Source of the DNA: an uncultured Alphaproteobacteria bacterium
GTDB taxonomy: Bacteria > Pseudomonadota > Alphaproteobacteria > Rs-D84
DNA length: 64,000 nucleotides
Assembly: GCA_944389645.1 (NCBI GenBank)
Contig: CALXMZ010000023.1
Coordinates: 7,445 to 71,444 of the forward strand
Reading direction: 5' to 3'
Part shown: piece after piece, positions 1 to 64,000 of the stretch
Position numbering within the stretch: the stretch's first letter is position 1
Layout of the letters: every line of letters starts with the position of its first letter
The notes under the pieces: model-generated
Databases searched by the model: none
Seen by the model: only the letters and a program-made list of their open reading frames with translations
Told to the model about the DNA's origin: nothing
Translations under genes and position numbers: made by a program

Positions 1-1
1 A

Positions 2-1219
2 CTATTAACAAATGCGGACGCGATTCACCCTGGGTATGGTTTTTTATCAGAACGTGCTGATTTTGCTCAGAAGGTTGAACAACATGGTCTGATTTGGATA
101 GGGCCATCTGCTGCAATGATTGAAAAAATGGGTGATAAAGTTAATGCTAAAAAAACCGCAATTGAATGTGGGTTACCTGTTGTACCTGGTTCTGATGGTG
201 CGGTAAAGTCTTTGGAAGATGCGCTAGAATGGGCAGAAAAGATAGGGTATCCTGTTATGTTGAAGGCGGCGGCTGGTGGTGGTGGTCGCGGAATTCGCCC
301 AGTTATGTCTGCCGAAGAAATGCCTGCCGCGTATCAGATTACAAAGCAAGAGGCTAAATCAGGTTTTGGTGATGACACATTGTATATGGAAAAGTTATTG
401 TTGCATCCAAGACATATTGAATTTCAGGTATTAGGTGATCAGCATGGTAATGTAGTCATCTTTGGTGAACGTGATTGTTCTTTGCAACGTAAAAATCAGA
501 AAGTTATGGAAGAATGCCCTGCCGCCATTTTGACGCAGAAGCAACGTGACGACATGATTGAAGTTTGTAAAACTGCTGCGAAGAAAATGGGGTATACGAA
601 CGCTGGTACTTTTGAATTTATGTTTGAAGGTGGTAGGTTTTACTTTTTAGAGATGAATACTCGTTTACAAGTAGAACATCCAGTAACAGAAATGGTATAC
701 GGTGTTGATCTTGTTCGTGAACAGATACGTGTTGCTGCAGGTGAAAAACTTGGGTATACGCAATCTAATGTTGTTCCACATGGACATGCGATTGAATTTC
801 GCATTAATGCGGAAGACCCAGAAACGTTTATACCTAACCCTGGAAAAATAACTTTATATGCACCGTCTGGTGGTATGGGAGTTCGCGTTGATAGCGCGGT
901 ATATACTGGTTATACGATTCCACCAACGTATGATTCTATGATTGCAAAATTAATCGTTCATGCACCTAATAGACCCGCTTGTATTATGCGTGCAATGCGT
1001 GCTTTGGACGAATTTGTAATTGAAGGGGTTAAAACTACTATACCACTACAACAAAAGTTATTAAAAAATAAAGACGTAAAGACTTTGAATTTTGATAATC
1101 ATTGGTTAGAAAGTTACTTACGTGGCGATAATGAAAAAGAGGATTTACGTTCTGAAACAAAAATAAAAAAAGAAAAGAAAAAAATTGTTAAAAAGAAAAA
1201 AGTAGTTAAAAGAAAATAA
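2..1219 (+). CDS. accC: acetyl-CoA carboxylase biotin carboxylase subunit (5'-partial, runs off the window start) with a C-terminal Lys-rich tail
   Basis: In-frame translation from nt 2 gives ...NADAIHPGYGFLSERADF..., then MIEKMGDKVNAKK..., the glycine loop KAAAGGGGRGIR and the biotin-carboxylase C-domain. It ends in KIKKEKKKIVKKKKVVKRK. Confidence 0.9.
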   Translation, partial: LLTNADAIHPGYGFLSERADFAQKVEQHGLIWIGPSAAMIEKMGDKVNAKKTAIECGLPVVPGSDGAVKSLEDALEWAEKIGYPVMLKAAAGGGGRGIRPVMSAEEMPAAYQITKQEAKSGFGDDTLYMEKLLLHPRHIEFQVLGDQHGNVVIFGERDCSLQRKNQKVMEECPAAILTQKQRDDMIEVCKTAAKKMGYTNAGTFEFMFEGGRFYFLEMNTRLQVEHPVTEMVYGVDLVREQIRVAAGEKLGYTQSNVVPHGHAIEFRINAEDPETFIPNPGKITLYAPSGGMGVRVDSAVYTGYTIPPTYDSMIAKLIVHAPNRPACIMRAMRALDEFVIEGVKTTIPLQQKLLKNKDVKTLNFDNHWLESYLRGDNEKEDLRSETKIKKEKKKIVKKKKVVKRK

Positions 1220-1249
1220 AAAATACCGGTAAAAACCGGTATTTTTTTA
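1217..1249. terminator. hairpin terminator between convergent accC and sspB (A-run/T-run flanks, so potentially bidirectional)
   Basis: aataccggt-aaaa-accggtatt hairpin with an A-run before and a T-run after. Confidence 0.6.
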
Positions 1250-1726
1250 TTTATTTTTGTTTTTTCTGAATTCATCAAGAGATATTATTCTGCCTTTATC
1301 GATTGTATCTTCTTTTCCATCTAATGGTAATTCCATATCATTGTCAGCGGCAGCGTTACCTTTCGGGTGAAAAGATAGCATAAAATCTACAGAAGGATCT
1401 TTAAATTCAACGAGTGCGGAAAACGGTACCCGAATGAAAAAGGGTCTACCGTCAAATGTTAACTGAACCCCGAATTCTTTATCAGAAACGTGTAAATTAT
1501 TATAAGAATATTGTAGAACTATGGTCATTATATCTGGGTACCTAATACGTAAGAAATCCGGTAAAACGACACCGGCAGCGCGAGTTTTAAAAGTTATAAA
1601 GAAATGCGTTCCGTCCCCTAACCCGTTAATTTGAGCGTGTATCAATGCATCTTTTACAACAGATTTTAATGCGTTGTCTAATAAGTTCTGGTAATCAATT
1701 CTGCTCATTTTTATTCTCCGCAACAA
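1247..1726 (-). CDS. sspB: ClpXP adaptor SspB (alphaproteobacterial SspB-alpha type); the start may be the internal MSRIDYQ
   Basis: Motifs THFFITFKT, RYPDIMTIVLQYSY, VPFSALVEFKDP and the C-terminal ISLDEFRK match the SspB family. Confidence 0.7.
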   Translation of the reverse strand: MLRRIKMSRIDYQNLLDNALKSVVKDALIHAQINGLGDGTHFFITFKTRAAGVVLPDFLRIRYPDIMTIVLQYSYNNLHVSDKEFGVQLTFDGRPFFIRVPFSALVEFKDPSVDFMLSFHPKGNAAADNDMELPLDGKEDTIDKGRIISLDEFRKNKNK

Positions 1727-2792
1727 GTATATTATTTATTATCCCGTTTGCGCAAGTAACAAATATTGCATCGGGGACGTCAGCAAAAACGTTTGCGTCC
1801 AAACCTGTTGCCCATACCTGTGCATTTGTTTCTTTAAGCTCATCGAATAAATTTTTACGGGCGTTTGAATCCAAATGAGCGGCCGCTTCATCAAGTAATA
1901 TAATTGGTTCATGAGACGTTTTCGCATGAACAAGTTTTGCATGTGCTAAAATTAAGTCTATTAAAGACGTTTTTTGTTGACCTGTACTGGTTAAATATGC
2001 AGGTAAATTTAAAGTTTTATTAAATACGCCGAAATCTGATTTATGAGAACCATCTAAAACCATTTTATCACCGATAAGCTCACGATTATTTTGCAAGTAT
2101 TCAAAGTATTTTTTTTCTACGTTTGCTAAATTAGTATCTTCTATTAGTGTATTTTCAATAAAACCTGATACTGTGATTGCACAATTTTTTAAAAAATAGT
2201 TTATTTCTCCTGCGTACTGAATTCTTGCTGCGGCAACAGCAATTGCTGTTCCTGTTATTTGGGTATCAAGTGCATCTAACCAATGTTTGTCATTACCGTT
2301 TTTAATTGCGAAAGCTCGTTCTGTGATAAGTTTTGAAAGTTTAGCGACACGACCTGCATGTGCAGTATCAAAACTAGCAACTAATCTATCAAAAAAGGAG
2401 CGCCTTTCTGACGTAGAATCAACAAAAATCCTATCTTCTTTCGGGGTTAACCATATTATGCTTAGTTGCTCTGATAATTCGGAAAGATTTGCAGGTGTGC
2501 CGTCAATTTTTGCGCGTCTGTTAGTATCTTTTGATGAAAAATATACAGAAATTTCAGTATCGTCCGTTAAATTTGCATATATATAAAAACTTCCGTTACC
2601 ATCAAATCTTAGTATATCTGTCATGGGGGCATTTCTTAGACCTTTATCGCCGCCAAGCATAGATAAAGCTTCTAATATAGCAGTTTTTCCAGCACCATTT
2701 GGTCCTGTTATAATTATGTTACGATGACCGTGCGTTTTTATTCTGCACGTTTTATGGTTTCTGAAATCGGATAAAGTAATAGTTTCAATCAT
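1695..2792 (-). CDS. recF: DNA replication/repair protein RecF
   Basis: MIETITLSDFRNH...ITGPNGAGKTAILEAL (Walker A) and an SMC-like C-terminus. The ORF-track start at 2864 is rejected because it would run through the tRNA-Cys. Confidence 0.85.
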   Translation of the reverse strand: MIETITLSDFRNHKTCRIKTHGHRNIIITGPNGAGKTAILEALSMLGGDKGLRNAPMTDILRFDGNGSFYIYANLTDDTEISVYFSSKDTNRRAKIDGTPANLSELSEQLSIIWLTPKEDRIFVDSTSERRSFFDRLVASFDTAHAGRVAKLSKLITERAFAIKNGNDKHWLDALDTQITGTAIAVAAARIQYAGEINYFLKNCAITVSGFIENTLIEDTNLANVEKKYFEYLQNNRELIGDKMVLDGSHKSDFGVFNKTLNLPAYLTSTGQQKTSLIDLILAHAKLVHAKTSHEPIILLDEAAAHLDSNARKNLFDELKETNAQVWATGLDANVFADVPDAIFVTCANGIINNILVAENKNEQN

Positions 2793-2804
2793 TATAAGAA
2801 ATAT

Positions 2805-2878
2805 TGGAGGCCTGGGTCGGAATCGAACCGGCATAGAAGGATTTGCAGTCCTCTGCATAACCACTCTGCCACCAGGCC
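2805..2878 (-). tRNA. tRNA-Cys (anticodon GCA)
   Basis: Reverse complement GGCCTGG..GGACTGCAAATCC..GGTTCGATTCC..CCAGGCC-T-CCA. It has a perfect 7-bp acceptor stem, anticodon loop CUGCAAA and an encoded CCA. There is one C-A mismatch in the T-stem. Confidence 0.8.
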
Positions 2879-2973
2879 ACTGACATGTGCAATTATACTA
2901 AGCAAAAAAAAATTGTAATTCAAGATAAAAATTATTATATATATGATATAATTCGGAGTAAAAGAGAGGGTTT

Positions 2974-4302
2974 ATGAAAAAATTAATTTTATTTTTCTGT
3001 TTATTACCAGTTCAAGCATTTAGTGCACAAGATTGCTCTTCTATGAATTCTGTCCCGGAAGGTAAACTGACGTTGCAAGAAGTCATTGAACTTGGGTTAT
3101 GTAGAAATCCAGAAACGGCATCTTCTTATTTATCTTTACAATCGGCAAGGTTTAGTAAAAATGCTGGGTATGCGCAATATTTACCAAGCGTAAGTGCTTC
3201 TGGTTCTGCGACTTTACCTTATAGAAACAAAGAATGGTCCGATTGGTCATATGGTGCTTCAATTTCTGCATCGTATTTAATTTTTGATTTTGGTAAAAGA
3301 TTGTCTGATGTGAATCAGTTAATTTCTACGTGGCGGGCAACTGGTTTTGATTATAGTGAGTCTGTTCAAAACTATGTATATAGTATAATAGGGGCTTATT
3401 ATGCGTTATTAAATGCAGATGCGGACGTTTTTACGGCAGAATCATTGCGTGTAGTGGCGCAGACGGCTAAAGATACGGCGGATAAAAAATATAAAGCAGG
3501 TGCAGTAGCTAAAGCAGATGTTTTGAAAGCGGATACGACGCTGGCAAGTCGTGTTTTAGATTTAGAAAGAGCGAAAAATAACCGTGAAATAGCCAAAGGT
3601 GCATTGCTGTCGAAACTTTCTTTTCCTGCAAACCAGAATATAGAAATAGCCGATATGCCAGCAGACTTTGGAACGGAAACAGAAAATAAAAATATCGATG
3701 ATTTAATCGCTTTGGCAGAGAAAAAACGTCCTGATTTATTAAGTGCTTCTGCAAATAAAGACGCTGCATGGCATCGCAGAAACAGCGTTTTTCTAAGTAA
3801 TTTACCAAGTATTTCTGCTAGTGGAAGTTTGTCTTGGAATAATACGCCTAGTGAAGTTTATAATTCCGGTCAAGATAATATAAGTGGTAGTATAGGTATT
3901 CGTGCTTCTATGCCGATATTTGCTGGTTTTGCAAATTATTATAATGCTCGTTCTGCGCAAGTAAGTTATGAAAGAGCAAAAGAACAAGAAAAGGCTACAA
4001 AAGATGCGGCTGTATTAGATGTATTTACTGCATATCAAAATTATAAAACGTCACAAACCGTATTAACGCAAACGGAAACGTTGTTAAAATCTGCGAAAGA
4101 AACTGAAAATGTGACGGCTGGTATGTATAAGGTTGGTAAAGCAACTATGTTAGACTGGCAGACTGCTTTAGCTGATTTAGCTGATGCTCATAAGCAAAAT
4201 AATGCCGCAAAATATGATTTGTTTACAAAACGTGCCGCTCTTGCGTTAGCAATCGGGGACATTAAAGATGGTTTGATGGAGGTTGAGGATGGAGAAAAAT
4301 AA
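2974..4302 (+). CDS. outer-membrane efflux protein, TolC family
   Basis: Signal peptide MKKLILFFCLLPVQAFSA, 442 aa, TolC-like composition; its end overlaps the adaptor gene. Confidence 0.75.
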   Translation: MKKLILFFCLLPVQAFSAQDCSSMNSVPEGKLTLQEVIELGLCRNPETASSYLSLQSARFSKNAGYAQYLPSVSASGSATLPYRNKEWSDWSYGASISASYLIFDFGKRLSDVNQLISTWRATGFDYSESVQNYVYSIIGAYYALLNADADVFTAESLRVVAQTAKDTADKKYKAGAVAKADVLKADTTLASRVLDLERAKNNREIAKGALLSKLSFPANQNIEIADMPADFGTETENKNIDDLIALAEKKRPDLLSASANKDAAWHRRNSVFLSNLPSISASGSLSWNNTPSEVYNSGQDNISGSIGIRASMPIFAGFANYYNARSAQVSYERAKEQEKATKDAAVLDVFTAYQNYKTSQTVLTQTETLLKSAKETENVTAGMYKVGKATMLDWQTALADLADAHKQNNAAKYDLFTKRAALALAIGDIKDGLMEVEDGEK

Positions 4303-5479
4303 AAAAGAATCAAAAATTAAAAGATTATGGTCTTGGATGAAACGCCGTAAATGGTGGTTGATAATTTTCGTCGTTATTTGTATAAGTTTCGTTTATTTCG
4401 TAGGTAAAGGTAGTAATGAGAAGGAAACTGGTTTTGCAACGGCGATAATTTCTCGGGGAAATTTAAGGCAGGTTGTTACCGCGACAGGAGAAATACAGCC
4501 ATTAAATACGATAAGTGTTGGGTCACAAGTTAGCGGTACGATAGAAGAAATTTTTGTGGATTATAATTCCAAAGTAAAAAAAGGTGATATTTTATTAACT
4601 ATTGAACCTTCTGTTTTACAGGCTTCTGTAGACGAAGCTTATGCATCATTAGTTAGTTCTGAATCTCAAAGGAATTACGCAAAAAGTGAATATGAAAGAA
4701 ATAAAATATTATTTGAAGACGGTTATATTTCTCGTGCAGAATTGGAACAGTCTCAGACGACATATGAACAAGCAGAACAGAATGTTAATAAAATGAAATC
4801 GCAGTATGATCGTTCCGTAACTAACTTGGGTTACGCAACTATTACGTCGCCCGTTGATGGTACTGTTATATCTCGTCAGGTTGACGTTGGTCAGACGGTT
4901 GCGGCATCTTTCCAGACGCCTGATTTGTTTGAAATTGCTGAGGATTTATCACAAATGCAAATAGAAACTGCTGTATCAGAAGCAGATATCGGTATGATAG
5001 AAGAAGGTCAGAAGGTTACTTTTACGGTAGATGCATATCCGACCCAGACCTTTGAAGGAGAGGTTCGTCAGGTTCGTTTATCTCCTACGATAACATCTAA
5101 TGTTGTGGTTTATACTGTTGTTATAGATGTGGATAATTCAGATTTACGCTTGAAACCTGGTATGACGGCATTCGTTACTATTATGATTTCTGAGAAATAT
5201 GACGTTTGGAAAGTACAAAACTCTTCGTTGTTATTGCGTAGTTTTGACGGAATAGTTGAAAATGTTGGTGATGCTACGACAAAAACTCATCTGGCAATTC
5301 TGCGTAATGTTAATGGTAATCAAAAGGCTATCTTAGTACCATATGAAAAAGGCTTAATAACTGCTACTGAAACCGAAATCATTTCAGATGATATACAAGA
5401 AGGAGATAAAATTATCATTGGAAGATATGGTCAAAGTTCTTCAAACTCTTCTGGTATGAGAATGGGTATGCCAAGATAA
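4289..5479 (+). CDS. efflux periplasmic adaptor (HlyD/MacA membrane-fusion protein family)
   Basis: N-terminal TM segment, coiled-coil and beta-barrel MFP motifs (ATITSPVDGTVIS). GGAGG RBS 6 nt upstream of the ATG at 4289. Confidence 0.8.
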   Translation: MEKNKKESKIKRLWSWMKRRKWWLIIFVVICISFVYFVGKGSNEKETGFATAIISRGNLRQVVTATGEIQPLNTISVGSQVSGTIEEIFVDYNSKVKKGDILLTIEPSVLQASVDEAYASLVSSESQRNYAKSEYERNKILFEDGYISRAELEQSQTTYEQAEQNVNKMKSQYDRSVTNLGYATITSPVDGTVISRQVDVGQTVAASFQTPDLFEIAEDLSQMQIETAVSEADIGMIEEGQKVTFTVDAYPTQTFEGEVRQVRLSPTITSNVVVYTVVIDVDNSDLRLKPGMTAFVTIMISEKYDVWKVQNSSLLLRSFDGIVENVGDATTKTHLAILRNVNGNQKAILVPYEKGLITATETEIISDDIQEGDKIIIGRYGQSSSNSSGMRMGMPR

Positions 5480-5488
5480 TATTTTTTG

Positions 5489-5518
5489 TAAGACCGGTTA
5501 TGCCGGTCTTTTTTTTGT
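5489..5518 (+). terminator. hairpin plus T8 after the adaptor gene
   Basis: aagaccggttatgccggtctttttttt. Confidence 0.55.
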
Positions 5519-5537
5519 AAAAAATTTTTTCTACAGC

Positions 5538-5546
5538 TGGTATAAT
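5538..5546 (+). promoter_or_regulatory. putative extended -10 element (TGgTATAAT) for the ABC ATPase gene
   Basis: tggtataat lies 22 nt upstream of the ATG at 5569; no good -35. Confidence 0.35.
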
Positions 5547-5568
5547 TTTTTAAAAAGAGAGATTGTAT

Positions 5569-6303
5569 ATGAAAAAGAAAAACGAAGAGATAAATATCAT
5601 ATCAATGGATAAAATTTGTAAAAGTTTTCCCGTTGAAATGGGTGGTGAACAGCAGGTTTTGTTTGATATAACGTTTGATATAAATCAGGGAGAATTTGTT
5701 TCTATAATGGGACCATCTGGTAGCGGTAAGTCTACGTGTATGAATATTATAGGAGCATTGGATACTCCGACAAGCGGTACATATAAACTTTATGGTAAAG
5801 ATGTTACACATTTATCTGCGGATGAGTTAGCAGTAGTTAGAAATGAATATGTAGGTTTTGTTTTTCAGCAGTTTAACCTTTTGGCAAAGCGTAGCGTTTT
5901 AGATAATGTAATGTTACCGCTAATGTATCGTGGTCTTTCAATGGAAGAAAGGGTTCGTCGTGCGCGTGAGATGTTAAAAAGAGTTGGATTAGAAAATTTT
6001 GAAACGTATTTACCGACACAATTATCAGGTGGAATGAAACAGCGTGTAGCGATAGCTCGTGCATTAGCCGGAGACCCTAAGTTAATATTAGCTGACGAAC
6101 CCACAGGTGCGTTGGATAGTAAAATGGGGAACGAGATATTAACGTTTTTTAAAAAATTAAACAAAGAAATGGGGATAACAATAGTAATGATTACGCATGA
6201 ATTTGATATTGCTCGTTATTCCGATAGATTGATACATATTTATGACGGTAGAATAACTTATGACGGAAAAGTACCGAAAGATGAACGATCTTTACAACAA
6301 TAA
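5569..6303 (+). CDS. ABC transporter ATP-binding protein (MacB/LolD-type)
   Basis: Walker A GPSGSGKST, signature LSGGMKQRVAIARAL, Walker B ILADEPTGALD. Confidence 0.9.
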   Translation: MKKKNEEINIISMDKICKSFPVEMGGEQQVLFDITFDINQGEFVSIMGPSGSGKSTCMNIIGALDTPTSGTYKLYGKDVTHLSADELAVVRNEYVGFVFQQFNLLAKRSVLDNVMLPLMYRGLSMEERVRRAREMLKRVGLENFETYLPTQLSGGMKQRVAIARALAGDPKLILADEPTGALDSKMGNEILTFFKKLNKEMGITIVMITHEFDIARYSDRLIHIYDGRITYDGKVPKDERSLQQ

Positions 6304-6332
6304 GTTTAATATGGAGAAAAAGTGGAACGAAA

Positions 6333-7550
6333 ATGACAATTAAAGACATATTGAAAGAATCTTGGTTATCAATAAGCGGAAATAAAATAAGATCATTTCT
6401 TACGGTACTGGGGATAGTAATTGGCGTTATGGCTGTAGTTATAATGGTTGCCGTTGGTGAGACGGTATCAAAACAAATTAACGATCAATTTTCGTCACTT
6501 GGGACGAATACCGTTATGATAAGAGCTGGAGCCGCACAAAGTGCCGGTGTTAGAACTGGAAATAGACAGACTCTTACTATACAAGACGCAGACTTTATTG
6601 CGAAATTACCGGATGTTGCAGCTGTAAGTCCTGTACAGAATGCTGCGGCTCAGGTAATTTATGGTAATCAGAACTGGGCGTCTTCAATGGTAGGGGTTTA
6701 TCCAGATTATACCAACGTACAAAATTTAGAGATGAAATATGGTACATTTTTTGATCAGTCAGCAGTTAGGAACGGGTCTACGTACGCGGTTATAGGGCCA
6801 CAGACTGCTGAAGAGTTACAGATGCCGGAAAATCCCGTCGGAGAAGTTATTCGCGTACAAAATATGCCTTTCGTGATAATAGGAGTTACTAAAGAGCGCG
6901 GTGATTCCGCAATGGGTAGTCAAGATGATATGGTTATTATACCGATTACGACATTGAAAAAGCGTCTGCAAGGAAGCAGGTTTCCCAATTCTGTTAATAC
7001 GATATCTTTGAAATTAAACGAAGGTGCAGATAATACTTTGGTAATAGAACAAATAACGGCTTTACTTAGGGAAAGACATAATTTATCAGATGGCACAGAT
7101 GACGACTTTCAGATTATGGATATGAAACAGATGATGGAAGCTATGGATACCGTAACGGGGTATATGACGATGCTTCTGGTGGCTATAGCTGCAGTTTCAT
7201 TATTAGTCGGTTCAATCGGGATAATGAATATGATGCTTGTTTCTGTTGCTGAAAGGACAAGAGAAATAGGTATTCGCAAAGCAATTGGTGCAAGGGAAAG
7301 ACATATAATTATACAGTTTTTATCTGAATCTATTTTAATTTCTTTTATGGGTTCTATGGCAGGTTTTTTGTTAGGTGTCGGGCTTTCGCAGGGTGTTGGA
7401 CGATTCGTTTTAGGTTATAATGTTCCGTTTAGTGGTTGGCCAATAATCGTTTCTGTTAGCGTTGCCGTAATAGTCGGTCTTGCTTCTGGTGTTATGCCTG
7501 CAATGAAAGCCGCAAAATTAAATCCTATAGATAGTTTGAGGTACGAATAA
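6333..7550 (+). CDS. ABC transporter permease, FtsX/MacB family
   Basis: N-terminal TM, a large periplasmic domain and a C-terminal 3-TM FtsX-like domain, 405 aa. Confidence 0.85.
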   Translation: MTIKDILKESWLSISGNKIRSFLTVLGIVIGVMAVVIMVAVGETVSKQINDQFSSLGTNTVMIRAGAAQSAGVRTGNRQTLTIQDADFIAKLPDVAAVSPVQNAAAQVIYGNQNWASSMVGVYPDYTNVQNLEMKYGTFFDQSAVRNGSTYAVIGPQTAEELQMPENPVGEVIRVQNMPFVIIGVTKERGDSAMGSQDDMVIIPITTLKKRLQGSRFPNSVNTISLKLNEGADNTLVIEQITALLRERHNLSDGTDDDFQIMDMKQMMEAMDTVTGYMTMLLVAIAAVSLLVGSIGIMNMMLVSVAERTREIGIRKAIGARERHIIIQFLSESILISFMGSMAGFLLGVGLSQGVGRFVLGYNVPFSGWPIIVSVSVAVIVGLASGVMPAMKAAKLNPIDSLRYE

Positions 7551-7569
7551 ATAATATCTATCGTTTTTA

Positions 7570-7601
7570 CAATCCGTTTTTTATTGACGGATTGTTTTTT
7601 T
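7570..7601 (+). terminator. rho-independent terminator
   Basis: caatccgt...acggattg stem followed by T7. Confidence 0.6.
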
Positions 7602-7619
7602 GAAATATCATTTTTGTTC

Positions 7620-8606
7620 ATGGTAAATGATGATATTAATATTACAAAATTATATACAAAATATATAGATTTTATAGATTTGACATTTCCTATTGGGGGA
7701 ATTATAAGACGTTTCCCTTACGTTCTTATTTTTAAAACTACTAATTATTGTTGGTATAAATGTTTACATTGTTGTGAAAATTCCGGTCCAGATCAGCAGA
7801 AACACTATATACCCAGAAATATCATAAAAGATTATATTTCAAAGGCCTTAGAAGATAGTTCTTTTTCAAAAGAGGTTGTATTTACTGGTGGTGAAATAAT
7901 GTCTTCATATCTTTTTTATGAAAGTAACTATGTTCCTGATTTACTTAATTTTTGTTGCGATAGAGGTGTCGGGGTTGATATAAAAACTAACGGGGATTGG
8001 GTGAATACAGATTTAGGTAAGCGGATTTTTCATGATTTAACAGAGTCAATTTCTAACGGGAAGCCGTATGGTATACAAATATCTTTGTCTTTGGACAAAT
8101 TCCATAAAAATAGTATGGAAAATTGTGTAAAAATAATAAAAGAGTTATATAAATATAAAGATATGCATACTGTTGTACATCTTTCTTCTTTTAAAGGTGA
8201 TGAATATTTATATATAGCACTTTGTATGCTGTTAAAAAAAGAAGGTGTCCGGTTTGATAAAGTTATTCTTAAAAATGGTAGAATTGTGGATATTGTTGGT
8301 GACAAGTTAATATTATTACAATCTTCTGATGCGACTCTATTTTCAGGTGGACGCGCAAAAAATTTGGCGGAAGCGATGAAAGTAGAAAATTCTCAATTTA
8401 ATTTTTTATCTGAAAACAATAATATTTTGATGGCGTTTGATTCTTTCGGAAACGTTACTTTGGGGGAAAATAGCGGGAAAAAAATAAAAACAGAATGGAC
8501 TACAAATAAAAACGTTGTTAGATCTTTGCATGACATAAAAAAAAGTTTAATATCAAAAGCTCATCTAGAAGAGATTTTATTTGAATTACATCGCAGAAAA
8601 AGATAA
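7620..8606 (+). CDS. radical SAM domain protein of unknown function (single Cys triad, no auxiliary-cluster cysteines)
   Basis: CWYKCLHC (CxxxCxxC), SAM-binding VVFTGGEIMS, IQISLSLD motif. The gene is very AT-rich. The start is moved to MVNDD at 7620 so that it clears the upstream terminator. Confidence 0.7.
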   Translation: MVNDDINITKLYTKYIDFIDLTFPIGGIIRRFPYVLIFKTTNYCWYKCLHCCENSGPDQQKHYIPRNIIKDYISKALEDSSFSKEVVFTGGEIMSSYLFYESNYVPDLLNFCCDRGVGVDIKTNGDWVNTDLGKRIFHDLTESISNGKPYGIQISLSLDKFHKNSMENCVKIIKELYKYKDMHTVVHLSSFKGDEYLYIALCMLLKKEGVRFDKVILKNGRIVDIVGDKLILLQSSDATLFSGGRAKNLAEAMKVENSQFNFLSENNNILMAFDSFGNVTLGENSGKKIKTEWTTNKNVVRSLHDIKKSLISKAHLEEILFELHRRKR

Positions 8607-8634
8607 AAACACCGGTGTTTACCGGTGTTTTTAT
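8605..8634. terminator. hairpin terminator between the radical-SAM gene and gpsA (A-run/T-run flanks, so potentially bidirectional)
   Basis: Palindrome aaacaccggtgttt plus a second accggtgttttt copy. Confidence 0.55.
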
Positions 8635-9494
8635 ATATTAAGCTTTATTTTCATTTCTTTTAATATAGGTATATCAATACCAATTTTTTCTGCTCGTTCG
8701 ATTAGACCGCACAAAGCGAAAATACCTTCAACTGTACCATTTGGTTTTTCTCCCTTTGCGATGGCCATTCCACCGGAAAAATTACGGCTTGTGGCAGAGG
8801 TTGCGGATAAGAATAAGTCCCCTATTCCACATAAATCTAAAAATGTGTTTATTTTTGCCCCAAGTGCTATGCCTATATTCGTTACTTCATTCCATGCACG
8901 CGTAAATATCATTGCTCGTTCATTTTCGCCTGCTGAGGCTATAAAATTATAACCGCATATTAAAGCTACCGCATTTTTTCCAACGCCACAGACCTCCGCA
9001 CCAATTACGTCATTAGTTTCATTTAAATATAATAATTTAAGAGCTTTTCTACCAATCTCTAATGTTTTTTGAGTCCCCGCTAACGTGGAGCCAGTTGGTA
9101 CCCCTTTTGCTACTTCGGCTGCAAACTGAGGTCCAGATAAAACGCCGAAATCTTTAATGTCTGGTAAAACAGAAGTTAATATTTCTGACATAAATTCACC
9201 GGTTGCGCATTCTGCCCCTTTTGTACAGATAATTATTGATTGATTATTATAAAATTCTGCAACTTTTTTCATTGTCTCGCGAAAATAAGCTGCCGGGGTT
9301 GCAACCAACCATACATCACAATTTGAAAGTGATTCTATATTTTTAGTAACCGTAATATTTTGTGGTAAATCAACACCGTCAAACTTTTTATATTCGCCAT
9401 CGTATGACCAAAGAACAACATTTGCACCACTTTTTGCAGTAACAATACCTAAGGCCGTTCCCCACGCCCCTGCACCGACGATACCGACTTTCAT
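8631..9494 (-). CDS. gpsA: NAD(P)H-dependent glycerol-3-phosphate dehydrogenase
   Basis: MKVGIVGAGAWGTALG Rossmann motif and GpsA-like C-terminus. Confidence 0.9.
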   Translation of the reverse strand: MKVGIVGAGAWGTALGIVTAKSGANVVLWSYDGEYKKFDGVDLPQNITVTKNIESLSNCDVWLVATPAAYFRETMKKVAEFYNNQSIIICTKGAECATGEFMSEILTSVLPDIKDFGVLSGPQFAAEVAKGVPTGSTLAGTQKTLEIGRKALKLLYLNETNDVIGAEVCGVGKNAVALICGYNFIASAGENERAMIFTRAWNEVTNIGIALGAKINTFLDLCGIGDLFLSATSATSRNFSGGMAIAKGEKPNGTVEGIFALCGLIERAEKIGIDIPILKEMKIKLNI

Positions 9495-11107
9495 TTTATT
9501 TCCCTTAATTTCTTTTTTAGTTTTGGTAAAATTGTTAAACCATCATCAGATAGGTCTATTGCTTTTAAATAAGCCTCACGGGCAAGCTTTTCCTGCCCTG
9601 TTTCTGCATATAAGTCACCTAACTGTTCAAACAGAGATGAACAAGTAGAAGAAACCTCCCCTACTCTAGCAAGAAGCTCTAACGCTGCTTGGCTCCCCTC
9701 GCGTTTATGTACAACGTAACCAAGAGTATCCCATGCCATTATATCAGTTGGATTTTGTTTTACTAATAACATGGCATATTCATATGCATTTTCAATTTCT
9801 CTATTTTGTTTTGCCCATATTTTTGCTTGTAAAGATAATATTTCTGAATCTAGGTTTAGTACTTCAGAAGCTTCCCTTAAATCTGCCTGTGCACTTTTTA
9901 AATCACCGAAAACATAATTAATTTGCGCCCTGCTCTTTAAGAAAAATGCTTTACCCGTCTCACTTAAATTTTCTTCTTTTAATGCTGTATTTATAACGTA
10001 TAATGCTTTTCTTTTTTTATTGTTCTTTATGTAATAAGCAACAAGTTTATTAACTGCTGGTACAAATAAAGGATACTCTTTTAAAGCGTGTGATAATTTT
10101 TTTATATCATTTGTTTTTTCCGTCATTCTTAAAATTGAAAATAAATAAAATGGGCTTTCTTTATTTATTTTCTGGAAATAATTTTCATAATCACCGTTAG
10201 TATTAAAGAAATATTGACCTATGTAATAATTTATAGCATCGTTATTTATTGTCTTATCTGTACGTATTATGTCTGCAAACCTTAATAATAAGATAGATAG
10301 ATCAGAATACATCATTATCTGTGTATGAGACACATTCTGTATCAAACTGAAAGCAAGTGCATTACGTTTGCCTGAATATATAGACCATTCGGGTATATCT
10401 TCAAAATCTAACATAAACATACCACCCGGTCGAGAAGTAAATTCTTCCTTTAAAACATCAGCTTTTTCTGGCATATCGTAATTTTTATAAAAAGACATTA
10501 TATATAAATAATCATTTATATTCATAAAATCTGGACGCACCTTTTCAAAAAATTCTGATGCTTTTTCAGGTTCTGCCATTTCTGCATAAATTTGCCCGCT
10601 AACAAAATTTTTCCAAGAATCATTTGTCGGTAGATCTTTTATAAAATTTAAAGCATCTTTTTCTTTACCTACAGCAACAGAAGACCAGATCCGTAACGGA
10701 GAAGCCAAGGCAGATTCATCCTTTTTATGTCTGTTATATAGTTCTTTCCAATTTTCTTGTGATACGAGATATGCATCATAAATCAATCTGGAAGCGGTGG
10801 CTTTTTCCTCTTCTAATATATCGATATTTTCCGGTAATTTACCGCTTAAAAAATCGGATATATATTTTGTAGATTGTACAATCGGATAATTTATATCTTC
10901 TAATTGAGAAGAAAATTTAGACGCATTTTCAAAGTCATTTCTGTATATTGCGTGTTGAGCTGCCAAAAAAACGCCATACTTTGTTGTAGGGTAATTGTAT
11001 TTTCTTAAATAATTATCAGAATTTTCGTGATACCAAAATACGCCTCCCATCACTACGATGATAGACATTAAAATAATACCAACTAATAAAGTTTCTATTT
11101 TTCTCAT
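9491..11107 (-). CDS. tetratricopeptide-repeat protein with N-terminal membrane anchor
   Basis: N-terminal TM MRKIETLLVGIILMSIIVVMGG and TPR-like helices (AYEYAMLLVKQNPTD..., AREAYLKAIDL). Confidence 0.7.
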   Translation of the reverse strand: MRKIETLLVGIILMSIIVVMGGVFWYHENSDNYLRKYNYPTTKYGVFLAAQHAIYRNDFENASKFSSQLEDINYPIVQSTKYISDFLSGKLPENIDILEEEKATASRLIYDAYLVSQENWKELYNRHKKDESALASPLRIWSSVAVGKEKDALNFIKDLPTNDSWKNFVSGQIYAEMAEPEKASEFFEKVRPDFMNINDYLYIMSFYKNYDMPEKADVLKEEFTSRPGGMFMLDFEDIPEWSIYSGKRNALAFSLIQNVSHTQIMMYSDLSILLLRFADIIRTDKTINNDAINYYIGQYFFNTNGDYENYFQKINKESPFYLFSILRMTEKTNDIKKLSHALKEYPLFVPAVNKLVAYYIKNNKKRKALYVINTALKEENLSETGKAFFLKSRAQINYVFGDLKSAQADLREASEVLNLDSEILSLQAKIWAKQNREIENAYEYAMLLVKQNPTDIMAWDTLGYVVHKREGSQAALELLARVGEVSSTCSSLFEQLGDLYAETGQEKLAREAYLKAIDLSDDGLTILPKLKKKLREIK

Positions 11108-11133
11108 GTGAAAGTTATGCTACAATATTATTA

Positions 11134-11694
11134 ATGAATAATAAAGAAAAATTTATTTTATATGAAAAATTATTAAAAGATTGGTCAAAACGTATGAATT
11201 TGGTGGCACCAAGTACCTTGGCTGACATAAAGTCACGGCATTTTGATGATTCTGCACAGTTAGCAGATTTTCTGCCTAAAAACGTAAAAATAATTGATTT
11301 GGGAAGCGGTGCCGGTTTCCCCGGTGTTGTTCTAGCCATATTAGGCTGGAATGTCACTTGCGTAGAGTCTATCGGAAAGAAAGTTGCTTTCTTGACAGAA
11401 CTTAAAAGTAAATTAGATTTACCGAATTTAGAAATATTTCATGGAAGATTAGAAAATTTAATCCCTGCCCTAACCTTGAATAATAAAAAATATGTTTTTA
11501 CTGCGCGTGCGTTTGCTCCTTTAATAAAAATTCTTGATTATGTGTCATTAACAAATTACCGGCTTTTTTTACTAAAAGGCCGGGAAGTACAGAATGAAAT
11601 AAACGAGGCAAAGAAAAAGTATAAATTTAAGTATACTCTGTTCCCCTCTAAAACAGGCGATGGTTTCGTAACAATAATAGAAAAAAGCCGATAA
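11134..11694 (+). CDS. rsmG: 16S rRNA (guanine527-N7)-methyltransferase
   Basis: IIDLGSGAGFPGVVLAI SAM-binding motif, 186 aa. Confidence 0.85.
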   Translation: MNNKEKFILYEKLLKDWSKRMNLVAPSTLADIKSRHFDDSAQLADFLPKNVKIIDLGSGAGFPGVVLAILGWNVTCVESIGKKVAFLTELKSKLDLPNLEIFHGRLENLIPALTLNNKKYVFTARAFAPLIKILDYVSLTNYRLFLLKGREVQNEINEAKKKYKFKYTLFPSKTGDGFVTIIEKSR

Positions 11695-11736
11695 TTTCAT
11701 ATGAAATATCACGTATCGTTTTGATTTTAGTGTATT

Positions 11737-12651
11737 TTATCTTTGTAATATAGTTAGCTTTTGGTTGGTAAATTTTTCTATCAAAGAATCTAATGTGTTT
11801 ATAGTTTTTTGTTTTTGTTTTTTACTTGCAACTTGCCACAAATTTATATAGCCCTGCTTAGATTGAAAAAACCAAATAGGGTCCCACATGTTTAAAACAG
11901 GGTTAAATGTAATTTTTTCATAAGATTCCTTTAAAGAATAATTACATTGAAATTCCTGATTTGTTCTATTATAGAATGCTTTTTGCATACTTGTTTTATA
12001 TATGCCTCGTTTTATTTCCTGTAGAAATTGTTGAAGGGCTTGATTAATTATAATGTCGGATATTTCTTGGTCGTTAAAATCAAGAGGGTATCTTAAATTT
12101 TTTTTGTTAATAATTTTTTCAATTTTTTTGTTTGCTTCTGTTACAAATGGTTTCAAAGAAAGGAAGTCTTTACCGGTTTTATATTTATAATCTTGTGATT
12201 CTATAATTTCTGAAGCAAGAGCCGTTATCTCATTTATTGCTATTATTTTTGCGCGTACTTCTGGCGGGTAATGTTTGATGTCTTTTGTTAAGAATGCTTT
12301 TTGTGCATGTTCTAACTCGTGACGTTTCGTCAATGGAATTTGAGAATTGCTTCGGTTGCAGAAGGTCTGTATTTCTGTGTTGGAAGTATTAGTTTTAAAG
12401 AAAATTATTTTTACTGTATTTGTTGTGGGGTTAAAAGCACCTGCTGCTAGAATTTTTGTTTTATAAGTTTCGTCTTTTATTAGAACCGTATCTGTATATA
12501 TATTAAGTTCTTTTGCCGGTAATTTTGGTTTTTTTATTATTCTTTCGTTTTTTATTTTGCTTTTCTCATAAATCGAGTTTGTAATTGATAAAGCTGTATC
12601 CAAACTTATAAAGAAAACCGCGCCCAAGAAAGCAATAGTTTTGAATTTCAT
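11737..12651 (-). CDS. secreted hypothetical protein with an HExxH motif
   Basis: Signal peptide MKFKTIAFLGAVFFISLDTALS; HELEH at about residue 120; low GC. Confidence 0.55.
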   Translation of the reverse strand: MKFKTIAFLGAVFFISLDTALSITNSIYEKSKIKNERIIKKPKLPAKELNIYTDTVLIKDETYKTKILAAGAFNPTTNTVKIIFFKTNTSNTEIQTFCNRSNSQIPLTKRHELEHAQKAFLTKDIKHYPPEVRAKIIAINEITALASEIIESQDYKYKTGKDFLSLKPFVTEANKKIEKIINKKNLRYPLDFNDQEISDIIINQALQQFLQEIKRGIYKTSMQKAFYNRTNQEFQCNYSLKESYEKITFNPVLNMWDPIWFFQSKQGYINLWQVASKKQKQKTINTLDSLIEKFTNQKLTILQR

Positions 12652-12834
12652 GTTTTAGGTATAGTAAACAATTTGAAGTTTGTCAAATAAATAATAAATC
12701 ATATTTCATATGAAATTGTTTGTAATACGTTGTTTTTAGTAATGTTTTTGCGTGTGCAATATATTTGTCTTGACTGGTTAAGTCGGTTTTTATATGCTAA
12801 AAATGTTGTTTTTATTTATTTGGGAAAGGGAACG

Positions 12835-13611
12835 ATGACAAAAATAATTGCATTTGCTAATCAAAAAGGTGGTGTTGGTAAAACTACAACGGCGATAAAC
12901 ATAGGAGCTTCGTTAGCTGCAATAAAGAAACGCGTTTTATTGGTTGATTTAGATCCGCAAGGAAATGCGGGGACTGGATTAGGTTTCGTAAGAACTTCGC
13001 ATAGACAAAGTGTTTATGGCGTTATAATGGGAACTGCAAATGCTGCAGATAATGTTTTATCTACTGCTGTTCAAGGTTTGCATATTTTACCGTCTACTAT
13101 GGCTTTGGCTGGGGCAGAGGTTGATTTGTTAGACGTAGAAAACCGTGAATATAAGTTACGTGACGCATTAAAATCGATATCGGAACATTACGATTATATT
13201 TTATTAGACTGCCCGCCTGCTTTAGGTTTTTTAACTTTGAATGCTTTAACGGCAGCCGATTACGTTCTTATACCGTTGCAGTGTGAGTTTTATGCTTTGG
13301 AAGGAATCAGTCATTTAATTAATTCGATAAAAGAAATAAGAAATAAATGGAATCAGAATTTAGAGATTTTGGGCGTTTTATTAACTATGTATGATAAGAG
13401 ATACGGTTTGACAAGGGCCGTTGAAGATGATGTGCGTAATACGTTCGGAGATAAAGTTTTTAAGACTGTGGTGCCAAGAAATGTTCGGGTATCAGAAGCA
13501 CCAAGTCATGGTAAACCTGCTTTGTTTTATGATTTTAATTCTTCTGGGGCGCAGGCTTATTTGAGGGTTGCTACGGAAGTCGTGCAGAAAACTGAAAAAG
13601 AGGTTCATTGA
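12835..13611 (+). CDS. parA: chromosome partitioning ATPase ParA
   Basis: MTKIIAFANQKGGVGKTTT deviant Walker A. The ORF-track N-terminal extension is rejected. Confidence 0.9.
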   Translation: MTKIIAFANQKGGVGKTTTAINIGASLAAIKKRVLLVDLDPQGNAGTGLGFVRTSHRQSVYGVIMGTANAADNVLSTAVQGLHILPSTMALAGAEVDLLDVENREYKLRDALKSISEHYDYILLDCPPALGFLTLNALTAADYVLIPLQCEFYALEGISHLINSIKEIRNKWNQNLEILGVLLTMYDKRYGLTRAVEDDVRNTFGDKVFKTVVPRNVRVSEAPSHGKPALFYDFNSSGAQAYLRVATEVVQKTEKEVH

Positions 13612-14486
13612 TGGCAAAATTTGGGTTAGGGCGTGGTTTAGCCGATTTAAAAGAAGAAATTGGTAATATACCAGATATATCGATTTTAACAGGGGCAGAG
13701 AGAGTCGTTGTAAAACAGGTTCCTTTGGTTCAAATTGGAGCAAATCCGGATCAACCGCGTAAAAATTTTTCTGAAGAAGAATTAAAAGATTTAGCACGTT
13801 CTATAAAAGAAAAAGGGGTTTTGCAACCGATCTTACTTAGAACAGTAACTGGTAAAAACCATTTATATGAAATTGTTGCAGGTGAAAGGCGTTTCAGAGC
13901 AAGTAAAATAGCAGGTTTGAATGAAATACCTGCTTTGGTAAAAACGCTTACAAATGAAAATGCGATGGAAATAGCTTTAATAGAAAATGTTCAGCGTGAA
14001 AATTTAAACCCTATAGAAGAAGCAGATGCATATAAAAATATAATGGAAAAATGTGGTTATGAATTAGCTGATGTATCCAGGTTAATCGGTAAATCTGAAA
14101 GCTATATAAGAAATGCCATAAGGTTAATTGATTTACCAAAAGAAGTAAAAGATATGGTAAAACAAGGAAGCATTTCAGCCTCACATGCACGTACGATAGC
14201 CGTTGCTGAAAACCCATTAAATTTAGCCTTAGAAATTGTTAAAAATAAACTTTCAGTTGCAGAAACAGAGAAAAAAGTAAAATCTGCGATTAGATCTAAG
14301 AAAAGTAGAGCTTATTCATCCAAAAATATAGATGTAAAATCCGTTAAAGACATTGAAAATCGTATAAAAGTTTCTTTGGGGGTAGACGCAAAGCTTGTGG
14401 AAAAACGAGGTGGAGCAGGGCAGGTGGTTTTATATTTTAATACAAGAACGCAGATGCAAGAACTTGTACAAAAATTGACAAAATAA
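13611..14486 (+). CDS. parB: chromosome partitioning protein ParB
   Basis: GLGRGLADL, ParB box IVAGERRFRAS, HTH; TGATG overlap with parA. Confidence 0.9.
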   Translation: MAKFGLGRGLADLKEEIGNIPDISILTGAERVVVKQVPLVQIGANPDQPRKNFSEEELKDLARSIKEKGVLQPILLRTVTGKNHLYEIVAGERRFRASKIAGLNEIPALVKTLTNENAMEIALIENVQRENLNPIEEADAYKNIMEKCGYELADVSRLIGKSESYIRNAIRLIDLPKEVKDMVKQGSISASHARTIAVAENPLNLALEIVKNKLSVAETEKKVKSAIRSKKSRAYSSKNIDVKSVKDIENRIKVSLGVDAKLVEKRGGAGQVVLYFNTRTQMQELVQKLTK

Positions 14487-14513
14487 TAAAAAATACATAT
14501 TAAAATATATATT

Positions 14514-14541
14514 AAAAAACCGGCATTTGCCGGTTTTTTTT
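14514..14541. terminator. hairpin terminator between parB and pal (A-run/T-run flanks, so potentially bidirectional)
   Basis: aaaaaaccggcatttgccggtttttttt. Confidence 0.65.
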
Positions 14542-14550
14542 ACAACATTC

Positions 14551-14967
14551 TTATTTTACGGTTGTTGTTGCATTACGATTCCATTTCCAGACTTCTTCTC
14601 CGGACCCCTGAACTAACGGACGTTCTTTACCGTAAGAAATTGTGGAAATACGTTTAGAATCTATACCATCTTTTACCATTACGCTTTTAGCAGCATTAGC
14701 ACGACGTGCACCTAGCGCTAAATTGTACTCAACAGAACCACGTTCGTCGCAGTTTCCTGCAATCTGTATTTTGGTGTCTGGATGGTTTTTCATATATAAA
14801 GACTGACCTAAAAGATTGTCACGTGCTTCGTCAGATATTTCAGACGAATTAAATGCAAAGAATACTCTTTGATCGTTTAAATCTGCTGGTTCAACGATGC
14901 TGGAACCACCGCACGCGGCCAACATGCTTGCAACGCCAGCTAATATAGCAAAGTTTTTTATTTTCAT
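14551..14967 (-). CDS. pal: peptidoglycan-associated lipoprotein Pal (OmpA domain)
   Basis: Lipobox MLAAC-GG and OmpA-like C-terminus NCDERGSVEYNLALGARRANAAK. Confidence 0.85.
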   Translation of the reverse strand: MKIKNFAILAGVASMLAACGGSSIVEPADLNDQRVFFAFNSSEISDEARDNLLGQSLYMKNHPDTKIQIAGNCDERGSVEYNLALGARRANAAKSVMVKDGIDSKRISTISYGKERPLVQGSGEEVWKWNRNATTTVK

Positions 14968-15044
14968 GAAAATACTCCCTTGAGTTTTTGTTGCTCGTGT
15001 TCTAGTCTATAACAAATAAGTGAAAAAATCAAGGGAAATCAAAC

Positions 15045-15815
15045 GTGCAGAACAATGATTTAGAATATTTAGCGATATCCGGTGTTCGTTGGGAATTAAA
15101 TGATATTCCTATGACGAGAATTTATTTAAGTACGACGAATACAGATGATACTAATAAAATAGAGCAGATGGCGGTTTCAAAGGTTCGTACGACGATAATA
15201 CCTACTATAGCACCTTCTGTTCCTATGTCTATTGATACTGCAGAAGCTATGGCAAGTAGACCGGTGGATGTATCGGCTCTTTGTAGAATGATTGCAGAGT
15301 TTAACCATCCTTTACGTTCTGGGGTTACAAATGTTGTACTTCCGCATATTGCTAGTAAACCAAATGGTTTAGTTATTGTCACAGATTTCCCAAGTGGAGA
15401 GGATGACGCAACGGGTAAGGTTTTATCAGGTGCAGTAGGGGATTTATTGGATAAAATGTTGTCAGCGATCGGTATGGCAAGAGAAAATGTTTCCATTTTA
15501 CCATTAGTTTTCTGGCGCACGCCAGGTGGAAGAACGCCGTCGAAGATAGAGTTAGATTTAGCAAGACCTTTTGTACAAAAAGCTTTAAGTTTTTTGTCAC
15601 CGCGTGTTATTCTTACTTTAGGAAGCCTTGCTGCTAATGAAGTTGCAGGTGTTAATCTGGTTAAAGAACATGGTGCCGTTGTAAGCTTAGATTCAGGAGC
15701 GGTTTGTATGCCGATATACCATCCAAATTATTTACTTTTAAAACCTGCGGCAAAACGAGAAGCTTGGAGTGCTTTACAAATAGTGCGAAATTTGTTGAAA
15801 ACTTCTGAAGAATAG
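15045..15815 (+). CDS. uracil-DNA glycosylase superfamily protein (family-4-like core with an N-terminal extension lacking Fe-S cysteines); GTG start
   Basis: C-terminal half matches UDG family 4/5 motifs (GEDDATGKVLSGAVGDLLDKML..., IYHPNYLL). Confidence 0.65.
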   Translation: MQNNDLEYLAISGVRWELNDIPMTRIYLSTTNTDDTNKIEQMAVSKVRTTIIPTIAPSVPMSIDTAEAMASRPVDVSALCRMIAEFNHPLRSGVTNVVLPHIASKPNGLVIVTDFPSGEDDATGKVLSGAVGDLLDKMLSAIGMARENVSILPLVFWRTPGGRTPSKIELDLARPFVQKALSFLSPRVILTLGSLAANEVAGVNLVKEHGAVVSLDSGAVCMPIYHPNYLLLKPAAKREAWSALQIVRNLLKTSEE

Positions 15816-15850
15816 GCAATAATCATCAGCATAAATAAAAGGAGTATACC

Positions 15851-16399
15851 ATTAAACCAACTTTTAACCGTGATAATCGTAAGGACTTGGGTCCCCGTAT
15901 AAACAATAAAATATTTGCAAAATCTGTGCAGGTAATAAGTTCAACAGGTCAGAATTTAGGGATAATGCCGACTTCGCAGGCCTTACAGAAGGCGTTGGAT
16001 GAAGGTTTTGATCTGGTAGAAATGAATGCAAATGGTGATGTGCCAATTGTAAAAATAATGGATTATGGTAAGTTTAAATACGAACAGAAAAAACGTGCTA
16101 GCGAAGCTAAGAAAAATCAAAAGGTAATAGAAGTAAAAGAAGTTTGGGTAAAACCTTTTATTGAAGAAAATGATTTAAACATTAAGCTTAGAAAGGTTTT
16201 TGAGTTTTTGGGTGAAGGTAATAAAGTAAAAATTTCTGTTATGACTCGCGGTTCTAAAAAAGTATTGGCTAGGGGTAAGGACGCTATACCAGATTTATTT
16301 GCAAGGATATTGGAGTTAGTCGGTGATAAGGGGACGTTAGAAACGAAGTCAAAACCAGATGAGCGGACAAAGTCTATATTAATTGCTCCGACAAAATGA
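15851..16399 (+). CDS. infC: translation initiation factor IF-3, predicted AUU start codon
   Basis: IF-3 motifs (VEMNANGDVPIVKIMDYGKFKYE). The in-frame ATT at 15851 is preceded by a GGAG RBS at 15841-15844. No ATG is available, and the ORF track begins at a TTG. Confidence 0.85.
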   Translation: MKPTFNRDNRKDLGPRINNKIFAKSVQVISSTGQNLGIMPTSQALQKALDEGFDLVEMNANGDVPIVKIMDYGKFKYEQKKRASEAKKNQKVIEVKEVWVKPFIEENDLNIKLRKVFEFLGEGNKVKISVMTRGSKKVLARGKDAIPDLFARILELVGDKGTLETKSKPDERTKSILIAPTK

Positions 16400-16400
16400 T

Positions 16401-16430
16401 AAAAACCGCAAGAAGCGGTTTTTATTTTTT
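16401..16430 (+). terminator. rho-independent terminator after infC
   Basis: aaaaaccgcaagaagcggtttttatttttt. Confidence 0.65.
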
Positions 16431-16597
16431 AATGTAACTTTTTTATTATTTAAAAATAAATTTTTAGAAATTATAAATAATATGAAATGATAATTTTATA
16501 TATTAACTACGTTAAAGATTTCTTTGTGTTTTACCAGTTTTTGTTTGCTTTTTTTGTTTTAATTTTGTATCGTGCATAGTAAAGAAAAAGGTAAGTT

Positions 16598-16798
16598 ATG
16601 GACGAAAAAAAGTTGTCTTTTGAAGATTCGTATAAACAATTAACAGAATTGGTAAAAAAAATGGAATCAGGAGAATTATCTTTGGCAGATTCCGTTGCTG
16701 CATACGAACAGGGGATAAAGTTAAAAGCTTATTGCGAGCAGTTACTAAAAGAAGCAGAATTAAAGATAGAAACTTTAAAAGTCGATACAAAAGCTTAA
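16598..16798 (+). CDS. xseB: exodeoxyribonuclease VII small subunit
   Basis: 66 aa, LSFEDSYKQLTELVKKMESGELSL. Confidence 0.85.
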   Translation: MDEKKLSFEDSYKQLTELVKKMESGELSLADSVAAYEQGIKLKAYCEQLLKEAELKIETLKVDTKA

Positions 16799-16809
16799 TG
16801 GATTAAATA

Positions 16810-19347
16810 GTGGTAGATAAAAACAAATTATCTCCTGTTATGCAACAATACGTTGATATGAAGTCAGAAAATCCGGACGCGTTGTTGATGTTTAGGCTCG
16901 GGGATTTTTATGAGGCTTTTTTTGATGATGCAAAAACAATAAGTGAAAATTTAGGTTTAGTTTTAACGCAGCGTGGTACAGACGCAGATGGTGAAAATAT
17001 ACCTATGTGTGGTATACCTTGGCATGCGGCAGATAACTATTTTGGGCGGCTTGTACGATCTGGTTTTAGGGTGGCTTTGGTTGAACAGATGGAAACGCCA
17101 GCTGAAGCAAAAGCACGTGGTCACAAATTTATAGAAAGAAAAGTTATTCGGGTTTTAACGCCTGGAACGCTTACTGACGAAAATTTGTTAACGCCTAAAA
17201 AATCTAATTTTCTTGTTTCTGTAACGTTATTGGAAGATGGAAGGTTTGATATTGCCGGATGTGATATATCAACTGGTGAATTTTTTGTCGGGCAGACGTC
17301 CGAAGTAATAGATGATTTAGTTCGAATTAATCCTGCAGAAGTTATTTATCCAGAAGCTATTGCAGAAAATGCTATAATTTTACAGATTAGGGACGCATTT
17401 AAAACGACTCCGGTTTATGAAAAATTATATCGTCGTACAGATATAGGGCAAATTGTTTCTAAAGTTTTTGGGGGGGCAGTTAGGGTAGAAGAAGATAACA
17501 CAAATTGTGATAGCGCGATAAGCTTGTTGGCAGGTTATTTATTTAATACACAACGGGGTGCGACAATCGCATTTAGAACGCCTTATGTATATAAATCGGG
17601 TAGTCAGTTATTAATAGATTCTGCAACTTGGAAGAGTTTAGAAATTGATGCGCCAATCAATGATGGGGGGATGTGTTTGATTGATGTTTTGGATAATACT
17701 AAGACATCAGCTGGTGCCAGAAAATTGCGCTCTTATTTACGAACTTTGTCTGGTGATATAAATGAGATAAGGTTTAGACAGGAACATATAGGGCATTTTT
17801 TAATTAATCCCGATGTGATGGCAAGTGTATCTTCTGTTTTGTCTTCTGTTCCGGACGTTGGTCGTAGTTTGTCTCGGTTGCTTGCGGGGCGCGGCACGCC
17901 ACGTGACATGCGCCACATTGCAGATTTTTTAATAGAGCTACCTAATTCAAAAATGTTATCGAAAAAATTAGATGCAAATTTTGCATCAAGATTTACAGAA
18001 ATAAATACACATGATGATTTAGCTTGCGAATTAAGTTCTGCATTGTCTGACGAATTACCCACGTTTTTTAGAGATGGTGGGGTAATCAGAACAGGTTTTG
18101 ATGTTTCATTAGACCATATGCGTAATTTGGCGCATGGAGCTAAAGAAACAATTGCAAGTATGCAGGCAGAGTATGCGGCTATGACCGGCGTTCATACATT
18201 AAAAATTAAATACAACAATATTTTAGGTTATTTTATAGAGGTTCCCAGTGCTCGTGCAGATGAGCTTATGAAACCAGAATCAGGTTTTATTCATCGTCAA
18301 ACTATGGCGGGTAATATGCGCTTTACGACAGCGAAGTTAATAGACCTTGATAATGATGTTCGTAGTGCTGCGGAAAAGTCTGCAGCGATAGAAGCAGATA
18401 TTGTAAATAATTTGATTCAGAAGATACGAGAAGTATCAGATGATTTACTTGCTACTGCAGAATTGTTAGCGGATTTAGACGTTTGGTATTCTTTGGCGGT
18501 AACTGCTGATAGATATTCTTGGGTCCGCCCAAATATGACCGAGGATAATGCTTTTGATATTGTGGGGGGGCGGCACCCAGTTATAGAAGCTGTCTTACGT
18601 AAACACGGAGATAATTTTGTAAAAAATGATTGCAATTTGAACGTGAAATCTATTGCGTTATTAACCGGACCAAATATGGCGGGTAAGTCAACGTATTTAC
18701 GTCAGAATGCGTTATTAGTTGTTTTGGCACATATGGGGTCGTTTGTTCCTGCAACAAGGGCTACTATAGGTATTTGTGATCAATTATTTAGTCGCGTAGG
18801 TGCATCGGATAATTTGGCTGCGGGGCAGTCTACTTTTATGGTGGAAATGAGTGAAACTGCAAATATATTGCGTCGTGCGACAAAAGAGTCTTTTATCATC
18901 TTTGATGAAATAGGGCGTGGTACAGCCACTTATGATGGTATGGCAATTGCTCAGGCTGTATTAGAATATCTGAATGATTTGCAACCAAGAACACTTTTTG
19001 CGACGCATTATCATGAATTGACGGCGCTTGTTGGATGTAATGCTGGTCAGTTGCAAAATGTATCTTGTTTGACGATAGATGTGCGCGAGCATAATAATGA
19101 GATTGTATTTATGCATAAAATAGTTGCAGGTGTGGCAAATAGGTCTTATGGTATACATGTAGCGAAGATGGCGGGAATGCCGGAATCTGTTGTTGCACGT
19201 GCAGAAAGTGTGTTGGCGGGGTTAGAAGAACACAAAGCGACGTTATGTGAAGATGTTGCGTCTGTTTCGGTTAATAAAAAAGCGCAACAAAGCGTAAACA
19301 AAGTCGCGCAACCCGATAAAAAAGTTCAATTGAATCTTTTCGGCTAA
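16810..19347 (+). CDS. mutS: DNA mismatch repair protein MutS (GTG start)
   Basis: PVMQQY, mismatch-binding domain, Walker A GPNMAGKST, DE box. Confidence 0.95.
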   Translation: MVDKNKLSPVMQQYVDMKSENPDALLMFRLGDFYEAFFDDAKTISENLGLVLTQRGTDADGENIPMCGIPWHAADNYFGRLVRSGFRVALVEQMETPAEAKARGHKFIERKVIRVLTPGTLTDENLLTPKKSNFLVSVTLLEDGRFDIAGCDISTGEFFVGQTSEVIDDLVRINPAEVIYPEAIAENAIILQIRDAFKTTPVYEKLYRRTDIGQIVSKVFGGAVRVEEDNTNCDSAISLLAGYLFNTQRGATIAFRTPYVYKSGSQLLIDSATWKSLEIDAPINDGGMCLIDVLDNTKTSAGARKLRSYLRTLSGDINEIRFRQEHIGHFLINPDVMASVSSVLSSVPDVGRSLSRLLAGRGTPRDMRHIADFLIELPNSKMLSKKLDANFASRFTEINTHDDLACELSSALSDELPTFFRDGGVIRTGFDVSLDHMRNLAHGAKETIASMQAEYAAMTGVHTLKIKYNNILGYFIEVPSARADELMKPESGFIHRQTMAGNMRFTTAKLIDLDNDVRSAAEKSAAIEADIVNNLIQKIREVSDDLLATAELLADLDVWYSLAVTADRYSWVRPNMTEDNAFDIVGGRHPVIEAVLRKHGDNFVKNDCNLNVKSIALLTGPNMAGKSTYLRQNALLVVLAHMGSFVPATRATIGICDQLFSRVGASDNLAAGQSTFMVEMSETANILRRATKESFIIFDEIGRGTATYDGMAIAQAVLEYLNDLQPRTLFATHYHELTALVGCNAGQLQNVSCLTIDVREHNNEIVFMHKIVAGVANRSYGIHVAKMAGMPESVVARAESVLAGLEEHKATLCEDVASVSVNKKAQQSVNKVAQPDKKVQLNLFG

Positions 19348-19370
19348 AGCATTAGAAGTTTAATAGTGAA

Positions 19371-19940
19371 TTGTTAAAGTTTTTTAGATGCGCAACTAAG
19401 GAACAAAACAAATTTAAAAAGCGTATTAAAATGGAAGTAAAAACAGTTTTTCTTTTTAAACCTTTTTTAGGTAATTGCGTGAAAAATGAATTTTCAAACT
19501 TACAGGACTTAAAAAAATATATAAAATCTTTTGATTTTACGAAAAGGTATTCTTTAAAAGGAAATCCTGTTTCTTCAAATTTCGATATTTTCGCTTTTCC
19601 GCCAGTTTTTAGGGTGGGATATTATTGTAAAATCAATATAAATGGTTATGATTTAAAAACAGATATGTTTGGGACACCAGAATTATGGGTTGCAAAATCT
19701 GTAGAAGTAAAACCAACAAAAGACCCAGATGTGCTTTATTATCAAATGCAGATTCCTTATAGAAGAAAAAATAATTATGAAGAATATTCTTTTGCTTTAA
19801 GAAGAGATTTCGGTAATTTTTGCTTTGTAGATAAAGGTAATTTAAAGCAGTTATATCCTGTTGCTCAAGAAGAAAAGACAGAAATAGATAAAATAATTGA
19901 ACAAGCCTTAAAATCTGCGAAAGAAATAAAGGTTCGCTAG
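19371..19940 (+). CDS. hypothetical protein (start uncertain; an alternative ATG is at 19431)
   Basis: 189-aa ORF filling the mutS-truB gap, with a coding-like composition. Confidence 0.5.
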   Translation: MLKFFRCATKEQNKFKKRIKMEVKTVFLFKPFLGNCVKNEFSNLQDLKKYIKSFDFTKRYSLKGNPVSSNFDIFAFPPVFRVGYYCKININGYDLKTDMFGTPELWVAKSVEVKPTKDPDVLYYQMQIPYRRKNNYEEYSFALRRDFGNFCFVDKGNLKQLYPVAQEEKTEIDKIIEQALKSAKEIKVR

Positions 19941-19941
19941 C

Positions 19942-20814
19942 ATGACGTCTGGGTGGGTGATTTTGGATAAACCGTCAGGCGTATTCAGCAGAACTGCTGG
20001 TGGCAAAATTGCTAGGATGTTCGGTGTAAAAAAATTCGGACATATTGGTACGCTTGACCCGATGGCCTCTGGGGTATTACCCATTGCGCTGGGTGCTGCG
20101 ACTAAGATGATACCGTTCATTGAAAATGTCTCTGACGGAAAAAAAGAGTATTTATTTTCATTAAAATTCGGGTTTGAAACGGATAGTCTTGATATAACAG
20201 GGAATGAAATATCACGAACAGATATTATACCGAAAGAAGCGCATGTTATATCTGTTTTGTCAAAACTTGTGGGAGAGATAGAGCAGGTGCCTCCTGTTTA
20301 TAGTGCTGTTCATATTGACGGACGCAGGGCGTATGAATTAGCGCGCAGTGGAAAAGAAATAGATATACCTGCAAGGAAAGTAAAAATATATTCATTAGAA
20401 TATACTGGTAAAACAGAAGATTCTTGGGGCTTTAAAGTGGTTTGCAGTCGTGGAACTTATGTTCGGGCATTAGCGCGCGATATCGCACAATTATGCGGTA
20501 CGGTTGCGACGGTTGATATGATACGTAGAACTAAGACAAATGGTTTTGACATAAAAAATTCGGTAAAACTTGATTTCTTAGAAAATTTGTTTAATAATGG
20601 TACGGATTTCAAGAATTTCTTGAAACCAATTGATTTTGGACTGGGGGACATTCCGGTTCTAAATCTTGATGATAAATCAACTTGTTTTTACAAGAACGGT
20701 GGTTTTATCAAAACAGGCGCATCTGACGGATTTTGTCGCGTATACAACGAAAAAGACTTTGTTGGAATAGGTGTGGTATCTGACGGGGAATTGCGCCCGA
20801 AACGAACAATATAA
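19942..20814 (+). CDS. truB: tRNA pseudouridine(55) synthase
   Basis: GHIGTLDPMASGVLPIALG catalytic-Asp motif. Confidence 0.9.
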   Translation: MTSGWVILDKPSGVFSRTAGGKIARMFGVKKFGHIGTLDPMASGVLPIALGAATKMIPFIENVSDGKKEYLFSLKFGFETDSLDITGNEISRTDIIPKEAHVISVLSKLVGEIEQVPPVYSAVHIDGRRAYELARSGKEIDIPARKVKIYSLEYTGKTEDSWGFKVVCSRGTYVRALARDIAQLCGTVATVDMIRRTKTNGFDIKNSVKLDFLENLFNNGTDFKNFLKPIDFGLGDIPVLNLDDKSTCFYKNGGFIKTGASDGFCRVYNEKDFVGIGVVSDGELRPKRTI

Positions 20815-20829
20815 CAAAAAGGGAAAATA

Positions 20830-21102
20830 ATGTCCGTTACAAAAGAAAAAAAGACTGAATTGATTAACGCGTTTAAGACGACTGAAAAAGATAATGGTGG
20901 TTCTGCAGCTTCTCAGGTTGCCGTTTTAACAGAACGTATTCGTAATCTTACGGAACATATGAAAAATAATCATAAAGATCATCATTCAGAACGTGGTTTA
21001 TTGTTAATGGTAAACCGTCGTAAAAAATTGTTGGCTTACATAAAGAAACGTAATGTAGCCGAATACGAAGAATTGATCAAAAAATTAGGTCTACGTAAAT
21101 AA
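20830..21102 (+). CDS. rpsO: 30S ribosomal protein S15
   Basis: 90 aa, ...[22 protein letters not shown]. Confidence 0.95.
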
Positions 21103-21104
21103 TA

Positions 21105-21134
21105 AAAAACCGGTAATTATTTACCGGTTTTTTA
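21105..21134 (+). terminator. rho-independent terminator after rpsO
   Basis: aaaaaaccggtaattatttaccggtttttt. Confidence 0.65.
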
Positions 21135-21163
21135 TTTGCAAAAAAATTATAGTATTTTATAAT
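21135..21163 (+). promoter_or_regulatory. putative sigma70 promoter for pnp (TTGCAA-17-TATAAT)
   Basis: ttgcaa at 21135-21140, a 17-nt spacer, tataat at 21158-21163. A roughly 100-nt leader follows, containing a ttgcatt/aatgcaa hairpin. Confidence 0.5.
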
Positions 21164-21266
21164 CTTGAATGCGAAGGAGAAATTGTTCTTTCTTGCATTT
21201 ACTTATAGAATGCAAAAACGAATGATTTTTCTTCGTATTAATGTAGTAGAAAAATGGAGAAATATA

Positions 21267-23429
21267 ATGTTATTTGGGTTATTTAATAAAGAAGAAAAAA
21301 CACATTTAAACAATCCTGTTTGGGTTGAAATAAAATATGGTGATGAAATACTTCGCTTAGAAACAGGTCGTATGGCGAAGCAAGCAAACGGTTCGGTTTT
21401 AGCGACTATGGGGGGGACTATGGTTTTGGCGACTGTGTGTGCGGAAAAAACGGCAGTAGAAGGTCAAGACTTTTTCCCATTAACAGTCGATTATCAAGAA
21501 AAATTTGCATCTGCTGGTCGTATACCCGGTTCGCGTGATAGACGTGAAGGCAAGGCTTCAACTGGTGAAACTTTAATTGCACGTTTGATTGATAGACCAA
21601 TTCGTCCTTTGTTTCCGGAAACTTTTAAGAACAAAGTACAAATAATTGCACAGGTTTTTTCTTATGATAAAAAGAATCAGCCAGATATTTTGGCTATGAT
21701 TGCATCAAGTGCAGCATTAGCATTGTCTGGTGTGCCTTTTCAAGGTCCAATCGGTGCTGCACGCGTTGGGTATATGGATGGTAAATATATATTGAACCCA
21801 TCAAAGAAAGAAACGGAAGAATCTGAAATGGATTTGGTTGTTGCAGCAACGAAAGATGGCGTTTTGATGGTTGAATCGGAAATAGGTGAATTAGACGAAG
21901 CGACGACTTTAGGGGCAGTAAAGTTTGGTTTTGATGCACAGCAGTCCGTAATAGGTGCGATTAATGAACTGGCGGAAAAAGCAGGTAAAGAACGTTGGGA
22001 AACGCCGGAATTATCCGCAGAATATATAACGATGCAGAAAGAATTTGAATCTTTTGCGGGTGAAATAGAATCTGCATTACAGATAAAAGAAAAGTTAGTT
22101 CGTTTGGAAACCTTAGGTAATATTCATGCCGAAGCAAAAGCAAAAATTCCTGAATTATTCCCAGAAACGACGACGGCTACATCTACGCTAGAGTCATGGG
22201 CAGATGAAATAATAGAGAATTTAACGGCTCATATTATGCGTAGCAATATTTTAGCTGGGAAACCACGTATTGATGGTCGTGATAATAAAACGGTTCGTCC
22301 TATAGAAATAGAACTTGGGTTATTACCGCGTGCACATGGTTCTGCTTTATTCACGCGCGGTGAGACGCAAGCTTTAGTGTCGTTGACTTTAGGTGGGGGT
22401 AAGGATGCTTTGCCAATTGAATCTTTAGATGGGGAAGAAGAAAAAGATTTTATATTAAATTATAATTTTCCGGGTTATTCTGTCGGTGAAGCTAAAGGGT
22501 TAAAATCTCCTGGACGTCGAGAAATAGGACACGGTAATTTAGCGTGGCGTGCCCTGCATCCTATGGTACCAAGTCGGAAAGATTTTGACTATGTTATTCG
22601 CGTAGTTTCAGATATTTTAGAATCTAATGGTTCTTCTTCTATGGCAACGACTTGTGGTGCAACTCTTGCTATGATGGATGGGGGGGTGCCGTTAAAACGT
22701 CCTGTTGCAGGTATAGCTATGGGGTTGATAAAAGAGGGCGATGATTATGCTATATTAACTGATATTTTAGGTGACGAAGATCACTTAGGGGATATGGATT
22801 TCAAAGTAACGGGTACTGACCAAGGTATTACCGCATTGCAGATGGATATTAAGATTACATCTATTACATTTGAAATCATGGAAAAAGCTTTGGAGCAAGC
22901 AAAAGATGGTCGTATGCATATTTTAGGTAAGATAACCAAAGCGATTAAAGCACCCCGTAAAAAACTATCTGAATTTGCTCCACAGGCGTATTCTATGAAG
23001 ATAAACCCTGATAAAGTTCGTGATGTTATAGGTAAGGGGGGGGCTGTCATTCAATCATTAACTCGTGAAACGAATACTCAGATTGATTTAGATGATGACG
23101 GTAATGTAAAGATTATGGCAACTACAAAAGAAGAAGCGGAAGAAGCGATGAAACGTATTAAAGACATCGTTGCAGAACCAGAAGTTGGGGTAATTTATGA
23201 AGGTACCGTTTCTGGCGTTAAAGATTTTGGGTTGTTCGTAAAAATATTGAACGGTTTTGAATCAATGGTACATATATCAGAAATAACAGGTGAAAGAATT
23301 GCAAAGATTGAAGACGCTAAGATTAAAGAAGGTGATAAAGTCTTTGTAAAGTATTTAGGTGCGGACAAAAGGGGAAAGACTCGTATGTCCATGGTGGGTA
23401 TTGATCAGAAAACCGGTAAAGAAAAGTAA
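21267..23429 (+). CDS. pnp: polyribonucleotide nucleotidyltransferase (PNPase)
   Basis: Two RNase PH domains, a KH domain and an S1 domain; GGAG RBS. The ORF-track start at 21165 lies in the leader and is rejected. Confidence 0.95.
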   Translation: MLFGLFNKEEKTHLNNPVWVEIKYGDEILRLETGRMAKQANGSVLATMGGTMVLATVCAEKTAVEGQDFFPLTVDYQEKFASAGRIPGSRDRREGKASTGETLIARLIDRPIRPLFPETFKNKVQIIAQVFSYDKKNQPDILAMIASSAALALSGVPFQGPIGAARVGYMDGKYILNPSKKETEESEMDLVVAATKDGVLMVESEIGELDEATTLGAVKFGFDAQQSVIGAINELAEKAGKERWETPELSAEYITMQKEFESFAGEIESALQIKEKLVRLETLGNIHAEAKAKIPELFPETTTATSTLESWADEIIENLTAHIMRSNILAGKPRIDGRDNKTVRPIEIELGLLPRAHGSALFTRGETQALVSLTLGGGKDALPIESLDGEEEKDFILNYNFPGYSVGEAKGLKSPGRREIGHGNLAWRALHPMVPSRKDFDYVIRVVSDILESNGSSSMATTCGATLAMMDGGVPLKRPVAGIAMGLIKEGDDYAILTDILGDEDHLGDMDFKVTGTDQGITALQMDIKITSITFEIMEKALEQAKDGRMHILGKITKAIKAPRKKLSEFAPQAYSMKINPDKVRDVIGKGGAVIQSLTRETNTQIDLDDDGNVKIMATTKEEAEEAMKRIKDIVAEPEVGVIYEGTVSGVKDFGLFVKILNGFESMVHISEITGERIAKIEDAKIKEGDKVFVKYLGADKRGKTRMSMVGIDQKTGKEK

Positions 23430-23478
23430 AATACTTTTACTTTAGACGTAAGATAAAGATTAATTAAGGGAGAGTTTT

Positions 23479-23778
23479 ATGGATATGGAAAGTTTAATGG
23501 AACAGGCAAGCGTTTTACAAGAAAAAGTAGCTGCAGCTCAAGAAAAATTAGGTAAATCTCGTGTAAAGGGTATAGCTAAAGATGGGGCTTGTATTATAGA
23601 TATGTCTGGTAAATATGATTTACTTGATTTAAATATCAGAGAAGATGTCTTAAGTCTTGGTGCAAAAGGTGCGGCAGAAGTCATTATGGCTGCGTATCAA
23701 GATGCTAAGTCAAAAGCCGATGACTTAATAGATAAAGTCATGGGCGAGGCTACGGAAGGTGTACCTATGCCGGAATAA
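23479..23778 (+). CDS. ybaB: nucleoid-associated protein YbaB/EbfC
   Basis: 99 aa, LMEQASVLQEKV...GKSRVKG. Confidence 0.8.
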   Translation: MDMESLMEQASVLQEKVAAAQEKLGKSRVKGIAKDGACIIDMSGKYDLLDLNIREDVLSLGAKGAAEVIMAAYQDAKSKADDLIDKVMGEATEGVPMPE

Positions 23779-23826
23779 AGTACTGGACAAGCGCAGAAAA
23801 ATGTTTTATTATATGCGCACTGTTTC

Positions 23827-23903
23827 GGATGTTTAGCTCAGTTGATTAGAGCATCTCGTTTACACCGAGAGGGTCGGGGGTTTGAGTCCCTCAACATCCA
23901 CCA
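23827..23903 (+). tRNA. tRNA-Val (anticodon UAC)
   Basis: GGATGTT...CTCGTTTACACCGAG...AACATCC-A-CCA. It has a 7-bp acceptor stem and anticodon loop UUUACAC. The T-loop reads TTTGAGT, a minor deviation from the canonical loop. Confidence 0.8.
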
Positions 23904-23910
23904 GAAATAA

Positions 23911-23935
23911 TGCCGCCGTTAAGGCGGTTTTTTTG
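23911..23935 (+). terminator. hairpin plus T-run after tRNA-Val
   Basis: ccgcc-gttaa-ggcgg-ttttttt. Confidence 0.55.
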
Positions 23936-24144
23936 TATTGCTTCTTATCCATGCGAATAGATTGGCAAATGGCATGGATAGGTATTTCATTTATGTTGAT
24001 TTTACAAGTTGGTATAGCAATTCTTAAATATCTACCGCAACTGTGAATGTTGGAAACAGCGTTTTTTTTCTTAGAATATTTTTTTGAAAATTTTAAATAT
24101 TATGTTTACAATAAACTAGTCTTAAGAAAAAAGGAGAAATATTT

Positions 24145-24792
24145 ATGAAAAAGTTATTAGCAGGTTTAATGATAGTTTCTATGTTAAGCGCATGTGCAAC
24201 AGTAAATCCTTATACTGGGGAAGCGCAGACATCAAAAGCGGTATGGGGGACGGCAATTGGTGCCGCAACTGGTGCTGCGACGGGCGCATTAGTTTCAAAT
24301 AATCATGGTGCAGGTGCGTTGGTTGGTGGTTTGGCCGGTGCAGCAATCGGTGGCGGAGTCGGTTATTATTTAGATGTACAGGAAGCAGAATTGCGTCAGG
24401 AATTGGCTTCAACGGGCGTAAGTGTTATTCGTGACGGTGATAGCATTCGTTTAATTATGCCTGGTAATATTACATTTAAGACGGATTCAGCAGATATAAA
24501 TGCAGGTTTCTATTCAACGTTGAACTCTGTTGCAAAGGTATTAAATAAGTATGACAATTCAACAGTAATGGTTTTAGGTTATACAGATAGCACAGGTAGT
24601 GCAGAATATAATCAAACATTGTCTCAACAGCGTGCAAATGCGGTTGCTGCATACTTGCAAGGGCAGGGGGTAAAGGCATCCAGATTTGAGATTATGGGGC
24701 TAGGTTCATCTAATCCAATAGCTTCTAATTCGACAGCCGAAGGTCGCCAGCAGAATCGTAGAGTAGAAATAAAAATTATTCCAAACAAATAA
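24145..24792 (+). CDS. OmpA-family lipoprotein with a glycine-zipper domain
   Basis: Lipobox LSAC; Gly-zipper GTAIGAATGAATGALV...GGLAGAAIGGGVG; OmpA C-terminal domain (GYTDSTGSAEYNQTLSQQRA). Confidence 0.8.
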   Translation: MKKLLAGLMIVSMLSACATVNPYTGEAQTSKAVWGTAIGAATGAATGALVSNNHGAGALVGGLAGAAIGGGVGYYLDVQEAELRQELASTGVSVIRDGDSIRLIMPGNITFKTDSADINAGFYSTLNSVAKVLNKYDNSTVMVLGYTDSTGSAEYNQTLSQQRANAVAAYLQGQGVKASRFEIMGLGSSNPIASNSTAEGRQQNRRVEIKIIPNK

Positions 24793-24795
24793 TGA

Positions 24796-24819
24796 TAAAA
24801 AACCGCGAAAGCGGTTTTT
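24796..24819. terminator. hairpin terminator with A-run/T-run flanks (potentially bidirectional)
   Basis: aaaaaaccgcgaaagcggttttt. Confidence 0.6.
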
Positions 24820-25586
24820 CATTTTGTTTTTTGCCATTTTAACGCGGCGTTTATGTATTGTTCGGCTCTTTTTATATCAAATGTTTTTGTACCTGGTGTT
24901 TTTAATTTACCTTCTGCATCTATCCATATATCTGTTCTGTCGCCTGCAACTTTTGCAATTTTATCAAGGTTGCCTGAGACATTTTCTGGTGACAGGCCGC
25001 CTGCATAACCTTGTGGGTGTTCTTCAAATAAAGGCGCACGCCAGTTTCTGGTCAGTTTGCCTGCACCACCTGATGTATCGTATAAAATAGAAAAGTTTGT
25101 TTCTATATCAAACCTTTTCATTCTATTATCAAGTCTTTGCATTCTGTGGTATTCAGAAGCAACATATTGAAAAATAAATTCTCGACTAGGATAGTTCCAT
25201 AAGATTTTAGCGATATTATCTATTTTAAATAATTTTGTTTTACTTCCATGAATATTTATTTGCCAGCGACGAATAGCAGGTGAGGCATCTTCGCGGAGTA
25301 AAAAAAATAAGTCTAGTAAGTCTGGCGCCAGAATTCCTTGGCAAAATTTATCACACCAATCTAAGTTTACATGCACCGCAAGATTAGGTGCTGTTGGCAT
25401 AGTTAAAGATTCTTTTAAAAGGCTTTCAAACCATTTACGTCTGGGCATGTCAAAAGACATTTTTGATGGGTGGGCTTGTACTGCGATTTCTACATTTGGT
25501 GCAATTTGGGACAGGCGCAATATATCTTCAATAGGTGTATCTTCACGTGGGTCAGAGCAGGTTATATAACGTAATTTCATATTCAT
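24819..25586 (-). CDS. hypothetical protein; C-terminus reminiscent of TrpF/PRAI-like TIM-barrel enzymes
   Basis: DTSGGAGKL...GYAGGLSPENV resembles the TrpF phosphate-binding C-terminus. Its start abuts the rlmN stop. Confidence 0.5.
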   Translation of the reverse strand: MNMKLRYITCSDPREDTPIEDILRLSQIAPNVEIAVQAHPSKMSFDMPRRKWFESLLKESLTMPTAPNLAVHVNLDWCDKFCQGILAPDLLDLFFLLREDASPAIRRWQINIHGSKTKLFKIDNIAKILWNYPSREFIFQYVASEYHRMQRLDNRMKRFDIETNFSILYDTSGGAGKLTRNWRAPLFEEHPQGYAGGLSPENVSGNLDKIAKVAGDRTDIWIDAEGKLKTPGTKTFDIKRAEQYINAALKWQKTK

Positions 25587-26683
25587 CCCTTTTTGTTGTT
25601 TAGACGCAATTGCCCACAAGCACTCCCTATATCCTGCCCACGTTCGCGTCGTATTCTAGTATGTATTCCGTTTTTAATAAGAATATCTTGAAATCGGTGA
25701 ACCGCATTTCCAGAAGGTGAAGCAAAGTCGCGTTCATTAACCGCATTCCATGGAATTAAGTTTACCATGCAATTTTTGCCTTTTAATAAATAAGACAATT
25801 TTTCTGCATATTCTGGTGTGCAGTTAAATAACTCTGTTTCGCCGTCAGAATTCTTTTTGCCAAGTAGTATATATTCAATCATTAATTGACGGTTGTGCAG
25901 GTCTGAAAATTCAAAAGCGACATCCAACACCTCAGCCAACTTGTATTTATTATTAATCGGCATAATTTGACTGCGTAATTCGTCGATTGGTGCATGCAGA
26001 GATATCGCAAGATTTATAGGTCTGCCCCATGTAATTAAATCTTTAATACCTGGTACGATGCCGCAGGTAGAAACGGTAATTTTCCGCCAGCCTATACCCA
26101 TATCTTTGTTTGCACGTTCTATGAAACCGATAACGTTTTCTGTGTTCTGTAAAGGTTCACCCGTTCCCATAACGACGATATGTGATACATCTTCGTTATT
26201 TGCATCGCCATTAGGTCTGATAGCGCGGACCGAGAATCTATCTGAACGTAATTCCCATTGTGCTACAAGAATCTGCGAGAATATTTCGTTTACAGTTAAA
26301 TTACGTTTAAGCCCCAACAAAGTACTTGCGCAGAATTTGCATCCCATAGCGCAACCCGCTTGAGAACTGACGCATACGCTATTACCATAACTTGTACGCA
26401 TCAGGACGCATTCTATTTGCTCGTTATCGTTTAGTTCCAATAGAAATTTAGTAGTTTGCCCGTCAGAAGATTCAAGTTTTTTTACTATTTTTACTGGTAA
26501 GGTCTGAGCAATTTTATCTAATTCTTTGCGTAGGTTTTCTGGCAGGTTTTTCATAGAAGTGAAATCTGGTGCGCCACGTAATAACCATTCGCGAATTTGC
26601 TTTGCGCGAAATTTAGGTTGCCCTAATTTTTCTAAAAATTCTATCAGTTCACTATCTGTAAAGTTAAAAAGTATAGGTTTCAT
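25583..26683 (-). CDS. rlmN: 23S rRNA/tRNA adenine-C2 methyltransferase RlmN (radical SAM)
   Basis: SSQAGCAMGCKFCAST and N-terminal KFRAKQIREWL. Confidence 0.9.
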   Translation of the reverse strand: MKPILFNFTDSELIEFLEKLGQPKFRAKQIREWLLRGAPDFTSMKNLPENLRKELDKIAQTLPVKIVKKLESSDGQTTKFLLELNDNEQIECVLMRTSYGNSVCVSSQAGCAMGCKFCASTLLGLKRNLTVNEIFSQILVAQWELRSDRFSVRAIRPNGDANNEDVSHIVVMGTGEPLQNTENVIGFIERANKDMGIGWRKITVSTCGIVPGIKDLITWGRPINLAISLHAPIDELRSQIMPINNKYKLAEVLDVAFEFSDLHNRQLMIEYILLGKKNSDGETELFNCTPEYAEKLSYLLKGKNCMVNLIPWNAVNERDFASPSGNAVHRFQDILIKNGIHTRIRRERGQDIGSACGQLRLNNKKG

Positions 26684-27504
26684 AGTTTATACCTATCATC
26701 GTTTATAACAATTACTGCCTTGCGACGTAATTGCTTTAGTTGCTGGTCTGCGATGAACATAGCCTGTTTATACATAGCATTTTGTTTTATTATGTCATCT
26801 AATTTACCATATTCATCTGTCTTTTTTGTACTACAGACAAGCAAGACAGAGCGGTCAACAACTGGAGACCATGTTAATTTAGGTAAAGTTGCCACTCGTT
26901 CACGAATGTCTTCAGATAGTTCGTATTGTTTAGCTGTAAACTTTTGGGGTGATCCGCCAAGTTCTTCTGCCATTTTTATTGCATCGTCACAATTCTGAGG
27001 TTTTTTAAGTTTTGTTGCTATATCTGCTGGTATATCAACTAATCGTATCAATGTCATCTCAATTGGTAACCCATGTTCCTGTGCTAAGGCGATTTTTTCT
27101 GCTTGTATTTCGTCGTTCGAGATCTCTATAGTCGGTAAAATCGTTCTTGCAACGACGATTTGCCAAGCTATGTCTGATTTTATAGCAGATTTTGCCATAG
27201 TTTTTTGCGTCTCTGATAAATCGCCGAGTTCTAATTTTTTCAACTCAATTTCAACGTCTTTGTCTTCTGGGTTTACACCGAAATTTGAAGCGTAATTTAA
27301 TTTTATATTGTCATCAATAATGTTCTGTAGAGCTTTTTTCCTGTTGTCCGTAGAAGTGTCCCCTTGTTTATTCATAAGAATTGTTCTTGCCGTTATATCA
27401 GTATCGGTTATAGGTTCTCCGTTTACGCTTGCAACAACAACCGCGCTTAAAGACGGTAGTGAAAATAAGCAACAAAATATTGCGCTAAGAAATATTTTCT
27501 TCAT
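26680..27504 (-). CDS. SurA N-terminal-domain periplasmic chaperone-like protein (no PPIase domain)
   Basis: Signal peptide, SurA_N-like helical domain, position downstream of lptD. Confidence 0.65.
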   Translation of the reverse strand: MKKIFLSAIFCCLFSLPSLSAVVVASVNGEPITDTDITARTILMNKQGDTSTDNRKKALQNIIDDNIKLNYASNFGVNPEDKDVEIELKKLELGDLSETQKTMAKSAIKSDIAWQIVVARTILPTIEISNDEIQAEKIALAQEHGLPIEMTLIRLVDIPADIATKLKKPQNCDDAIKMAEELGGSPQKFTAKQYELSEDIRERVATLPKLTWSPVVDRSVLLVCSTKKTDEYGKLDDIIKQNAMYKQAMFIADQQLKQLRRKAVIVINDDRYKL

Positions 27505-27516
27505 ATTGTTATCCTT

Positions 27517-29532
27517 TTAGTAGCGTTGACCATCAATACTCATTCCAAATTTAAACTGGAATGTTGTGTTACCGACGTAATCTTCTTTTATTGCATTGTC
27601 ATGACGGTATTCCAGAGATAAATAATAACAAGGATGGTTATAAAAAATCCCACCTGTATGTCTTTGAAAGTGCCCGTACGTCATATTATATATCGCATTA
27701 AATCTAACAGACCAGCGTTTTGTTAACCCGATTCCGAATCCTGCCGTCATTTCGTTTATATTATCATCTAAGGTATATGCATCAATAAATTGCTGTGACC
27801 ATATGTGACCTATGTTAATGAAATTATTAGAATTCCCTATTACACCGGTTGTTTCTACGTGCCTTAAAGAAAGATTTGATTGAGATAACCTAAATCTACT
27901 AGATAAATCTAGCCATTTCATATTATTAAATTCAATTCTTCCTACGTAATCAGATGCACCGTCATGAAAACCGCTATTTGGATCCGTTGTTTCTTGCGAA
28001 TTAAAGTCGTATGTTTGACCCAAAAATAATTCAAAAGTTCTACCGTCTTGATTGAAAGCCGACCAACGAACGCCATAATCTGAATAAGTCCCATTTTCCC
28101 ATAAATCTAAACCAGAAAAACGATTGTTTGAAAATAGTGTCGTATCAGATAAAAAAGCACCAGCAGAATCATTATTTAGTGCGAATTGATCTTCATCTGT
28201 ATGACGCATAATGGTTAGTCTTGCTTTCGGTTCTAAAACTTGCGTCCATGTATTGGTCGGTTTAAATAAAGGTAAAGCCCATTCTATATAACCACTTGGT
28301 AAAAATCTATCTTTTAAACCGGAAAACGTTTGCTGGTTTATCATTTCTGTATTATTAAAATTATAGACATCGTATCTTGCGGATAAACTTGCAGTTAGTC
28401 TATTCCCACCCCATATCGTCCAAGGAGAAGTTATTCTTGCGTCTCCGATTATACGCTGGGAAGATGTGCCAGAACCTGATATGCCGAGGATGTCTGTTGA
28501 AAATGTCGCGTAAGTTTCTTTGTATAATGGAGCTGTTTGATATATTCCTCTTATATTTGGTAATATGTTTCCATTTGGAACTGCATAATTGCCATAATTA
28601 CTTCTTAACTCTTGGAATATATGAGCATCTGCAACAATATAACTAGATTGCCCGAATATTTCTAAGGTACCACCGGAATCTAAGTATGGTTGATCGTCAT
28701 AAAAACCATATTTTTGAAGATAGGTTTTATCAGAGGCTCTTTCTAGAAATACTGTAGCGCGAGCATATTCACCTAATTCTATTATGTCATTATTGAATAT
28801 ATGCCAACGATTTTCCCCTTCTTTATTATGCGTAAAAGAGGCGTTAGTTCTATACATAGAATGTGGCATATTTAGCCGATGCTCTAATTGAAACAAAGGG
28901 TTTTCTTTTGTAAGGTAAGATGTTGTGATCGTCATATCATGAGTATCAGACAATGAAATATATAGCGGTATATTTATCTGAGTTCCCATATTATTAGTAG
29001 ATTCAAAATCAGGCGTTAAAAAACCTGTTTTATGCTTAACGCTTGGGTCCGGCATTTCGAAAATTGGTAGCCAGAATACAGGTATGTTATACGTCCATAG
29101 TACCGGGTTGTAAAAGCGTAGCATTTTATCGTTCATGTCATGGATAATTTTTCTTGTGGATATTTTCCATGCGTCACCATATACGTCACAATTGTCACAT
29201 GCAGTGAACGTAGCATCTAATGCGATCGTTTCTGCACCTTCTCTCGTTATACTATCTGATTCTATATATACATGATCGCTAAGCCACAGTTTTACATCTT
29301 CACCGGACAAGCTAGATCCATCTTTTGATAGGTAAGAATCAACAAGAGTCATTCTTTGACCTGCTGTATTTACTATTTCCGTTTCACCAGAGGTTTTTAT
29401 GGTTTCTGTTTTTAAGTCGTATTCAATTTTATCGGCGGTTATAGTTTTAGGTGTATCTACATTAATTGAGACACCAAATGCGTAATTGGTATAAAAAATA
29501 AATAAAAAGAAAAACGTGTTTTTTTTAATCAT
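27517..29532 (-). CDS. lptD: LPS-assembly protein LptD
   Basis: 671 aa, signal peptide, beta-jellyroll and large beta-barrel, C-terminal aromatic; synteny with lptF/G and surA. Confidence 0.85.
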   Translation of the reverse strand: MIKKNTFFFLFIFYTNYAFGVSINVDTPKTITADKIEYDLKTETIKTSGETEIVNTAGQRMTLVDSYLSKDGSSLSGEDVKLWLSDHVYIESDSITREGAETIALDATFTACDNCDVYGDAWKISTRKIIHDMNDKMLRFYNPVLWTYNIPVFWLPIFEMPDPSVKHKTGFLTPDFESTNNMGTQINIPLYISLSDTHDMTITTSYLTKENPLFQLEHRLNMPHSMYRTNASFTHNKEGENRWHIFNNDIIELGEYARATVFLERASDKTYLQKYGFYDDQPYLDSGGTLEIFGQSSYIVADAHIFQELRSNYGNYAVPNGNILPNIRGIYQTAPLYKETYATFSTDILGISGSGTSSQRIIGDARITSPWTIWGGNRLTASLSARYDVYNFNNTEMINQQTFSGLKDRFLPSGYIEWALPLFKPTNTWTQVLEPKARLTIMRHTDEDQFALNNDSAGAFLSDTTLFSNNRFSGLDLWENGTYSDYGVRWSAFNQDGRTFELFLGQTYDFNSQETTDPNSGFHDGASDYVGRIEFNNMKWLDLSSRFRLSQSNLSLRHVETTGVIGNSNNFINIGHIWSQQFIDAYTLDDNINEMTAGFGIGLTKRWSVRFNAIYNMTYGHFQRHTGGIFYNHPCYYLSLEYRHDNAIKEDYVGNTTFQFKFGMSIDGQRY

Positions 29533-30586
29533 TTTTTATCAATATGAACAACAATATTACAAATAATATTAATAAACTAATACTTAATAACCCAAGCTCT
29601 GTAACGCTACTTATCATATTAGACGTGGACATAAATAACGACATAACCACGGCCATTGCAACAACCGCTAAAGCAGGAGCCATACTTGCGCGACGTCTTA
29701 ACAAAGATGTTTTTAGTAAAAAGACCGTGCATATTAAAGCTAAAATTAAATTCATAAAAGGAGACAAAAATCTGCTACAAATTTCTGCTAAAACCATTTT
29801 ATGTTGTTTTTCTGAAGGAGAGTCTAAAATCGTTTTTATCAGGGTATAAGTCGGTATTCTACGAACTTTGAAGACGGAATCACCTTCTTTATCTGCTACG
29901 TTTAAATCCATATCAAAACTTTTAAACGTACCGGAAGTCATGGTTGAGCCGTTCGTCTGTAATGAACCGTTGGTCATTACTATAGATAGTCCTCTCATTG
30001 TAGAAACGAGCTTTCCTTTTTCTGCAAATATTGTAAGAGGGCTTTTTTCGTCTCTCATATCAGATAACATTACTTGTGATAGGTCATGTCCGGAAACTTT
30101 ATCAACGTACACAACTAAACCGTCTGCTAATTGAGTAAATGCTGCTTCTTGTAGTTTCATATGCGCTAAACCGTATCTAAGATTCCATTGAGTACTATAA
30201 AATTGTGATTGAGTTATCGGTACAATCCACAAAGTTAGGGTTAAATGAAGCGTTGTCAATATTGTTGCAAGTATTAAAGCAGGTTTTGCAATTTGATATG
30301 GGGAAAGCCCAGAAGATGCCATAACAGTAACTTCGTTATCTGATATTAATTTATTGTATATAAAGATTATAGCTATGAAAGTAACGAATGGGATAATTAT
30401 TGATATTATAAATGGCACCATAAGTATTGTAAGGCCTAAGAAACTTGTTAAATTTATCCCATAATTTAGTAAAAATTTCATCATGGTCATAATTTGTATC
30501 ATCCAAGCTAAACCAGTCAAAACCAGTAATAGCATGATAAAAATTGCGACCAGTTGGCGCAAAAAATATTTATTTAGTATTTTCAT
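29525..30586 (-). CDS. LPS export permease LptF/LptG family
   Basis: YjgP/YjgQ-type 6-TM protein; the start is set at MKILNKYFLRQL. Confidence 0.8.
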   Translation of the reverse strand: MKILNKYFLRQLVAIFIMLLLVLTGLAWMIQIMTMMKFLLNYGINLTSFLGLTILMVPFIISIIIPFVTFIAIIFIYNKLISDNEVTVMASSGLSPYQIAKPALILATILTTLHLTLTLWIVPITQSQFYSTQWNLRYGLAHMKLQEAAFTQLADGLVVYVDKVSGHDLSQVMLSDMRDEKSPLTIFAEKGKLVSTMRGLSIVMTNGSLQTNGSTMTSGTFKSFDMDLNVADKEGDSVFKVRRIPTYTLIKTILDSPSEKQHKMVLAEICSRFLSPFMNLILALICTVFLLKTSLLRRRASMAPALAVVAMAVVMSLFMSTSNMISSVTELGLLSISLLILFVILLFILIKND

Positions 30587-30729
30587 ATTTTGCAGTATAA
30601 AGCCCAAAAACGAAAGCGTCAAATACAAATAACATAAAATTTCTTAGTTTTTTTCAAAAATATTATAAAAAACTTGCATTTTTAGTGATTCGGTGGTAAT
30701 AATCTAAATGTTCTTAAAAAAAGTTTTTA

Positions 30730-30757
30730 AGAGCGGGGTTGAAAGACCCCGCTCTTT
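30730..30757. promoter_or_regulatory. GC-rich 11-bp stem-loop in the divergent lptF/G-nusA intergenic region
   Basis: aagagcggggt-tgaaag-accccgctctt, 30 nt upstream of the nusA ATG. Confidence 0.4.
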
Positions 30758-30786
30758 CAATAAAAATAAAAATAAGGAGAAAGCAT

Positions 30787-32322
30787 ATGTCTTTTGTTTC
30801 TATGCCACGTCAGGATTTGTTATTGGCGATTGATTCTCTGGCGCAAGAGAAGCAGATTGAACGTGATATCGTCATAGAGTCTTTAGAAGCAGCGATTGCG
30901 AAAATTGCTAAACACAAATATGGTGAAGAATTTAACATTGTCGCGGAAATAGATCGTAAGAATGGTTCAATACATGTAAAGCGTTTATTTGAGGTTATTG
31001 AATCCCCAGAGGCAAAGGGTGAAGATTACGATGCGAATACGATGCTTACGGTATCTCAGGCAAAGAAATATGCAACCGATCCGAAAGTTGGTGACGTTGT
31101 TGAAGATAGGTTACCAGAACCAGAATTTGGTAGAATGGCATTTCAGACGGCTCGTCAGATAATGACTGCACGCGTTCGTGATGCTGAAAAGGGTCGGCAG
31201 TATGAAGAATTTAAAGATAATATCGGTGACATTGTAAGTGGGGTTGTTAAGCGTATAGAGTTTGGCAACGTTTTTGTAGATATAAATGGTAAGGCGGAAG
31301 GTTATATTAAAGGAACAGAGCTTATCCCAGGTGAACGTTTGGCAGTTGGTGATCGCGTTCGTGCATTGATTATGGATGTATCGCGTTCTAATTCTGGACC
31401 ACAGATTTTCTTAACAAGAACTCATCCCATGTTTATGGAGAAATTATTTGTTCAGGAAGTTCCAGAAATTTATGAAGGCATAATTAAAATTAAATCGGTT
31501 GCACGTGCACCTGGTAGTCATGCCAAAATAGCAGTTGAAACACAAGATCCTTCAATTGATGCGGTAGGTATGACTGTCGGTATAAAAGGTACAAGAATAC
31601 AACCCGTAATAAACGAATGTCATGGTGAAAAAATTGACGTTATTTTATATTCTGAAGATCCTGCAGTATTCATTGTAAACGCAATGCAGCCAGCAAAAGT
31701 TGCAAAGATAATTGTGGATGAAGATACGCGTAGCGCAGCGATTGTTGTTAACGAAGATCAACAGTCTTTAGCAATCGGGCGTCGCGGTCAGAACGTTAGA
31801 CTGGCTTCACAGTTAACTGGTTGGAATATTGATGTTATGAGTGAAAAAGAAGAACAAGAACGTAGAGCTAAAGAAGTAAAAGAAAAGACGGAACTATTCA
31901 TTCGCGGTTTAGACGTTGATGAAATGTTGGCTCATTTGTTAATAACAGAAGGGTTCAGAACGATAGAAGAAATCGCGTTCGTTGATGTCGGTGAATTAGA
32001 AAGCATTGAAGGTTTTAATGCAGAGTTAGCGGTAGAGTTACAGAACCGTGCAAAAGATTATTTAGTAAAACAGGAAAACGAATATAAAGAAGAGGGTCAT
32101 AAACTAGGTATGAAAGATGATTTATTAAACTTTGACTTTATAAAACGCCCTGTAATAATGGAATTAGGTAAATCTGGTATAAAATCTTTAGAAGATTTGG
32201 CTGATTTGTCTACGGACGAGTTAGTAGAAATTTTGGGTGAAGATACGATGAGTTCTCGTTTAGCCGGTCGCGTAATAATGAAGGCTCGTGAATTAGTGTA
32301 CGGTATAACGCAGGGGGAATAA
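30787..32322 (+). CDS. nusA: transcription termination/antitermination factor NusA
   Basis: S1 and KH domains and AGGAG RBS. The ORF-track N-terminal extension is rejected. Confidence 0.9.
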   Translation: MSFVSMPRQDLLLAIDSLAQEKQIERDIVIESLEAAIAKIAKHKYGEEFNIVAEIDRKNGSIHVKRLFEVIESPEAKGEDYDANTMLTVSQAKKYATDPKVGDVVEDRLPEPEFGRMAFQTARQIMTARVRDAEKGRQYEEFKDNIGDIVSGVVKRIEFGNVFVDINGKAEGYIKGTELIPGERLAVGDRVRALIMDVSRSNSGPQIFLTRTHPMFMEKLFVQEVPEIYEGIIKIKSVARAPGSHAKIAVETQDPSIDAVGMTVGIKGTRIQPVINECHGEKIDVILYSEDPAVFIVNAMQPAKVAKIIVDEDTRSAAIVVNEDQQSLAIGRRGQNVRLASQLTGWNIDVMSEKEEQERRAKEVKEKTELFIRGLDVDEMLAHLLITEGFRTIEEIAFVDVGELESIEGFNAELAVELQNRAKDYLVKQENEYKEEGHKLGMKDDLLNFDFIKRPVIMELGKSGIKSLEDLADLSTDELVEILGEDTMSSRLAGRVIMKARELVYGITQGE

Positions 32323-32365
32323 AGCGTTATTAAATTTAGTTTTTTAAGAAACTTAAGGGTAAAAC

Positions 32366-34750
32366 ATGGCAACATTAACACTTGGTAAATCAGTAACGGT
32401 AGATGCGGTGCATAGTAAAAAGGGTGACGCTGTATTTGTTGAAAGGCGTCGTCGGGTAGTTGCACCGGGAAGCAAAGAATTACGTGAAGAACCTATTACT
32501 CCATCTGCACCGCGTAATGCAGCGGATGAGAAGTTAAGGGCCGTGTTAGAAGCTGCGCGCGCAAGGGAAGAGGAAAGGAAAAAGAGAGAAGACGAAGAAA
32601 AAGCGTTACGTGCTGCACGCGAAGCAGAGATAGAACGAGAAAATCGTGAATATGAGCAGGTTAAAGAACAGCTTGCAGCGCGAGAAAGCAACGTCATCGT
32701 GCAGGAAGAAGAAAAAAAACAAACTGTTTTACCGCAGAAAAAGCACGAGTCTCAGCAGTTTAATTCTAGAAGCAGGCAAAATAGAGATGAAGAAGACGAA
32801 ATAAGAACTTCGAAATCTAGTGGTTTTAAAAAAGATTTTAAGAAGACCGGTAAAATATCTTTACATGACATAGTAATCGGTGATGGTGAAGACGAAGATG
32901 AAATTGGGTTGCGTGGGGCAAATCGTCGCAGATCGGAAGCTTCGTTAAAGCGTTTTAGAGAAAAAGCAAGGGCGGTATTTTCTGCACCGCAGAAGGTAGA
33001 ACATGTGGTTACGCTTAGTGACACGATAACAGTAAAAGATTTAGCAGCTGCTATGGCAGAAAAAGTTGGTAACGTGATAAAGAAGCTAATGGAAATGGGG
33101 ATGATGGCTTCACAGAATCAATCTATTGATGCGGATACGGCAGAGCTAATTGCAGGTGAATTCGGAGCAAAAGTAAGACGCGTTGATGTTAAACCGTATG
33201 CAGAACTATTAGAGCGAGAACCAGATCCGAATAAATTACAGCATCGTGCACCAGTTGTAACTGTTGTAGGTCACGTTGATCATGGGAAGACGTCTTTATT
33301 AGACGCGTTTCGTAATGCAAATGTTGTTGCGCGTGAAGCTGGTGGAATAACGCAGCACGTTTCTGCTTATGAGGTAAAGACTAAGTCTGGGCAGATGATT
33401 ACATTTTTAGACACTCCCGGTCACGAGACTTTTACTGCGATGCGTGCGCGTGGTGCGCAAATGGCTGATATCGTAGTTTTAGTTGTGGCAGCAAATGATT
33501 CTATTATGCCTCAGACCATAGAAGCTATAAATCATATTCGTGCTGCGAAAGTACCTTTTATCGTGGCCATTAATAAAATTGATTTACCAGAAGCGAATGC
33601 TCAGCGTGTAAAAATGGATTTATTACAGCAGGAAGTTCAAGTAGAAGAAATGGGGGGAGACATTCAATGTGTTGAAATTTCTGCGCTAAAACACATAGGT
33701 TTAGATAAACTTGAAGAAGCAATTCTGTTGCAGGCGGAATTGATGGATTTAAAAGCGGATCCGGATATGCCTGCTGTTGCGTATGTTGTTGAAGCGAAAA
33801 TGGAAAAAGGACTTGGAGCAGTTGCCACAGTATTAATGCGTCAAGGTACATTATCTATAGGGGACGTGTTCGTAGCCGGTGAAACTTTCGGGCGCGTAAG
33901 AGGGTTGATAAGTTCTTCTGGTGAAAGGGTAAAATCGGTAAAACCGGGGCAGCCGGCAGTAGTATTAGGTTTTAATTCTGTTCCTTGTGCAGGTGATGAT
34001 CTACATGTTATGGAAACGGAAGCTCAAACGCGAGAAGTTGCTTCTTATAGAGTTCAGAAAGCTAAGGATAAGGCGAACGCCGTTAAAAGATCTTCTTTAG
34101 AAGAGTTATTTGCAAAGCGTGATGAAAATAAAAAATTAGTTTTACCTATTGTACTACGTGCAGATGTTCAAGGTAGCGTGGAAGCTATTAATGATATGTT
34201 GAAAGAGATTAATACGGATAAAGTCGGGGTGGAGGTATTATCTTCTGGAGTAGGGCAGATCACAGAAGGAGATATACGTTTAGCGACCGCGTCTGGGGCC
34301 GTAATAATAGCTTTTAACGTTCGTGCAGATAGTATGGTTAGAGACATGGCAAGATCTAATGGTGTCGATATAAGGTACCATAGCGTTGTATATCGTATAA
34401 CTGACGAGATAAAAGAGATTCTTTCTGGTAAATTAGCACCAGAGAAGAAAGAGAATTTTATTGGTTATGCAGATGTTATAGCATTATTTACTGTTGGTAA
34501 GGGTATAAAAGTGGCGGGTTGTCGCGTGTCAGAAGGTGTTATCAAGAAAGATGCTTTTGTGCGTCTTTTGCGTAACAACGTAGTTATATACGACGGTAAA
34601 ATCGGTGAATTACGTCGTGAGAAAAATGAGGTTAAAGAAGTTATCGGTTCAGGTGTTGAATTTGGTATGTCTTTTGATAAATACAACGATCTGAAAGAGG
34701 GGGATCGGGTCGAATGTTATGAAGTTCAAGAAGTTCGGGCAAAGTTATAA
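32366..34750 (+). CDS. infB: translation initiation factor IF-2
   Basis: GTPase G1-G4 (GHVDHGKTSLLD, DTPGHE, NKID) and the IF-2 C-terminal domains. Confidence 0.95.
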   Translation: MATLTLGKSVTVDAVHSKKGDAVFVERRRRVVAPGSKELREEPITPSAPRNAADEKLRAVLEAARAREEERKKREDEEKALRAAREAEIERENREYEQVKEQLAARESNVIVQEEEKKQTVLPQKKHESQQFNSRSRQNRDEEDEIRTSKSSGFKKDFKKTGKISLHDIVIGDGEDEDEIGLRGANRRRSEASLKRFREKARAVFSAPQKVEHVVTLSDTITVKDLAAAMAEKVGNVIKKLMEMGMMASQNQSIDADTAELIAGEFGAKVRRVDVKPYAELLEREPDPNKLQHRAPVVTVVGHVDHGKTSLLDAFRNANVVAREAGGITQHVSAYEVKTKSGQMITFLDTPGHETFTAMRARGAQMADIVVLVVAANDSIMPQTIEAINHIRAAKVPFIVAINKIDLPEANAQRVKMDLLQQEVQVEEMGGDIQCVEISALKHIGLDKLEEAILLQAELMDLKADPDMPAVAYVVEAKMEKGLGAVATVLMRQGTLSIGDVFVAGETFGRVRGLISSSGERVKSVKPGQPAVVLGFNSVPCAGDDLHVMETEAQTREVASYRVQKAKDKANAVKRSSLEELFAKRDENKKLVLPIVLRADVQGSVEAINDMLKEINTDKVGVEVLSSGVGQITEGDIRLATASGAVIIAFNVRADSMVRDMARSNGVDIRYHSVVYRITDEIKEILSGKLAPEKKENFIGYADVIALFTVGKGIKVAGCRVSEGVIKKDAFVRLLRNNVVIYDGKIGELRREKNEVKEVIGSGVEFGMSFDKYNDLKEGDRVECYEVQEVRAKL

Positions 34751-34774
34751 CTTATTATATATTTTCTACGTATA

Positions 34775-34803
34775 AAAATGACCTGTTTTAAACAGGTCAT
34801 TTA
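34775..34803. terminator. hairpin between convergent infB and der
   Basis: aaaaatgacctgttttaaaacaggtcattt. Confidence 0.45.
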
Positions 34804-34831
34804 CTATGTCGGTACGGATTGATATTTATTA

Positions 34832-36157
34832 TCAATCAAATGGATTATCATCTTTTTTATACTCTATTACAATAGGTAGATGTTCCCATTTTAAAGCTTG
34901 GGCTAAACCGCGTCGTATATACCTTGTATAAGATTCTGGTATATCTGATGCCCCACCTACGTTTATTGTTATTTTCATAGGATGATGTCCCGTCTGCCTA
35001 GCAAATTTTATTTTCATGGGTCGTTTTAATCTAGACATAGGTGGTTGGCGTGTTTCAATAAGTTTTTCTATAATTTTATTAATCAAACTTGTCGGTGCAT
35101 CACTATTTGATATATCATATTGTTCATAAATTCTTTTAAACATATTTTTTACACCCGAACCTTTTTCTGCAGATATTGCAAGTATCATAGGTTTTATTAT
35201 TTGATGGTACGAGTTAGTAAATTGATGTTTTAATTTTAATAATTTTTCATCGCGTTCTTCTGCGTCTATCAAATCCCATTTGTTTAGGGCAACGCATAAA
35301 ATTTTACCGGCGTCATACACGCGTGCAGCTATTCCAAGAGCCTGATTTTCTATGTTTTTAGTTGCATCAACGACTAGAATTACTACGTCCGCTTTTTCAA
35401 TTGCATCTAAAGATTTTAGTGCAGATAATGTTTCAACATCATCTTTTACATTAGATTTTCTTCTTAAACCTGCTGTATCCATTAGAATTATATTGCGACC
35501 GTAAAAAGTCGTTGGTATTTTTACTGTATCTCTAGTTATACCTGGTTCGTCCATAACTATTTGGCGATTTTCACCAAGTACTTTGTTTACAAGAGTCGAT
35601 TTACCTACGTTTGGTTGCCCCAGTACAGCGATTTTTATTTGGTTTGAATTCATTTGTTCTTGTGAACTTTCTGTATCATTTATTCCTTCAAGGAATCGGT
35701 AAATTTCATCAAAACCGATTTTATGTTCTGCAGATATAGTAACTGGTTTCCCGAAACCGAGTTTATAAAAATCATGTATATCAGACAACCGTTTTTCAGA
35801 TTCTGTCTTATTTACTAGTAATAACACAGGAGCTTTTGTCTTGCGACGTACTAATTTTGCCCATTCAATATCTTCACTGGTAAGTCCTGTACGTCCATCT
35901 ACGACGAATAATATTGCATCAGAAATTGTTATCGCATTTATTGCAGAATTCGTAGAATTTAATGAGATCGCATTTTTTGTATTTTCTAAACCTGCTGTAT
36001 CAAATATTTTATATGGTTTTTCGCGTACTATGCCTTCTATGGTATCACGCGTTACCCCTGGTCTATCATGAACCAGAGCGTCACGGGAACCCGTTAAGGC
36101 GTTAAACAAAGTCGATTTTCCTGTATTTGGTCGACCGGCAATAGTTATTTTAATCAT
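34832..36157 (-). CDS. der: ribosome-associated GTPase Der/EngA (tandem GTPase domains plus KH-like domain)
   Basis: Two Walker A motifs (GRPNTGKSTLFN, GQPNVGKSTLVN); start at MIKITIAG. Confidence 0.9.
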   Translation of the reverse strand: MIKITIAGRPNTGKSTLFNALTGSRDALVHDRPGVTRDTIEGIVREKPYKIFDTAGLENTKNAISLNSTNSAINAITISDAILFVVDGRTGLTSEDIEWAKLVRRKTKAPVLLLVNKTESEKRLSDIHDFYKLGFGKPVTISAEHKIGFDEIYRFLEGINDTESSQEQMNSNQIKIAVLGQPNVGKSTLVNKVLGENRQIVMDEPGITRDTVKIPTTFYGRNIILMDTAGLRRKSNVKDDVETLSALKSLDAIEKADVVILVVDATKNIENQALGIAARVYDAGKILCVALNKWDLIDAEERDEKLLKLKHQFTNSYHQIIKPMILAISAEKGSGVKNMFKRIYEQYDISNSDAPTSLINKIIEKLIETRQPPMSRLKRPMKIKFARQTGHHPMKITINVGGASDIPESYTRYIRRGLAQALKWEHLPIVIEYKKDDNPFD

Positions 36158-36224
36158 TACTTTTTCCGTTGATTTTTTTTTATTATAAAGCAAAAATATA
36201 AATAATCAAATAAAGGTATTAAAC

Positions 36225-36818
36225 ATGGATAAAATCAAAACGGCACTAAAACACATAAAAGATATAGTTATAAAACCAAAGCGTTATTTTACGAAAATCG
36301 TTGCTGATGGTAATATGGAAGAAGCGATGTTGAAAGCCTTTATTTATGGGCTTTTAGGTGGTTGCTTGGTGCTTTTATTACGTTTAATAGGGGGGGCAAC
36401 AATAACTATAAGCGCTTTATTTACAGCGATAATAATTGTACCTGTCTTAGCTGTCGCTTTACTATTTATAATGGGCGGTTTGCTAATGTTAGTCTCTGAG
36501 ATTACCGGTGGTGAACGGGATTGGGAAATTGCTATAAAAGGTTTAGCGTCTGTATTCTTTATTTATCCGGTTATATTGGTTTTAAACGCTTTAGCCTTTA
36601 ATTGTACGTCTATGTGGATTATCAGTTTATTAGTTGATGTTTATGTTTTGTTCCTATTTTATAATATTTCTTTGTATTGTATGCGCGGAAAGAAAATTAA
36701 TGTTATAATCGTTATAAGTATATTAGCTTTATTCTTAGCAACAGTATATGCAACAGATTATCATATTGGTTGGTTTATGTTGAAGAACACTAGCGCAACA
36801 TTATCTTGTTTGTTGTAA
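36225..36818 (+). CDS. Yip1-family integral membrane protein
   Basis: Five predicted TM helices after an N-terminal KPKRYF segment. Confidence 0.6.
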   Translation: MDKIKTALKHIKDIVIKPKRYFTKIVADGNMEEAMLKAFIYGLLGGCLVLLLRLIGGATITISALFTAIIIVPVLAVALLFIMGGLLMLVSEITGGERDWEIAIKGLASVFFIYPVILVLNALAFNCTSMWIISLLVDVYVLFLFYNISLYCMRGKKINVIIVISILALFLATVYATDYHIGWFMLKNTSATLSCLL

Positions 36819-36841
36819 AATAAAATATTTACATAAGTTTT

Positions 36842-37570
36842 TTATTTTATATAAGAACCATTTATTGCATCAATTTTCTGTTTCCCGATGGTTATTATTT
36901 TATCGCTATAGAAAGGTTCTTTTTGTTCGTTAACCTTAGTTTTCCAATATGCTGTACCGTCAGAATTTCTTATAGCATATAAATACTCATCTGTTGCAAC
37001 AACAAAACTTACTTTTTCTGTTACGATGAACGGTACTGCAACACCGATTGGTATGCACCATTTTTTATCACCAGAAGAAGTTTTAATTTTACAGAAAGCG
37101 TCTCCCAATCCACCTGCATAAATATAGTTGTCTTTTATTACAATCGGAGCAACTATATCCAATATAGAAGATCCCCCCGTCATATTACTTGCTTGATATA
37201 TATCTGCAATCCATAATATTTTTTTATTACTAGGGTTTACTTTTACTAATTCCCCAGTTGTTAAACCTGCGTAAACATATTCGCCACTACATAATGGTTT
37301 CTGACTACTTTTTACATAATTGCTTGTAGGAAAACCACTAAATATTTTTTTATCCCCTTTCCAGACGACATTAGAAGAATCCTGGGTATAATCACATTTT
37401 TTTAAAGGTATTTCCTCAAGTTTATCCGGTAAATTTTCAATTGGTTCGTTTAATATCTGTAATTTTTCAGTTTCGAAAACGGCTGTACGCTTTCCTGGTA
37501 GAATAGGGTCATGCTTCGAACATGCGTTAAGTATTATCAAGCAAAGCATTAAAACAGCAATTTTCTGCAT
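36842..37570 (-). CDS. bamB: BamB-like PQQ-repeat beta-propeller lipoprotein (short, 242 aa)
   Basis: Lipobox LNAC; repeats VYAGLTTGELVKVNPSNKKILW / IYAGGLGDAFCKIKTSSGDKKW / LYAIRNSDGTAYW. The gene sits in the E. coli-like yfgM-bamB-der arrangement. Confidence 0.65.
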   Translation of the reverse strand: MQKIAVLMLCLIILNACSKHDPILPGKRTAVFETEKLQILNEPIENLPDKLEEIPLKKCDYTQDSSNVVWKGDKKIFSGFPTSNYVKSSQKPLCSGEYVYAGLTTGELVKVNPSNKKILWIADIYQASNMTGGSSILDIVAPIVIKDNYIYAGGLGDAFCKIKTSSGDKKWCIPIGVAVPFIVTEKVSFVVATDEYLYAIRNSDGTAYWKTKVNEQKEPFYSDKIITIGKQKIDAINGSYIK

Positions 37571-37579
37571 TTATTTTCC

Positions 37580-38230
37580 TTACCTTAAAGCTTGTGCGTT
37601 TGCAGATATTATATCTGGTGCATTTTCATCGTTTATTATTTCGTCTAAAAACTTATCGGCTACATCTTTCTGACCAGAGCTTAAATATTTCTGTGCTATT
37701 AATAACCGACTTGTATAGTAAAAAGGAGAAGATTTAGTATTAAGAGACGACAAGTATTTCTCTACTTGTTCTGCTGTCATATCGTCACCCTTAAGGCTTA
37801 TTATATGTAGTTTTGCTAGGTCACGGAAGTCTTTGGTATGACCTTTTTCTGCAAGTTCTTCTAGCTTTTCAATATCGTTATCTAACAAATAAGATTGAAA
37901 TAGAGCTAAATCAGACGTGGCCCCAGAAGTATTTTCTGCTAAAGAAGCTAAAGCCTTAACGTCAAAATTGTCTATTGCTGTTTCATAATTTGTAGCAATT
38001 GCTATTTTGTTACTACGATAAGTACGTACGCCTATTTGAATGGAGGTCGCAATTATAAGTATTAACAAAGCCCCTGCAATTAAATACTTATAATATTTTT
38101 TTATGAAAGCATGAGTTTTTTCGTTATTAACTTCTTCCCATACTTCTCTATAAAGAGCGTCTTCAGCGTATTCTTCGCGCGTTTTTTTCTTAGTTTTGAC
38201 ATTTTTGTTTCTTTCCAAAATTGACGCCAT
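37580..38230 (-). CDS. YfgM-like membrane-anchored TPR-like protein
   Basis: Single TM (YKYLIAGALLILIIATSIQ) with a helical periplasmic domain; synteny upstream of bamB. Confidence 0.6.
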   Translation of the reverse strand: MASILERNKNVKTKKKTREEYAEDALYREVWEEVNNEKTHAFIKKYYKYLIAGALLILIIATSIQIGVRTYRSNKIAIATNYETAIDNFDVKALASLAENTSGATSDLALFQSYLLDNDIEKLEELAEKGHTKDFRDLAKLHIISLKGDDMTAEQVEKYLSSLNTKSSPFYYTSRLLIAQKYLSSGQKDVADKFLDEIINDENAPDIISANAQALR

Positions 38231-38297
38231 GGAAAAATCTCCTGTATTATTTATGGTATCTTGATAAATCTTATTTTATTGGTATACTATAAAAGTT

Positions 38298-39206
38298 ATG
38301 AAAAAGCAAATCAAGAACACATTACCAGTTAGTCAGAACCAAAGTTTAATTACTGCTCGTGGGGTCAGTGATGAAGCTGGTCTGGCACAATATATTCAGA
38401 CCATTCAGAAATTCCCTATTTTAACTGCGCAAGAAGAGTATGAATATGCAAATAAATGGTTATTAAGTAAAGATAAAGACGCGGCTGAAAAGTTGTTAGC
38501 AAGTCATCTTAGGTTAGTTGTATCAGTTGCTTATGACTTTCGTAATTATGGGGTTCCCGTATCAGAATTAATTGCAAGTGGTAACATGGGGTTAATGCAA
38601 GCTTTACATAAATTTGATCCTGAAAAAGGTTTCAGGTTTTCCACGTACGCTATGTTTTGGATAAAAGCTGAGATATATGAGACTATTTTGAATAATTGGT
38701 CGATTGTGAAAATCGGTACGTCTGCGAATCAGAAGCGAGTATTTTTTAATTTATCACGTGCTAAACGTGCTCTTGGGATAATAGATAATAATTTATCAGA
38801 TGAACAGAGTCAGAAAATTGCAGATTATCTAAATGTTCCGGAAAACGACGTAAAAAAAATGGCGAAAAGAATGGGGGCAAGAGATTTATCTCTGAACGCA
38901 CCTGCGCATTCAGATGATACGGGCAAAGACGTTTTATCAAATATACCAGACGAAAAAATAGCTTTAGAAGATTCTATTGAACAATTAGAATTTAAACGTC
39001 GTGGGTATGAGTTATTAAGAAAGCACTTAGAATTATTGCCGGAAAGGGATAAAGAGATTTTAAAAGCTAGAAGATTATCGGATCCCGTTGTAACTTTAGA
39101 ATCATTGTCTAAGAAATATGGTATCTCGCGTGAGCGAGTAAGACAGATAGAAGAACGTGCATTTAAAAAATTACAAGAAGCTATTTTAAAAGAAACGCAA
39201 GGGTAA
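38298..39206 (+). CDS. rpoH: RNA polymerase sigma-32 factor RpoH
   Basis: Regions 2-4 of sigma70 and an RpoH box-like QKRVFFNLSRAKRAL. Confidence 0.9.
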   Translation: MKKQIKNTLPVSQNQSLITARGVSDEAGLAQYIQTIQKFPILTAQEEYEYANKWLLSKDKDAAEKLLASHLRLVVSVAYDFRNYGVPVSELIASGNMGLMQALHKFDPEKGFRFSTYAMFWIKAEIYETILNNWSIVKIGTSANQKRVFFNLSRAKRALGIIDNNLSDEQSQKIADYLNVPENDVKKMAKRMGARDLSLNAPAHSDDTGKDVLSNIPDEKIALEDSIEQLEFKRRGYELLRKHLELLPERDKEILKARRLSDPVVTLESLSKKYGISRERVRQIEERAFKKLQEAILKETQG

Positions 39207-39209
39207 GGT

Positions 39210-40250
39210 ATGATTTTTTATAAAAAAAGGGCTATTATATATTCTGGTTTTTTTTTAATACCGTTTTTTTTGACGCTTTCGTCGGCAAATGCATTGCAAT
39301 ATGATCACGATAGGTTTTCTATTAAGTTAAATGGTTATGGTACTGCTGGTATTTTAGAGCCAGATTTCGATAAACCAGATTTTATCGGTGACTGGCGACT
39401 TAGATCGCAATTAAGTTATGATATAACCTCTATTAATATTTTAGGTTTGGTTTATGCCATTGATGCCGCGGCTATAGATGAAGATAAGTTTATGCGAGAA
39501 GCGTTTGGTTATTGGGAAAATAGAAATTTTGGTAGAATTGAGATTGGTTTTACTGATTCGGTTGCTAGAAAATTAAGCGTTGGTTTACCAGACGTTGGTG
39601 GTTTACGTATCAATGATAAACCATTATTTTATAAAAAGATAAGCCCCGACGGTCCTGTTATTTCTGATACTATTATAACTACCGGTCGCAGTGCATTAAG
39701 AACGAATATTGTATCTGTTTCTGATAATGGGATTCAATATGGTTTTTCTTTTGCCAGTTTAACAGATGACTATGATTATGCAATAGATGCAGGTTTAAAA
39801 TTTAGGCAACCTAATGGTAAAGTAAAAACGGCTTTTTCTTTAGGGGCGTCTTTTATGGATAAACCAGATGGTTATAGGACAGATGCATATACTCCGATAG
39901 TAAATGCAGATTGGCGCGCTCAAATTTCTAGTGGGTTTAATTTGCAATATAATAGTTGGTTGTGGGGGATTTCTGCAAGATTAATTTATGATGAGAAACC
40001 TATAGGACCAGTTTCTGATGGTGTTGTTGCCGGTACAGGTATCAGTTATGATTTATTAAAATATAGCATATCGTTCACGTATTTATTTTCTGATACGGGT
40101 ATATGGAATAAGAATGTAAAGGATTATATGGATCATACAGGGCTTATATCGTTTAGATATAAGTATAGCGAAAATATAGACGGCTGGATGTCTTTGGGGG
40201 TTACAACTGAAACGCCATTTCTTGCCGTTGGTATGAGGTTAACTTTTTAA
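39210..40250 (+). CDS. putative outer-membrane beta-barrel (porin-like) protein
   Basis: Signal peptide; alternating amphipathic beta-strands; C-terminal ...GMRLTF; 4 nt after rpoH. Confidence 0.55.
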   Translation: MIFYKKRAIIYSGFFLIPFFLTLSSANALQYDHDRFSIKLNGYGTAGILEPDFDKPDFIGDWRLRSQLSYDITSINILGLVYAIDAAAIDEDKFMREAFGYWENRNFGRIEIGFTDSVARKLSVGLPDVGGLRINDKPLFYKKISPDGPVISDTIITTGRSALRTNIVSVSDNGIQYGFSFASLTDDYDYAIDAGLKFRQPNGKVKTAFSLGASFMDKPDGYRTDAYTPIVNADWRAQISSGFNLQYNSWLWGISARLIYDEKPIGPVSDGVVAGTGISYDLLKYSISFTYLFSDTGIWNKNVKDYMDHTGLISFRYKYSENIDGWMSLGVTTETPFLAVGMRLTF

Positions 40251-40256
40251 GTTTGT

Positions 40257-40290
40257 AAAAAAGAACCGCTTTTAAAAGCGGTTCTTTTTT
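40257..40290. terminator. hairpin terminator with A-run/T-run flanks (potentially bidirectional)
   Basis: aaaagaaccgcttttaaaagcggttctttttt. Confidence 0.65.
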
Positions 40291-41284
40291 ACTGCAAATC
40301 TGTTAATAAATTTTGAATTCTCTCGATACTAGAAGTATCATTTAAAGCTATTGCAATTGTATAAGCTGAATCCAAATCTGTTTTTGCTGCTTGAGGATTC
40401 CCCAGAGCTAAATTCAGTGCAGCAGATTTTTCAAAATAAGACATTGCTTGACTTGATAAAGATTCTCTTTCTTCAGAAGTCGTTGCCCCTTGTATTTGTT
40501 CTGATATTACTCTTATTGCAGAAGAGTAATCATTAATTGCGTCAGAATAATTATTTAAGGCAGTGTATGCTTCTGCTCGTTCTGCATAAACAGATGGGTT
40601 TACAATGCCTTCTGGTCTAGCTAAAGAGTTTGTATAGTCTGCAATTGCACCTTCCCAATTTTTTAACCATAAATTTAATTGTCCTCTTTTAGCATAAAGA
40701 TCACGTAATTGTAATATGGTATTTGGGTTAGAAGCTTGGGCTGCTAAAGCATTGTTTATATCATTTAAAGCCATAGAATAATCTTCTAAACGAATATTTA
40801 ATAATGCACGGTCGTAATAAGCAATCGCATTTAAAGAGTCTTTTTCTATTGCCGTATTAAAGTCTTCAAGTGCATTTCTATAATTACCTGCTTGCATATA
40901 TGCTTCACCCCGTAGTATGTATGTATCGATTGACGCATTACCAGCATCAATCGCTGTTGTTAGGTCAGTAATAGCATCAGTAATATTTCCTTCTATAAGC
41001 TTTGCTTTACCTGATTCGTAATAATCGGATGTTTGTAACAAGGCTTCTTCTGTGATTTCTACGTTTTGTGTAGGGGTCTGCGTAACAAAAGAACTATGGC
41101 TACGTCCTAGAATATAAAAAGTTGCAGCTATAAAAAATAATATTATGAACCAATAAATATAAACGGATAAAGACCAAGATTTTGGGCAGGCTTGCTTTAT
41201 GTTTTTAGGTGTAGATATTGCCTTCGTAGTTGCTTTTGATTGATTCTTTGTTACTTTATTTTTGCTAGAGATATTTTTTTTCAT
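40289..41284 (-). CDS. TPR-repeat protein with N-terminal TM anchor
   Basis: TM ILFFIAATFYILG and multiple TPR-like repeats (AYYDRALLNIRLEDYSMALNDIN...). Confidence 0.65.
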   Translation of the reverse strand: MKKNISSKNKVTKNQSKATTKAISTPKNIKQACPKSWSLSVYIYWFIILFFIAATFYILGRSHSSFVTQTPTQNVEITEEALLQTSDYYESGKAKLIEGNITDAITDLTTAIDAGNASIDTYILRGEAYMQAGNYRNALEDFNTAIEKDSLNAIAYYDRALLNIRLEDYSMALNDINNALAAQASNPNTILQLRDLYAKRGQLNLWLKNWEGAIADYTNSLARPEGIVNPSVYAERAEAYTALNNYSDAINDYSSAIRVISEQIQGATTSEERESLSSQAMSYFEKSAALNLALGNPQAAKTDLDSAYTIAIALNDTSSIERIQNLLTDLQ

Positions 41285-41313
41285 TATAAACTCCCTTCCT
41301 TATAATAAAGATA

Positions 41314-42012
41314 TTAAAAAGATTTTGTTAATAGGTCAATTGTTTTCTGTGGTATTTTACGAATTTTTCCGACGGATAGGTTTCCCAGTTCAATTATACC
41401 AAAGGATATTCTGTGAAGTTTTCTTACCGGGCAACCGCAATATCTAAGGACTATTCTTATTTCGTTTTTTTTACCTTCTGTAACTTCTACTTTTAAATCG
41501 TTTTCATTTAATATATCTATTTTCATTGGTTGGTAAGATATACCGTCTATTGTTACGCCTTTTTTTGCTTTTTCTAATCCCGCCATATTTATTTTGTTAA
41601 CAGTTGCGATATATATTCTTGGTATACGATAAGACGGCAGCGTCAATTTTTTTGCTAAATTTCCGTCGTTAGTAAGCAAAAGTAAACCTGTTGTTTTATA
41701 ATCTAAACGACCTACGTACTTTAAATGATTGTATTCTTTGGGTAGATAGTCATATATTGTTTTTCTGCCTTCTGGGTCAGATCTTGTCGTCATGACGTTT
41801 ATGGGTTTATGAAAAGCGAAAAGTTGAGTATCTTTGCGTTTTGATATGACTTGGTTATTCACTGATATGATATCATTTTCGTCTACAAATAAAACAGGTG
41901 TGTTTATTATTTCTCCGTTAACAGAAACTTTGCCTTTTAAAATAAGTTCTTCTGCTCCTCGTCTAGAGGTAATACCAGAATCGGCAATAAATTTGGCTAT
42001 ACGTAATTTCAT
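41314..42012 (-). CDS. rRNA pseudouridine synthase, RsuA/RluB family (S4 domain plus catalytic domain)
   Basis: N-terminal S4, HKPINVMTT, YVGRLDYKTTGLLLLTNDG catalytic-Asp motif. Confidence 0.8.
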   Translation of the reverse strand: MKLRIAKFIADSGITSRRGAEELILKGKVSVNGEIINTPVLFVDENDIISVNNQVISKRKDTQLFAFHKPINVMTTRSDPEGRKTIYDYLPKEYNHLKYVGRLDYKTTGLLLLTNDGNLAKKLTLPSYRIPRIYIATVNKINMAGLEKAKKGVTIDGISYQPMKIDILNENDLKVEVTEGKKNEIRIVLRYCGCPVRKLHRISFGIIELGNLSVGKIRKIPQKTIDLLTKSF

Positions 42013-42665
42013 TCTATAATCCGACTTATTGCTATGGCAGCAGCCAATTCTGCTCTTAGAATTGTTTTGCCAAGGTTAATTCCTTTTGCACCGGCTTTAT
42101 CAAGTTCATTAAATTCTGCTTCGGAAAAACCTCCTTCTGGTCCAACAAGAATTTCTGTTATATTTTTTATATGTTTAGGTATTTCTTTACCGTAAGCTGC
42201 CCGTTCATCCGCAAATGCAATTTCTGATAAATTTATATCAGAAAGTTTTATAGGAGGAAATAAATTTGGAATGCTATTTCTATTTGATTGTTCTGCAGCT
42301 TCTATTATTATTTTTTTCATACGTTCCCAATTTATATGTTGTACTGTTACGCGTTCAGTTATTACGGGTTGTAAGTTTTTTACGCCCATTTGTGTAGCCA
42401 TATTTAACAAATCATCTAATTTTTTAATTGGTGCGAAATATAGGGTAATATTATTTGATGGGTCAGGATGTTCCGTCATATTTGCAATAATAAGGTATTT
42501 ATTATCATCTGATAAATAAGCGTTAAATTCATACCCGTCATTAAAGCATAAGCAGTCATTTCTTCTCATTACATGAGTTAAGTAATGAACAATAGATTTT
42601 TCTACGGGGATTTTATCACCCGTATGAATTTTTTTATCTATAAAAAGTCTAGGAATATTTTTCAC
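42009..42665 (-). CDS. rsmE: 16S rRNA (uracil1498-N3)-methyltransferase RsmE (GTG start)
   Basis: IPRLFIDKKIHTGD...GPEGGFSEAEF...GINLGKTILRAE. The start is set at the GTG (V-KNIPRLF), so the ORF-track start at 42782 is rejected. Confidence 0.8.
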   Translation of the reverse strand: MKNIPRLFIDKKIHTGDKIPVEKSIVHYLTHVMRRNDCLCFNDGYEFNAYLSDDNKYLIIANMTEHPDPSNNITLYFAPIKKLDDLLNMATQMGVKNLQPVITERVTVQHINWERMKKIIIEAAEQSNRNSIPNLFPPIKLSDINLSEIAFADERAAYGKEIPKHIKNITEILVGPEGGFSEAEFNELDKAGAKGINLGKTILRAELAAAIAISRIIE

Positions 42666-42816
42666 AAATTTTGTATTTCCTAATTTATAATTTAATAAAA
42701 TTCTGATATAATATATCACAATGGTTGAAAAGTTCAAGATTTTATCAGCTGGTGGTACGTCTAAAGGTTTGAATATATTCAAATCTAGCGCATATAAAGA
42801 ACATCAGCGGAAACCA

Positions 42817-44940
42817 ATGGCGCAGATATTTTGGTCACTGCGTTGGGCTATTGGTATTTGGCTTGTATGTGCGCTGGCTTTTGCGTTGTCTTTCATTATA
42901 GAGCATATTTGGAGATATGGTTGGTCACCAGCAACTACAAAATGGACGCTTCTTTATTTGCACAATATGTTGTCTACAGGTGGATTATCTGTGCTTGCAG
43001 AGATTCCAGATTGGATAACGAGATCTGTTATGCGCACAGATCTAGCTTGTATGATGCCATTGATACCTATAATTGCTTATTATTTTATGGCGGATACAAC
43101 GTTGGTTAAAGAGTTTAATCCTTATGGCAAGGATAAATTTACGGAAAAATCTTCTAATAAGGCAACGAAAGAAGATATAGAAAAGATGGGGTTGTTTAAG
43201 GGTTTTATGATGGTTCTTGGGTATTTTAAAAAGAAACCATTGATGATGAATGAGTGTTTGTCGGCTTTATGCGTTGCTCCTCCGGGGACTGGTAAAACAT
43301 ATGGTGTAGTATTACCGACTATTTTTGACTGTAATACGGTATCAATGATTATAAACGACCCTAAACCAGAATTAAAACAAGTTTCATCTGCGTATCGTTC
43401 AACTGTTGGACCTGTGTTCATTATGAACTGGGCAGGTCAAGACGATCCAGAACGTGGTATATATTATCCGTCTTGGAACCCTTTATCACCAGAACATGTA
43501 CCGTTTGATACGGAACAGAGGGATTTATATATAGATTCTATATGTAATGTATTAGTACCAGACGTAGCGTCTTCTTCTGCTGACCCGCATTGGACTATAT
43601 CCGGTCGTGCTGGTTTATCTGGGTTAATCCAATTTATCGTATCAAAGGTAGAACGGGCTCGTGCAGATGATTATTTTTATTCACGAATAACTTCGGGGAC
43701 GTTTGATGAAGAGGACGCAGCTGTTTTATCAGATTATTATTTATCTATGATGAATGATCCAAATGCATTTGCTGCGCTTGCGTTATTGCAAAAAGGCGAA
43801 TTAAACGCGACTAATTATGTTCATATCGGGACTTGGGAAAAAATACCAGAGGCATGGGTGGGCAAGGAAGCTTCTTTATCCATGATTTTAGATTGGTTAA
43901 ATGCGAGTCAGATTAGTATAGCTCAGGATATGGAAGAACGGCGTCGTCAGGGGGATCAGATGGTTATGATGTCTGATCCGATGAAAGATTTATTTTTTAA
44001 TGCGGTAGAGGAAGCGCGTAATTACGCGTATGCACATAGATCTATCTTAGAATTGACTCAACTTGCGAATACACCTGATAAGGAACGTGGTTCAATTTTA
44101 TCAACTATTATGGCAGGGTTAGGTATATTCCGTAATGCTGCGGTTCGTAATAGAACAAGTCATTCTGACTTTCATTTTGAAGATTTACGTGGGTTAAAAG
44201 ACCCAAGTGACGGTAAAGTAAAACCAGTAACTGTATACTTGTCAATAAATATGGTTGATGCCCAAGCGTTGAATCCGATAACGGGGATATTTATTGAATT
44301 AATGAGTAATTATTTATTAGCAAATAGACCAGAATCTATTAATAATGGTAAGAAATTGGGGCCGTACCCTGTGTTGTTTGTATTAGATGAAATGCCGAAA
44401 ATGCAAAAGTTACAAGCCGTAATTCAGGGACCAGATCTTGGTCGTGGTCAGAAAATATCTTATTTGATTATAGGACAAGATCTACATCAGATTGCTGAAA
44501 AATATGGTAATGATGCGGCTGCGACTATAATATCTACGACTGCCGCGAAGATAGTTCTGCGTCAGAACGATCCTGATACGGCGAAACGTTTTTCTGACAT
44601 GATGGGTTATAAAATGAGCGTGAAGACAGTTAAGGGACCTGACGGTAAAGACAAAGAAGAAACGAAAGAAGAGTTATTATATACGCCAATGGATATAATG
44701 AAATTAGACGATAAAAAACAGCTTGTTATATTTCAGGGGTGGTACCATAGACCTATAGAAGCGGATAAACAAATGGCATTTAATGATCCTCGGCTTTCGG
44801 CTTATATGGCCATGGGTGAGTGCAGTCCATTACCGGAATTTCTGATACCTTCTCATCATGCGGCTTTGGGTTATACGGGTAAACCGAAAATATATATACC
44901 ACAAACGAAAGAATTAAAAGAAATAGAATTTATAAAATAA
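42817..44940 (+). CDS. virD4: type IV secretion coupling protein, VirD4/TraG family
   Basis: Two N-terminal TM helices; APPGTGKTYGVVLPTIFDCNTVSMIINDPKPEL (Walker A region); VLFVLDEMPKM (Walker B); C-terminal AAKIVLRQNDPDTAKRFSDMMG. Confidence 0.75.
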   Translation: MAQIFWSLRWAIGIWLVCALAFALSFIIEHIWRYGWSPATTKWTLLYLHNMLSTGGLSVLAEIPDWITRSVMRTDLACMMPLIPIIAYYFMADTTLVKEFNPYGKDKFTEKSSNKATKEDIEKMGLFKGFMMVLGYFKKKPLMMNECLSALCVAPPGTGKTYGVVLPTIFDCNTVSMIINDPKPELKQVSSAYRSTVGPVFIMNWAGQDDPERGIYYPSWNPLSPEHVPFDTEQRDLYIDSICNVLVPDVASSSADPHWTISGRAGLSGLIQFIVSKVERARADDYFYSRITSGTFDEEDAAVLSDYYLSMMNDPNAFAALALLQKGELNATNYVHIGTWEKIPEAWVGKEASLSMILDWLNASQISIAQDMEERRRQGDQMVMMSDPMKDLFFNAVEEARNYAYAHRSILELTQLANTPDKERGSILSTIMAGLGIFRNAAVRNRTSHSDFHFEDLRGLKDPSDGKVKPVTVYLSINMVDAQALNPITGIFIELMSNYLLANRPESINNGKKLGPYPVLFVLDEMPKMQKLQAVIQGPDLGRGQKISYLIIGQDLHQIAEKYGNDAAATIISTTAAKIVLRQNDPDTAKRFSDMMGYKMSVKTVKGPDGKDKEETKEELLYTPMDIMKLDDKKQLVIFQGWYHRPIEADKQMAFNDPRLSAYMAMGECSPLPEFLIPSHHAALGYTGKPKIYIPQTKELKEIEFIK

Positions 44941-44966
44941 AAAGACCGCATAATGCGGTTTTTTAT
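44941..44966. terminator. hairpin terminator with A-run/T-run flanks (potentially bidirectional)
   Basis: aaagaccgcataatgcggtttttt. Confidence 0.6.
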
Positions 44967-45403
44967 TTTATGGATTGAGGTTCTAATATTGCAGAAAAAG
45001 TAGCTTCTGCCACTTTTTTACCGCTTACCATGGCGATACCGTGGAACTTATATAACCGCATTTTAGACATTAATAATTCCACGTGAAGTTCTAGAACGTC
45101 GCCTGGTAATACCATATGAGAAAATTTAATTTTTTCCATTGTCGTAAAATAACCAAGAGTTTTACCGTCTGCTTTACCTATTTTAGACATTGCGATGAAA
45201 CATGCCGTCTGGGCAAGAGCTTCTACCTGTAAAACGCCTGGCATAATTGGTTTCCCTGGAAAATGACCGCTGCACCAGAACTCATCATCTCTTACATATT
45301 TTATGCCTACTCCGCTTGTTTCATTATATTCGCGAATTTCGTCGACTAATCGCATTGCACCACGATGTGGGATAACTTTCTCGATACCTTTTGCATCTAT
45401 CAT
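44963..45403 (-). CDS. fabZ: 3-hydroxyacyl-ACP dehydratase FabZ
   Basis: LPHRGAMRLVDEI...FWCSGHFPGKPIMPGVLQVEALAQT. Confidence 0.9.
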   Translation of the reverse strand: MIDAKGIEKVIPHRGAMRLVDEIREYNETSGVGIKYVRDDEFWCSGHFPGKPIMPGVLQVEALAQTACFIAMSKIGKADGKTLGYFTTMEKIKFSHMVLPGDVLELHVELLMSKMRLYKFHGIAMVSGKKVAEATFSAILEPQSIK

Positions 45404-45414
45404 TTTATAAACTC

Positions 45415-46461
45415 CTATTCACCTTTTATTTGCTTTTTAATCCACGCATAATGGCGCATAAATTCGGTTCCTGGTCCTGCTGGATACCCCATATGTTTTT
45501 GGTTGTCTGGTACGTTTCTAAATACACCGCTATGCGCGCCAATTTCTGCGTCATTACCAATCTTTACACCATTGGCGATACCGACTTGCCCCGCTAATAA
45601 GGCTCTATCTCCAACTACAACGCCACCGGCAAGACCGACGCCAGAAGCAAGAAAGCATTCTTTCCCGACAATTACTCCATGAGCAATTTGGCATAAATTA
45701 TCAATTTTTGTACCGTCACCTATTTGAGTATCTGTCATTGCACCGCGATCAATACAGGTGTTTGCACCAATTGATACTTTATTACCAATTATAACGCGAC
45801 CGACGTGCGGGATGAAAACGTTATGACCATTCTGACGGGTATAACCAAAACCGTCTTTTCCTATAACCGCACCTGCATTTATGACGCAGTCGGAACCAAT
45901 AGTTGCATTTTCGATATGAGCGTTCGTCTGAACAATTGTACCTTTACCGATAATAACGTTTTTACCGATGAAGGCCCCAGGGTATATTTTTACATCTTCT
46001 TCTATAACGGCACCGCGTTCAATAGTTGCATATTGGGCAACGTATACAGTTTTGCGCCTTCTAAAAAACACTCCTCTTTCAATTGTAGCTTTTTTACTAA
46101 TTCCATAACGTGGTTTTTCACGATATATTTCACCTAGTATTTTTACGATATTCCCACGTGGTGTACTAGTTATTAATAATGTAGCTCCTTTGGGGGCATT
46201 ATGAACTTGTTCCGGTTGTATAAGTATTACGCTTGCTTTAGTGTTTTTTAAAACATCTATCGGTAGAATTTTGAATGCGGCACTATTTTGTTCTGTTGAA
46301 TAAAATGCGATTTGCCCCGGTTTAGCATCCGCAATGGGTGCAACCCCACAAATTTCTAGGTTGGGATTCCCTTTTAATTCTAAACCAAATTTTTCAGCTA
46401 ATTGTCCAGCTGTTGTTTTTGTAGCTGTTGTTGATAATAAAATTTTTATTTTGTTTAACAT
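45415..46461 (-). CDS. lpxD: UDP-3-O-acylglucosamine N-acyltransferase LpxD
   Basis: Left-handed beta-helix hexapeptide repeats and LpxD N-terminal domain; synteny skp-lpxD-fabZ. Confidence 0.9.
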   Translation of the reverse strand: MLNKIKILLSTTATKTTAGQLAEKFGLELKGNPNLEICGVAPIADAKPGQIAFYSTEQNSAAFKILPIDVLKNTKASVILIQPEQVHNAPKGATLLITSTPRGNIVKILGEIYREKPRYGISKKATIERGVFFRRRKTVYVAQYATIERGAVIEEDVKIYPGAFIGKNVIIGKGTIVQTNAHIENATIGSDCVINAGAVIGKDGFGYTRQNGHNVFIPHVGRVIIGNKVSIGANTCIDRGAMTDTQIGDGTKIDNLCQIAHGVIVGKECFLASGVGLAGGVVVGDRALLAGQVGIANGVKIGNDAEIGAHSGVFRNVPDNQKHMGYPAGPGTEFMRHYAWIKKQIKGE

Positions 46462-46511
46462 GATAAAGATTATAACCTATATTTTTTAAATTAAAAGAAG
46501 AATGTTTTTTT

Positions 46512-46543
46512 TTAAAAAAACCGCCTAAAAGGCGGTCTTTTCT
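46512..46543 (-). terminator. hairpin terminator downstream of skp
   Basis: aaaaaaaccgcctaaaaggcggtcttttc. Confidence 0.55.
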
Positions 46544-47206
46544 TTAAAAACCTTTCGGTGTATCCATTTTTACTTTTGATATTTTTTTATCTAAAGCAGA
46601 AACGATTTCTTTTGTTATATCAAGATTTTCTGCTGTTTTACCTGTGCGAGCAAATCTTCCGTCTATAACTAAAGATAAGTTCTTTTTTTCTATTACGCCT
46701 TCGATAATCGGATCCAAGTGCTTAGACTGTATCTCGTTTAACGCCTTTTGGTATGAGATTTCTATGCTTTGAGCCCGTTCTGCCAAATCACGTTGTAGCT
46801 CTGTTACGCGATTTTGATAATCTACCACCCGACGTTGTAACGCATCACGAGAAAGTACATCTTGTGACTTTTCAATTTCAGCTTTTTCTTTTTCTAAATC
46901 TTTCTGTTTTTTTTCTAATTCGTCACGAAGTTTATTTTCATAAGATTCTTTCTGTTTTTTTAAGTCTTGTAATGCAGAAGCTTCGTTTTGTATTTCATCC
47001 ATACGAATTACGGCTATACGTAAATCTGCACCATTTACCGCGTCTGTTGTAATTACTTCCATAGCTTCTTCAACAGATGCAGTTTTTTCTGTGCGTGACG
47101 CACTTATAACCCAAATACCAAGTGCCGCAACGATGATAACGATTGCTGCAATAATCCCAGTTTTTTTATAATTTTTAACTGCGGACTTATCAGATGATTT
47201 AACCAT
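46544..47206 (-). CDS. skp: periplasmic chaperone Skp/OmpH
   Basis: N-terminal anchor/signal, coiled-coil-rich 220 aa, synteny upstream of lpxD. Confidence 0.75.
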   Translation of the reverse strand: MVKSSDKSAVKNYKKTGIIAAIVIIVAALGIWVISASRTEKTASVEEAMEVITTDAVNGADLRIAVIRMDEIQNEASALQDLKKQKESYENKLRDELEKKQKDLEKEKAEIEKSQDVLSRDALQRRVVDYQNRVTELQRDLAERAQSIEISYQKALNEIQSKHLDPIIEGVIEKKNLSLVIDGRFARTGKTAENLDITKEIVSALDKKISKVKMDTPKGF

Positions 47207-47283
47207 TTTTTCCCCTTTTGTTTTTAGTTCTGCCAGAAGTATAGCAATAAAATTTTTAAATGGAAAGAAAAAGTTATCTGTTT

Positions 47284-47961
47284 TTATCTAGCAGGAGCCA
47301 ATTTAATTTCGACTCTTCTATTAGTTAGTCTTCCTATACTATCTTGGGCTGCGATAGGTCTTGTTGCCCCGCGACCGACGATAAACATTCTTGTCGGGTT
47401 TATGCCGTGCTGCGATAGGTATACACCCACTCGTTGAGCCATGTCTAAAGATAATGCTTTTGCAGCCTGTTGGTTCCCCATAGCATCTGTATAACCTGCG
47501 ATTTCTATAAATGTTGCATCGTATTTATTAAGAACTTTTGATATTATTTTTAATGTATCTGCACCTGTTTCTGATATATCAGCAACGTCTTGCTTCATGA
47601 TTGCATCGCGAATAAGTATTATTACAACTTCTGTCCCAGCTCTTTGAACAGATAGCCCAGGTTTTCGTAAAGAATCATACAATTCATATTCAAGGTCGGA
47701 CATATAATTTATGCTAACTGAATTGTCGTTTGCAATTTTATCGCCATATTCCATATTTTTTGTTTTTGTATTATTTGTTACAAGTTGCCCACCGGCACCT
47801 AAATATACAGGACGTTTTGCAATACGAGAAATCTCGTTCATATCCGTAAAACTTGCCCCATTTAAATAATTACCCCAAGTTGAACGATCAGGACTATGAT
47901 AATAAAAGCAGCCTGTTAATAATAAAAATGTACACAAAAAGATAATTTTATTTTTATACAT
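47284..47961 (-). CDS. OmpA/MotB-family peptidoglycan-binding lipoprotein
   Basis: Lipobox LLTGC; C-terminal IAGYTDAMGNQQAAKALSLDMAQRV...NRRVEI. Its ATG overlaps the pilin stop (TAATG). Confidence 0.75.
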   Translation of the reverse strand: MYKNKIIFLCTFLLLTGCFYYHSPDRSTWGNYLNGASFTDMNEISRIAKRPVYLGAGGQLVTNNTKTKNMEYGDKIANDNSVSINYMSDLEYELYDSLRKPGLSVQRAGTEVVIILIRDAIMKQDVADISETGADTLKIISKVLNKYDATFIEIAGYTDAMGNQQAAKALSLDMAQRVGVYLSQHGINPTRMFIVGRGATRPIAAQDSIGRLTNRRVEIKLAPAR

Positions 47962-48419
47962 TATTCAACTATAAAAGAAATTTTGTTTGTATCTGTTGAA
48001 AAGCAGTTCGTGTTTATATTTGTTTCTATGTCGTTTATTATTACTTTACTTGCCCAAGAATATTTTGCGGTAGCAAAATACTGACATTCTCCTTCTGATA
48101 AACCTGTTAAATTGATAGAGAAAGTAGATGTATCGCTTAACGGTTCTACGCTCCAATCAGAATCCCCAATAGGAGCTTTCTTCGTTTTTAAAGCACCAGC
48201 ATCGATCAAATAATCTAAAGATAAACCTGTATAATCTCCTTTTATTTTCATTAATATTTTCACATCTTTTGCAATTTGTTCTATTTGCATAGAAGCGATT
48301 TTTCTTTCCTGATTATTTTTTATTACGTTATATATACTTATTGCGCTTGCACTCATGACGCCAGCAATTGCTAAGACGCCTATTACTTCCAGTAATGATC
48401 TTCCGTATTCTTGTCTCAT
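47961..48419 (-). CDS. type IV pilin / pseudopilin-like protein (prepilin N-terminal cleavage/methylation domain)
   Basis: MRQEYG|RSLLEVIGVLAIAGVMSASAI: G-1, E+5 and a hydrophobic alpha1 helix. 152 aa with a C-terminal Cys pair (C...C). Confidence 0.7.
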   Translation of the reverse strand: MRQEYGRSLLEVIGVLAIAGVMSASAISIYNVIKNNQERKIASMQIEQIAKDVKILMKIKGDYTGLSLDYLIDAGALKTKKAPIGDSDWSVEPLSDTSTFSINLTGLSEGECQYFATAKYSWASKVIINDIETNINTNCFSTDTNKISFIVE

Positions 48420-48428
48420 TTTATACCT

Positions 48429-49970
48429 TTATTTTGATACCCCAATAATTTCCGCGTCTTCAAATAAACTCATTGCGCTTGCTACTAGTGGGTCGGTTTC
48501 TATTTCTTTTTGCGTTTTTTCTGTCACAGTGTCTGTGTGATTTGATTCTTTCTCTTTTTCTAATACCCAATTTTTACCTGTTGTTTTTGATAACCATTCG
48601 GATAATTTATGTGGAAAATCTGCATCGTTTTTTCTATCAAAATATTTAATTTTTCCATCGGAAAACTCAATTACTTCTATATTACTACTATAATACGAGT
48701 ATAACAATATCTCCTTCGATTTCTGGAGTTCATTTGCTAAATCGTTTGCCGTTGTAATTTTAGCAGTTTGAGTTTGTTTTTGTTTTTCTTCTAAACCTAA
48801 AGTTTTTTCCGTATTTATTTTATTGTTATTTTGTTGTTTGATAATTTCTGGTATTGAAGGCATATCTGCAATGTGTATAAGTCTAATAACAAGCATATCA
48901 AAACATTGCTTTTGATTACTTGAAGATTGCATTTCTGAAACTGCTGCAACCATGACCTGCCAGATTCTTGATAAAGTATTTAAGGATATTTTTGCGTTTA
49001 TTTCTCGTATTTGTTGGCGCTGATCTGCCGTATATGGAGAAGTTGTAATTTCACCTGCTTTCAATACTGGGTGCATACGCGTCGCCCAATGCGTCCATTC
49101 CATCATATCGTTTAGTAACATGACAAGATCGGCACCGTTATTATAAATAGTGTCAACTTTTTCTAATGCAGCGGAAGTATCACCGGATAATAATGTTTTC
49201 ATAAATTCAACTACAACGCCACGATCTGTGCGTTTTAACATATCAAGAACCGCCTTTTCGTCAACGTGACCACCTGTTTGAGCAATTGCTTGGTCTAATA
49301 ATGATAAACCGTCTCGAACGGAACCATCTGCAGCTCTTGCGAGTAAATCATTTGCTGTATCTGATAATTCAATATTTTCTTGTTCTGCAATCCAAGAAAA
49401 ATGTTTTTTTAAAGTTTCAACGGGTACGCGAACTAGATCAAACCTTTGGCATCTAGATAAAATTGTTACAGGAACTTTTCTTATTTCTGTGGTTGCAAGA
49501 ATAAAGATTACGTGGGCAGGTGGTTCTTCAAGAGTTTTTAATAAAGCGTTAAATGCACTTGTTGAAAGCATGTGTACTTCGTCAATTATGTACACTTTAT
49601 AGCGTCCGTTCGTCGGTCTGTATTGTGATGCGTCTAAAATATCGCGCATATTGTCAACGCCCGTATGTGAAGCAGCGTCAATTTCTAGGACGTCTATGTG
49701 CTGACCTGCTGCAATAGCCCGACAGTTTTCGCACATTCCGCATGGTTCTGCCGTTGGACCATCAGAAGAAAGACAGTTTAAAGCTTTTGCAAGTATTCTT
49801 GCAGTGCTCGTTTTCCCCGTGCCACGTATACCCGTGAAAATATATGCGTGTGCTATACGGCCCGTTTTTATTGCAGTAGTTAATGTCTTTACTAAAACGT
49901 CTTGACCGATAAGCCCCTGAAAATTCTGACTACGGTATTTTCTTGCTAAAACTGTATAATTACTACTCAT
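48429..49970 (-). CDS. dnaX: DNA polymerase III subunit gamma/tau
   Basis: AHAYIFTGIRGTGKTSTARILAKALNC and zinc module CGMCENC. Confidence 0.95.
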   Translation of the reverse strand: MSSNYTVLARKYRSQNFQGLIGQDVLVKTLTTAIKTGRIAHAYIFTGIRGTGKTSTARILAKALNCLSSDGPTAEPCGMCENCRAIAAGQHIDVLEIDAASHTGVDNMRDILDASQYRPTNGRYKVYIIDEVHMLSTSAFNALLKTLEEPPAHVIFILATTEIRKVPVTILSRCQRFDLVRVPVETLKKHFSWIAEQENIELSDTANDLLARAADGSVRDGLSLLDQAIAQTGGHVDEKAVLDMLKRTDRGVVVEFMKTLLSGDTSAALEKVDTIYNNGADLVMLLNDMMEWTHWATRMHPVLKAGEITTSPYTADQRQQIREINAKISLNTLSRIWQVMVAAVSEMQSSSNQKQCFDMLVIRLIHIADMPSIPEIIKQQNNNKINTEKTLGLEEKQKQTQTAKITTANDLANELQKSKEILLYSYYSSNIEVIEFSDGKIKYFDRKNDADFPHKLSEWLSKTTGKNWVLEKEKESNHTDTVTEKTQKEIETDPLVASAMSLFEDAEIIGVSK

Positions 49971-50047
49971 GCTAAAACTTCCTTTTCAAGAAGCATAGCA
50001 AAACGCATTAAAATTTCAACAATTAAAGTTCAGAATGAAACCTGTTT

Positions 50048-50347
50048 TTATTTTAAATCTGTGATAAAATCAGGGAAAATGTTTTCTTCTTCGTCTGTTA
50101 CATCTGAAGATTCAATAACTTCTTCTTGAATTGCTGTTTTATCTTTCGGGTCACGCGTAGAATCTATTTTTACTTGTTCTGCGTTTACGACCCTACCATA
50201 ATGTTCTGCGGCTTGCATCAATCTTTCACGTTCAATTTCATCCGAAGTTTGACGTGCTTGGTCCATATATTGTTTTCTTTTCTGACGCCACTTATGACAA
50301 CGCTGAATCATTTGCCCGACAGACGATTGATTTTTTTTTGTTTGCAT
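50048..50347 (-). CDS. hypothetical small charged protein
   Basis: 99-aa ORF upstream of dnaX on the same strand. Confidence 0.5.
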   Translation of the reverse strand: MQTKKNQSSVGQMIQRCHKWRQKRKQYMDQARQTSDEIERERLMQAAEHYGRVVNAEQVKIDSTRDPKDKTAIQEEVIESSDVTDEEENIFPDFITDLK

Positions 50348-50442
50348 GGTTTTTCTTTATTATAAGGAAATTTATTAAACAATAACGATTTTCACCATTA
50401 TTACTCTTCAACGACACTAATTTTAAAACATCTTAAAACTGA

Positions 50443-50471
50443 TTGCAATATTTTTTTTCAGTTGCTATTCT
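50443..50471 (+). promoter_or_regulatory. putative sigma70 promoter (TTGCAA-17-TATTCT) for the giant pilin-like operon
   Basis: Hexamers at 50443-50448 and 50466-50471. A GGGAGG RBS lies at 50481-50486 before the ATG at 50493. Confidence 0.35.
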
Positions 50472-50492
50472 TAAATCTATGGGAGGAGTTTT

Positions 50493-51848
50493 ATGCAAAG
50501 GCAGAGTGGGAGTTTTTTATTACAGGCTTTGCTAGCTTTGGCTTTAATTTTTGCTTTTGTCCCGTTTTTCGCTCAGAAACTTGTGTCCAGAGATATTGAT
50601 GCTCAGATGTATTCTTCTACGCAAAAAGTAGAAACGGCTCAGACGGCGGCTAGAATTTTTATACAAGAACATGCTAATGATTTACCGTATAATACGACCG
50701 TTTTTTATGGTGAAGGTTTTTCAGATTTGTTAGAACCGTATGGTTTACCGCTGGGTTTTGTACCTCGTACTGCTTTAGGTCAAGATATTTCTTTGGTTGT
50801 TACGAAAAATGCTAATTCAGTGACGGCATATTTAAGATTAAACGGTGGGGATTTAAATAAAATGCAATTAGCTGAGTTAGTTCGGCGTATAGGTTTTTAT
50901 GCGTCTTTATCTGGTGATGAAATAATAGTCGGTTTGGGGTTAAATGAGGTTTATTCTGACGTTGTAAAAAGGAACGATAAAAATTTAGATGATAATGCTT
51001 TTTTAACGGATTTGAATATGGGCGGTTTTAGTCTTAATAATGCTGGCGATGTTTTTGCGCGTCGTGGTGAAATAGAAACGGGGCAGATTAACACCTTGTC
51101 TTTGTTCGGAGAGGAAAACGGTCGTAAGGTAAAAAATTCTATAGAGTTTTTGATATCAGAAAAAAGCGTTTTTCAGAGTCCTACAGGTGAAGCCGCGTTA
51201 TCATTATCTCGTGGTACGTTGTTAGTTGGTACTGTAAACGCTAAAACCGTATCGAAATTTGGTGATGCTGGAAATTTTACTTCTAATTCTGCATCTGTAT
51301 ATGATTTTGCTATGACTGCGGGTAGAAACAGTTTTTACGGCCCAGCCGATTGGTATGTCGGTGGAAGCGTAATTACTGATAATATTAATTTTAGTTTAGA
51401 AAGGTTGGAAATAAATTCTTATTTAAACGTTTCAAGGGGGCAGGACGTTTACATTGATCCGGATAGTTTAGAATATAGCACAAGAAGTGGTATAGAGGTT
51501 AGCAATATTTATGCATCAAATATAACGATGAGAGATCAGACTTCAGATGCTCTTAATGACGGTGAAACGGGAGCGATAATTTTAGATATTAGACCTGCGG
51601 GTACATCTTTGTTACCAGACGTGCTTTTGGATTCTATTGATAATTCTAGTTTTAAAATAATTAGTAAACCAGAAGCAGATACTTCTGACACAATAGATTG
51701 TCGATCTATAATAAATAAATTAGACGGTAACTACAATCAAAAATCTTTATCTCAGTATATAATATGTCAGTACGTATTTTGGCAAAGATTAGAAAAGCGT
51801 ATAAACATAAAACAGTGTTTAATGGAAGGTAAAAGTGGTTGCTTGTGA
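50493..51848 (+). CDS. giant pilin-like protein 1 (prepilin-type N-terminus with Q at +5; large C-terminal domain)
   Basis: MQRQSG|SFLLQALLALALIFAFVPF. 451 aa. Central LTDLNMGGFSLNNAG motif is shared with the two downstream paralogues. Confidence 0.7.
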   Translation: MQRQSGSFLLQALLALALIFAFVPFFAQKLVSRDIDAQMYSSTQKVETAQTAARIFIQEHANDLPYNTTVFYGEGFSDLLEPYGLPLGFVPRTALGQDISLVVTKNANSVTAYLRLNGGDLNKMQLAELVRRIGFYASLSGDEIIVGLGLNEVYSDVVKRNDKNLDDNAFLTDLNMGGFSLNNAGDVFARRGEIETGQINTLSLFGEENGRKVKNSIEFLISEKSVFQSPTGEAALSLSRGTLLVGTVNAKTVSKFGDAGNFTSNSASVYDFAMTAGRNSFYGPADWYVGGSVITDNINFSLERLEINSYLNVSRGQDVYIDPDSLEYSTRSGIEVSNIYASNITMRDQTSDALNDGETGAIILDIRPAGTSLLPDVLLDSIDNSSFKIISKPEADTSDTIDCRSIINKLDGNYNQKSLSQYIICQYVFWQRLEKRINIKQCLMEGKSGCL

Positions 51849-53031
51849 TATAAGATTTTTATCTAAAGAATCGAATGGTGCTAGCGTGCTAGAAGTATTA
51901 TTAGCTATGGCGATAATAGCTATGGCTACACCATTTGTTTATGACCATGTATCAGAGACGAATATGGCGTTGAAAGATATGGCAGAAGCAAAAAAAATAA
52001 TTGCTTTGCAGGACGACGTATTAAATTTTGTTCGATTGAACCAAGGTAATTGGCCAGAAGTTGCACAGATAAAACTATCTGAAGAAGAGCTTGATAGTAT
52101 ATCTGAAAAACCTTCTGTGTGTTTCGTTGATAAATATGTAATAAATGGAGGAAGCGTCACAGACGTTTATTTATCTTTTGATTTAAAAGATACGCAGTTA
52201 AGGGTATCGCGGATTGCAAAGCATATAGGAGCAGATGCGGCTGTTGTAGGTCTAGATGGTGTTGCGTATGGTGATTCTTGGGCAGTTGCGGCGCCAGAGT
52301 TTAAATATGGTGATTTGATATATAGAATATCCAAAGATATAGACGGTGAAGATAAAACGAAATATTTACATCGTACGGGTATGGGTGATGAGAATTTAAA
52401 CATGATGTTGCGTGATTTAAATATGGGGGGGAATAATATATTTAATGTTGGTGGTGTACAGTCAAAAACTTTAGAAATAAGGAACCTTGCGACACAATTT
52501 ATAGAAGTTGGTAACATAATGTCCGATGCAATATATTTTTCTTCTGGGGCTACTTTATACGGTGATACGGCCAATATAGAAAATTTGCGGGTAACAGGAG
52601 ACGTTTCGGGTTTTCGTAATATTTATGCTGATACATTAAACGGTGAAAAGTATACCACTAGGGGAAGTATAATAACGGATAGAGCCACAATAAATAATTC
52701 AGTTAATATATCGAATAATTTTATTTTAAAATCTGATGAAGCAAGAACGATAAGTGGTTTTACCGGTATAATTGCACATTCTGTAGATACTTCTTCAATT
52801 TCTGCAGAAGAGATCGTTTTTTATGAAGATTTTGGTTTAACGGTATCTGGGGAATTGTTGATGTCTACGACGGCTCCATTAAGAATTGGTAGTTGGACGT
52901 TTCCTTCTCTTACGCCACCTTCTTTTTATTATCTGGAGCTAAGTAGGGCAAAAATTCCAAGTCTTCCACCGGCAAATGAATTTGGTATAATTTTATCAGA
53001 AGGATGGCAGACGGCTGTACCCAAGGAATAA
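51835..53031 (+). CDS. giant pilin-like protein 2 (prepilin-type N-terminus, E at +5)
   Basis: ...SKESNG|ASVLEVLLAMAIIAMATPF; motif LRDLNMGGNNIFNVGG; 398 aa; GTG start overlapping gene 1. Confidence 0.65.
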   Translation: MVACDIRFLSKESNGASVLEVLLAMAIIAMATPFVYDHVSETNMALKDMAEAKKIIALQDDVLNFVRLNQGNWPEVAQIKLSEEELDSISEKPSVCFVDKYVINGGSVTDVYLSFDLKDTQLRVSRIAKHIGADAAVVGLDGVAYGDSWAVAAPEFKYGDLIYRISKDIDGEDKTKYLHRTGMGDENLNMMLRDLNMGGNNIFNVGGVQSKTLEIRNLATQFIEVGNIMSDAIYFSSGATLYGDTANIENLRVTGDVSGFRNIYADTLNGEKYTTRGSIITDRATINNSVNISNNFILKSDEARTISGFTGIIAHSVDTSSISAEEIVFYEDFGLTVSGELLMSTTAPLRIGSWTFPSLTPPSFYYLELSRAKIPSLPPANEFGIILSEGWQTAVPKE

Positions 53032-53033
53032 AT

Positions 53034-54356
53034 ATGAAACTATCAAAGTTTAAAAAATTTTATAAGGTAAAAGAACAATGTGGTAGCATGTTGATTGAGC
53101 TATTAATGAGTGTTGCTTTAGCCGCCGTAATTATGCCCTTTATTTTTAGATATCAAAAAAATGCAATTGTCAGAGCAGAAAATATAACGATTGCTCGTCA
53201 TATGGAGAATATTCAGAGTGCGCTGGAACGCTACATTTTTGAAAATAGAGAGGTTTTATTAAATACTGTAGGAAAAAATATTACAAGAGTAAATATTTCA
53301 GATTTGGTAGATTATGGTATTCCGATAGATTTTATTAATGAGTCAGGTAAAAATTATCAATTAAGAATTCTGAAATCGAATGATATAGATGGTAAGGCCA
53401 CGTTACAGGGGGTAGTGGTTTTTTCTTCCGAGGACGTTTCTCCATTAAGAACGCGTGAAATAGTTGCTTTAGGAGGGGATTCCATGGGGATCATAGAAGG
53501 TAATCGTGCTTATGGTACATTTGGTGCATGGCACGCAGACACGGTAGATCTAGGAGTAAACGTTGCTGGTGGTATAGTAGAAACAACGGCTGTTAATCGT
53601 GATAATGATTTATATTTATGGCGTGTACCATCTGAAAAGGATTCTGATGCGACAATGTTAACTGGTTTAAATCTGGGTGGGCATAACATAAAAGATACTT
53701 ATCTTTTCGGAGCTTCTTCGGTACAAATTGATGAGAATTTGGTTGCTGGTGCAATTGTAGCAAAGGATACGATATTTCAAAATAGAGTTACGATAGATAA
53801 AAATTTTGAAACAACGAATGCTACTGTATCGGGGATTTTATCGGCAGATTCTAGAACGTTAGAGGTTGTAAAAAGTTTTAATTTAGATGATACGGCAAAA
53901 TTTTCAAGTTTTACTACGAATGATTTGTGGGTAAATAATATGACGTTAGGTGGTCTTTCTGTTTATACAGAAGACGGTGGTCCATCTGTATTGAAAGTTA
54001 ATAATTCAATAGATATGACGGATGGAAGAATAGATGCGATGTATGTTACAGTTGGTTTTACAGGTTCTATTACTCCTAGGTTAGTAGTTTCGAATAGAAT
54101 AGAAGATTCTATTAATTCAAATTATTTTTGGGACGCAAGTATGAGGGAAGCTAAATTTTTTGATGTTTCTTTACAAGAATTGAATCGTATGGCAAGTGAA
54201 GTTGTTTATATTGAATCTGGGAAAAACACAGAATCTGGTAAATTATTTGAAGCTGTATCTATCAATAAAAATGCAACGGTTTCAGATTATATAAATGTGA
54301 TACAAGAAATCCAAAATAATGTAACTGTAAAATATAGAAAGTTGAATTTGGAATAA
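53034..54356 (+). CDS. giant pilin-like protein 3 (prepilin-type N-terminus, E at +5)
   Basis: ...KEQCG|SMLIELLMSVALAAVIMPF; motif LTGLNLGGHNIKD; 440 aa; AAGGAA RBS. Confidence 0.7.
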   Translation: MKLSKFKKFYKVKEQCGSMLIELLMSVALAAVIMPFIFRYQKNAIVRAENITIARHMENIQSALERYIFENREVLLNTVGKNITRVNISDLVDYGIPIDFINESGKNYQLRILKSNDIDGKATLQGVVVFSSEDVSPLRTREIVALGGDSMGIIEGNRAYGTFGAWHADTVDLGVNVAGGIVETTAVNRDNDLYLWRVPSEKDSDATMLTGLNLGGHNIKDTYLFGASSVQIDENLVAGAIVAKDTIFQNRVTIDKNFETTNATVSGILSADSRTLEVVKSFNLDDTAKFSSFTTNDLWVNNMTLGGLSVYTEDGGPSVLKVNNSIDMTDGRIDAMYVTVGFTGSITPRLVVSNRIEDSINSNYFWDASMREAKFFDVSLQELNRMASEVVYIESGKNTESGKLFEAVSINKNATVSDYINVIQEIQNNVTVKYRKLNLE

Positions 54357-54375
54357 AATATGCTATGATCGTCAT

Positions 54376-54876
54376 ATGAAAACAGTATGTGACTTTTGTA
54401 AAACAGAATATTCGTTGGAATCTTTTCCGAAAGGTGCGGTTAAATGTGCCGTATGTGGTAACGTTTGGACGGTTGTAAAACCCATAAGGAAGAACGCTTT
54501 TTTGACTTTTATAGCAGCATTGTGTGCGTTACTTGCAGCAATTGTTTTTGCTGTTGTAGCTGTTACGAAGCATCAGATAAATGTAATAGAAAAAGAACCG
54601 TTAGTTGCAGAAATTCAAGAAATAAATACGATAAACGATGAAAATGGGAGGGAGCGTTTCGTTGTAAGTGGAATTGTTCGTAATCGTTCTGAGCATATTT
54701 ATGGGGCTCCGAACCTTATAATAAATACATATGATGAAAATGGTAAAATAATAGACAGACAGAAATTTTTACCTCCTGCAACGTTATTAGATTCTGGGTC
54801 AGTTGTAAACTTTGGGCATATTTTATCTGTGCCGACTCAGAACGTAAAAAAAATTTCGGTTGAGTTAGAAAATTAG
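54376..54876 (+). CDS. MJ0042-type zinc-ribbon / DUF3426-like membrane protein
   Basis: MKTVCDFCKTEY...VKCAVCGNVW (two CxxC) followed by a TM (FLTFIAALCALLAAIVFAVVAV) and a periplasmic domain. Confidence 0.65.
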   Translation: MKTVCDFCKTEYSLESFPKGAVKCAVCGNVWTVVKPIRKNAFLTFIAALCALLAAIVFAVVAVTKHQINVIEKEPLVAEIQEINTINDENGRERFVVSGIVRNRSEHIYGAPNLIINTYDENGKIIDRQKFLPPATLLDSGSVVNFGHILSVPTQNVKKISVELEN

Positions 54877-54885
54877 GGGGAGGTT

Positions 54886-55386
54886 ATGAAAAAGTCGTTA
54901 CTATTTATTTTCTGTGTTCATTTTTGTTTGTTTAGTGCTTTTGCGGCTGAGCATAAACCTAGAATACAGCCGCAGCAACCGCAGCAGCCACAACAGCCGC
55001 GCATAAGTATATTTTCGACAAGTACTGACTGGGAGGGGCTTACAGGTTTGTCGTATCATGAGTATCATGGTAAAATTACTCCATCTACGAATCTTGTAGG
55101 TAATAAGGGTTTGGTATTGTATTACTTAGATGGTTTTCCTTGTTACGGGCTAGGCGAGGGTGTTAGAGTTTGGTTGGGGCCGAATGATAAACATGATGGA
55201 GAGCTTCGTATTGCATGTATTTATCCGCCAAAAGAAATAAAATTCACATGGAGAAACGCAACTCGTGATGCAGACGAAGCTGTTAGTACTGGTTTGTTGG
55301 TATGCTCAGTTGAAGACGATGGCAGAGAATTAAAAATAAATTTATCGGATTGTAAAAAAGGTGAAAACTGGGAAGATTATAAATAG
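54886..55386 (+). CDS. secreted hypothetical protein with a PQQ tripeptide repeat
   Basis: Signal peptide; PQQPQQPQQP; 6 Cys. Confidence 0.55.
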   Translation: MKKSLLFIFCVHFCLFSAFAAEHKPRIQPQQPQQPQQPRISIFSTSTDWEGLTGLSYHEYHGKITPSTNLVGNKGLVLYYLDGFPCYGLGEGVRVWLGPNDKHDGELRIACIYPPKEIKFTWRNATRDADEAVSTGLLVCSVEDDGRELKINLSDCKKGENWEDYK

Positions 55387-55394
55387 GTTTGTGT

Positions 55395-56354
55395 ATGGGG
55401 GATGATTTAACTTTTATTGCTTTACAATCAGATATAGGTATAAGACTGGATAAGTTCTTAGTTGGGAAAATGCCTAGTTTTTCGCGTAATGAAATTCATG
55501 GTTTTGACGTAAGTGTGAATGGGAAGATTTGCAAATTTTCTCAGCGGTTACGCGAAGGTGATGTTGTGTCTGTGCTTGTAAAAAAGCGAGAATCAAATAT
55601 TGCTTCGGATAATGTGTCTTCTACTTTTGATTTAGATATATTGTATGAAGATGATGATATAATTGTTATAAATAAACCTCGTGGGGTTGTAATGTACCCG
55701 TCTGCTGGTAATAAGACTGGAACGTTAGTGCAAAATTTATTGTCGTATACGAAATTATCTTCTTTGGGGGGAGAAATTCGCCCAGGTGTTGTTCACCGTC
55801 TTGACAAAGATACAAGCGGAGTAATGGTTTTTGCAAAAACTGATGAAGCATATAAAGGGTTAGTTAAGATTTTTTCTAATCATAATTTGGTAAGAAAGTA
55901 TATATGTTTCGTATGGGGGGTTCCTAATTGGGAAAGTGCCGATATAACTGGTAATATTGCTAGGTCTTCTAGGAATAGGCAAAAGATGAGTATGGTAAAA
56001 ACAGGTGGTAAACCTGCTCAGACTAAAGTAACTGTATTAGATACTTGGTCTCATGCGGGGGTTTCATTATTTAGATGCAGTCTTTTAACTGGTCGGACTC
56101 ATCAGATAAGAGTACATTTATCCGCGCACGGTTTTCCGATTTTATGTGATCCTGTTTACGGTCGTGGAAATTCTCGTTTAGGTAGCGTAAAAGATATAGA
56201 TTTATTAAATTTTATTAAATCTAATAACGGTCAGATGTTACATGCAGAATTTCTAGAATTTAAACATCCTGTTACGGGTAAAGAGTTATGTTTTAAAAGT
56301 CATATACCTGATGATATGGAGTCATTAAGATCTATATTAAATTCTATCGGGTAA
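55395..56354 (+). CDS. rluD: 23S rRNA pseudouridine synthase, RluA family (RluD/RluC-like)
   Basis: S4 domain, HRLDKDTSGVMVFAKT catalytic motif; ATG at 55395. Confidence 0.8.
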   Translation: MGDDLTFIALQSDIGIRLDKFLVGKMPSFSRNEIHGFDVSVNGKICKFSQRLREGDVVSVLVKKRESNIASDNVSSTFDLDILYEDDDIIVINKPRGVVMYPSAGNKTGTLVQNLLSYTKLSSLGGEIRPGVVHRLDKDTSGVMVFAKTDEAYKGLVKIFSNHNLVRKYICFVWGVPNWESADITGNIARSSRNRQKMSMVKTGGKPAQTKVTVLDTWSHAGVSLFRCSLLTGRTHQIRVHLSAHGFPILCDPVYGRGNSRLGSVKDIDLLNFIKSNNGQMLHAEFLEFKHPVTGKELCFKSHIPDDMESLRSILNSIG

Positions 56355-56424
56355 AATTATTAATATTTTTTCTAAAAATTATGATGATCAGATAGATATT
56401 TCCCTTTATCAAAAAATATTTTTA

Positions 56425-56433
56425 TGTTATAAT
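56425..56433 (+). promoter_or_regulatory. putative extended -10 element (TGtTATAAT)
   Basis: It lies 27 nt upstream of the ATG at 56460; GGAG RBS at 56448-56451. Confidence 0.35.
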
Positions 56434-56459
56434 GACTCAATAAGTATGGAGTGAGTCTA

Positions 56460-59400
56460 ATGAGTCTTCTAAAAAAAACGATTGGATTTTTAGCTGTTTG
56501 TAGTGCATTACCAGAAGCTTTTGCTTTAACTGCACGTCCCAGTGTTATTGGTAATGCATCAATGCGTATGCCGACTATGACGGCATATAATTCAGGAAGT
56601 ACGTCTTCGACAACGACATCAAATTTGTTGGAAAATTCAGAATGTATAGATGCGTATACCAGTTGCTTAAAGGGTAGTGATGTTTGTGGAAATGATTTTG
56701 AGGAATGTACAAACAAAACTTTGTTTTTTTCTAAAAGACCATTGTGCTCAAGTACTTTATTGCAATGCAGTACTTCTGGTATAAATGCGTTGTTCGGAAC
56801 CAGCAACCAAACATTGTTTGCGAATAAAGATTCTGATGATGAGTATGTTTATCCTACAGATGGTAGTGTATTGGGGCAGTTGATAGAAGCAGCTTCAATT
56901 AGCAATCGTTATGATACAAGTACGTGCGTTAAAAGGTATACAAGTTGTTTAACAAAATCTGACGTTTGCGGTTCTGATTTTGAATTATGTACAAGTAATA
57001 CAGAATTTAAGAAACAAAAATTGTTTTGTGAATCTACGTTAGCTCGTTGTCAGTCAGAGGGGATTCAAGAGTTATTTGGTACAACAAGTACTGCATCTAA
57101 CCCCACAAGTAACAGTCGTATAGGTATAATGATTTCAGAAGGTGCTGCACTTGCGGCAGTAAACGCAGTTTCTACTTGTTATAAAGTTATTGATCAATGT
57201 TTCTTAAATGCCTGTGCTACGAACCCGTATAAGTGTAAAGAAGGGAGCTCACAAGAAATTATAAAATATGTAGAAAATGTAAATAATACAGATGGTACTT
57301 TGATAAGTACGGCGACAAATGATCTAGTTCAAACTACAATTAGTCGTAACGAAGTTTCAGGGTTTATAAAAAATTCGTGTTTGGATACGATAGGTTCAAA
57401 TAAATATTGTTATGCCACGTTTTTGGGGAACGGAGTAATGCCTTCGAATGCGCAGTTGCGTGATGCGGATAATCAAGATGAAATTTATTCTGAAGCATAT
57501 TCTTCTAGAATGAACGATTCTATGCGTGCAAAAATAGATGATTTAATAGAACAATTTGACAAAAAAGTTAAAGAGCGTTGTTCTGAAACCATTGTTTCTT
57601 GTGCAATGCGTGCTTGCGGTGAAGGAAGTGGAGCTGCATGTTATGCTTCTGCTTTTAATAGTGCTAATAAAGTAAAAGGTGTTACAAATCCTTCTACTAT
57701 GGAAGGTATAAAATTAGGTTGTGAAGCTTCTGTAAATAATGATACTGCTTGTCAATATGCTGCAGCTACATTTGATACTGCAACTGGGGCTTTAATATTT
57801 GAAGAAAATAGTTTGTTTGATAAATTATTTACTGCTCCGGATGATACAGATGCTAAAAATCCAGATCCTGTTGGTGCGGTTGCAACTTTAAACGCAAGAT
57901 TATCTACTTCTTATAATCAGGCAGCTTTAGATCAGATGAAAAAGCAATGTCAATCAATTGCGACAAGTTGCGTTAAATCTATGTGCGGAACAGATTATCA
58001 AAATTGTTATCGTAATCGTACGGATATATATTCTACATTAACAAACACAGGTAATGATAATTTTGATAAAAGTATGAACAAGGTTGGTGGCGTGTTAGAT
58101 CATACGATTGTTTTAGGATTGTGCTTAAATACTGTTAAAAATAATTCTGTATGTGAAGAACATATAAAAGCTGAAATGGCGAGGAGTTCCGCAAATTCTT
58201 CTTATAATGTTAATTCTTGGGGAAGCGGTATAACAAGTGCCAGAGAAGGTTGGTTGGATGCCGGTAATTATAGCATTACTGCAGAAGTTCAAGATATCGA
58301 TGCTGATGGGAATTTATTATGTACTACTGCAGAAAACGGTGATGGTGTAGAGGGGCGTTGCGATGATGCCAGTGGACAATATATATATCCAAAGATGGTT
58401 TCTCAGACAACGTACGCAGAAAATCTTGCTGAAAGACAAGTTTTTCGTGATTTGATTTCGGATTTGGAAATGGAAGCTCAGGCAAAATATAATGCGAAGT
58501 TAACTAAACAACAGAATATGTGTATGTCTGGTAATGCTGGTGGTATAATCGGCAATAAAGACATGGGCAGTACATATATGTGGGTAAAACTTAAAAATAA
58601 TAAGATACCTTCAAATTATACGGTTAACGGTCTAACTTCTGATAGTTTCGTTGCAAGTAACGATTTGTATGGTTCATTCTGCCGTATACGTATAACAATA
58701 CAATCTGATGATAAAACGATACAGGAAGCTATACGTGCTGGAACGGATTGGGCGACGGCTTATTTTGCAGCAGGTGATTCATTTACTTGTGGAAGCTGGA
58801 TACCTGCAAGCGTATTAAATACTTTAAGTCAATCTGTAGGGGATGCTGCAAGAGCAGATGCTAAAGATTCTCAAGTCAGAGCGTTGCAGTGGATTATGCC
58901 CTTAATAGGTACTGTCGGTGGTACTGTTGGTGGTGCTTACTTAGGAAGCGGTATTCAACAGGGTAAAATTTTATCCGGCTTAACAGGTAAATCTAATAAT
59001 TCTAACAGCTCCAATGTTAACAAAGAAACTTTGAGTAAAAATTGTCAGGATTCATTAACAGAAGCTAAGTCAAATGCCAATAGCGGTGATATAAATACGT
59101 TAAATAGAAATACTCAGCTTGCGGTTGCTTATGCAAAAGAATTGGGGGTTCATCAAGACTATTTGAATGATTTGACAACTGCTTATACAAAAATGAGTTC
59201 TGTTTATAATAATCAGGGTGAAATGAAAGATGATGAATATTCTAAAGCCAAAGAAGATGCAAAAACAGATTATTTAAATAAGTTAGAAGATTTAAATTCT
59301 CAGTGTAAGATATATGCTATATCTGAAGATTCGTCAAATAAGGATGATAAACAACACAAAGTTGCGACAGGTGTAGGTGCGGCTGTTGGTGGTGTCTTGG

Positions 59401-59573
59401 GTGGTGTATTAACTTGGGGAATTACCAATACTATTCAAGAATCAAAATTAGATTCCGCAGAGCGTGCCGCAATAGATGAATGGATGGCCAATGTCGGTAA
59501 TCATATACGTTGCTACATCGGAGCAGATGAAATCGGAGTATATGGTGATACCATAAGTACAAGTATGGAATAA
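56460..59573 (+). CDS. large secreted cysteine-rich protein (about 1037 aa) with an internal 94-aa tandem repeat and two glycine-zipper hydrophobic segments
   Basis: Signal peptide ...CSALPEAFA. Repeats ECIDAYTSCLKGSDVCGNDFEECT... and TCVKRYTSCLTKSDVCGSDFELCT.... GTVGGTVGGAYLG and GVGAAVGGVLGGVL segments. Confidence 0.7.
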   Translation: MSLLKKTIGFLAVCSALPEAFALTARPSVIGNASMRMPTMTAYNSGSTSSTTTSNLLENSECIDAYTSCLKGSDVCGNDFEECTNKTLFFSKRPLCSSTLLQCSTSGINALFGTSNQTLFANKDSDDEYVYPTDGSVLGQLIEAASISNRYDTSTCVKRYTSCLTKSDVCGSDFELCTSNTEFKKQKLFCESTLARCQSEGIQELFGTTSTASNPTSNSRIGIMISEGAALAAVNAVSTCYKVIDQCFLNACATNPYKCKEGSSQEIIKYVENVNNTDGTLISTATNDLVQTTISRNEVSGFIKNSCLDTIGSNKYCYATFLGNGVMPSNAQLRDADNQDEIYSEAYSSRMNDSMRAKIDDLIEQFDKKVKERCSETIVSCAMRACGEGSGAACYASAFNSANKVKGVTNPSTMEGIKLGCEASVNNDTACQYAAATFDTATGALIFEENSLFDKLFTAPDDTDAKNPDPVGAVATLNARLSTSYNQAALDQMKKQCQSIATSCVKSMCGTDYQNCYRNRTDIYSTLTNTGNDNFDKSMNKVGGVLDHTIVLGLCLNTVKNNSVCEEHIKAEMARSSANSSYNVNSWGSGITSAREGWLDAGNYSITAEVQDIDADGNLLCTTAENGDGVEGRCDDASGQYIYPKMVSQTTYAENLAERQVFRDLISDLEMEAQAKYNAKLTKQQNMCMSGNAGGIIGNKDMGSTYMWVKLKNNKIPSNYTVNGLTSDSFVASNDLYGSFCRIRITIQSDDKTIQEAIRAGTDWATAYFAAGDSFTCGSWIPASVLNTLSQSVGDAARADAKDSQVRALQWIMPLIGTVGGTVGGAYLGSGIQQGKILSGLTGKSNNSNSSNVNKETLSKNCQDSLTEAKSNANSGDINTLNRNTQLAVAYAKELGVHQDYLNDLTTAYTKMSSVYNNQGEMKDDEYSKAKEDAKTDYLNKLEDLNSQCKIYAISEDSSNKDDKQHKVATGVGAAVGGVLGGVLTWGITNTIQESKLDSAERAAIDEWMANVGNHIRCYIGADEIGVYGDTISTSME

Positions 59574-59593
59574 TTGATCTTTAGCTAGGAAAG

Positions 59594-59619
59594 AAAAACC
59601 GCCTTTAAAGGCGGTTTTT
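59594..59619. terminator. hairpin terminator with A-run/T-run flanks (potentially bidirectional)
   Basis: aaaaaccgcctttaaaggcggttttt. Confidence 0.65.
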
Positions 59620-61405
59620 ATCTATATCCACGTGAATTTAATTTATTCTTTAAGAAATTTATTTTAGCAATAATCGTATTATAGTTTGGGGTTTTATAAA
59701 ATAGATTTTTTGAAATTTCGTCAATTATTTTATATACCTGTTTTGAAGAATAATTGTTTAATATGAAGTATAAATCTTCCCAAGATTGATATAAAATCGT
59801 GTTCAATATTTTCTTTTCTTCGGTTTTTCTGTTATAAGCTTTTTTATTTATCGTGATTGCACCTACGTCTATTATTGTGTTGCCAAAGCGATTACGAATT
59901 TCATTAAAGTCGTACAGACTAAAAAATTTAAACTGCATAAAATAATTTTCTGGTATTTTATCAATTTTACCATATACATATGGTTGTATTATATATCTTT
60001 CACCTCGTTGTGTGCTAATCCCTGCAGTAAAGATTTTATTGAATTTTATTTTCCCCATATATTTTTTCCCAGATAATAAAAAGGAATTTTGAGTTATTGT
60101 ATCATGTGCCCATGTACTTATATATTGATTATCTCTATCAGAATGATAAGTTTTCCACACATACTTTTGACCGTTTATAAATTTTATTACATAATTTTTT
60201 GTAAAGTTTCCAGAAGATAGATATTCTATCTTTGCTTTCTTTCCCGTGATTTTTAATATATCCGCTTCTAATTTTTCTATTGCTTTTTTTACGCAGTCAA
60301 TAGTGTGCAAATTATTTTCTGTTGTATAAGTTTTTATACTGGCTCTGCGAAAAGCTTGGTGTAAATCGGTGGTCGCTTTTTTTATATTAGAGCTAGGCAA
60401 TCCTTTTAACCATTCGTATGGAAAGCAGCCGGGGTTTTGGTAACCTTGAAAAGCCATTTCAGATAGTTCCATAAAGCTTACCGGATGTCTCTTTAGCAGG
60501 TGCGTTGTTTTTTTCTTTACTTCTGTATAAGATTTGTTTCGTGAAAAAATCTTTTTTATTAATTTCTCAATGGAAACACCATGTAATTCAAAAGTATCAA
60601 TGCTTGCATAAGGGTATTTGGATAGCATAAAGTCAAGATTTTTTATAACTACAGGTAATATCTTTGTATAGTTTCGTAATTTTTCTCTGGTTATATTGTT
60701 AATTTTGTTTTCTTCCGATAATGTTGCATTTAAAGAGTTAAATAGGATGTTTTCTATTCTATAAATATGCTTAAATTTCTCGTGTTTTGTTTTATAAAGC
60801 CATAAATGGTGTTTAAATTCATTAATTATAATATCTTTTTTGGCTTTGTTGATAGCTTCTCTTAAAGATAACCCTGTATATGTAAAATCTTTTATTTTTA
60901 TTGCATAATAAGTGCTACCACAGATATCTGTCTTATTAAAGTTTAAACGTTGTAATTCAATTATATTAATTCCGAATAAAGTACGTTTTGATTTTTCATA
61001 AAAACACATGTTTGCATATTTACCTATATTAAAAGTTTTTTGTCCGTTTTCTGTGTTTTTTATGATTGTCTTTAAATTGTTCGTTGCGAAAGGAGACCAC
61101 AATAAAATACTGCACCAATTACTTGGTATTTGTATTTTTTTTACATTAAAACAATTTGAGAAGGCATCGGAATTTACGTTTTTTATAGTTTCTCCGAAGA
61201 ATATTTCTTCTAGATTATGATTGTTGCAAAATACTTTATTTGATATTTCTGTTAAAGAATCTGGGAAAAAAATTTTTTTTAAGTTTTGTAAACCTTCGCC
61301 TACATTAGGAGAAATGCTTTTTACCGTATTTGGAATATAAAGTTCACCATCTTTCGTGAGATCTGAATCATTTATTGATATAAGAACGCCATTTTCTATT
61401 ATCAT
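59618..61405 (-). CDS. hypothetical protein with N-terminal BspA-type leucine-rich repeats; very low GC
   Basis: YIPNTVKSISPNVGEGLQNLKKIFFPDSLTEISNKVFCNNHNLEEIFFGETIKNVNSDAFSNCFNVKKIQIP. 595 aa, no signal peptide, K/N/I-rich. Confidence 0.6.
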   Translation of the reverse strand: MIIENGVLISINDSDLTKDGELYIPNTVKSISPNVGEGLQNLKKIFFPDSLTEISNKVFCNNHNLEEIFFGETIKNVNSDAFSNCFNVKKIQIPSNWCSILLWSPFATNNLKTIIKNTENGQKTFNIGKYANMCFYEKSKRTLFGINIIELQRLNFNKTDICGSTYYAIKIKDFTYTGLSLREAINKAKKDIIINEFKHHLWLYKTKHEKFKHIYRIENILFNSLNATLSEENKINNITREKLRNYTKILPVVIKNLDFMLSKYPYASIDTFELHGVSIEKLIKKIFSRNKSYTEVKKKTTHLLKRHPVSFMELSEMAFQGYQNPGCFPYEWLKGLPSSNIKKATTDLHQAFRRASIKTYTTENNLHTIDCVKKAIEKLEADILKITGKKAKIEYLSSGNFTKNYVIKFINGQKYVWKTYHSDRDNQYISTWAHDTITQNSFLLSGKKYMGKIKFNKIFTAGISTQRGERYIIQPYVYGKIDKIPENYFMQFKFFSLYDFNEIRNRFGNTIIDVGAITINKKAYNRKTEEKKILNTILYQSWEDLYFILNNYSSKQVYKIIDEISKNLFYKTPNYNTIIAKINFLKNKLNSRGYR

Positions 61406-61517
61406 GAATAGGAATTTTAGACATGTTTTTTATTTTGTCAATTATTTTTTTGTGCTTTTTTAATTTTTAACTTTTGTATATATTTTTTTTGTGTTAGAAT
61501 TAATTTTAAGAGAGAAT

Positions 61518-63494
61518 ATGAAAAAGCTTAATAGAGTTTTATTACTGTTTTTGTATTTATTGTCGGTTGATGCATTTGCCGATCCTGTTTCTACGACTCT
61601 TGGAAGCAATTTGACTGCGTATAATCCTACTTCTGGTTCAATAAACAACACAAATTGGAATAATTTTGTGAATGCTCGTTCTTCTGGTAGTTCAGCAAGT
61701 GCCCCAACTGCAGATTTTAGTAATTGTAATTCATTGATATTGCGCTGTACGCAACCGAAGTGTGCAAATGGTGGTTGTACGTCTATGGAAATTGCGCGCC
61801 CAATTGTATCTGGTTGTGTTGAGTCTAATGAAGCATGCAAAGAATATGGTGTTCAGTTGGTAGAAACGATCGCGGCGCAGTTGGTTGCAAATTCTACTGC
61901 AAAAGCAAATCAGAAGGTTGCAGAAGCTCAGGTCGCTGCGGCACAGGCTTCGGCACAGCAAAGTGCCCAACAGTTGCAACAAATGCAGACGCAGATGCAG
62001 CAAATGCAGGCCCAAATGCAACAACAAAGTGCCGAAACTGCGGCTCAATTACAGGCCGCATTAGCAGAACAGCAACAGTTAACGGCTCAGGCTATTGCTC
62101 AAGCTAACACTGCCGCACAGTCTGCATCTTTAAGTTCTGGTTCTTCGAAAAATTCTGGTGGTTTAGTTTCTGATAGTATAAATCAGATTTCTGATTTGAC
62201 GGGGGTTTCTGCCGATGCTTTATTGCGTGAACAGGTGTCTGGTGAAATATTAGCAAAAATAGAAAATGCAGAAGTTAATTTAAAAAAAGTTGAAGAATCT
62301 ATGAAAGATGCTTTTAATTATGCCGGTTGCGATTCTTCAGGTAATAATTGCACAGGACCGAAAAGAGTCAAAACGTTTAAGCAAAAAGCTATGAATTTTT
62401 TTGATCCGTATAATGCAGTTTTAGACGAATTATATGATGCATTAATTTTGGCTCAAACAGTTGGTGTTGATATTACCGATATTTATATGATGTTAAACGG
62501 AACTTGTAACGTTTGGGGACAGTATTTATGTGATGAAGGGCAGGTTATGCATTATAACAATGACAATTGCATAAATGGTCGTTCTGTTAATGTCACAACC
62601 GTAGAAGGGACTGTTCGTGGCGGTGCAGAATGTACTGTCGGGCAAGTCGTGCCTATGTCTGATGGTGGTTGTCAGTTGATAAAGATGTTAACTGATGAAG
62701 CAGAAGTAGAGCGTAATTGGTTGAATCCGAAAGGAGATGAAGATGGGGTACAAATCCGTGTAGGTTGTGCATCAGAATCGCTGGATAATTCAACATTGTT
62801 CCGTAATCGCAAGAAGCAGGCATCTATTGATATAGAGGTTTTGCAGCGTATGATAGAGCAAGATGCACCTTCTGTATTTGGTGGTGATCGCTTCGGACGA
62901 AATAAAAGTGCGAATCCAGATGGCGTAAAATATTGCGCTGTTGGATCTAATAGATATCAAGATTTACAAAAGAATGTTGCTTTAAAGACTTTACCGCAAG
63001 TCATATGTGTGGCAGATTCTGAGTTAGAATCAATTTATAATGAAGATACTTTGTTGACAAGTGTTAGTACAAGCTCAAAAACAAGTGTTTATAGTATATG
63101 CGGAAATTTAAGTAATAATAATTATAAGTATGATAAATGCATTTGTAACAACAGTCCTGACAAAAACTATACTCGTTGGGACGAAGGAAGTAATTCATGT
63201 AAGTGTAGTGGTGATAAATATGTTAATTTTGATATAGATTTGGCAAGGTGTGTTGATAAAAATGGTAAAACTCGCGCAGACGAGACGCGTTTGGAAGATA
63301 TAAGTTCTGTTGCAAACAAAAATTATTATTATGTACCGGAAAAAGCCTTTTTGATAGATTTCTGTTGGGATTATGAGAAATACGGTGCAAAATGGGATGA
63401 AAGCACTTCCTCGTGTGATTGTAGCGGGATATCAGAAGATAGGGTAAGATTAGTGTGTGAAAAACAAACATCTAGTGATTCTGCGAATAAATAG
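61518..63494 (+). CDS. secreted Cys-rich protein with a Q/A-rich coiled-coil segment; paralogous N-terminus to the 56460 protein
   Basis: Signal peptide MKKLNRVLLLFLYLLSVDAFA. LTAYNP compares with MTAYNS in 56460. AQQLQQMQTQMQQMQAQMQQQ low-complexity stretch; many Cys. Confidence 0.7.
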   Translation: MKKLNRVLLLFLYLLSVDAFADPVSTTLGSNLTAYNPTSGSINNTNWNNFVNARSSGSSASAPTADFSNCNSLILRCTQPKCANGGCTSMEIARPIVSGCVESNEACKEYGVQLVETIAAQLVANSTAKANQKVAEAQVAAAQASAQQSAQQLQQMQTQMQQMQAQMQQQSAETAAQLQAALAEQQQLTAQAIAQANTAAQSASLSSGSSKNSGGLVSDSINQISDLTGVSADALLREQVSGEILAKIENAEVNLKKVEESMKDAFNYAGCDSSGNNCTGPKRVKTFKQKAMNFFDPYNAVLDELYDALILAQTVGVDITDIYMMLNGTCNVWGQYLCDEGQVMHYNNDNCINGRSVNVTTVEGTVRGGAECTVGQVVPMSDGGCQLIKMLTDEAEVERNWLNPKGDEDGVQIRVGCASESLDNSTLFRNRKKQASIDIEVLQRMIEQDAPSVFGGDRFGRNKSANPDGVKYCAVGSNRYQDLQKNVALKTLPQVICVADSELESIYNEDTLLTSVSTSSKTSVYSICGNLSNNNYKYDKCICNNSPDKNYTRWDEGSNSCKCSGDKYVNFDIDLARCVDKNGKTRADETRLEDISSVANKNYYYVPEKAFLIDFCWDYEKYGAKWDESTSSCDCSGISEDRVRLVCEKQTSSDSANK

Positions 63495-63537
63495 AGAAAT
63501 TACAGGTAGCATGGCTATAAAGTTGGAATTAGGTAAA

Positions 63538-64000
63538 TGAAGTGTATAAATAAAATTTTTTCTGGTTTAAATATGCGAACTTCTGCGGTAGGGGGGGTAT
63601 TAAGTATTATTTTGAGTATAAGTGCACAGGCTGCAACAGATAATGGTTGTTCTATTAGCGGAAATGATCGTATTAACCCAGAAATAACTTTATGTAGTAC
63701 TCATGTGTATAATATTGGCGACGTTAAAAATCCCAGTAATGATGCAGATAAACAATTAATACGTGATGTTGTCGCGTTAAAATCAACTATAATGACTCAG
63801 CAATTAAAAAAGCAGTATGACTTTTTAGAAGCTACTATAAGTCGTTTTAAAACACAGTTACGTAAGGCAATTCTTTTGTCACAGTTAGAAGCAGCAGGTG
63901 CAACCACGTCTTCTTCTTCAAGCAGTTCTGCTTCTAGCGATAAAAATGTTGTTTTGAGCGGGGCAGAAAACTGTTTCTTAGAAACAACGCCTTCGAACGG
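63538..64000 (+). CDS. secreted Cys-containing protein, 3'-partial (runs off the window end)
   Basis: ATG with AGGT RBS; signal peptide ...SISAQAA; open frame to the end of the window; a serine run. Confidence 0.55.

Follow-up and report, generated by a model that had tools for sequence, protein, structure and literature searches.

The 152-residue open reading frame that follows dnaX in a 64-kb stretch of DNA from Candidatus Enterousia (hereafter, the window) is best explained, with a probability of about 0.72, as encoding a type IV pilin that is functional and falls in structural class IVb, that is, the class of PilS, bundlin and TcpA. The protein belongs to an already known pilus type, and no new kind of system has to be invoked.

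The host and the locus

The host of the window, Candidatus Enterousia, is a member of the order Rs-D84 (Alphaproteobacteria) that lives in the gut and has a genome smaller than 1 Mb. Enterousia and other Rs-D84 are common in human and animal guts, and their genomes, below 1 Mb in size and with a coding density of about 90%, are devoid of most biosynthesis and of the standard transporters; a partner-dependent lifestyle has been proposed for these bacteria (PMC12306168). Nucleotide synthesis is missing in Enterousia, and the organism is probably dependent on a partner. Literature searches on RF32, Rs-D84 and Enterousia yielded no description of the pilins considered here. The features around the pilin gene are the following:

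46544..47206, minus strand: skp (OmpH-like periplasmic chaperone; Pfam OmpH, 60.8 bits)
47284..47961, minus strand: outer-membrane-type lipoprotein, YiaD-like, 225 aa (lipobox LLTG/C, C-terminal OmpA-like domain)
47959..47963, minus strand: TAATG junction of pilin and lipoprotein genes (stop TAA 47963..47961, start ATG 47961..47959, base 47961 common to both)
47961..48419, minus strand: prepilin gene, 152 aa (open reading frame, conservation, predicted fold and profile matches)
48429..49970, minus strand: dnaX (Pfam families on identical contigs), separated by 9 nt from the start of the pilin gene downstream

The pilin–lipoprotein pair thus sits between dnaX and skp–lpxD–fabZ, with skp placed 77 nt downstream of the lipoprotein gene and lpxD and then fabZ beyond it. 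The initial annotation had described this pair as inserted at that point, in the place where bamA would be expected next to skp and ybaB after dnaX. The position is correct: searches of the 64-kb window yielded no bamA, and ybaB lies elsewhere, at 23479 (PF02575, 55.9 bits). The notion of an insertion, on the contrary, does not hold, because the order dnaX–pilin–lipoprotein occurs in all 80 related GTDB species and is therefore ancestral to the genus, and not the product of a recent insertion.

The tight juxtaposition of the pilin with an OmpA-domain lipoprotein, which had also been claimed, is plainly visible in the single base shared at the TAATG junction, and it extends over the genus. When the gap is counted to the first in-frame ATG, it amounts to 0 nt in 43 of the 80 species, −1 in 10, −4 in 5 and 1–9 nt in 17; it is 49–124 nt in the remaining five, four of which have a TTG within one base of the stop. 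Juxtaposition within 9 nt hence persists in the majority of these species, over a range of pilin identity of 51–74%. The dnaX and pilin genes are probably in one transcription unit. Terminator-like sites on the minus strand are absent from the dnaX–pilin–lipoprotein junctions, the sole one (49321–49309) being located within dnaX, and a promoter scan returned 14 promoter-like sites compared to 15.0 ± 3.8 in shuffled sequence, that is, no excess. One minor excess of terminator-like sites was seen away from the pilin junctions. It can also be observed that a gene located 9 nt after dnaX and having no recognisable promoter would be odd for an abundant major subunit.

The 152-residue prepilin

The translation of the pilin gene begins MRQEYGRSLLEVIGVLAIAGVMSA..., and its N-terminus reads MRQEYG/RSLLEV (the slash denotes the predicted cleavage site). 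It is made of a six-residue leader, MRQEYG, with cleavage predicted between G6 and R7 to leave a mature protein of 146 aa, a Glu (E11) at position +5 and, after it, a hydrophobic helix (MRQEYG/RSLLEVIGVLAIAGVMSASAI), all of which, together with the Gly at −1, are found in class III signals. A pair of cysteines, Cys112 and Cys139, is placed towards the C-terminus. Residues G6, E11, C112 and C139 show no variation, either among 31 orthologs or among 65 distant relatives, and Glu is found at +5 in all 79 Enterousia orthologs carrying the motif. There are 81 close homologues, each of about 152 aa, and relatives in 181 GTDB species, while dN/dS between close species takes values of 0.04–0.09. The gene is under strong purifying selection, and the possibility of a chance open reading frame or an annotation artefact is ruled out by this conservation and by the dN/dS values. 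The designation as a bona fide type IV pilin was therefore well founded, since the invariant Gly −1, Glu +5 and Cys pair are accompanied by a pilin fold.

Evidence for the fold came from the structural modelling that had been proposed as a check. The AlphaFold2 model of the protein (pLDDT 81) consists of a long N-terminal α-helix (residues 5–60) packed on an antiparallel β-sheet of four strands. When compared to the PDB with Foldseek, every significant match was a pilin: ranks 1–16 were occupied by TcpA, CofA and S. Typhi PilS, type IVb pilins without exception, with TcpA as the best one (E = 7e-5, TM 0.68), and type IVa pilins were absent from the 50 matches listed. Sequence identity to the structural matches of the TcpA/CofA class is 12–19%. 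In agreement, the family profile retrieved geopilin (1.5e-4) and TcpA (6.5e-3) from the PDB. At the level of Pfam, the window pilin stays slightly below the PilS cut-off (PF08805; 20.3 bits vs 22, E = 6e-4), which is exceeded by the ortholog in L133 (24.1 vs 22), and PilS is matched by 15 of the 31 orthologs. Among the 65 distant relatives, 40 match PilS (best E = 3.9e-19) and 33 match Bundlin (PF05307). The gathering score of N_methyl (PF07963), a model tuned to motifs of the G/FTLIE type, was not reached by the window pilin (13.4 bits vs 21.2), although 15 of the 31 orthologs match it at E ≤ 0.01.

Judging from the predicted fold and the sequence profiles, then, the 152-residue protein is a type IVb-class (PilS/bundlin/TcpA-like) pilin. 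As in TcpA of V. cholerae, CofA and LngA of ETEC and the BfpA bundlin of EPEC, among which its best structural matches (TcpA, TM 0.68, and CofA) and profile matches are found, a Cys pair bounds the C-terminal region and position +1 is not occupied by Phe but, in the window pilin, by Arg. The dimensions are different. The definition of type IVb includes a leader of 15–30 aa and a mature protein of 180–200 aa (PMC3927602), values that apply to TcpA, CofA, LngA and BfpA, whereas the 6-aa leader and the 146-aa mature protein from Enterousia are in the range of type IVa and not of classical type IVb. In addition, the genes for the four named pilins are found in compact virulence operons, unlike those of Enterousia.

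The Arg at +1 had been considered unusual, a view that cannot be maintained. The residue is R in 61 of the Enterousia orthologs and A in 18, and the hallmark of a wider family of pilins, G/RSMIEMLGVLAI, has Arg at this position in at least 90% of the members. Arg at +1 is the norm, and no oddity, in this very large family, which extends to some 8,000 sequence clusters at the least and is for the most part without a name in public records. Scanning of viral_contigs with the pilin family found nothing.

As for the proposal that the 152-residue protein is a major subunit, it is plausible, and the ortholog in L133 has already been called "type 4 pilus major pilin" by NCBI. However, another small paralogue (P0332-like, 154 aa) is apparently encoded in some related genomes, which makes "major" a tentative label.

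Assembly machinery and relationship to R64-type systems

The initial annotation stated that the assembly machinery is missing from the window, and this was borne out by two approaches. No pilus assembly gene was recognised among those window open reading frames of at least 110 aa that were inspected by a Pfam scan or by eye, and a phmmer search of all window open reading frames of at least 50 aa against the PilO, the PilP-like protein, the ATPase and the platform protein of L092 found nothing. By these searches, the 64-kb window is devoid of ATPase, platform protein, secretin and prepilin peptidase.

In one congener, represented by four independent assemblies (L133 and L176–L178), machinery genes are placed directly after skp, in the order dnaX–pilin–lipoprotein–skp–PilO (PF06864)–PilP (TIGR03021)–T2SSE–T2SSF. 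In these assemblies, the genes called up to 10 kb away include no other small pilin. Among the 80 related species, machinery at a distance of 10 kb or less from the pilin is confined to this congener, and the other 79 have none there. Since one in 80 approximates the frequency expected for genes placed at random in a 0.9-Mb genome, the adjacency demonstrates the presence of the machinery in the genus, and not linkage. The Walker A sequence of the Enterousia ATPase, GPTSSGKST, was missed by a regular expression for the PilB Walker A, and phmmer was used instead. The congener enzyme aligns over its full length with ATPases from E. coli plasmid type IVb clusters (34% identity, E = 1e-78), and the Enterousia ATPases are only about 53% identical to the 120 ATPase matches listed; scanning of viral_contigs with the Enterousia ATPase found nothing. 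The Enterousia loci examined contained neither a secretin nor an A24 peptidase.

Outside the genus, pilins of the family close R64-type type IVb operons in related gut MAGs, where such an operon is composed of a TcpQ-like protein, PilN secretin, PilO, PilP, ATPase, platform protein and pilins. Full operons of this kind were found in L092, L094 and L095. In the last two, the secretin reaches the TIGR02520 PilN cut-off and virB2 and virB4 are also carried. In the wider family, 77 of 79 metagenome loci lack an ATPase. Dispersed pilus genes are common among type IV pilus systems.

The closest likeness is that to the R64/IncI1 thin pilus, the pil genes of S. Typhi SPI-7 and the PilL–V clusters of plasmids and ICEs. 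The PilS of these systems is matched by the Enterousia pilin family; PilO, PilP, ATPase and platform protein, the last two named PilQ and PilR in R64, appear there in the same order as in the Enterousia congener, whose ATPase is related over its full length to the plasmid enzymes, as indicated above; and a PilN-family secretin and a TcpQ-like protein are present in the related gut MAGs. In R64, a large minor pilin, PilV, accompanies PilS, an arrangement that recalls the pilin-like proteins of 400–450 aa located beside the small pilin in Enterousia. A type IV secretion system is also near in both contexts: virD4, of a Vir-type system, lies inside the window, 3 kb away, and L094 and L095 contribute the virB genes just mentioned. 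In contrast to R64, the Enterousia genes are chromosomal and scattered among housekeeping genes, the pilin is short (146 aa mature, 6-aa leader) with Arg or Ala at +1, the three large pilins show no detectable similarity to the PilV/shufflon family (no Pfam match), the pilin gene is coupled to that of an OmpA-type lipoprotein and PilL, PilM, PilT, PilU and the secretin have so far not been seen in the genus.

The OmpA-domain lipoprotein

The product of the gene coupled to the pilin carries an OmpA domain (PF00691; 57.1 bits vs a cut-off of 27.2, residues 125–210), and its best family match is YiaD (NF053611; 104.5 bits vs a cut-off of 175, residues 58–221). It had been described as "MotB-like", which is not supported: MotB-family models give 43–51 bits compared to cut-offs of 250–283, and the N-terminus is a lipoprotein signal (LLTGC) and not a MotB-type transmembrane helix with a plug region, so the protein is of the YiaD type. 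It has in common with YiaD and Pal lipoproteins the lipobox and a C-terminal OmpA-like domain, and differs from them in being always coupled to a pilin gene, in scoring below the YiaD cut-off and in having no clear glycine zipper. Its identity across 40 orthologs is 62–76%.

The description of the OmpA domain as canonical is right with regard to the domain but not to its motif. From OmpA and Pal structures, it is known that the Asp of the TD motif and, in the EYN..LS.RRA motif, the Asn and the Arg are important for peptidoglycan binding. The Asp is kept in the lipoprotein (D158), while the Asn and the Arg are changed to Ala and Met, so that its motif reads QAAKALSLDMAQR where the other two OmpA proteins of the window read EYNQTLSQQRANA and EYNLALGARRANA. 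These replacements are conserved in the 40 orthologs, in which M173 is invariant and A166 is found in at least 90%. Of these other two proteins, that at 24145..24792 is YiaD-like and canonical, and that at 14551..14967 is Pal-like.

Two readings of this protein have to be weighed. It might be an ordinary YiaD/Pal-like outer-membrane tether belonging to the skp–lpxD–fabZ set, found beside a genuine pilin only through the tight packing of a compact genome, in which case the pair would not be a functional unit; we give this possibility an even chance. It is favored by the YiaD match and by the envelope-related nature of the neighbours skp, lpxD and fabZ, as well as by the fact that the functionally unrelated dnaX is equally close to the pilin (9 nt). 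The coding density of these genomes, of about 90%, points in the same direction (PMC12306168). Moreover, the family pilins outside Enterousia lack an OmpA neighbour, which is present solely in L015, an ortholog, no OmpA-domain gene is present in the R64-type operons examined (L092, L094 and L095) and hhalign detected no similarity between the lipoprotein family and the 590-aa first gene product of the L094 and L095 operons. However, close juxtaposition has been kept while the pilins themselves diverged. Furthermore, canonical YiaD-like and Pal-like copies already exist in the window, and it is the third copy that lost the Asn and Arg. The conservation of their replacements suggests a specialised role for this third protein. 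The lipoprotein may be an envelope anchor of the pilus machine, a tentative link based only on the conserved juxtaposition of the two genes.

Large pilin-like proteins

The window encodes, about 2 kb from the pilin and on the opposite strand, a series of larger proteins:

50493..51848, plus strand: pilin-like protein, 451 aa, N-terminus MQRQSG/SFLLQ (Gln, not Glu, at +5)
51835..53031, plus strand: pilin-like protein, about 398 aa, start codon uncertain, ...NG/ASVLEV
53004..54356, plus strand: pilin-like protein, about 440–450 aa, start at 53004 or 53034, ...CG/SMLIEL
54376..55386, plus strand: two 166-aa proteins after the large pilins, with weak Pfam matches, conserved in 70 of 80 species

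The nearby presence of large pilin-like proteins had been noted from the start, and their class III-type N-termini proved to be conserved over 50493..54356. Glu at +5 is found in 72 of 72 orthologs of the approximately 398-aa protein, which has a weak N-terminal match to GspI, and in 71 of 71 orthologs of the 440–450-aa protein, with a weak N-terminal match to geopilin. The latter is a paralogue of the 451-aa protein (hhalign of the families, 94.5% probability). This 451-aa protein, for which no Pfam or PDB sequence relative was found, is present in 76 of 80 species, and 68 of 69 orthologs carry Gln at +5; it is a candidate tip or initiator minor pilin. All three co-occur in 72–76 of the 80 species. 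Profile searches of the PDB with two of the large families recovered the N-terminal helix alone for one and nothing for the other. The pair of 166-aa proteins consists of a zinc-ribbon, transmembrane and DUF3426-like protein and of a signal-peptide protein.

A set of one major and three minor subunits, one of them without Glu at +5, recalls GspG/H/I/J/K, and it could be asked whether, instead of an extended adhesive pilus, a short pseudopilus is formed, working as a piston in the manner of type II secretion or in DNA uptake (competence), with the 152-residue protein as its major pseudopilin. The small size and short leader of this protein would fit, as would the fact that no secretin has been seen in the genus so far, and DNA uptake would pay in an organism unable to synthesise nucleotides. 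Known type IVb systems can, in addition, secrete proteins, as illustrated by TcpF and CofJ. Nevertheless, we regard a pseudopilus as unlikely: the fold and the sequence family are those of a type IVb pilin and not of GspG, the Cys pair, of the disulfide type, shows the conservation found in pilins, the accompanying machinery belongs to the PilO2/PilP/PilN type, the minor subunits (400–450 aa) contain large non-pilin domains and look more adhesin-like, and the NCBIfam GspH and GspI matches are insignificant.

A proposed model for an Enterousia pilus

The observations favoring a type IVb-class pilin can be integrated in a model in which a prepilin peptidase would cleave the G6/R7 bond, and the mature 146-aa protein would then be polymerised by a PilO/PilP/ATPase/platform machine encoded elsewhere in the genome. 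The three large pilin-like proteins would be minor, priming or adhesive subunits, with the Gln +5 protein as the likely tip subunit. The probable role of the filament would be to attach the bacterium to a partner or host cell, perhaps in concert with the Vir-type type IV secretion system. The co-transcribed lipoprotein, with its OmpA-like fold and degenerate peptidoglycan-binding motif, may anchor this machine in the envelope.

A more elaborate version, which we consider quite improbable, would be a stripped-down R64-like filament in which the Arg +1 pilin, three giant adhesive tip pilins and a specialised, non-canonical lipoprotein hold partners for the Vir system. Here, the lipoprotein, no longer a canonical peptidoglycan binder, would replace or assist the secretin/pilotin module, and the whole would be an organelle for feeding or attachment, in analogy with Patescibacteria pili.

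Finally, it is very improbable that the pilin is an orphan relic, with its assembly genes lost in genome reduction and the protein inactive or re-used in the membrane: although machinery is missing from the window and from within 10 kb in 79 of 80 related species, and 77 of 79 loci of the wider family are orphan with respect to the ATPase, scattering of pilus genes is common in such systems, intact PilO, PilP, ATPase and platform genes exist in a congener, and the Gly −1, Glu +5 and Cys pair kept in every species, with dN/dS of 0.04–0.09, are what processing and assembly demand. The published survey of Rs-D84 genomes, which could be taken in favor of a relic because type IV pili are absent from what it reports, speaks against one in that pseudogene accumulation was not seen in these genomes (PMC12306168).

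Enterousia thus keeps a strongly selected type IVb pilin along with three large minor pilins; the assembly ATPase, platform protein, PilO and PilP are also encoded in one of its species at least. This makes the pilus a concrete candidate for the means by which Enterousia attaches to its partners or host. Beyond the genus, the G/RSMIEMLGVLAI hallmark with Arg at +1 is useful for annotating a large and mostly unnamed family of pilins. The value of these findings lies mainly in the biology of Enterousia and in annotation, the system itself being of a known type.

The pilin locus and its conservation

Between dnaX and skp, the minus strand of the window carries a prepilin gene and a lipoprotein gene, and three large pilin-like proteins and two 166-aa proteins are encoded nearby on the plus strand:

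46544..47206, minus: skp
47284..47961, minus: lipoprotein, 225 aa; lipobox LLTG↓C (arrow, cleavage site), Pfam OmpA 57.1 bits (cut-off 27.2)
47961..48419, minus: prepilin, 152 aa, starting MRQEYGRSLLEVIGVLAIAGVMSA; Cys112 and Cys139
48429..49970, minus: dnaX
50493..51848, plus: large pilin-like protein, 451 aa
51835..53031, plus: large pilin-like protein
53004..54356, plus: large pilin-like protein
54376..54876 and 54886..55386, plus: two 166-aa proteins

The pilin gene follows the end of dnaX after 9 nt, and base 47961 is common to its stop codon TAA and the ATG of the lipoprotein gene, giving TAATG; skp, lpxD and fabZ lie downstream of the latter, and ybaB is at 23479. No bamA, pilus ATPase, platform protein, secretin or prepilin peptidase was found in the 64-kb window, which was searched with Pfam on most ORFs of at least 110 aa (the remainder being inspected by reading) and with phmmer on all ORFs of at least 50 aa, the queries being the PilO, PilP-like, ATPase and platform proteins of L092, a metagenome locus with an R64-type operon. 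The prepilin N-terminus with Glu at +5 and a Cys pair, the overlap, the neighbours and the window-wide absences are thus all as described in the initial annotation, which was accurate as an observation. The genes gidB-parA-parB (11134..14486) place the window close to the chromosomal origin, and cumulative GC skew rises across its whole length.

With one genome scanned per GTDB species, pilin relatives turned up in 181 species; identical copies occur only on short gut-metagenome contigs. MAGs recovered from the guts of humans, chickens, ruminants and horses make up the best 80 species (51-74% pilin identity), under the name Candidatus Enterousia or 'Alphaproteobacteria bacterium'; one of them is a circular chromosome of 958,618 bp. 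The genus Enterousia, with genomes below 1 Mb, is placed in the order Rs-D84 (PMC12306168).

Genes within 10 kb of the pilin gene in the best 80 of 181 GTDB species
dnaX: 80/80
Lipoprotein: 80/80
Three large pilin-like proteins: 72-76 of 80
Two 166-aa proteins and rluD: 70/80
skp: 66/80
lpxD-fabZ: 37/80
virD4: 31/80

Measured to the first in-frame ATG, the gap between the pilin and lipoprotein genes is 0, -1 or -4 nt in 58 of the 80 species and 1-9 nt in 17 more, while four of the remaining five, with a larger apparent gap, have a likely TTG start at most one base from the stop. The arrangement is therefore ancestral to the genus, and the view that the pair had been inserted between dnaX and skp has to be abandoned, at least as a recent event.

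A prepilin of the type IVb class

Residues G6, E11, C112 and C139 are invariant in an alignment of 31 orthologs, and also in 65 distant members (22-34% identity) of a wider family, for which an exhaustive profile search gave 1,058 cluster representatives and a second database search at least 7,984 clusters, their named members being nearly all 'Alphaproteobacteria bacterium' MAGs. The hallmark of this family is SG↓RSMIEMLGVLAI, with Arg at +1 and Ser at +2 each in at least 90% of the 65 distant members; within Enterousia, residue +1 is Arg in 61 species and Ala in 18. The Arg at +1, initially thought unusual, is therefore the family norm.

Among the 65 distant members, Pfam PilS matches 40 and Bundlin 33. 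The window pilin scores 20.3 bits against PilS, slightly under the cut-off of 22, and its ortholog at L133 (the locus of an Enterousia congener, isolate KA0024-133), which NCBI names 'type 4 pilus major pilin', scores 24.1, above it. An AF2 model (pLDDT 81) has an N-terminal helix of 56 residues on a beta-sheet; the 16 PDB structures that match it best are type IVb pilins without exception (TcpA, CofA, S. Typhi PilS), and the family profile matches geopilin and TcpA by sequence. Unlike in textbook type IVb pilins, the leader (6 aa) and mature length (146 aa) are values given for type IVa pilins (PMC3927602). Sequence and modelled fold together lead us to regard the 152-aa protein as a genuine type IV pilin belonging to the IVb structural class. 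Its dN/dS is 0.04-0.09 among the close species compared; with purifying selection this strong, unvarying Gly-1 and Glu+5 are an indirect sign that the protein is still processed and assembled.

The large pilin-like proteins and their neighbours

All three large proteins keep class III-type N-termini genus-wide, with Glu at +5 in 72/72 orthologs of the G↓(A/S)SMLE family and 71/71 of the G↓SMLIE family, and Gln at this position in 68/69 of the G↓NFLLQ family. Lack of Glu+5 in a subunit is a trait of minor pilins that form the tip or act as initiators, GspK being an example. The 451-aa and 450-aa proteins belong to paralogous families (hhalign 94.5%); a PDB profile search with both families found no relative past the N-terminal helix, and Pfam had no match for the three window proteins. 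Some 170-200 residues in, the three large proteins (50493..54356, plus) share a motif L(T/R)DLNMGG..(I/L).N, followed by long repeat-like regions; the motif may resemble those of phage tail-fibre proteins.

One of the 166-aa proteins combines a zinc ribbon at its N-terminus with one TM helix and a DUF3426-like domain, and the second is secreted and has a PQQ repeat. Where present (70/80 species), their genes always come after the three large pilin genes; both are possible pilus accessory proteins that had escaped recognition. Downstream of rluD, a Cys-rich protein of 1,040 aa (56451..59573, plus), kept in 62/80 species, has a signal peptide and, towards its C-terminus, hydrophobic segments rich in Gly, with no Pfam match. 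Two candidate surface or host-interaction proteins are also encoded: a BspA-type leucine-rich-repeat protein (595 aa, 59618..61405, minus) and a low-complexity protein (667 aa, 61491..63494, plus).

The lipoprotein

The lipoprotein is better conserved than the pilin (orthologs 62-76% identical). It is most like YiaD, under that family's cut-off, and was rejected as a MotB. Two other OmpA-domain proteins in the window, a YiaD-like glycine-zipper lipoprotein (24145..24792, plus) and a short Pal-like protein (14551..14967, minus), have canonical peptidoglycan-binding motifs, EYNQTLSQQRANA and EYNLALGARRANA, respectively. The pilin-linked lipoprotein has QAAKALSLDMAQR, with the motif Asn replaced by Ala (at least 90% of orthologs) and the Arg by Met (invariant in orthologs), so its domain, initially called canonical, is not fully so. 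In OmpA/Pal structures, these Asn and Arg residues contact diaminopimelate.

No OmpA-lipoprotein neighbour was found beside wider-family pilins at the loci examined outside Enterousia, nor any OmpA-domain gene in the R64-type operons of L092 and two gut loci, L094 and L095; no relationship was found between the lipoprotein and the 590-aa protein of the last two. The tie to the pilus is therefore one of conserved, often overlapping juxtaposition, which is weak evidence at a coding density of ~90%. The chances are about even that this is a housekeeping lipoprotein devoid of any pilus role; a functional tie to the pilus is somewhat less probable.

Assembly machinery in relatives

A T2SSE ATPase lies within reach in only 2/79 metagenome loci of the wider family. 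About 40 of these 79 have an orphan ~155-aa G↓RSMIEMLGVLAI pilin whose gene is followed immediately by one for an RluD-like pseudouridine synthase, a conserved housekeeping association (L016-L063; e.g., L061 10001..11469, L012 10001..11447) far from pilus ATPases. L092 carries PilO (PF06864), a PilP-like protein, a T2SSE ATPase, a T2SSF platform protein and four tandem wider-family pilins. With its ATPase as query, the alphaproteobacterial loci L094 and L095 were reached, where the order is unknown (590 aa)-TcpQ-like-secretin-PilO-PilP-like-ATPase-platform-two or three pilins; the secretin reaches the TIGR02520 PilN cut-off, and the operon represents the type IVb pilus of R64/PilL-V type. Set beside these operons and the type IVb structure matches, a pseudopilus that secretes proteins or takes up DNA is unlikely.

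The L133 locus reads rluD, p166, Zn and the three large pilins in one direction and p99, dnaX, pilin, lipoprotein, skp, PilO, PilP, ATPase and platform in the other, an order repeated in three independent assemblies; no pilin genes besides those of the 152-aa pilin and the three large proteins were called within 10 kb. The genus therefore possesses the machinery, although adjacency in one of 80 species, with genomes of ~0.9 Mb, is close to chance expectation and shows presence, not linkage. An orphan relic, as the machinery-free window might suggest, is thus very improbable. The Enterousia loci examined showed neither a secretin nor an A24 peptidase.

Over its full length, the L133 ATPase (12880..14511) has 34% identity with the ATPases of plasmid-borne type IVb clusters in E. 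coli, which also carry a TcpQ-domain protein, secretin, PilO2, A24 peptidase and lytic transglycosylase. Its Walker A is GPTSSGKST (usually GPTGSGKS/T), and it is ~53% identical to ATPases of other alphaproteobacterial MAGs, which share 55-87% (mostly 62-69%) with the L092 query; the Enterousia enzyme is a fast-evolving branch.

A VirD4-type coupling protein (T4SS-DNA_transf, 165 bits; 42721..44940, plus) adjoins fabZ, 3 kb from the pilin pair, and in L094 (444..2854) and L095 (1..2593) the pilus operon runs divergently from a set of three virB2/trbC genes, to which L095 adds virB4. The neighbourhood of pilus and type IV secretion genes is thus recurrent, as on IncI plasmids.

Proposed function and significance

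Established for the genus are a prepilin of the type IVb class and the genes of the large minor pilins, all of them conserved, as well as R64-type assembly genes. In the proposed mechanism, an A24 peptidase would cleave the prepilin between G6 and R7, and a PilO/PilP/ATPase/platform machine would polymerise it, primed by the large minor pilins. The filament would attach to partner or host cells, and might assist the Vir type IV secretion system in the way that the R64 thin pilus assists conjugation.

The core pilin interpretation is correct; the system type was already known and an ortholog already named by NCBI, so the overall significance is modest. Beyond the definition of a very large Arg+1 pilin family, it lies in a pilus system within a reduced-genome gut lineage without respiration, most biosynthesis or standard transporters, for which a partner-dependent life was proposed in a genome survey that listed type IV pili for another lineage and not for Rs-D84 (PMC12306168).

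Follow-up and report, generated by a model that had tools for sequence, protein, structure and literature searches.

The PilV protein of IncI plasmids (R64/TP114-type) is a minor pilin and the target-cell adhesin of type IVb thin pili. Its family, PF04917 Shufflon_N, is described as ‘shufflon system conjugative transfer pilus tip adhesin’, and related PilV proteins belong to the PAPI-1 and Salmonella Typhi type IVb pili. Other large type IVb minor pilins, TcpB of Vibrio cholerae and CofB of ETEC CFA/III, form a tip complex and start assembly; each is encoded by a single gene within a complete pilus operon and forms homotrimers. Among the minor pseudopilins of type II secretion systems, GspK lacks Glu5.

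Here, we describe three adjacent genes (P1, P2 and P3) in a 64-kb window, i.e. the whole stretch of alphaproteobacterial DNA that was analysed. Each product appears to join a Gly-ending prepilin leader and a type IVb pilin domain to a beta-rich C-terminal module of its own. The explanation that we prefer, and consider probable, is that the three are ancient PilV paralogues acting as adhesin-pilins of a type IVb pilus with a PilS-like fibre; the filament-associated role suggested in the original prediction is thereby kept and made more specific. The organism is Candidatus Enterousia (order Rs-D84), from a gut lineage that is widespread, has genomes of <1 Mb and is predicted to be partner-dependent (PMC12306168); the ‘intracellular bacterium’ of the original prediction is unproven.

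P1, a candidate type-1 PilV-like minor pilin/adhesin (50493..51848, + strand; 451 aa), has the leader MQRQSG and Gln at +5. Its pilin domain covers approximately residues 5-150 and is followed by LNMGG at residues 171-185 (nt 51003-51047), a beta-rich middle part and a Cys-rich C-terminal domain (Cys 403, 425, 442 and 450). P2, of type 2 (51835..53031, + strand; 398 aa), has a 15-aa leader, Glu at +5 and the LNMGG block at residues 192-207 (nt 52408-52455); its reading frame overlaps that of P1 by 14 nt. P3, of type 3 (53034..54356, + strand; 440 aa), has a 17-aa leader, Glu at +5 and an LNLGG version of the block at residues 209-221 (nt 53658-53696). An alternative start at 53004 would lengthen P3 to 450 aa; the start is most likely 53034, because P3 orthologues measure 436-441 aa and an AAGGA ribosome-binding site precedes that position. 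In all three proteins, the pilin domain ends in a conserved (D/L)(L/M)N(M/L)GG-N-I-N block. The GC content of the pilin genes equals the window average, and a scan for promoters and terminators gave signals no better than those of shuffled sequence. Envelope-biogenesis genes (skp, lpxD, fabZ and lpxA/B) surround the pilin genes.

The prepilin junctions read from the open reading frames (ORFs) are MQRQSG/SFLLQ in P1, ...SNG/ASVLE in P2 and ...QCG/SMLIE in P3. A strict prepilin pattern (leader, G, xxxx, E/Q and then 19 uncharged hydrophobic-rich residues), applied in six frames to all ORFs of ≥60 aa in the window, matched only four: P1, P2, P3 and the ORF at 47961-48419 on the minus strand. G(-1) and E/Q(+5) are retained in nearly all of 360 orthologues and 148 distant representatives, and across >1000 clusters the helix Pro is kept as well as Gly(-1) and Glu/Gln(+5). 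Judged by this pattern, the prepilin-like N-termini recognized in the original prediction are not due to chance. All elements of a class III signal are present, namely a short basic leader, Gly at -1, Glu/Gln at +5 and approximately 20 hydrophobic residues, and the N-terminal helix can be aligned with that of a Geobacter pilin so that Gly and Glu5 coincide; the type-1 family is fixed on Gln5 and has no Glu5. Membership of the TadE/TadF/TadG group was rejected, with no TadE-family match at E ≤ 1 in Pfam or NCBIfam.

AlphaFold models of the N-domains are confident and show in each case the pilin arrangement of a long N-terminal helix (approximately 55 residues) packed on an antiparallel beta-sheet, with type IVb pilins as structural neighbours. 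Foldseek, which the original prediction had proposed as a check, found no significant match for the P1 model in the PDB, and a sequence search of the PDB with the PilV profile found no solved relative. The C-terminal parts were modelled with low-to-moderate confidence, and the label ‘beta-helix adhesin’ is therefore tentative for them. The four cysteines of the P1 C-domain are conserved, which fits an extracytoplasmic location.

The LNMGG domain, left as an unnamed family in the original prediction, is, by profile comparison, a diverged PilV/Shufflon_N constant region. In hhalign, the N-domain profile of the window family scored 99.1% against four annotated plasmid PilV proteins (E 1.3e-18, 208 columns), with LNMGG aligned to the PilV motif AIDMNxNNLNN. 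Taken alone, the paralogue families scored 96.5-98.5% against PilV, that of P3 reaching 98.5% (E 1.8e-15), and the globular part, stripped of signal and hydrophobic helix, still scored 97.2% (E 4.5e-11). Pfam Shufflon_N matched 7/102 distant family members (best 2.8e-11); one of the distant members, P0470, reached 29.5 bits against a cut-off of 27.5 and matches pilV as annotated in 1151 plasmids (E values down to 2e-12). The window proteins themselves are not linked to PilV by Pfam or NCBIfam models or by tblastn, and profiles were therefore needed to make the link: PF04917 matched none of the three at E ≤ 1 and its gathering score was not reached, direct Pfam and NCBIfam scans gave only weak matches to the N-terminal helix, and tblastn of P1 against plasmids recovered no pilV. 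Pfam also found nothing in ten long distant homologues. Divergence from PilV would account for the blank annotation of P1, P2 and P3 in current domain libraries, and the PilV/Shufflon_N family is enlarged by >1000 unannotated clusters (50% identity) that fall outside plasmids.

The paralogy of P1, P2 and P3 claimed in the original prediction applies to their N-terminal 190-230 residues and ends at the LNMGG block; there, BLASTP gave E values of 3e-7 to 3e-3 and hhalign comparisons between orthologue families gave 97.3-98.5%. It does not extend to the C-terminal halves, the sequences of which are unrelated. Within the genus, these C-domains are conserved almost as well as the N-domains, in contrast to the hypervariable tails of shufflons, a point that counts against a PilV-type reading. 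A shufflon at this locus is ruled out, since both repeats and recombinase are missing: there are no multi-copy inverted (sfx-like) repeats in 50000-56500 and none of the window ORFs encodes Rci or another recombinase. Across 80 genomes, the genes keep fixed lengths.

The fourth ORF found by the prepilin pattern, which the original prediction overlooked, lies 2 kb upstream of P1 and encodes a candidate PilS-like type IVb major pilin (47961..48419, - strand; 152 aa) with the junction MRQEYG/RSLLEV and a Cys pair (Cys 112 and 139) that is conserved among its orthologues. Profile evidence supports this assignment, though at threshold level: the window protein falls just short of the Pfam PilS cut-off (E 6e-4; 20.3 bits, cut-off 22), the PilS model matches 4/6 orthologues (best 2.6e-5), and hhalign against the IncI2 major pilin PilS gives 90.3% (E 1.5e-6, 145 columns). 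The gene is found in nearly all of 80 related loci. Overlapping its stop by 1 nt is the gene for an OmpA-family (YiaD-like) peptidoglycan-binding lipoprotein (47284..47961, - strand; Pfam OmpA 2.4e-15, NCBIfam YiaD-like 6e-30), and the dnaX/pilS-like/ompA block is intact even where it is inverted (loci L070 and L086); judging from this linkage, the lipoprotein is a possible accessory protein. With a PilS-like major pilin gene 2 kb from P1, the locus probably encodes the organism’s cell-attachment pilus.

Downstream of P3, the genes listed in the original prediction are all present as described, closely spaced on the same strand. After 19 nt comes a gene for an MJ0042-type zinc-ribbon protein with a single transmembrane segment and an FxLYD domain (54376..54876, +; Pfam Zn_ribbon_4 2.8e-4 and DUF3426 5.6e-4, NCBIfam FxLYD 2.5e-5); after 9 nt, one whose product is small and secreted, carrying a Sec signal and the repeat QPQQPQQPQQP (54886..55386, +); and after a further 2 nt, the final gene of the tight cluster, encoding a housekeeping rluD-type pseudouridine synthase (55389..56354, +), assigned from its sequence and from PseudoU_synth_2 on the orthologous gene. 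The zinc-ribbon gene adjoins the pilin genes here, as predicted, and appears to be co-transcribed with them, yet its conserved partner appears to be rluD: in a distant relative (L095), its homologue (BLASTP E 7e-15) adjoins rluD on the other strand, and in L090 the gene is missing beside the pilin triple. The PQQ-repeat protein matched no Pfam or NCBIfam family and has no similarity to the gene at the equivalent rluD-adjacent position in L095, and nothing observed ties it to the pilin module. No paralogy was detectable between the two large Cys-rich proteins encoded downstream.

The four-gene set of the PilS-like pilin and P1, P2 and P3 is kept, with fixed synteny, in nearly all of 80 Enterousia species-level loci. 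Native GC content and this fixed synteny in 80 species-level genomes rule out a recent acquisition from a plasmid or ICE; the locus is therefore not a recent mobile element. Of the genes expected in a pil operon (secretin, PilO/PilP, ATPase, platform, major pilin, transglycosylase and A24 peptidase), only the PilS-like pilin gene is nearby. The original statement that pilus ATPase, platform protein, prepilin peptidase and secretin are all lacking from the window stands as far as tested (all ORF translations were read, with Pfam on ambiguous ORFs and a motif scan). Neither an ATPase nor an A24 motif was found in the window plus 88 related loci (1.7 Mb, mostly of the same region), and no machinery genes stand beside the pilin triple in four other alphaproteobacterial contexts or in the contexts of five distant homologues; of the organism’s own genome, ~7% was covered.

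This absence from all sequence searched is what a reading of the proteins as orphans would build on. In that case, the type IV filament machine was lost or never present, and P1, P2, P3 and the small pilin, which would stay in the inner membrane through their N-terminal helices or be dealt with by another machine, would have a periplasm-spanning or envelope role, as might also be suggested by their position amid envelope-biogenesis genes. In a genomic survey of Rs-D84 (PMC12306168), type IV pilus genes are mentioned solely for another reduced lineage; this weakly suggests that standard annotation recovers none in Enterousia. We consider this orphan reading unlikely. If the N-termini were neither processed by a peptidase nor packed as helices, it would be difficult to see why the helix Pro, Gly(-1) and Glu/Gln(+5) persist in >1000 clusters. 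Moreover, a PilS-like structural pilin that has the classic disulphide pair is conserved together with the three proteins, and the machinery is missing from a sample of ~7% of the genome. If canonical assembly genes are absent, the pilins might instead be processed and displayed non-canonically, for example by coupling to a type IV secretion system (T4SS) of the VirD4-type coupling protein encoded in the window (Pfam; 42721-44940), or might form a hetero-trimeric contact organelle, assembled by some other route, that tethers a parasite-like bacterium to its partner; to this we attach a rather low probability.

The same coupling-protein gene raises the prospect that a PilS/PilV pilus brings in targets for DNA or effector transfer rather than for general adhesion, as the device with which a chromosomally fixed conjugative system or T4SS selects mating pairs or target cells; IncI plasmids use PilV to choose recipients for the T4SS (PMC9045228). 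We think this quite unlikely, given that the coupling-protein gene is solitary amid housekeeping genes and its product has 23% identity to the IncI2 one, a generic similarity, that the surroundings of the pilin genes hold no relaxase, integrase or other transfer genes, and that GC content and chromosomal synteny are native and fixed, as above. Most improbable, in our assessment, is the tip of a type II secretion pseudopilus, in which GspK/GspI/GspJ-like minor pseudopilins would cap a short, periplasmic, protein-expelling filament. Three different minor subunits accompanied by one small pilin, the missing Glu5 of type 1 (as in GspK), a weak GspI match and one distant homologue labelled ‘PulG’ by IMG all recall such a system, and the original prediction drew the analogy with GspK versus GspI/J. 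No homology underlies it: the sole match, to TIGR01707 GspI (E 0.018; 15.5 bits against a cut-off of 44.35), is confined to the N-terminal helix (P2 residues 15-70), the globular domains are homologous to those of PilV with type IVb pilins as structural neighbours, there are no gsp genes, and large adhesin-like C-terminal modules would not suit a periplasmic piston.

Under the preferred explanation of PilV-type adhesin-pilins, prepilin peptidase would cut off the leaders of P1, P2 and P3, and the hydrophobic helices would then insert the three proteins into a fibre made of the PilS-like pilin. Their most likely place would be the tip or its vicinity, with type 1, which has no Glu5, outermost, and their three distinct C-terminal modules may bind surface structures of a partner or host cell that the reduced-genome bacterium needs. 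What the analysis shows is homology, a pilin fold, conservation and linkage to a PilS-like pilin; we infer the processing, the assembly into a pilus, the tip position, the adhesin function and the target. The conserved set of PilS-like and three PilV-like proteins is a concrete, testable candidate for the apparatus with which Enterousia contacts its partner.

Among described systems, beta-helix adhesins such as tapirins, autotransporter passengers and bactofilin-like solenoids have no sequence similarity to P1, P2 or P3; the structural matches to them lie in low-confidence model regions, and tapirins are not pilins. TcpB and CofB likewise have no detectable sequence homology to the three proteins, and they differ in being single-gene products, whereas three different genes are present here and a hetero-oligomer is possible in principle. 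GspK-GspI-GspJ offer a parallel of three distinct minor subunits, one without Glu5, beside one small major subunit, but their globular domains are not homologous, the C-terminal modules described here are far larger and a gsp context is absent. With the PilV proteins of IncI1 and IncI2 plasmids (R64, TP114; PF04917), the likeness is more extensive. It comprises a prepilin leader in which Gly stands at -1, followed by Glu or Gln at +5, a homologous N-terminal region of ~200 aa that includes the ...YL-R...LN-M...(D/L)MN-GN-I-N block, a divergent C-terminal part, which in PilV is the receptor-binding end, and a candidate PilS-like major pilin as partner. It also extends to size (458 aa in IncI2 PilV versus 398-451 aa here), so that the 400-450 aa called ‘giant’ in the original prediction are ordinary for PilV and for other type IVb minor pilins. 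The differences are that P1, P2 and P3 have diverged beyond detection by PF04917 or tblastn; that type 1 is fixed on Gln5 (Gln at +5 is also present in a genuine plasmid PilV, from Pantoea); that the genes are chromosomal, amid housekeeping genes and not beside pilN/O/P/Q/R/T/U; and that the host is a reduced-genome alphaproteobacterium instead of an enterobacterial plasmid. Finally, where PilV is one gene with invertible 3' cassettes, three fixed paralogous genes are found here, and the lineage may thus hard-wire three adhesin paralogues, an alternative to the shufflon that dispenses with DNA inversion of a single PilV tail.

P1 (50493–51848, +; 451 aa), P2 (51835–53031, +; 398 aa), and P3 (53034–54356, +; 440 aa) are followed by genes encoding a zinc-ribbon/FxLYD membrane protein (54376–54876, +), a PQQ-repeat protein with a Sec signal (54886–55386, +), and rluD (55389–56354, +). 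Neighbouring genes of this cluster overlap or lie 2–19 nt apart, and at 0.356 the operon’s GC content matches the window average (0.3555). The ORFs are as given in the original prediction, apart from the start of P3: the longest ORF and the public gene calls begin at 53004 (450 aa), but, judging from the sequence, the true start is most likely the ATG at 53034, because the orthologues measure 436–441 aa and an AAGGA ribosome-binding site lies upstream of this codon. Divergent from the P1 promoter region lies a gene for a small DUF4167-like protein (50048–50347, −; weak match, E 3e-4), a position kept in distant Rs-D84 loci (L086).

P1, P2, and P3 each begin with a short basic leader ending in glycine, followed by four residues, a glutamate (P2 and P3) or glutamine (P1), and some 20 hydrophobic residues that include a conserved Pro-Phe. 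A strict prepilin pattern, run on all ORFs of at least 60 aa in six frames across the whole window, matched only these three and an ORF at 47961–48419 (−), and Gly(−1) and Glu/Gln(+5) are retained in nearly all of 360 orthologues and also in 148 distant representatives; the predicted prepilin-like N-termini are thus not due to chance. When searched against the PDB, the shared-domain profile aligned to the N-terminal helix of a Geobacter pilin with Gly and Glu5 in register (E 0.008).

The three proteins had also been described as paralogues, which holds for their N-terminal regions and fails for their C-terminal halves. Pairwise BLASTP likeness is weak (20–24% identity, E 3e-7 to 3e-3), and profile–profile comparison between the orthologue families gives a clear signal (P1 versus P2, 98.5%, E 1.6e-15; P2 versus P3, 97.3%, E 1.9e-11). 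The likeness is limited to the first ~190–250 residues and stops just past the LNMGG block, the conserved motif common to all three; the C-terminal halves have no sequence relationship. AlphaFold models the N-terminal domains confidently (pLDDT 83–91 for P1 residues 5–150 and ~80–88 for P2 residues 18–168), in each case as a ~55-residue helix followed by a sheet. Structural neighbours of P2 include tapirin (7.7), bactofilin, adhesins, and TcpA (5.6); because the poorly modelled C-terminal part dominates this list, the C-terminal modules can be read as beta-helices only tentatively. At its C-terminus P1 has a small, well-modelled domain carrying four invariant cysteines, and a Foldseek search of the P1 model against the PDB gave no significant match.

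The LNMGG-containing domain, which the original prediction did not recognise as a named family, is a diverged PilV/Shufflon_N constant region. Pfam and NCBIfam scans of P1, P2, and P3 themselves returned nothing; of 102 distant members scanned, seven matched PF04917 (Shufflon_N; best E 2.8e-11) and nine matched N_methyl weakly, and the first gene of the triple in L090, a related locus, gave a weak Shufflon_N match. One distant member (P0470) scores above the Pfam cut-off for PF04917 and matches, in 1151 plasmids, genes that carry the annotation ‘shufflon system plasmid conjugative transfer pilus tip adhesin PilV’ (E down to 2e-12). Against a reference profile of four PilV proteins from annotated plasmids, the N-domain family of the window scored 99.1% (E 1.3e-18, 208 columns), with 98.5%, 96.5%, and 98.5% for the single families of P1, P2, and P3; after both sides were trimmed of leader and hydrophobic helix, the match still reached 97.2% (E 4.5e-11, 172 columns). 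The LNMGG block aligned to the invariant PilV motif LNRMHTAIDMNxNNLNN. Nor are the proteins ‘giant’: PilV of an IncI2 plasmid has 458 aa, and 400–450 aa is therefore normal for the family. The Gln(+5) of P1 is likewise seen in Pantoea PilV.

The fourth ORF with a prepilin pattern (47961–48419, −; 152 aa, MRQEYG|RSLLEV, two invariant cysteines) is a candidate PilS-like partner pilin that the original prediction overlooked. Four of six orthologues matched Pfam PilS (best 2.6e-5), and the family aligned over its full length to the major pilin of IncI2 (90.3%, E 1.5e-6). The gene lies between dnaX and a gene for an OmpA-family lipoprotein, with overlapping stop and start codons, and this block is intact even where it is inverted (L070).

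The best-supported reading is that the locus is a chromosomal, dispersed derivative of an IncI-type type IVb pilus, built from a PilS-like fibre subunit together with three PilV-like adhesin-pilins encoded as fixed genes. That these are instead orphan or non-canonical pilins is unlikely, and is kept alive because no pilus machinery was found in the sequence examined. As predicted, no ATPase, platform protein, A24 peptidase, or secretin was found in the window (all translations read, with Pfam on ambiguous ORFs); a motif scan for machinery across the window and 88 loci was negative, as was every other context of the triple examined. Shufflon repeats and recombinase were not found at the locus, and a survey of Rs-D84 mentions type IV pili for another lineage only (PMC12306168). 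The window’s only secretion-related gene, for a VirD4/TraG-type coupling protein (42721–44940, +; Pfam T4SS-DNA_transf, 2.9e-48), lies between rsmE and fabZ with no other transfer genes nearby, and the protein’s likeness to its IncI2 counterpart is generic only.

The zinc-ribbon and PQ proteins, previously placed with the pilins, cannot be shown to belong to the pilin module, since the zinc-ribbon homologue in L095 lies beside rluD on the strand opposite to the triple (E 7e-15) and the gene was not found beside the triple in L090. Beyond rluD, two large secreted Cys-rich proteins (56451–59573, +, 1040 aa; 61491–63494, +, 667 aa), which match no family and have no detectable relationship to each other, may be surface proteins; the former keeps its post-rluD position in distant Rs-D84 (1239 aa in L086). 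Between them, a 595-aa protein (59618–61405, −) with N-terminal BspA-type leucine-rich repeats (LRR_5, 1.1e-13) is a candidate for a further cell-contact protein.

Close homologues number ~900 clusters (90% identity) per P protein, none functionally named; the sole named cluster is labelled ‘hypothetical protein’. Scanning one genome per species yielded 204 relatives, the best 80 of which are animal and human gut MAGs labelled Candidatus Enterousia, uncultured Alphaproteobacteria, or ‘Rickettsiales’ (one of them circular, at 958,618 bp) and carry a near-invariant set of a ~152-aa minus-strand pilin plus proteins of 451, ~400, and ~437 aa. One Enterousia-type four-pilin locus lies on a 102-kb contig deposited as Bacteroides fragilis (CAVGNU010000002.1), probably a binning or labelling error. 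A 216-aa protein of the window (37580–38230, −) scores 27.2 bits for DUF2659 (Pfam cut-off 27.7), a family known chiefly from Rickettsia-type genomes, and may hint at lineage affinities.

More widely, the shared-domain profile recovered 1066 clusters (50% identity; E ≤ 1e-3) of 400–1049 aa among 1.84 billion proteins. The top 148 representatives fall into subtypes of 33, 54, and 61, type 1 mostly with Gln5 and types 2 and 3 with Glu5. More distant Alphaproteobacteria have the three-gene operon too: L086/L087 (531, 455, and 653 aa, in the same synteny), L090 (487, 423, and 544 aa), and L095 (498, 476, and 426 aa; downstream of lpxA–lpxB). Flagellated relatives have a single ~1000-aa homologue adjoining fliL, preceded by a conserved ~220-aa protein (L085, 715–1404; L088, 9321–9983; L089, 9317–9988) that has no leader and opens with a hydrophobic segment starting MY[LIV]WVVL[TA]TF.

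Enterousia, of the order Rs-D84, has genomes mostly below 1 Mb, lacks most biosynthesis, and is predicted to rely on a partner organism (PMC12306168). On IncI plasmids, the PilV variant determines which cells the donor attaches to (PMC9045228; PMC5297154); by analogy, the partner cell might be what the three C-terminal modules of this reduced-genome bacterium bind, and a hetero-oligomeric tip that places the Gln5 subunit outermost would be an attractive arrangement. The finding stands and is now more sharply defined: what is new is not an unknown kind of protein but a form of the known PilV family that, compared with plasmid PilV, is chromosomal, exists as three paralogues, and does without a shufflon.

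Follow-up and report, generated by a model that had tools for sequence, protein, structure and literature searches.

Hypervariable pilin regions and antigens of the Opa and Msp2 type are variable-cassette surface proteins that are kept diverse by recombination. Host-associated bacteria also have disulfide-rich envelope proteins, such as chlamydial OmcB (PF03504) and the Cys-rich Sel1-like proteins of Helicobacter, and the latter use disulfide-stapled helical repeats. Gly-zipper outer-membrane lipoproteins, among them Pcp/SlyB and the Rickettsia 17-kDa antigen (PF05433, PF13488), contain moderately hydrophobic GxxxG-type helices. TraN of F-like conjugative plasmids is an envelope protein exported by Sec, whose conserved cysteines number more than 20 and could all be paired. 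It is described as mostly beta in structure, and its variable region sets partner specificity (PMC9246713). TcpF of Vibrio cholerae and CofJ of ETEC are exoproteins of type IVb pili, and their flexible N-terminal signal binds a minor-pilin trimer (PMC9565799, PMC6048534).

Here we analyzed three genes, P1, P2 and P3, at the end of a 64-kb stretch of DNA (the window). Like the pilin, Opa and Msp2 antigens, P1 has a sharp-edged hypervariable segment with several alleles per species and alleles occurring across lineages, but this cassette is predicted to be a disulfide-closed helical bundle instead of a beta-barrel loop or pilin D-region. P1 shares GxxxG-type helices with the Gly-zipper lipoproteins, but it is not a lipoprotein, its zippers are set apart by an insert of 90-270 aa with no tight hairpin, and its Pfam scores are far below threshold. 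As in Chlamydia and Helicobacter, the carriers are host-associated. A chlamydial Cys-rich OMP was rejected as a candidate, with PF03504 matching only the orthologue P0023 (E 0.053, 14.3 bits, cut-off 34.1), and there was no Sel1 match.

Results and discussion

Gene order and distribution

The open reading frames and translations contained the three forward-strand genes described by the first-pass annotation and the LRR gene that it had placed between them. The order at the window end is P1, LRR gene, P2 and P3, the last running off the window.

50493..54876, + strand: three pilin-like proteins of 398-451 aa with the prepilin motif G↓xxxxE/Q, and one ZitP-like protein (Zn-ribbon/TM/DUF3426)
56460..59573, + strand: P1, an ORF of 1037 aa; the database start is the ATG at 56460, and public assemblies contain an identical 1037-aa product
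59618..61405, - strand: BspA-type LRR gene, 595 aa, without signal peptide (PF13306 LRR_5, E 1e-13)
61518..63494, + strand: P2, 658 aa if translated from ATG, 667 aa if from a GTG further upstream
63537..64000, + strand: P3 (5' part), 154 codons to the window end; the partner of P2, an exported protein of ~240 aa in which 6 Cys are conserved

A full-length P3 orthologue has 237 aa (L002:17073-17786). The LRR gene is an accessory insert present in 20 of 83 loci, and its protein has the lowest median identity of the locus (36%); the GC content at 60001-62000 is 31%.

P1 has 941 homologues, and a search of 1.84 billion representatives gave 240 clusters at 50% identity. The carriers are 232 species genomes, all from uncultured gut Alphaproteobacteria (Rs-D84 / Ca. 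Enterousia) and smaller than 1 Mb (the lifestyle of this group is described in PMC12306168). P2 and P3 are likewise confined to this group, which agrees with the lineage restriction proposed earlier. In the best 80 of the 232 species genomes, whose loci lie on 80 different contig accessions, P1 is 47-77% identical over its full length. P1 looks single-copy, with no second P1-module ORF anywhere in the 64-kb window or in the 10 kb that flank the gene on each side. It has no relative in Pfam, NCBIfam, PDB or BFVD, and the P2 and P3 families have none in Pfam, NCBIfam or PDB. Whole-gene omega was 0.11 for P1, 0.16 for P2 and 0.14 for P3, compared with 0.04-0.07 for dnaX and rluD. Given this conservation and these rates, the three proteins are not fast-evolving novelties of one lineage; they are uncharacterized core proteins of tiny-genome gut Alphaproteobacteria of the order Rs-D84.

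Export signals and cysteines

P1, P2 and P3 all carry an n-h-c leader with AxA at its end, as read from their sequences, consistent with the Sec signal peptides annotated before. The putative cleavage sites are PEAFA↓LTARPS in P1, VDAFA↓DPVS in P2 and SAQA↓ATDNGC in P3. P1 has 39 Cys (3.76%), 38 of them in the mature chain, and P2 has 26 (3.95%), the two highest fractions among the 43 window ORFs of at least 200 aa (median 0.82%). The many cysteines noted earlier are present in P1 and P2, and the P3 fragment has 4; their pairing is putative. Among 48 relatives of P1, 32 alignment columns are invariant, and 26 of these are Cys. The number of cysteines is even in the mature P1 of 71 out of 80 orthologues and in the cassette region of 72 out of 80, although the phylogenetic dependence between species pairs inflates the sample size behind such parity counts and behind the identity counts. 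All three proteins are probably stabilized by many disulfides, and the even Cys count of the cassette argues that the whole of P1 lies outside the cytoplasm.

Architecture of P1

P1 is predicted to be mostly alpha-helical (AF2 mean pLDDT 74.8) and to consist of the following parts, all on the + strand.

56460..56525, +: Sec-type signal peptide, residues 1-22 (PEAFA↓L), read from the sequence, the hydropathy peak at residues 1-13 and the N-terminal alignment
56526..56627, +: N-terminal mature peptide and S/T-rich linker, [TA]-A-R-P-S-[VI] x5-8 R-[ML]-P-T, conserved, unstructured
56628..57089, +: tandem 6-Cys helical modules A1 (residues 57-115) and A2 (residues 150-210), C-x6-C-x6-C-x6-C-x12-C-x6-C
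57132..58184, +: three helical modules of ~125 aa, B1-B3, C-x6-C-x4-C-x6/7-C ... C-x9-C, Cys invariant
58515..58874, +: beta-containing domain, residues ~686-805, with AF2 strands at 706-776
58875..59015, +: Gly-zipper segment 1, residues 806-852, W..xxGxxxGGxGG...LGGLxG, kept in orthologues, AF2 pLDDT <50
59016..59345, +: hypervariable cassette, residues 853-962, predicted four-helix bundle in this genome, AF2 pLDDT ~90
59346..59435, +: Gly-zipper segment 2, residues 963-992, GVGAAVGGVLGGVLTWGI, from conservation and hydropathy
59436..59573, +: C-terminal helix and beta-hairpin, ...EWMxxVGxxIxCYIGxxExGxYGDxIS...E-COOH, conserved, C1018 invariant

Residues R26, R36 and P38 of the N-terminal peptide are at least 90% conserved, including in relatives with 25% identity, and residues 1-56 have AF2 pLDDT values below 50. 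Comparison of the modules with one another gave hhalign probabilities of 99.7% for A1 and A2 (E 1.5e-25), 78% for B1 and B3, 70% for B2 and B3, and 82% for A1 and B3. The beta-domain together with Gly-zipper 1 matches a paralogue of 282 aa (L088:14931-15779; 49.8 bits, conditional E 7.5e-18), and the C-terminal region aligns, weakly but colinearly, with the C-terminal ends of two L088 proteins, p293 and p592 (20 and 12 bits).

Both Gly-zipper segments reported near the C-terminus are present, and their GxxxG repeats, GTVGGTVGGAYLG and GVGAAVGGVLGGVL, are kept in orthologues; the median of the maximum 17-aa hydropathy is 1.28 for the first and 1.65 for the second. The suggestion that they form a membrane anchor survives. 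The zippers could anchor P1 in a membrane, but an in-out-in topology in the inner membrane is unlikely because the segment between them keeps paired cysteines. The window P1 had no Pfam Gly-zipper match. Membership in PF05433/PF13488 was rejected on the scores of the orthologue P0099 (12.9 bits, cut-off 25) and of NCBIfam PRK11280 (14.3 bits, cut-off 99); a bona fide member of this type, in which the Gly-zipper is joined to an OmpA domain, lies at 24145-24792 in the window.

Polymorphism of the P1 cassette

The cassette lies between the two Gly-zippers and measures 89-274 aa in orthologues. Among pairs with a P1 core at least 95% identical, the median cassette identity is 52% and falls to 13%, and nucleotide identity drops sharply at the cassette edges, from 90-100% to 0-45%. 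In each of three 90%-identity clusters, 15 members carry 4-5 cassette alleles, and alleles differ among strains with cores 96-100% identical. Conversely, P0538 and P0564 share an allele across separate clusters, with 97.9% identity in the cassette and 93.4% in the core, while P0047 and P0080 have only 26% cassette identity with cores 92.2% identical. Pooled dN and dS are 0.26 and 0.55 in the cassette versus 0.009-0.03 and 0.29-0.33 elsewhere in the gene. Since dS rises together with dN, the cassette appears to have been replaced and not to have accumulated substitutions faster. The pooled cassette dN/dS of 0.48 exceeds the omega of 0.03-0.10 in the other regions but stays below 1, and positive selection is therefore not demonstrated. 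The 64-kb window showed neither a silent donor copy nor a template repeat for the cassette.

P2 and P3

P2 consists, in order, of an invariant N-terminal peptide, a 6-Cys module (residues 70-107), a coiled coil, a central domain and a variable tail. The Gln/Met heptad coiled coil (residues ~108-215) is conserved, with Q148, Q152, M156, Q157, Q159 and M160 invariant. Hence, the low-complexity Q/A/S-rich stretches described earlier exist, but the Q/A-rich one in P2 is this coiled coil and not filler. The central domain (residues ~229-497) is highly conserved; the AF2 model as a whole is poor (pLDDT 57). The tail is polymorphic:

63009..63491, + strand: C-terminal tail of P2, residues 498-658, small W...C.C modules

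It varies from 68 to 223 aa across species or is replaced by a fused P3. In two of the three 90%-identity clusters differences in P2 peak at 41-47% in the tail, compared with mostly 0-3% elsewhere, and in the third they are mildly raised there (6-11%). P3 adjoins P2 in all 28 loci and is fused to it in 7 of them, which suggests that the two work as one unit. The C-terminal domain of P3 has at least three types, which are discordant with species relatedness.

Proposed role of the three proteins

We give a probability of about 0.5 to the reading that P1, P2 and P3 are clade-specific envelope proteins, each with a conserved scaffold and a variable recognition module. The sequences themselves show the export signals, the conserved cysteines, the lack of kinship, the synteny, the P2-P3 fusion, the polymorphism of the cassette and the sharing of its alleles, whereas we infer that the cysteines form disulfides, how the proteins lie in the membrane, that they are exposed at the surface and what they do. 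The proteins would be exported by Sec and acquire many disulfides. Each scaffold is under strong purifying selection, and one module per protein (the helical cassette of P1, the tail of small Cys modules of P2 and the C-terminal domain types of P3) appears to be replaced wholesale by recombination and to persist in several allelic forms, both inside a species and between species. The conserved parts may sit in the periplasm or on machinery of the cell envelope. The Gly-zipper pair of P1 would be inserted in a membrane, the outer one being the likelier, with the variable bundle facing outward, and the surfaces in contact with the surroundings would be the variable modules. They might set the specificity for partner cells, on which these bacteria are proposed to depend, or they might be targets of phages or host antibodies, with diversity held by frequency-dependent selection. 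One polymorphic segment per protein is what is expected of an exposed surface, in line with the surface or host-interaction role suggested before, although both exposure and role are read from this pattern.

Alpha-helical anchoring in the outer membrane is uncommon and the Gly-zippers could simply be flexible linkers; this weighs against our reading, as does the lack of a homologue of known function for P1, P2 and P3.

Neighboring pilus genes and alternative explanations

The envelope-anchored proteins are possibly linked to the type IV pilus genes nearby. A rival explanation is that P1, P2 and P3 are exoproteins of a type IV filament machine (a type IVb pilus or a T2SS-like system), similar to TcpF and CofJ. 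Their conserved, unstructured N-terminal peptides would dock on the large minor-pilin complex at the tip, and the pilus would push the proteins through a secretin. Binding of a T4bP N-terminal secretion signal to a minor-pilin trimer has precedent (PMC9565799). The pilin-like genes, which encode unusually large minor-pilin-like proteins, and the ZitP-like gene precede P1 in ~70 of 83 loci, and a candidate type IVb major pilin (PilS_N 20.3 bits, G↓RSLLE motif) is encoded at 47961-48419. GspI/ComG matches of the pilin-like genes are weak, and the Zn_ribbon_4 and DUF3426 matches of the ZitP-like protein fall below the Pfam cut-offs (ZitP function was taken from PMC5182063). TcpQ and a secretin are encoded as a pair in a core locus that is very conserved in the clade. 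P1 is encoded directly upstream of it in a relative with 34% identity (L086), and L088 encodes, after its secretin, more Cys-rich proteins with P2 and P1 modules; the short, robust paralogue of the P1 beta-domain adjoins the pilus secretin locus in a related genome. As in TcpF and CofJ, the Sec leader is followed by a conserved, disordered N-terminal peptide (residues 23-56 in P1 and 22-60 in P2, pLDDT <50). However, the link of P1 to the pilus genes is one of synteny, which is conserved generally in these small genomes. The housekeeping gene rluD stands between the pilin genes and P1, and the neighbors of the P1 homologue are instead miaB and ybeY-lnt in two further distant lineages. A profile search of all PDB chain sequences gave no match at E <= 1 to TcpF or CofJ, if deposited, and a pilus ATPase, platform protein and prepilin peptidase were not seen in the DNA examined. 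P1 is also 3-4 times larger than these exoproteins and disulfide-rich, and its Gly-zippers, as putative membrane-anchoring segments, and C-terminal return strand suggest a protein that is anchored and retained, not released. We therefore consider the exoprotein explanation unlikely.

Alternatively, the three could be periplasmic structural or scaffold proteins without a recognition role, their variable segments being unconstrained linkers that drift fast. This would fit the strongly conserved scaffolds, the cassette dN/dS below 1 and the cassette length of 89 to 274 aa. Drift cannot give lineages with 93% identical cores a cassette that is 98% identical when sister strains are 60-75% different in theirs, and it does not account for the sharp breakpoints or for dS raised along with dN, which points to replacement. 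The cassette also retains paired Cys and a confident helical-bundle prediction, and this explanation appears improbable to us.

TraN offers the best functional analogy for a conserved disulfide scaffold with a swappable recognition module, with which our proposed reading shares Sec export, the many cysteines, the conserved body with a variable region and the envelope location. That P2, and perhaps P1, actually is a TraN-like mating-pair stabilization protein of a type IV secretion system seems very improbable. In its favor, the UniRef name 'IncF plasmid conjugative transfer protein TraN' is given to two P2 orthologues, P0205 and P0580, and the window has a gene for a VirD4/TraG-type coupling protein at 42721-44940, some 12 kb upstream of P1. 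TraN, too, is rich in Cys and located in the outer membrane, and its body is conserved while its tip varies and determines specificity (PMC9246713). Having at least 20 Cys in an exported protein is a TraN-like trait found in P2 (26) and mature P1 (38), but it is not specific to TraN. The UniRef label is unsupported and, as a family assignment, largely refuted by HMM and plasmid searches: P2, the fused P2-P3 and four orthologues including P0205, P0122 and P0176 had no PF06986 or TIGR02750 match at E <= 1 in Pfam and NCBIfam, and tblastn against 72,556 plasmids gave no match at E <= 1. P2 had no sequence match in the PDB, and Foldseek with its low-confidence model gave no PDB match below E 1. 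P1 and P2 are predicted to be mostly helical, with P2 largely a coiled coil, in contrast to the beta structure described for TraN. No F-type tra genes were identified near P2 in the window, no P2-adjacent gene matched a T4SS family and the neighbors of P2 are chromosomal housekeeping genes; P1, P2 and P3 belong to the chromosomal core of a single bacterial order and are not plasmid genes.

Kinship of P1, P2 and P3

The first-pass annotation regarded the three genes as one expanded, lineage-specific paralogous family, which is hardly credible and already refuted at profile-profile sensitivity, since every pairwise and profile comparison fails despite similar composition, leaders and Cys density, a similar spacing in the first Cys module of P1 and in that of P2 (C-x6-C ... 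C-x12-C-x6-C, read from the Cys positions), and further Cys-rich secreted proteins in related genomes with modules common to P1 and P2. BLASTP found no similarity among the three (best E 7.6, 0.08 and 0.27). The hhalign probability was 4% for the P1 against the P2 family, 2% each for the P3 family against the P1 or P2 family, and below 6% for P1 sub-domain profiles against the N-terminal Cys module of P2. HMMs of the P1 modules matched P1 orthologues only, in the window and the 83 loci. Judged by these comparisons, P1, P2 and P3 are three separate, unrelated orthologous families and not the products of a family expansion. The N-terminal block MTAYNS/LTAYNP, cited as shared by P1 and P2, is invariant across P2 orthologues (L32, T33, A34 and N36) but is not conserved across P1 orthologues, and the match is therefore due to chance.

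P1, P2 and P3 are three separate families

The three plus-strand genes at the end of the window encode secreted, cysteine-rich proteins, here called P1, P2 and P3, and a convergent gene lies between the first two.

Genes at the end of the window
56460..59573, +, P1, 1037 aa
59618..61405, −, convergent gene for a BspA-type leucine-rich-repeat (LRR) protein (PF13306, E 1e-13)
61518..63494, +, P2, 658 aa
63537..64000, +, P3, first 154 codons, running off the window end

Read from the sequence, the N-terminus of all three plus-strand products has the parts of a leader: basic n-region, hydrophobic h-region, then an AxA site. With 3.76% and 3.95% cysteine, P1 and P2 far exceed the other long ORFs of the window (43 in all, median 0.82%). 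The first-pass annotation was right about the Gly-zipper segments, the stretches rich in Ser/Thr and in Gln/Ala, and the LRR gene.

The same annotation took P1, P2 and P3 for paralogues, a tempting reading that we consider wrong. BLASTP between the three gave no relationship (best E 7.6, 0.08 and 0.27), and profile-profile comparison of family alignments (one for P1, with 48 sequences down to 22% identity, one for P2, and one of 19 orthologues for P3) with hhalign returned probabilities of only 4%, 2% and 2%. At the level of sub-domains, hhalign recovered the internal repeats of P1 (A1 versus A2 99.7%, E 1.5e-25; B modules 70-82%) and no match between the P1 modules and the first cysteine module of P2 (below 6%). 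HMMs built from the P1 modules, run on the window and on 83 related loci from other genomes, picked up P1 orthologues only. The 'MTAYNS/LTAYNP' block held to be common to P1 and P2 is invariant in P2 orthologues and is not conserved in P1 orthologues, so the likeness is a coincidence. Some short matches from a search of representative sequences resembled paralogues of the P1 C-terminus and turned out to be truncated P1 orthologues. Judged by their sequences, P1, P2 and P3 are not each other's relatives, and with all pairwise and profile comparisons negative a single paralogous family is extremely improbable.

P1 is a modular protein of small-genome gut Alphaproteobacteria

From N-terminus to C-terminus, P1 is built as follows.

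Segments of P1
Leader, residues 1-22
Disordered yet conserved peptide, [TA]ARPS[VI]...R[ML]PT, retained even in relatives of 25% identity
Two 6-Cys helical modules
Three helical modules of ~125 aa, each with C-x6-C-x4-C-x6/7-C and a C-x9-C pair
Beta-containing domain, residues ~686-805
Gly-zipper 1
Four-helix bundle (the cassette), residues 853-962
Gly-zipper 2
Conserved helix and beta-hairpin at the C-terminal end

Structure searches of the PDB and BFVD with the AF2 model of P1 (mean pLDDT 74.8) brought up generic helical bundles and nothing closer; the model of P2 is poor (pLDDT 57). Cysteine occupies 26 of the 32 invariant columns of the P1 alignment. Mature P1 has 38 cysteines, and among 80 orthologues, from species that are not phylogenetically independent, the total is even in 71 and the number between the zippers is even (0, 2, 4 ... 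10) in 72. These even numbers suggest that the cysteines are paired, which would place the whole chain, inter-zipper segment included, in an oxidising compartment. A simple in-out-in topology in the inner membrane is thereby disfavoured, and P1 would either insert into the outer membrane or not insert at all.

P1 has more than 900 homologues with 52% identity or above along its whole length. In a set of 1.84 billion representatives it accounts for only 240 clusters at 50% identity, and when each GTDB species was represented by a single genome, 232 genomes carried it. Apart from one contig filed under Bacteroides fragilis, all carriers listed are uncultured Alphaproteobacteria of the gut that go under Ca. 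Enterousia, 'Rickettsiales bacterium' or the like; one carrier is a circular MAG of 958,618 bp. Public records also place contigs with these alphaproteobacterial genes under Bacteroides fragilis, Lachnospiraceae or Muribaculaceae (L016, P0027, P0106), probably by mis-binning. The order Rs-D84, which includes Ca. Enterousia, is widely distributed in the guts of humans, livestock, birds and termites; its genomes are below 1 Mb and lack respiration and most biosynthetic pathways, and a partner-dependent life off other cells has been proposed (PMC12306168). That work mentions only unspecified hypothetical membrane proteins, and our literature search found no paper on P1, P2 or P3. Against Pfam, NCBIfam, PHROGs and PADLOC the three produced no match other than ones below threshold or in low-complexity sequence; those to TFIIA and a portal protein landed on the Gln-rich coil. 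A profile search of the PDB by sequence returned only a designed binder and weak matches to XaxA/YaxA (E 0.1-0.3) on the C-terminal helices of P1, which we judged to be coiled-coil noise.

Variable segments are exchanged on conserved scaffolds

By the Nei-Gojobori method, 14-15 close species pairs gave whole-gene dN/dS values of 0.11 for P1, 0.16 for P2 and 0.14 for P3, compared with 0.04 for dnaX, 0.07 for rluD and 0.06-0.07 for pilin-like genes. The three genes are under purifying selection that is somewhat relaxed, and no dN/dS above 1 was observed. Within P1, omega is 0.03-0.10 everywhere but in the inter-zipper bundle, where pooled dN is 0.26 and dS 0.55. Among species pairs with P1 cores (P1 outside the cassette) of 95% identity or more, which are not phylogenetically independent, the median identity between cassettes is 52% and the minimum 13%. 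Cassettes are 89 to 274 aa long. Nucleotide identity is 90-100% along the gene and falls to 0-45% in the cassette only, with sharp edges at the segments coding for the Gly-zippers.

In each of three clusters at 90% identity, roughly the level of species, 15 sampled members carried 4-5 cassette alleles (34-90% identical) on cores that are 96-100% identical. One allele is 97.9% identical across two clusters with cores 93.4% identical, while other members of these clusters share just 26% cassette identity. The sharp edges, the multiple alleles and the allele found across clusters point to replacement of the cassette by recombination and to maintenance of alleles across lineages, not to drift. The sharp edges and the shared allele contradict the view of the three proteins as inert periplasmic scaffolds with drifting linkers, which we hold to be improbable.

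The C-terminal tail of P2 (68 to 223 aa, made of one to three small W...C.C modules) behaves likewise in two of the three clusters, where within-cluster differences peak at 41-47% against mostly 0-3% elsewhere in the protein; the third cluster has only a mild rise to 6-11%. The C-terminal domain of P3 exists in at least three types whose distribution is at odds with species relatedness: that of locus L038 is 69-70% identical to those of L002 and L005, though the P1 cores are 57% identical, and only 27-32% identical to those of L020, L022 and L045, though the P1 cores are 77-81% identical. Searched by blastn and tblastn, the 64-kb window contained no copy of the P1 cassette or P2 tail that might serve as a silent or template donor, so that neither a gene-conversion archive nor a DGR is likely within these 64 kb.

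P2 and P3 lie downstream of P1 in 28-29 of the 83 related loci and are always adjacent (28 of 28), in 7 as a single ORF in which P3 stands in place of the variable tail of P2. This fusion indicates a common function.

P1 lies near pilin-like genes

Upstream of P1 the window contains pilin-like genes and their neighbours.

Pilin-like and neighbouring genes upstream of P1
47961..48419, −, candidate type IVb major pilin, 152 aa, between ompA and dnaX; G↓RSLLE prepilin motif, C-terminal Cys pair, near-threshold PilS_N match (20.3 bits vs 22)
50493..54356, +, three consecutive large pilin-like proteins, 398-451 aa; prepilin-type N-termini (…SG↓SFLLQ, …NG↓ASVLE, …CG↓SMLIE; G↓xxxxE/Q)
54376..54876, +, ZitP-like protein with Zn-ribbon, TM and DUF3426, both Pfam matches below gathering thresholds
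54886..55386, +, exported protein of 166 aa, PQQPQQPQQP repeat after the leader, 7 Cys, no family

About 70 of the 83 loci preserve the series ompA, small pilin, dnaX, three large pilin-like genes, ZitP-like gene, 166-aa gene, rluD, P1; in 74 the 166-aa gene has the ZitP-like gene on one side and rluD on the other. The large pilin-like proteins have no Pfam family; they have a 'L.DLNMGG..I.N' motif in common, are 54-61% identical clade-wide (dN/dS 0.06-0.07), and by analogy with the large minor pilins of type IVb/Tad pili may form a pilus-tip complex. Caulobacter ZitP, which has the same Zn-ribbon/TM/DUF3426 architecture, is a polarity and pilus-biogenesis factor whose DUF3426 domain is needed for pilus biogenesis (PMC5182063).

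A TcpQ and secretin gene pair forms a highly conserved core locus of the clade (72-77% identity). In one distant lineage (L086:9754-16083) a P1 homologue of 34% identity lies directly upstream of this pair on the same strand; in two others it follows miaB and ybeY-lnt. In another related genome (L088:9048-19451) the secretin gene is followed by that for a 592-aa protein with 36 cysteines and repeated W..C.C modules like those of the P2 tail. Near it are encoded a 282-aa protein, a robust paralogue of the beta-domain and Gly-zipper 1 of P1 (49.8 bits, conditional E 7.5e-18), and a Cys-rich 293-aa protein that ends like the 592-aa protein (65% identity over its last 94 residues). The clade thus has a wider set of Cys-rich exported proteins with modules in common.

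Possible roles of P1, P2 and P3

Our main reading, to which we give a probability of about 0.5, places P1, P2 and P3 in the envelope, outside the cytoplasm, as disulfide-stapled proteins on whose conserved scaffolds exchangeable recognition modules are exposed, with P2 and P3 acting together. The Gly-zipper pair of P1 would be embedded in the outer membrane with the cassette displayed outward, as the cassette is the only part under putative diversifying pressure and the evolution of the 800-residue N-terminal part resembles that of a structure protected and bound by a partner. Conserved surface proteins with a variable cassette that recombines are well known. We found no described family to match the three protein families, their modular disulfide-stapled helical architecture or the arrangement of a cassette between two glycine zippers.

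A fuller version, in which P1 is a new kind of cell-surface display device, is speculative and rather unlikely in its entirety. A long disulfide-stapled helical stalk would stand in the periplasm, fixed to the outer membrane by the glycine-zipper helix pair, which would present the swappable four-helix cassette outside. Rs-D84 species would exchange the cassette alleles, the polymorphic P2 tail and the P3 domain among themselves, and these modules would decide to which partner cell a strain of these obligately dependent bacteria attaches, or to which phage or antibody it is open. The nearby type IV pilus system with its giant pilins would work in concert.

Alternatively, the three could be pilus- or secretin-dependent exoproteins in the manner of TcpF and CofJ; the conserved disordered N-terminal peptides and the gene context fit this, but the anchor-like C-terminus of P1 does not, and we regard it too as unlikely. 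Less probable than either this or the inert scaffolds is a role as mating-pair stabilisers like TraN of F-like conjugative plasmids. Two UniRef entries (P0205, P0580) name P2 orthologues 'IncF plasmid conjugative transfer protein TraN', but there was no HMM match at E <= 1, no match in 72,556 plasmids and no fold match for the poor P2 model. We rejected TraN membership of P2, correcting a misleading public label that is without support. TraN is nevertheless the nearest functional analogue, with its conserved Cys-rich body and variable specificity tip (PMC9246713).

That every species keeps a set of 1037 aa and ~900 aa (P2 plus P3) in such small genomes implies that it must do something central. 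The three proteins are concrete candidates for contact or recognition determinants in Rs-D84. Their link with an unusual set of type IV pilus genes can be tested, and the exact variable segments can be used as strain markers in metagenomes.

Other features of the region

Promoter and terminator scans gave counts equal to the shuffled expectation, the sole plausible promoter site being a TG-extended -10 at 56406-56433, upstream of P1. Scans of the region for Rfam families, tRNAs and tandem repeats found only a 21-nt repeat of 2.6 copies inside P2 (61971..62024). It encodes Gln/Met heptads, and as this pattern is invariant across P2 orthologues the 'low-complexity' stretch is a conserved coiled coil.

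The LRR_5 (BspA-type) gene at 59618..61405 (−) lacks a signal peptide and lies in a patch of 31% GC. It was found in only 20 of the 83 related loci, where it is the fastest-diverging gene (36% identity), and looks like an accessory insert outside the P1/P2/P3 set; it could be an accessory effector-like gene.

A chromosomal VirD4/TraG-type coupling protein of type IV secretion (42721..44940, +, PF02534, 165 bits) is encoded among housekeeping genes; the other window ORFs scanned yielded no T4SS gene. At 24145..24792 (+), an OmpA-domain protein with an N-terminal glycine zipper above the Pfam threshold (PF13488, 34.8 bits) is a bona fide Gly-zipper envelope protein of the same genome.
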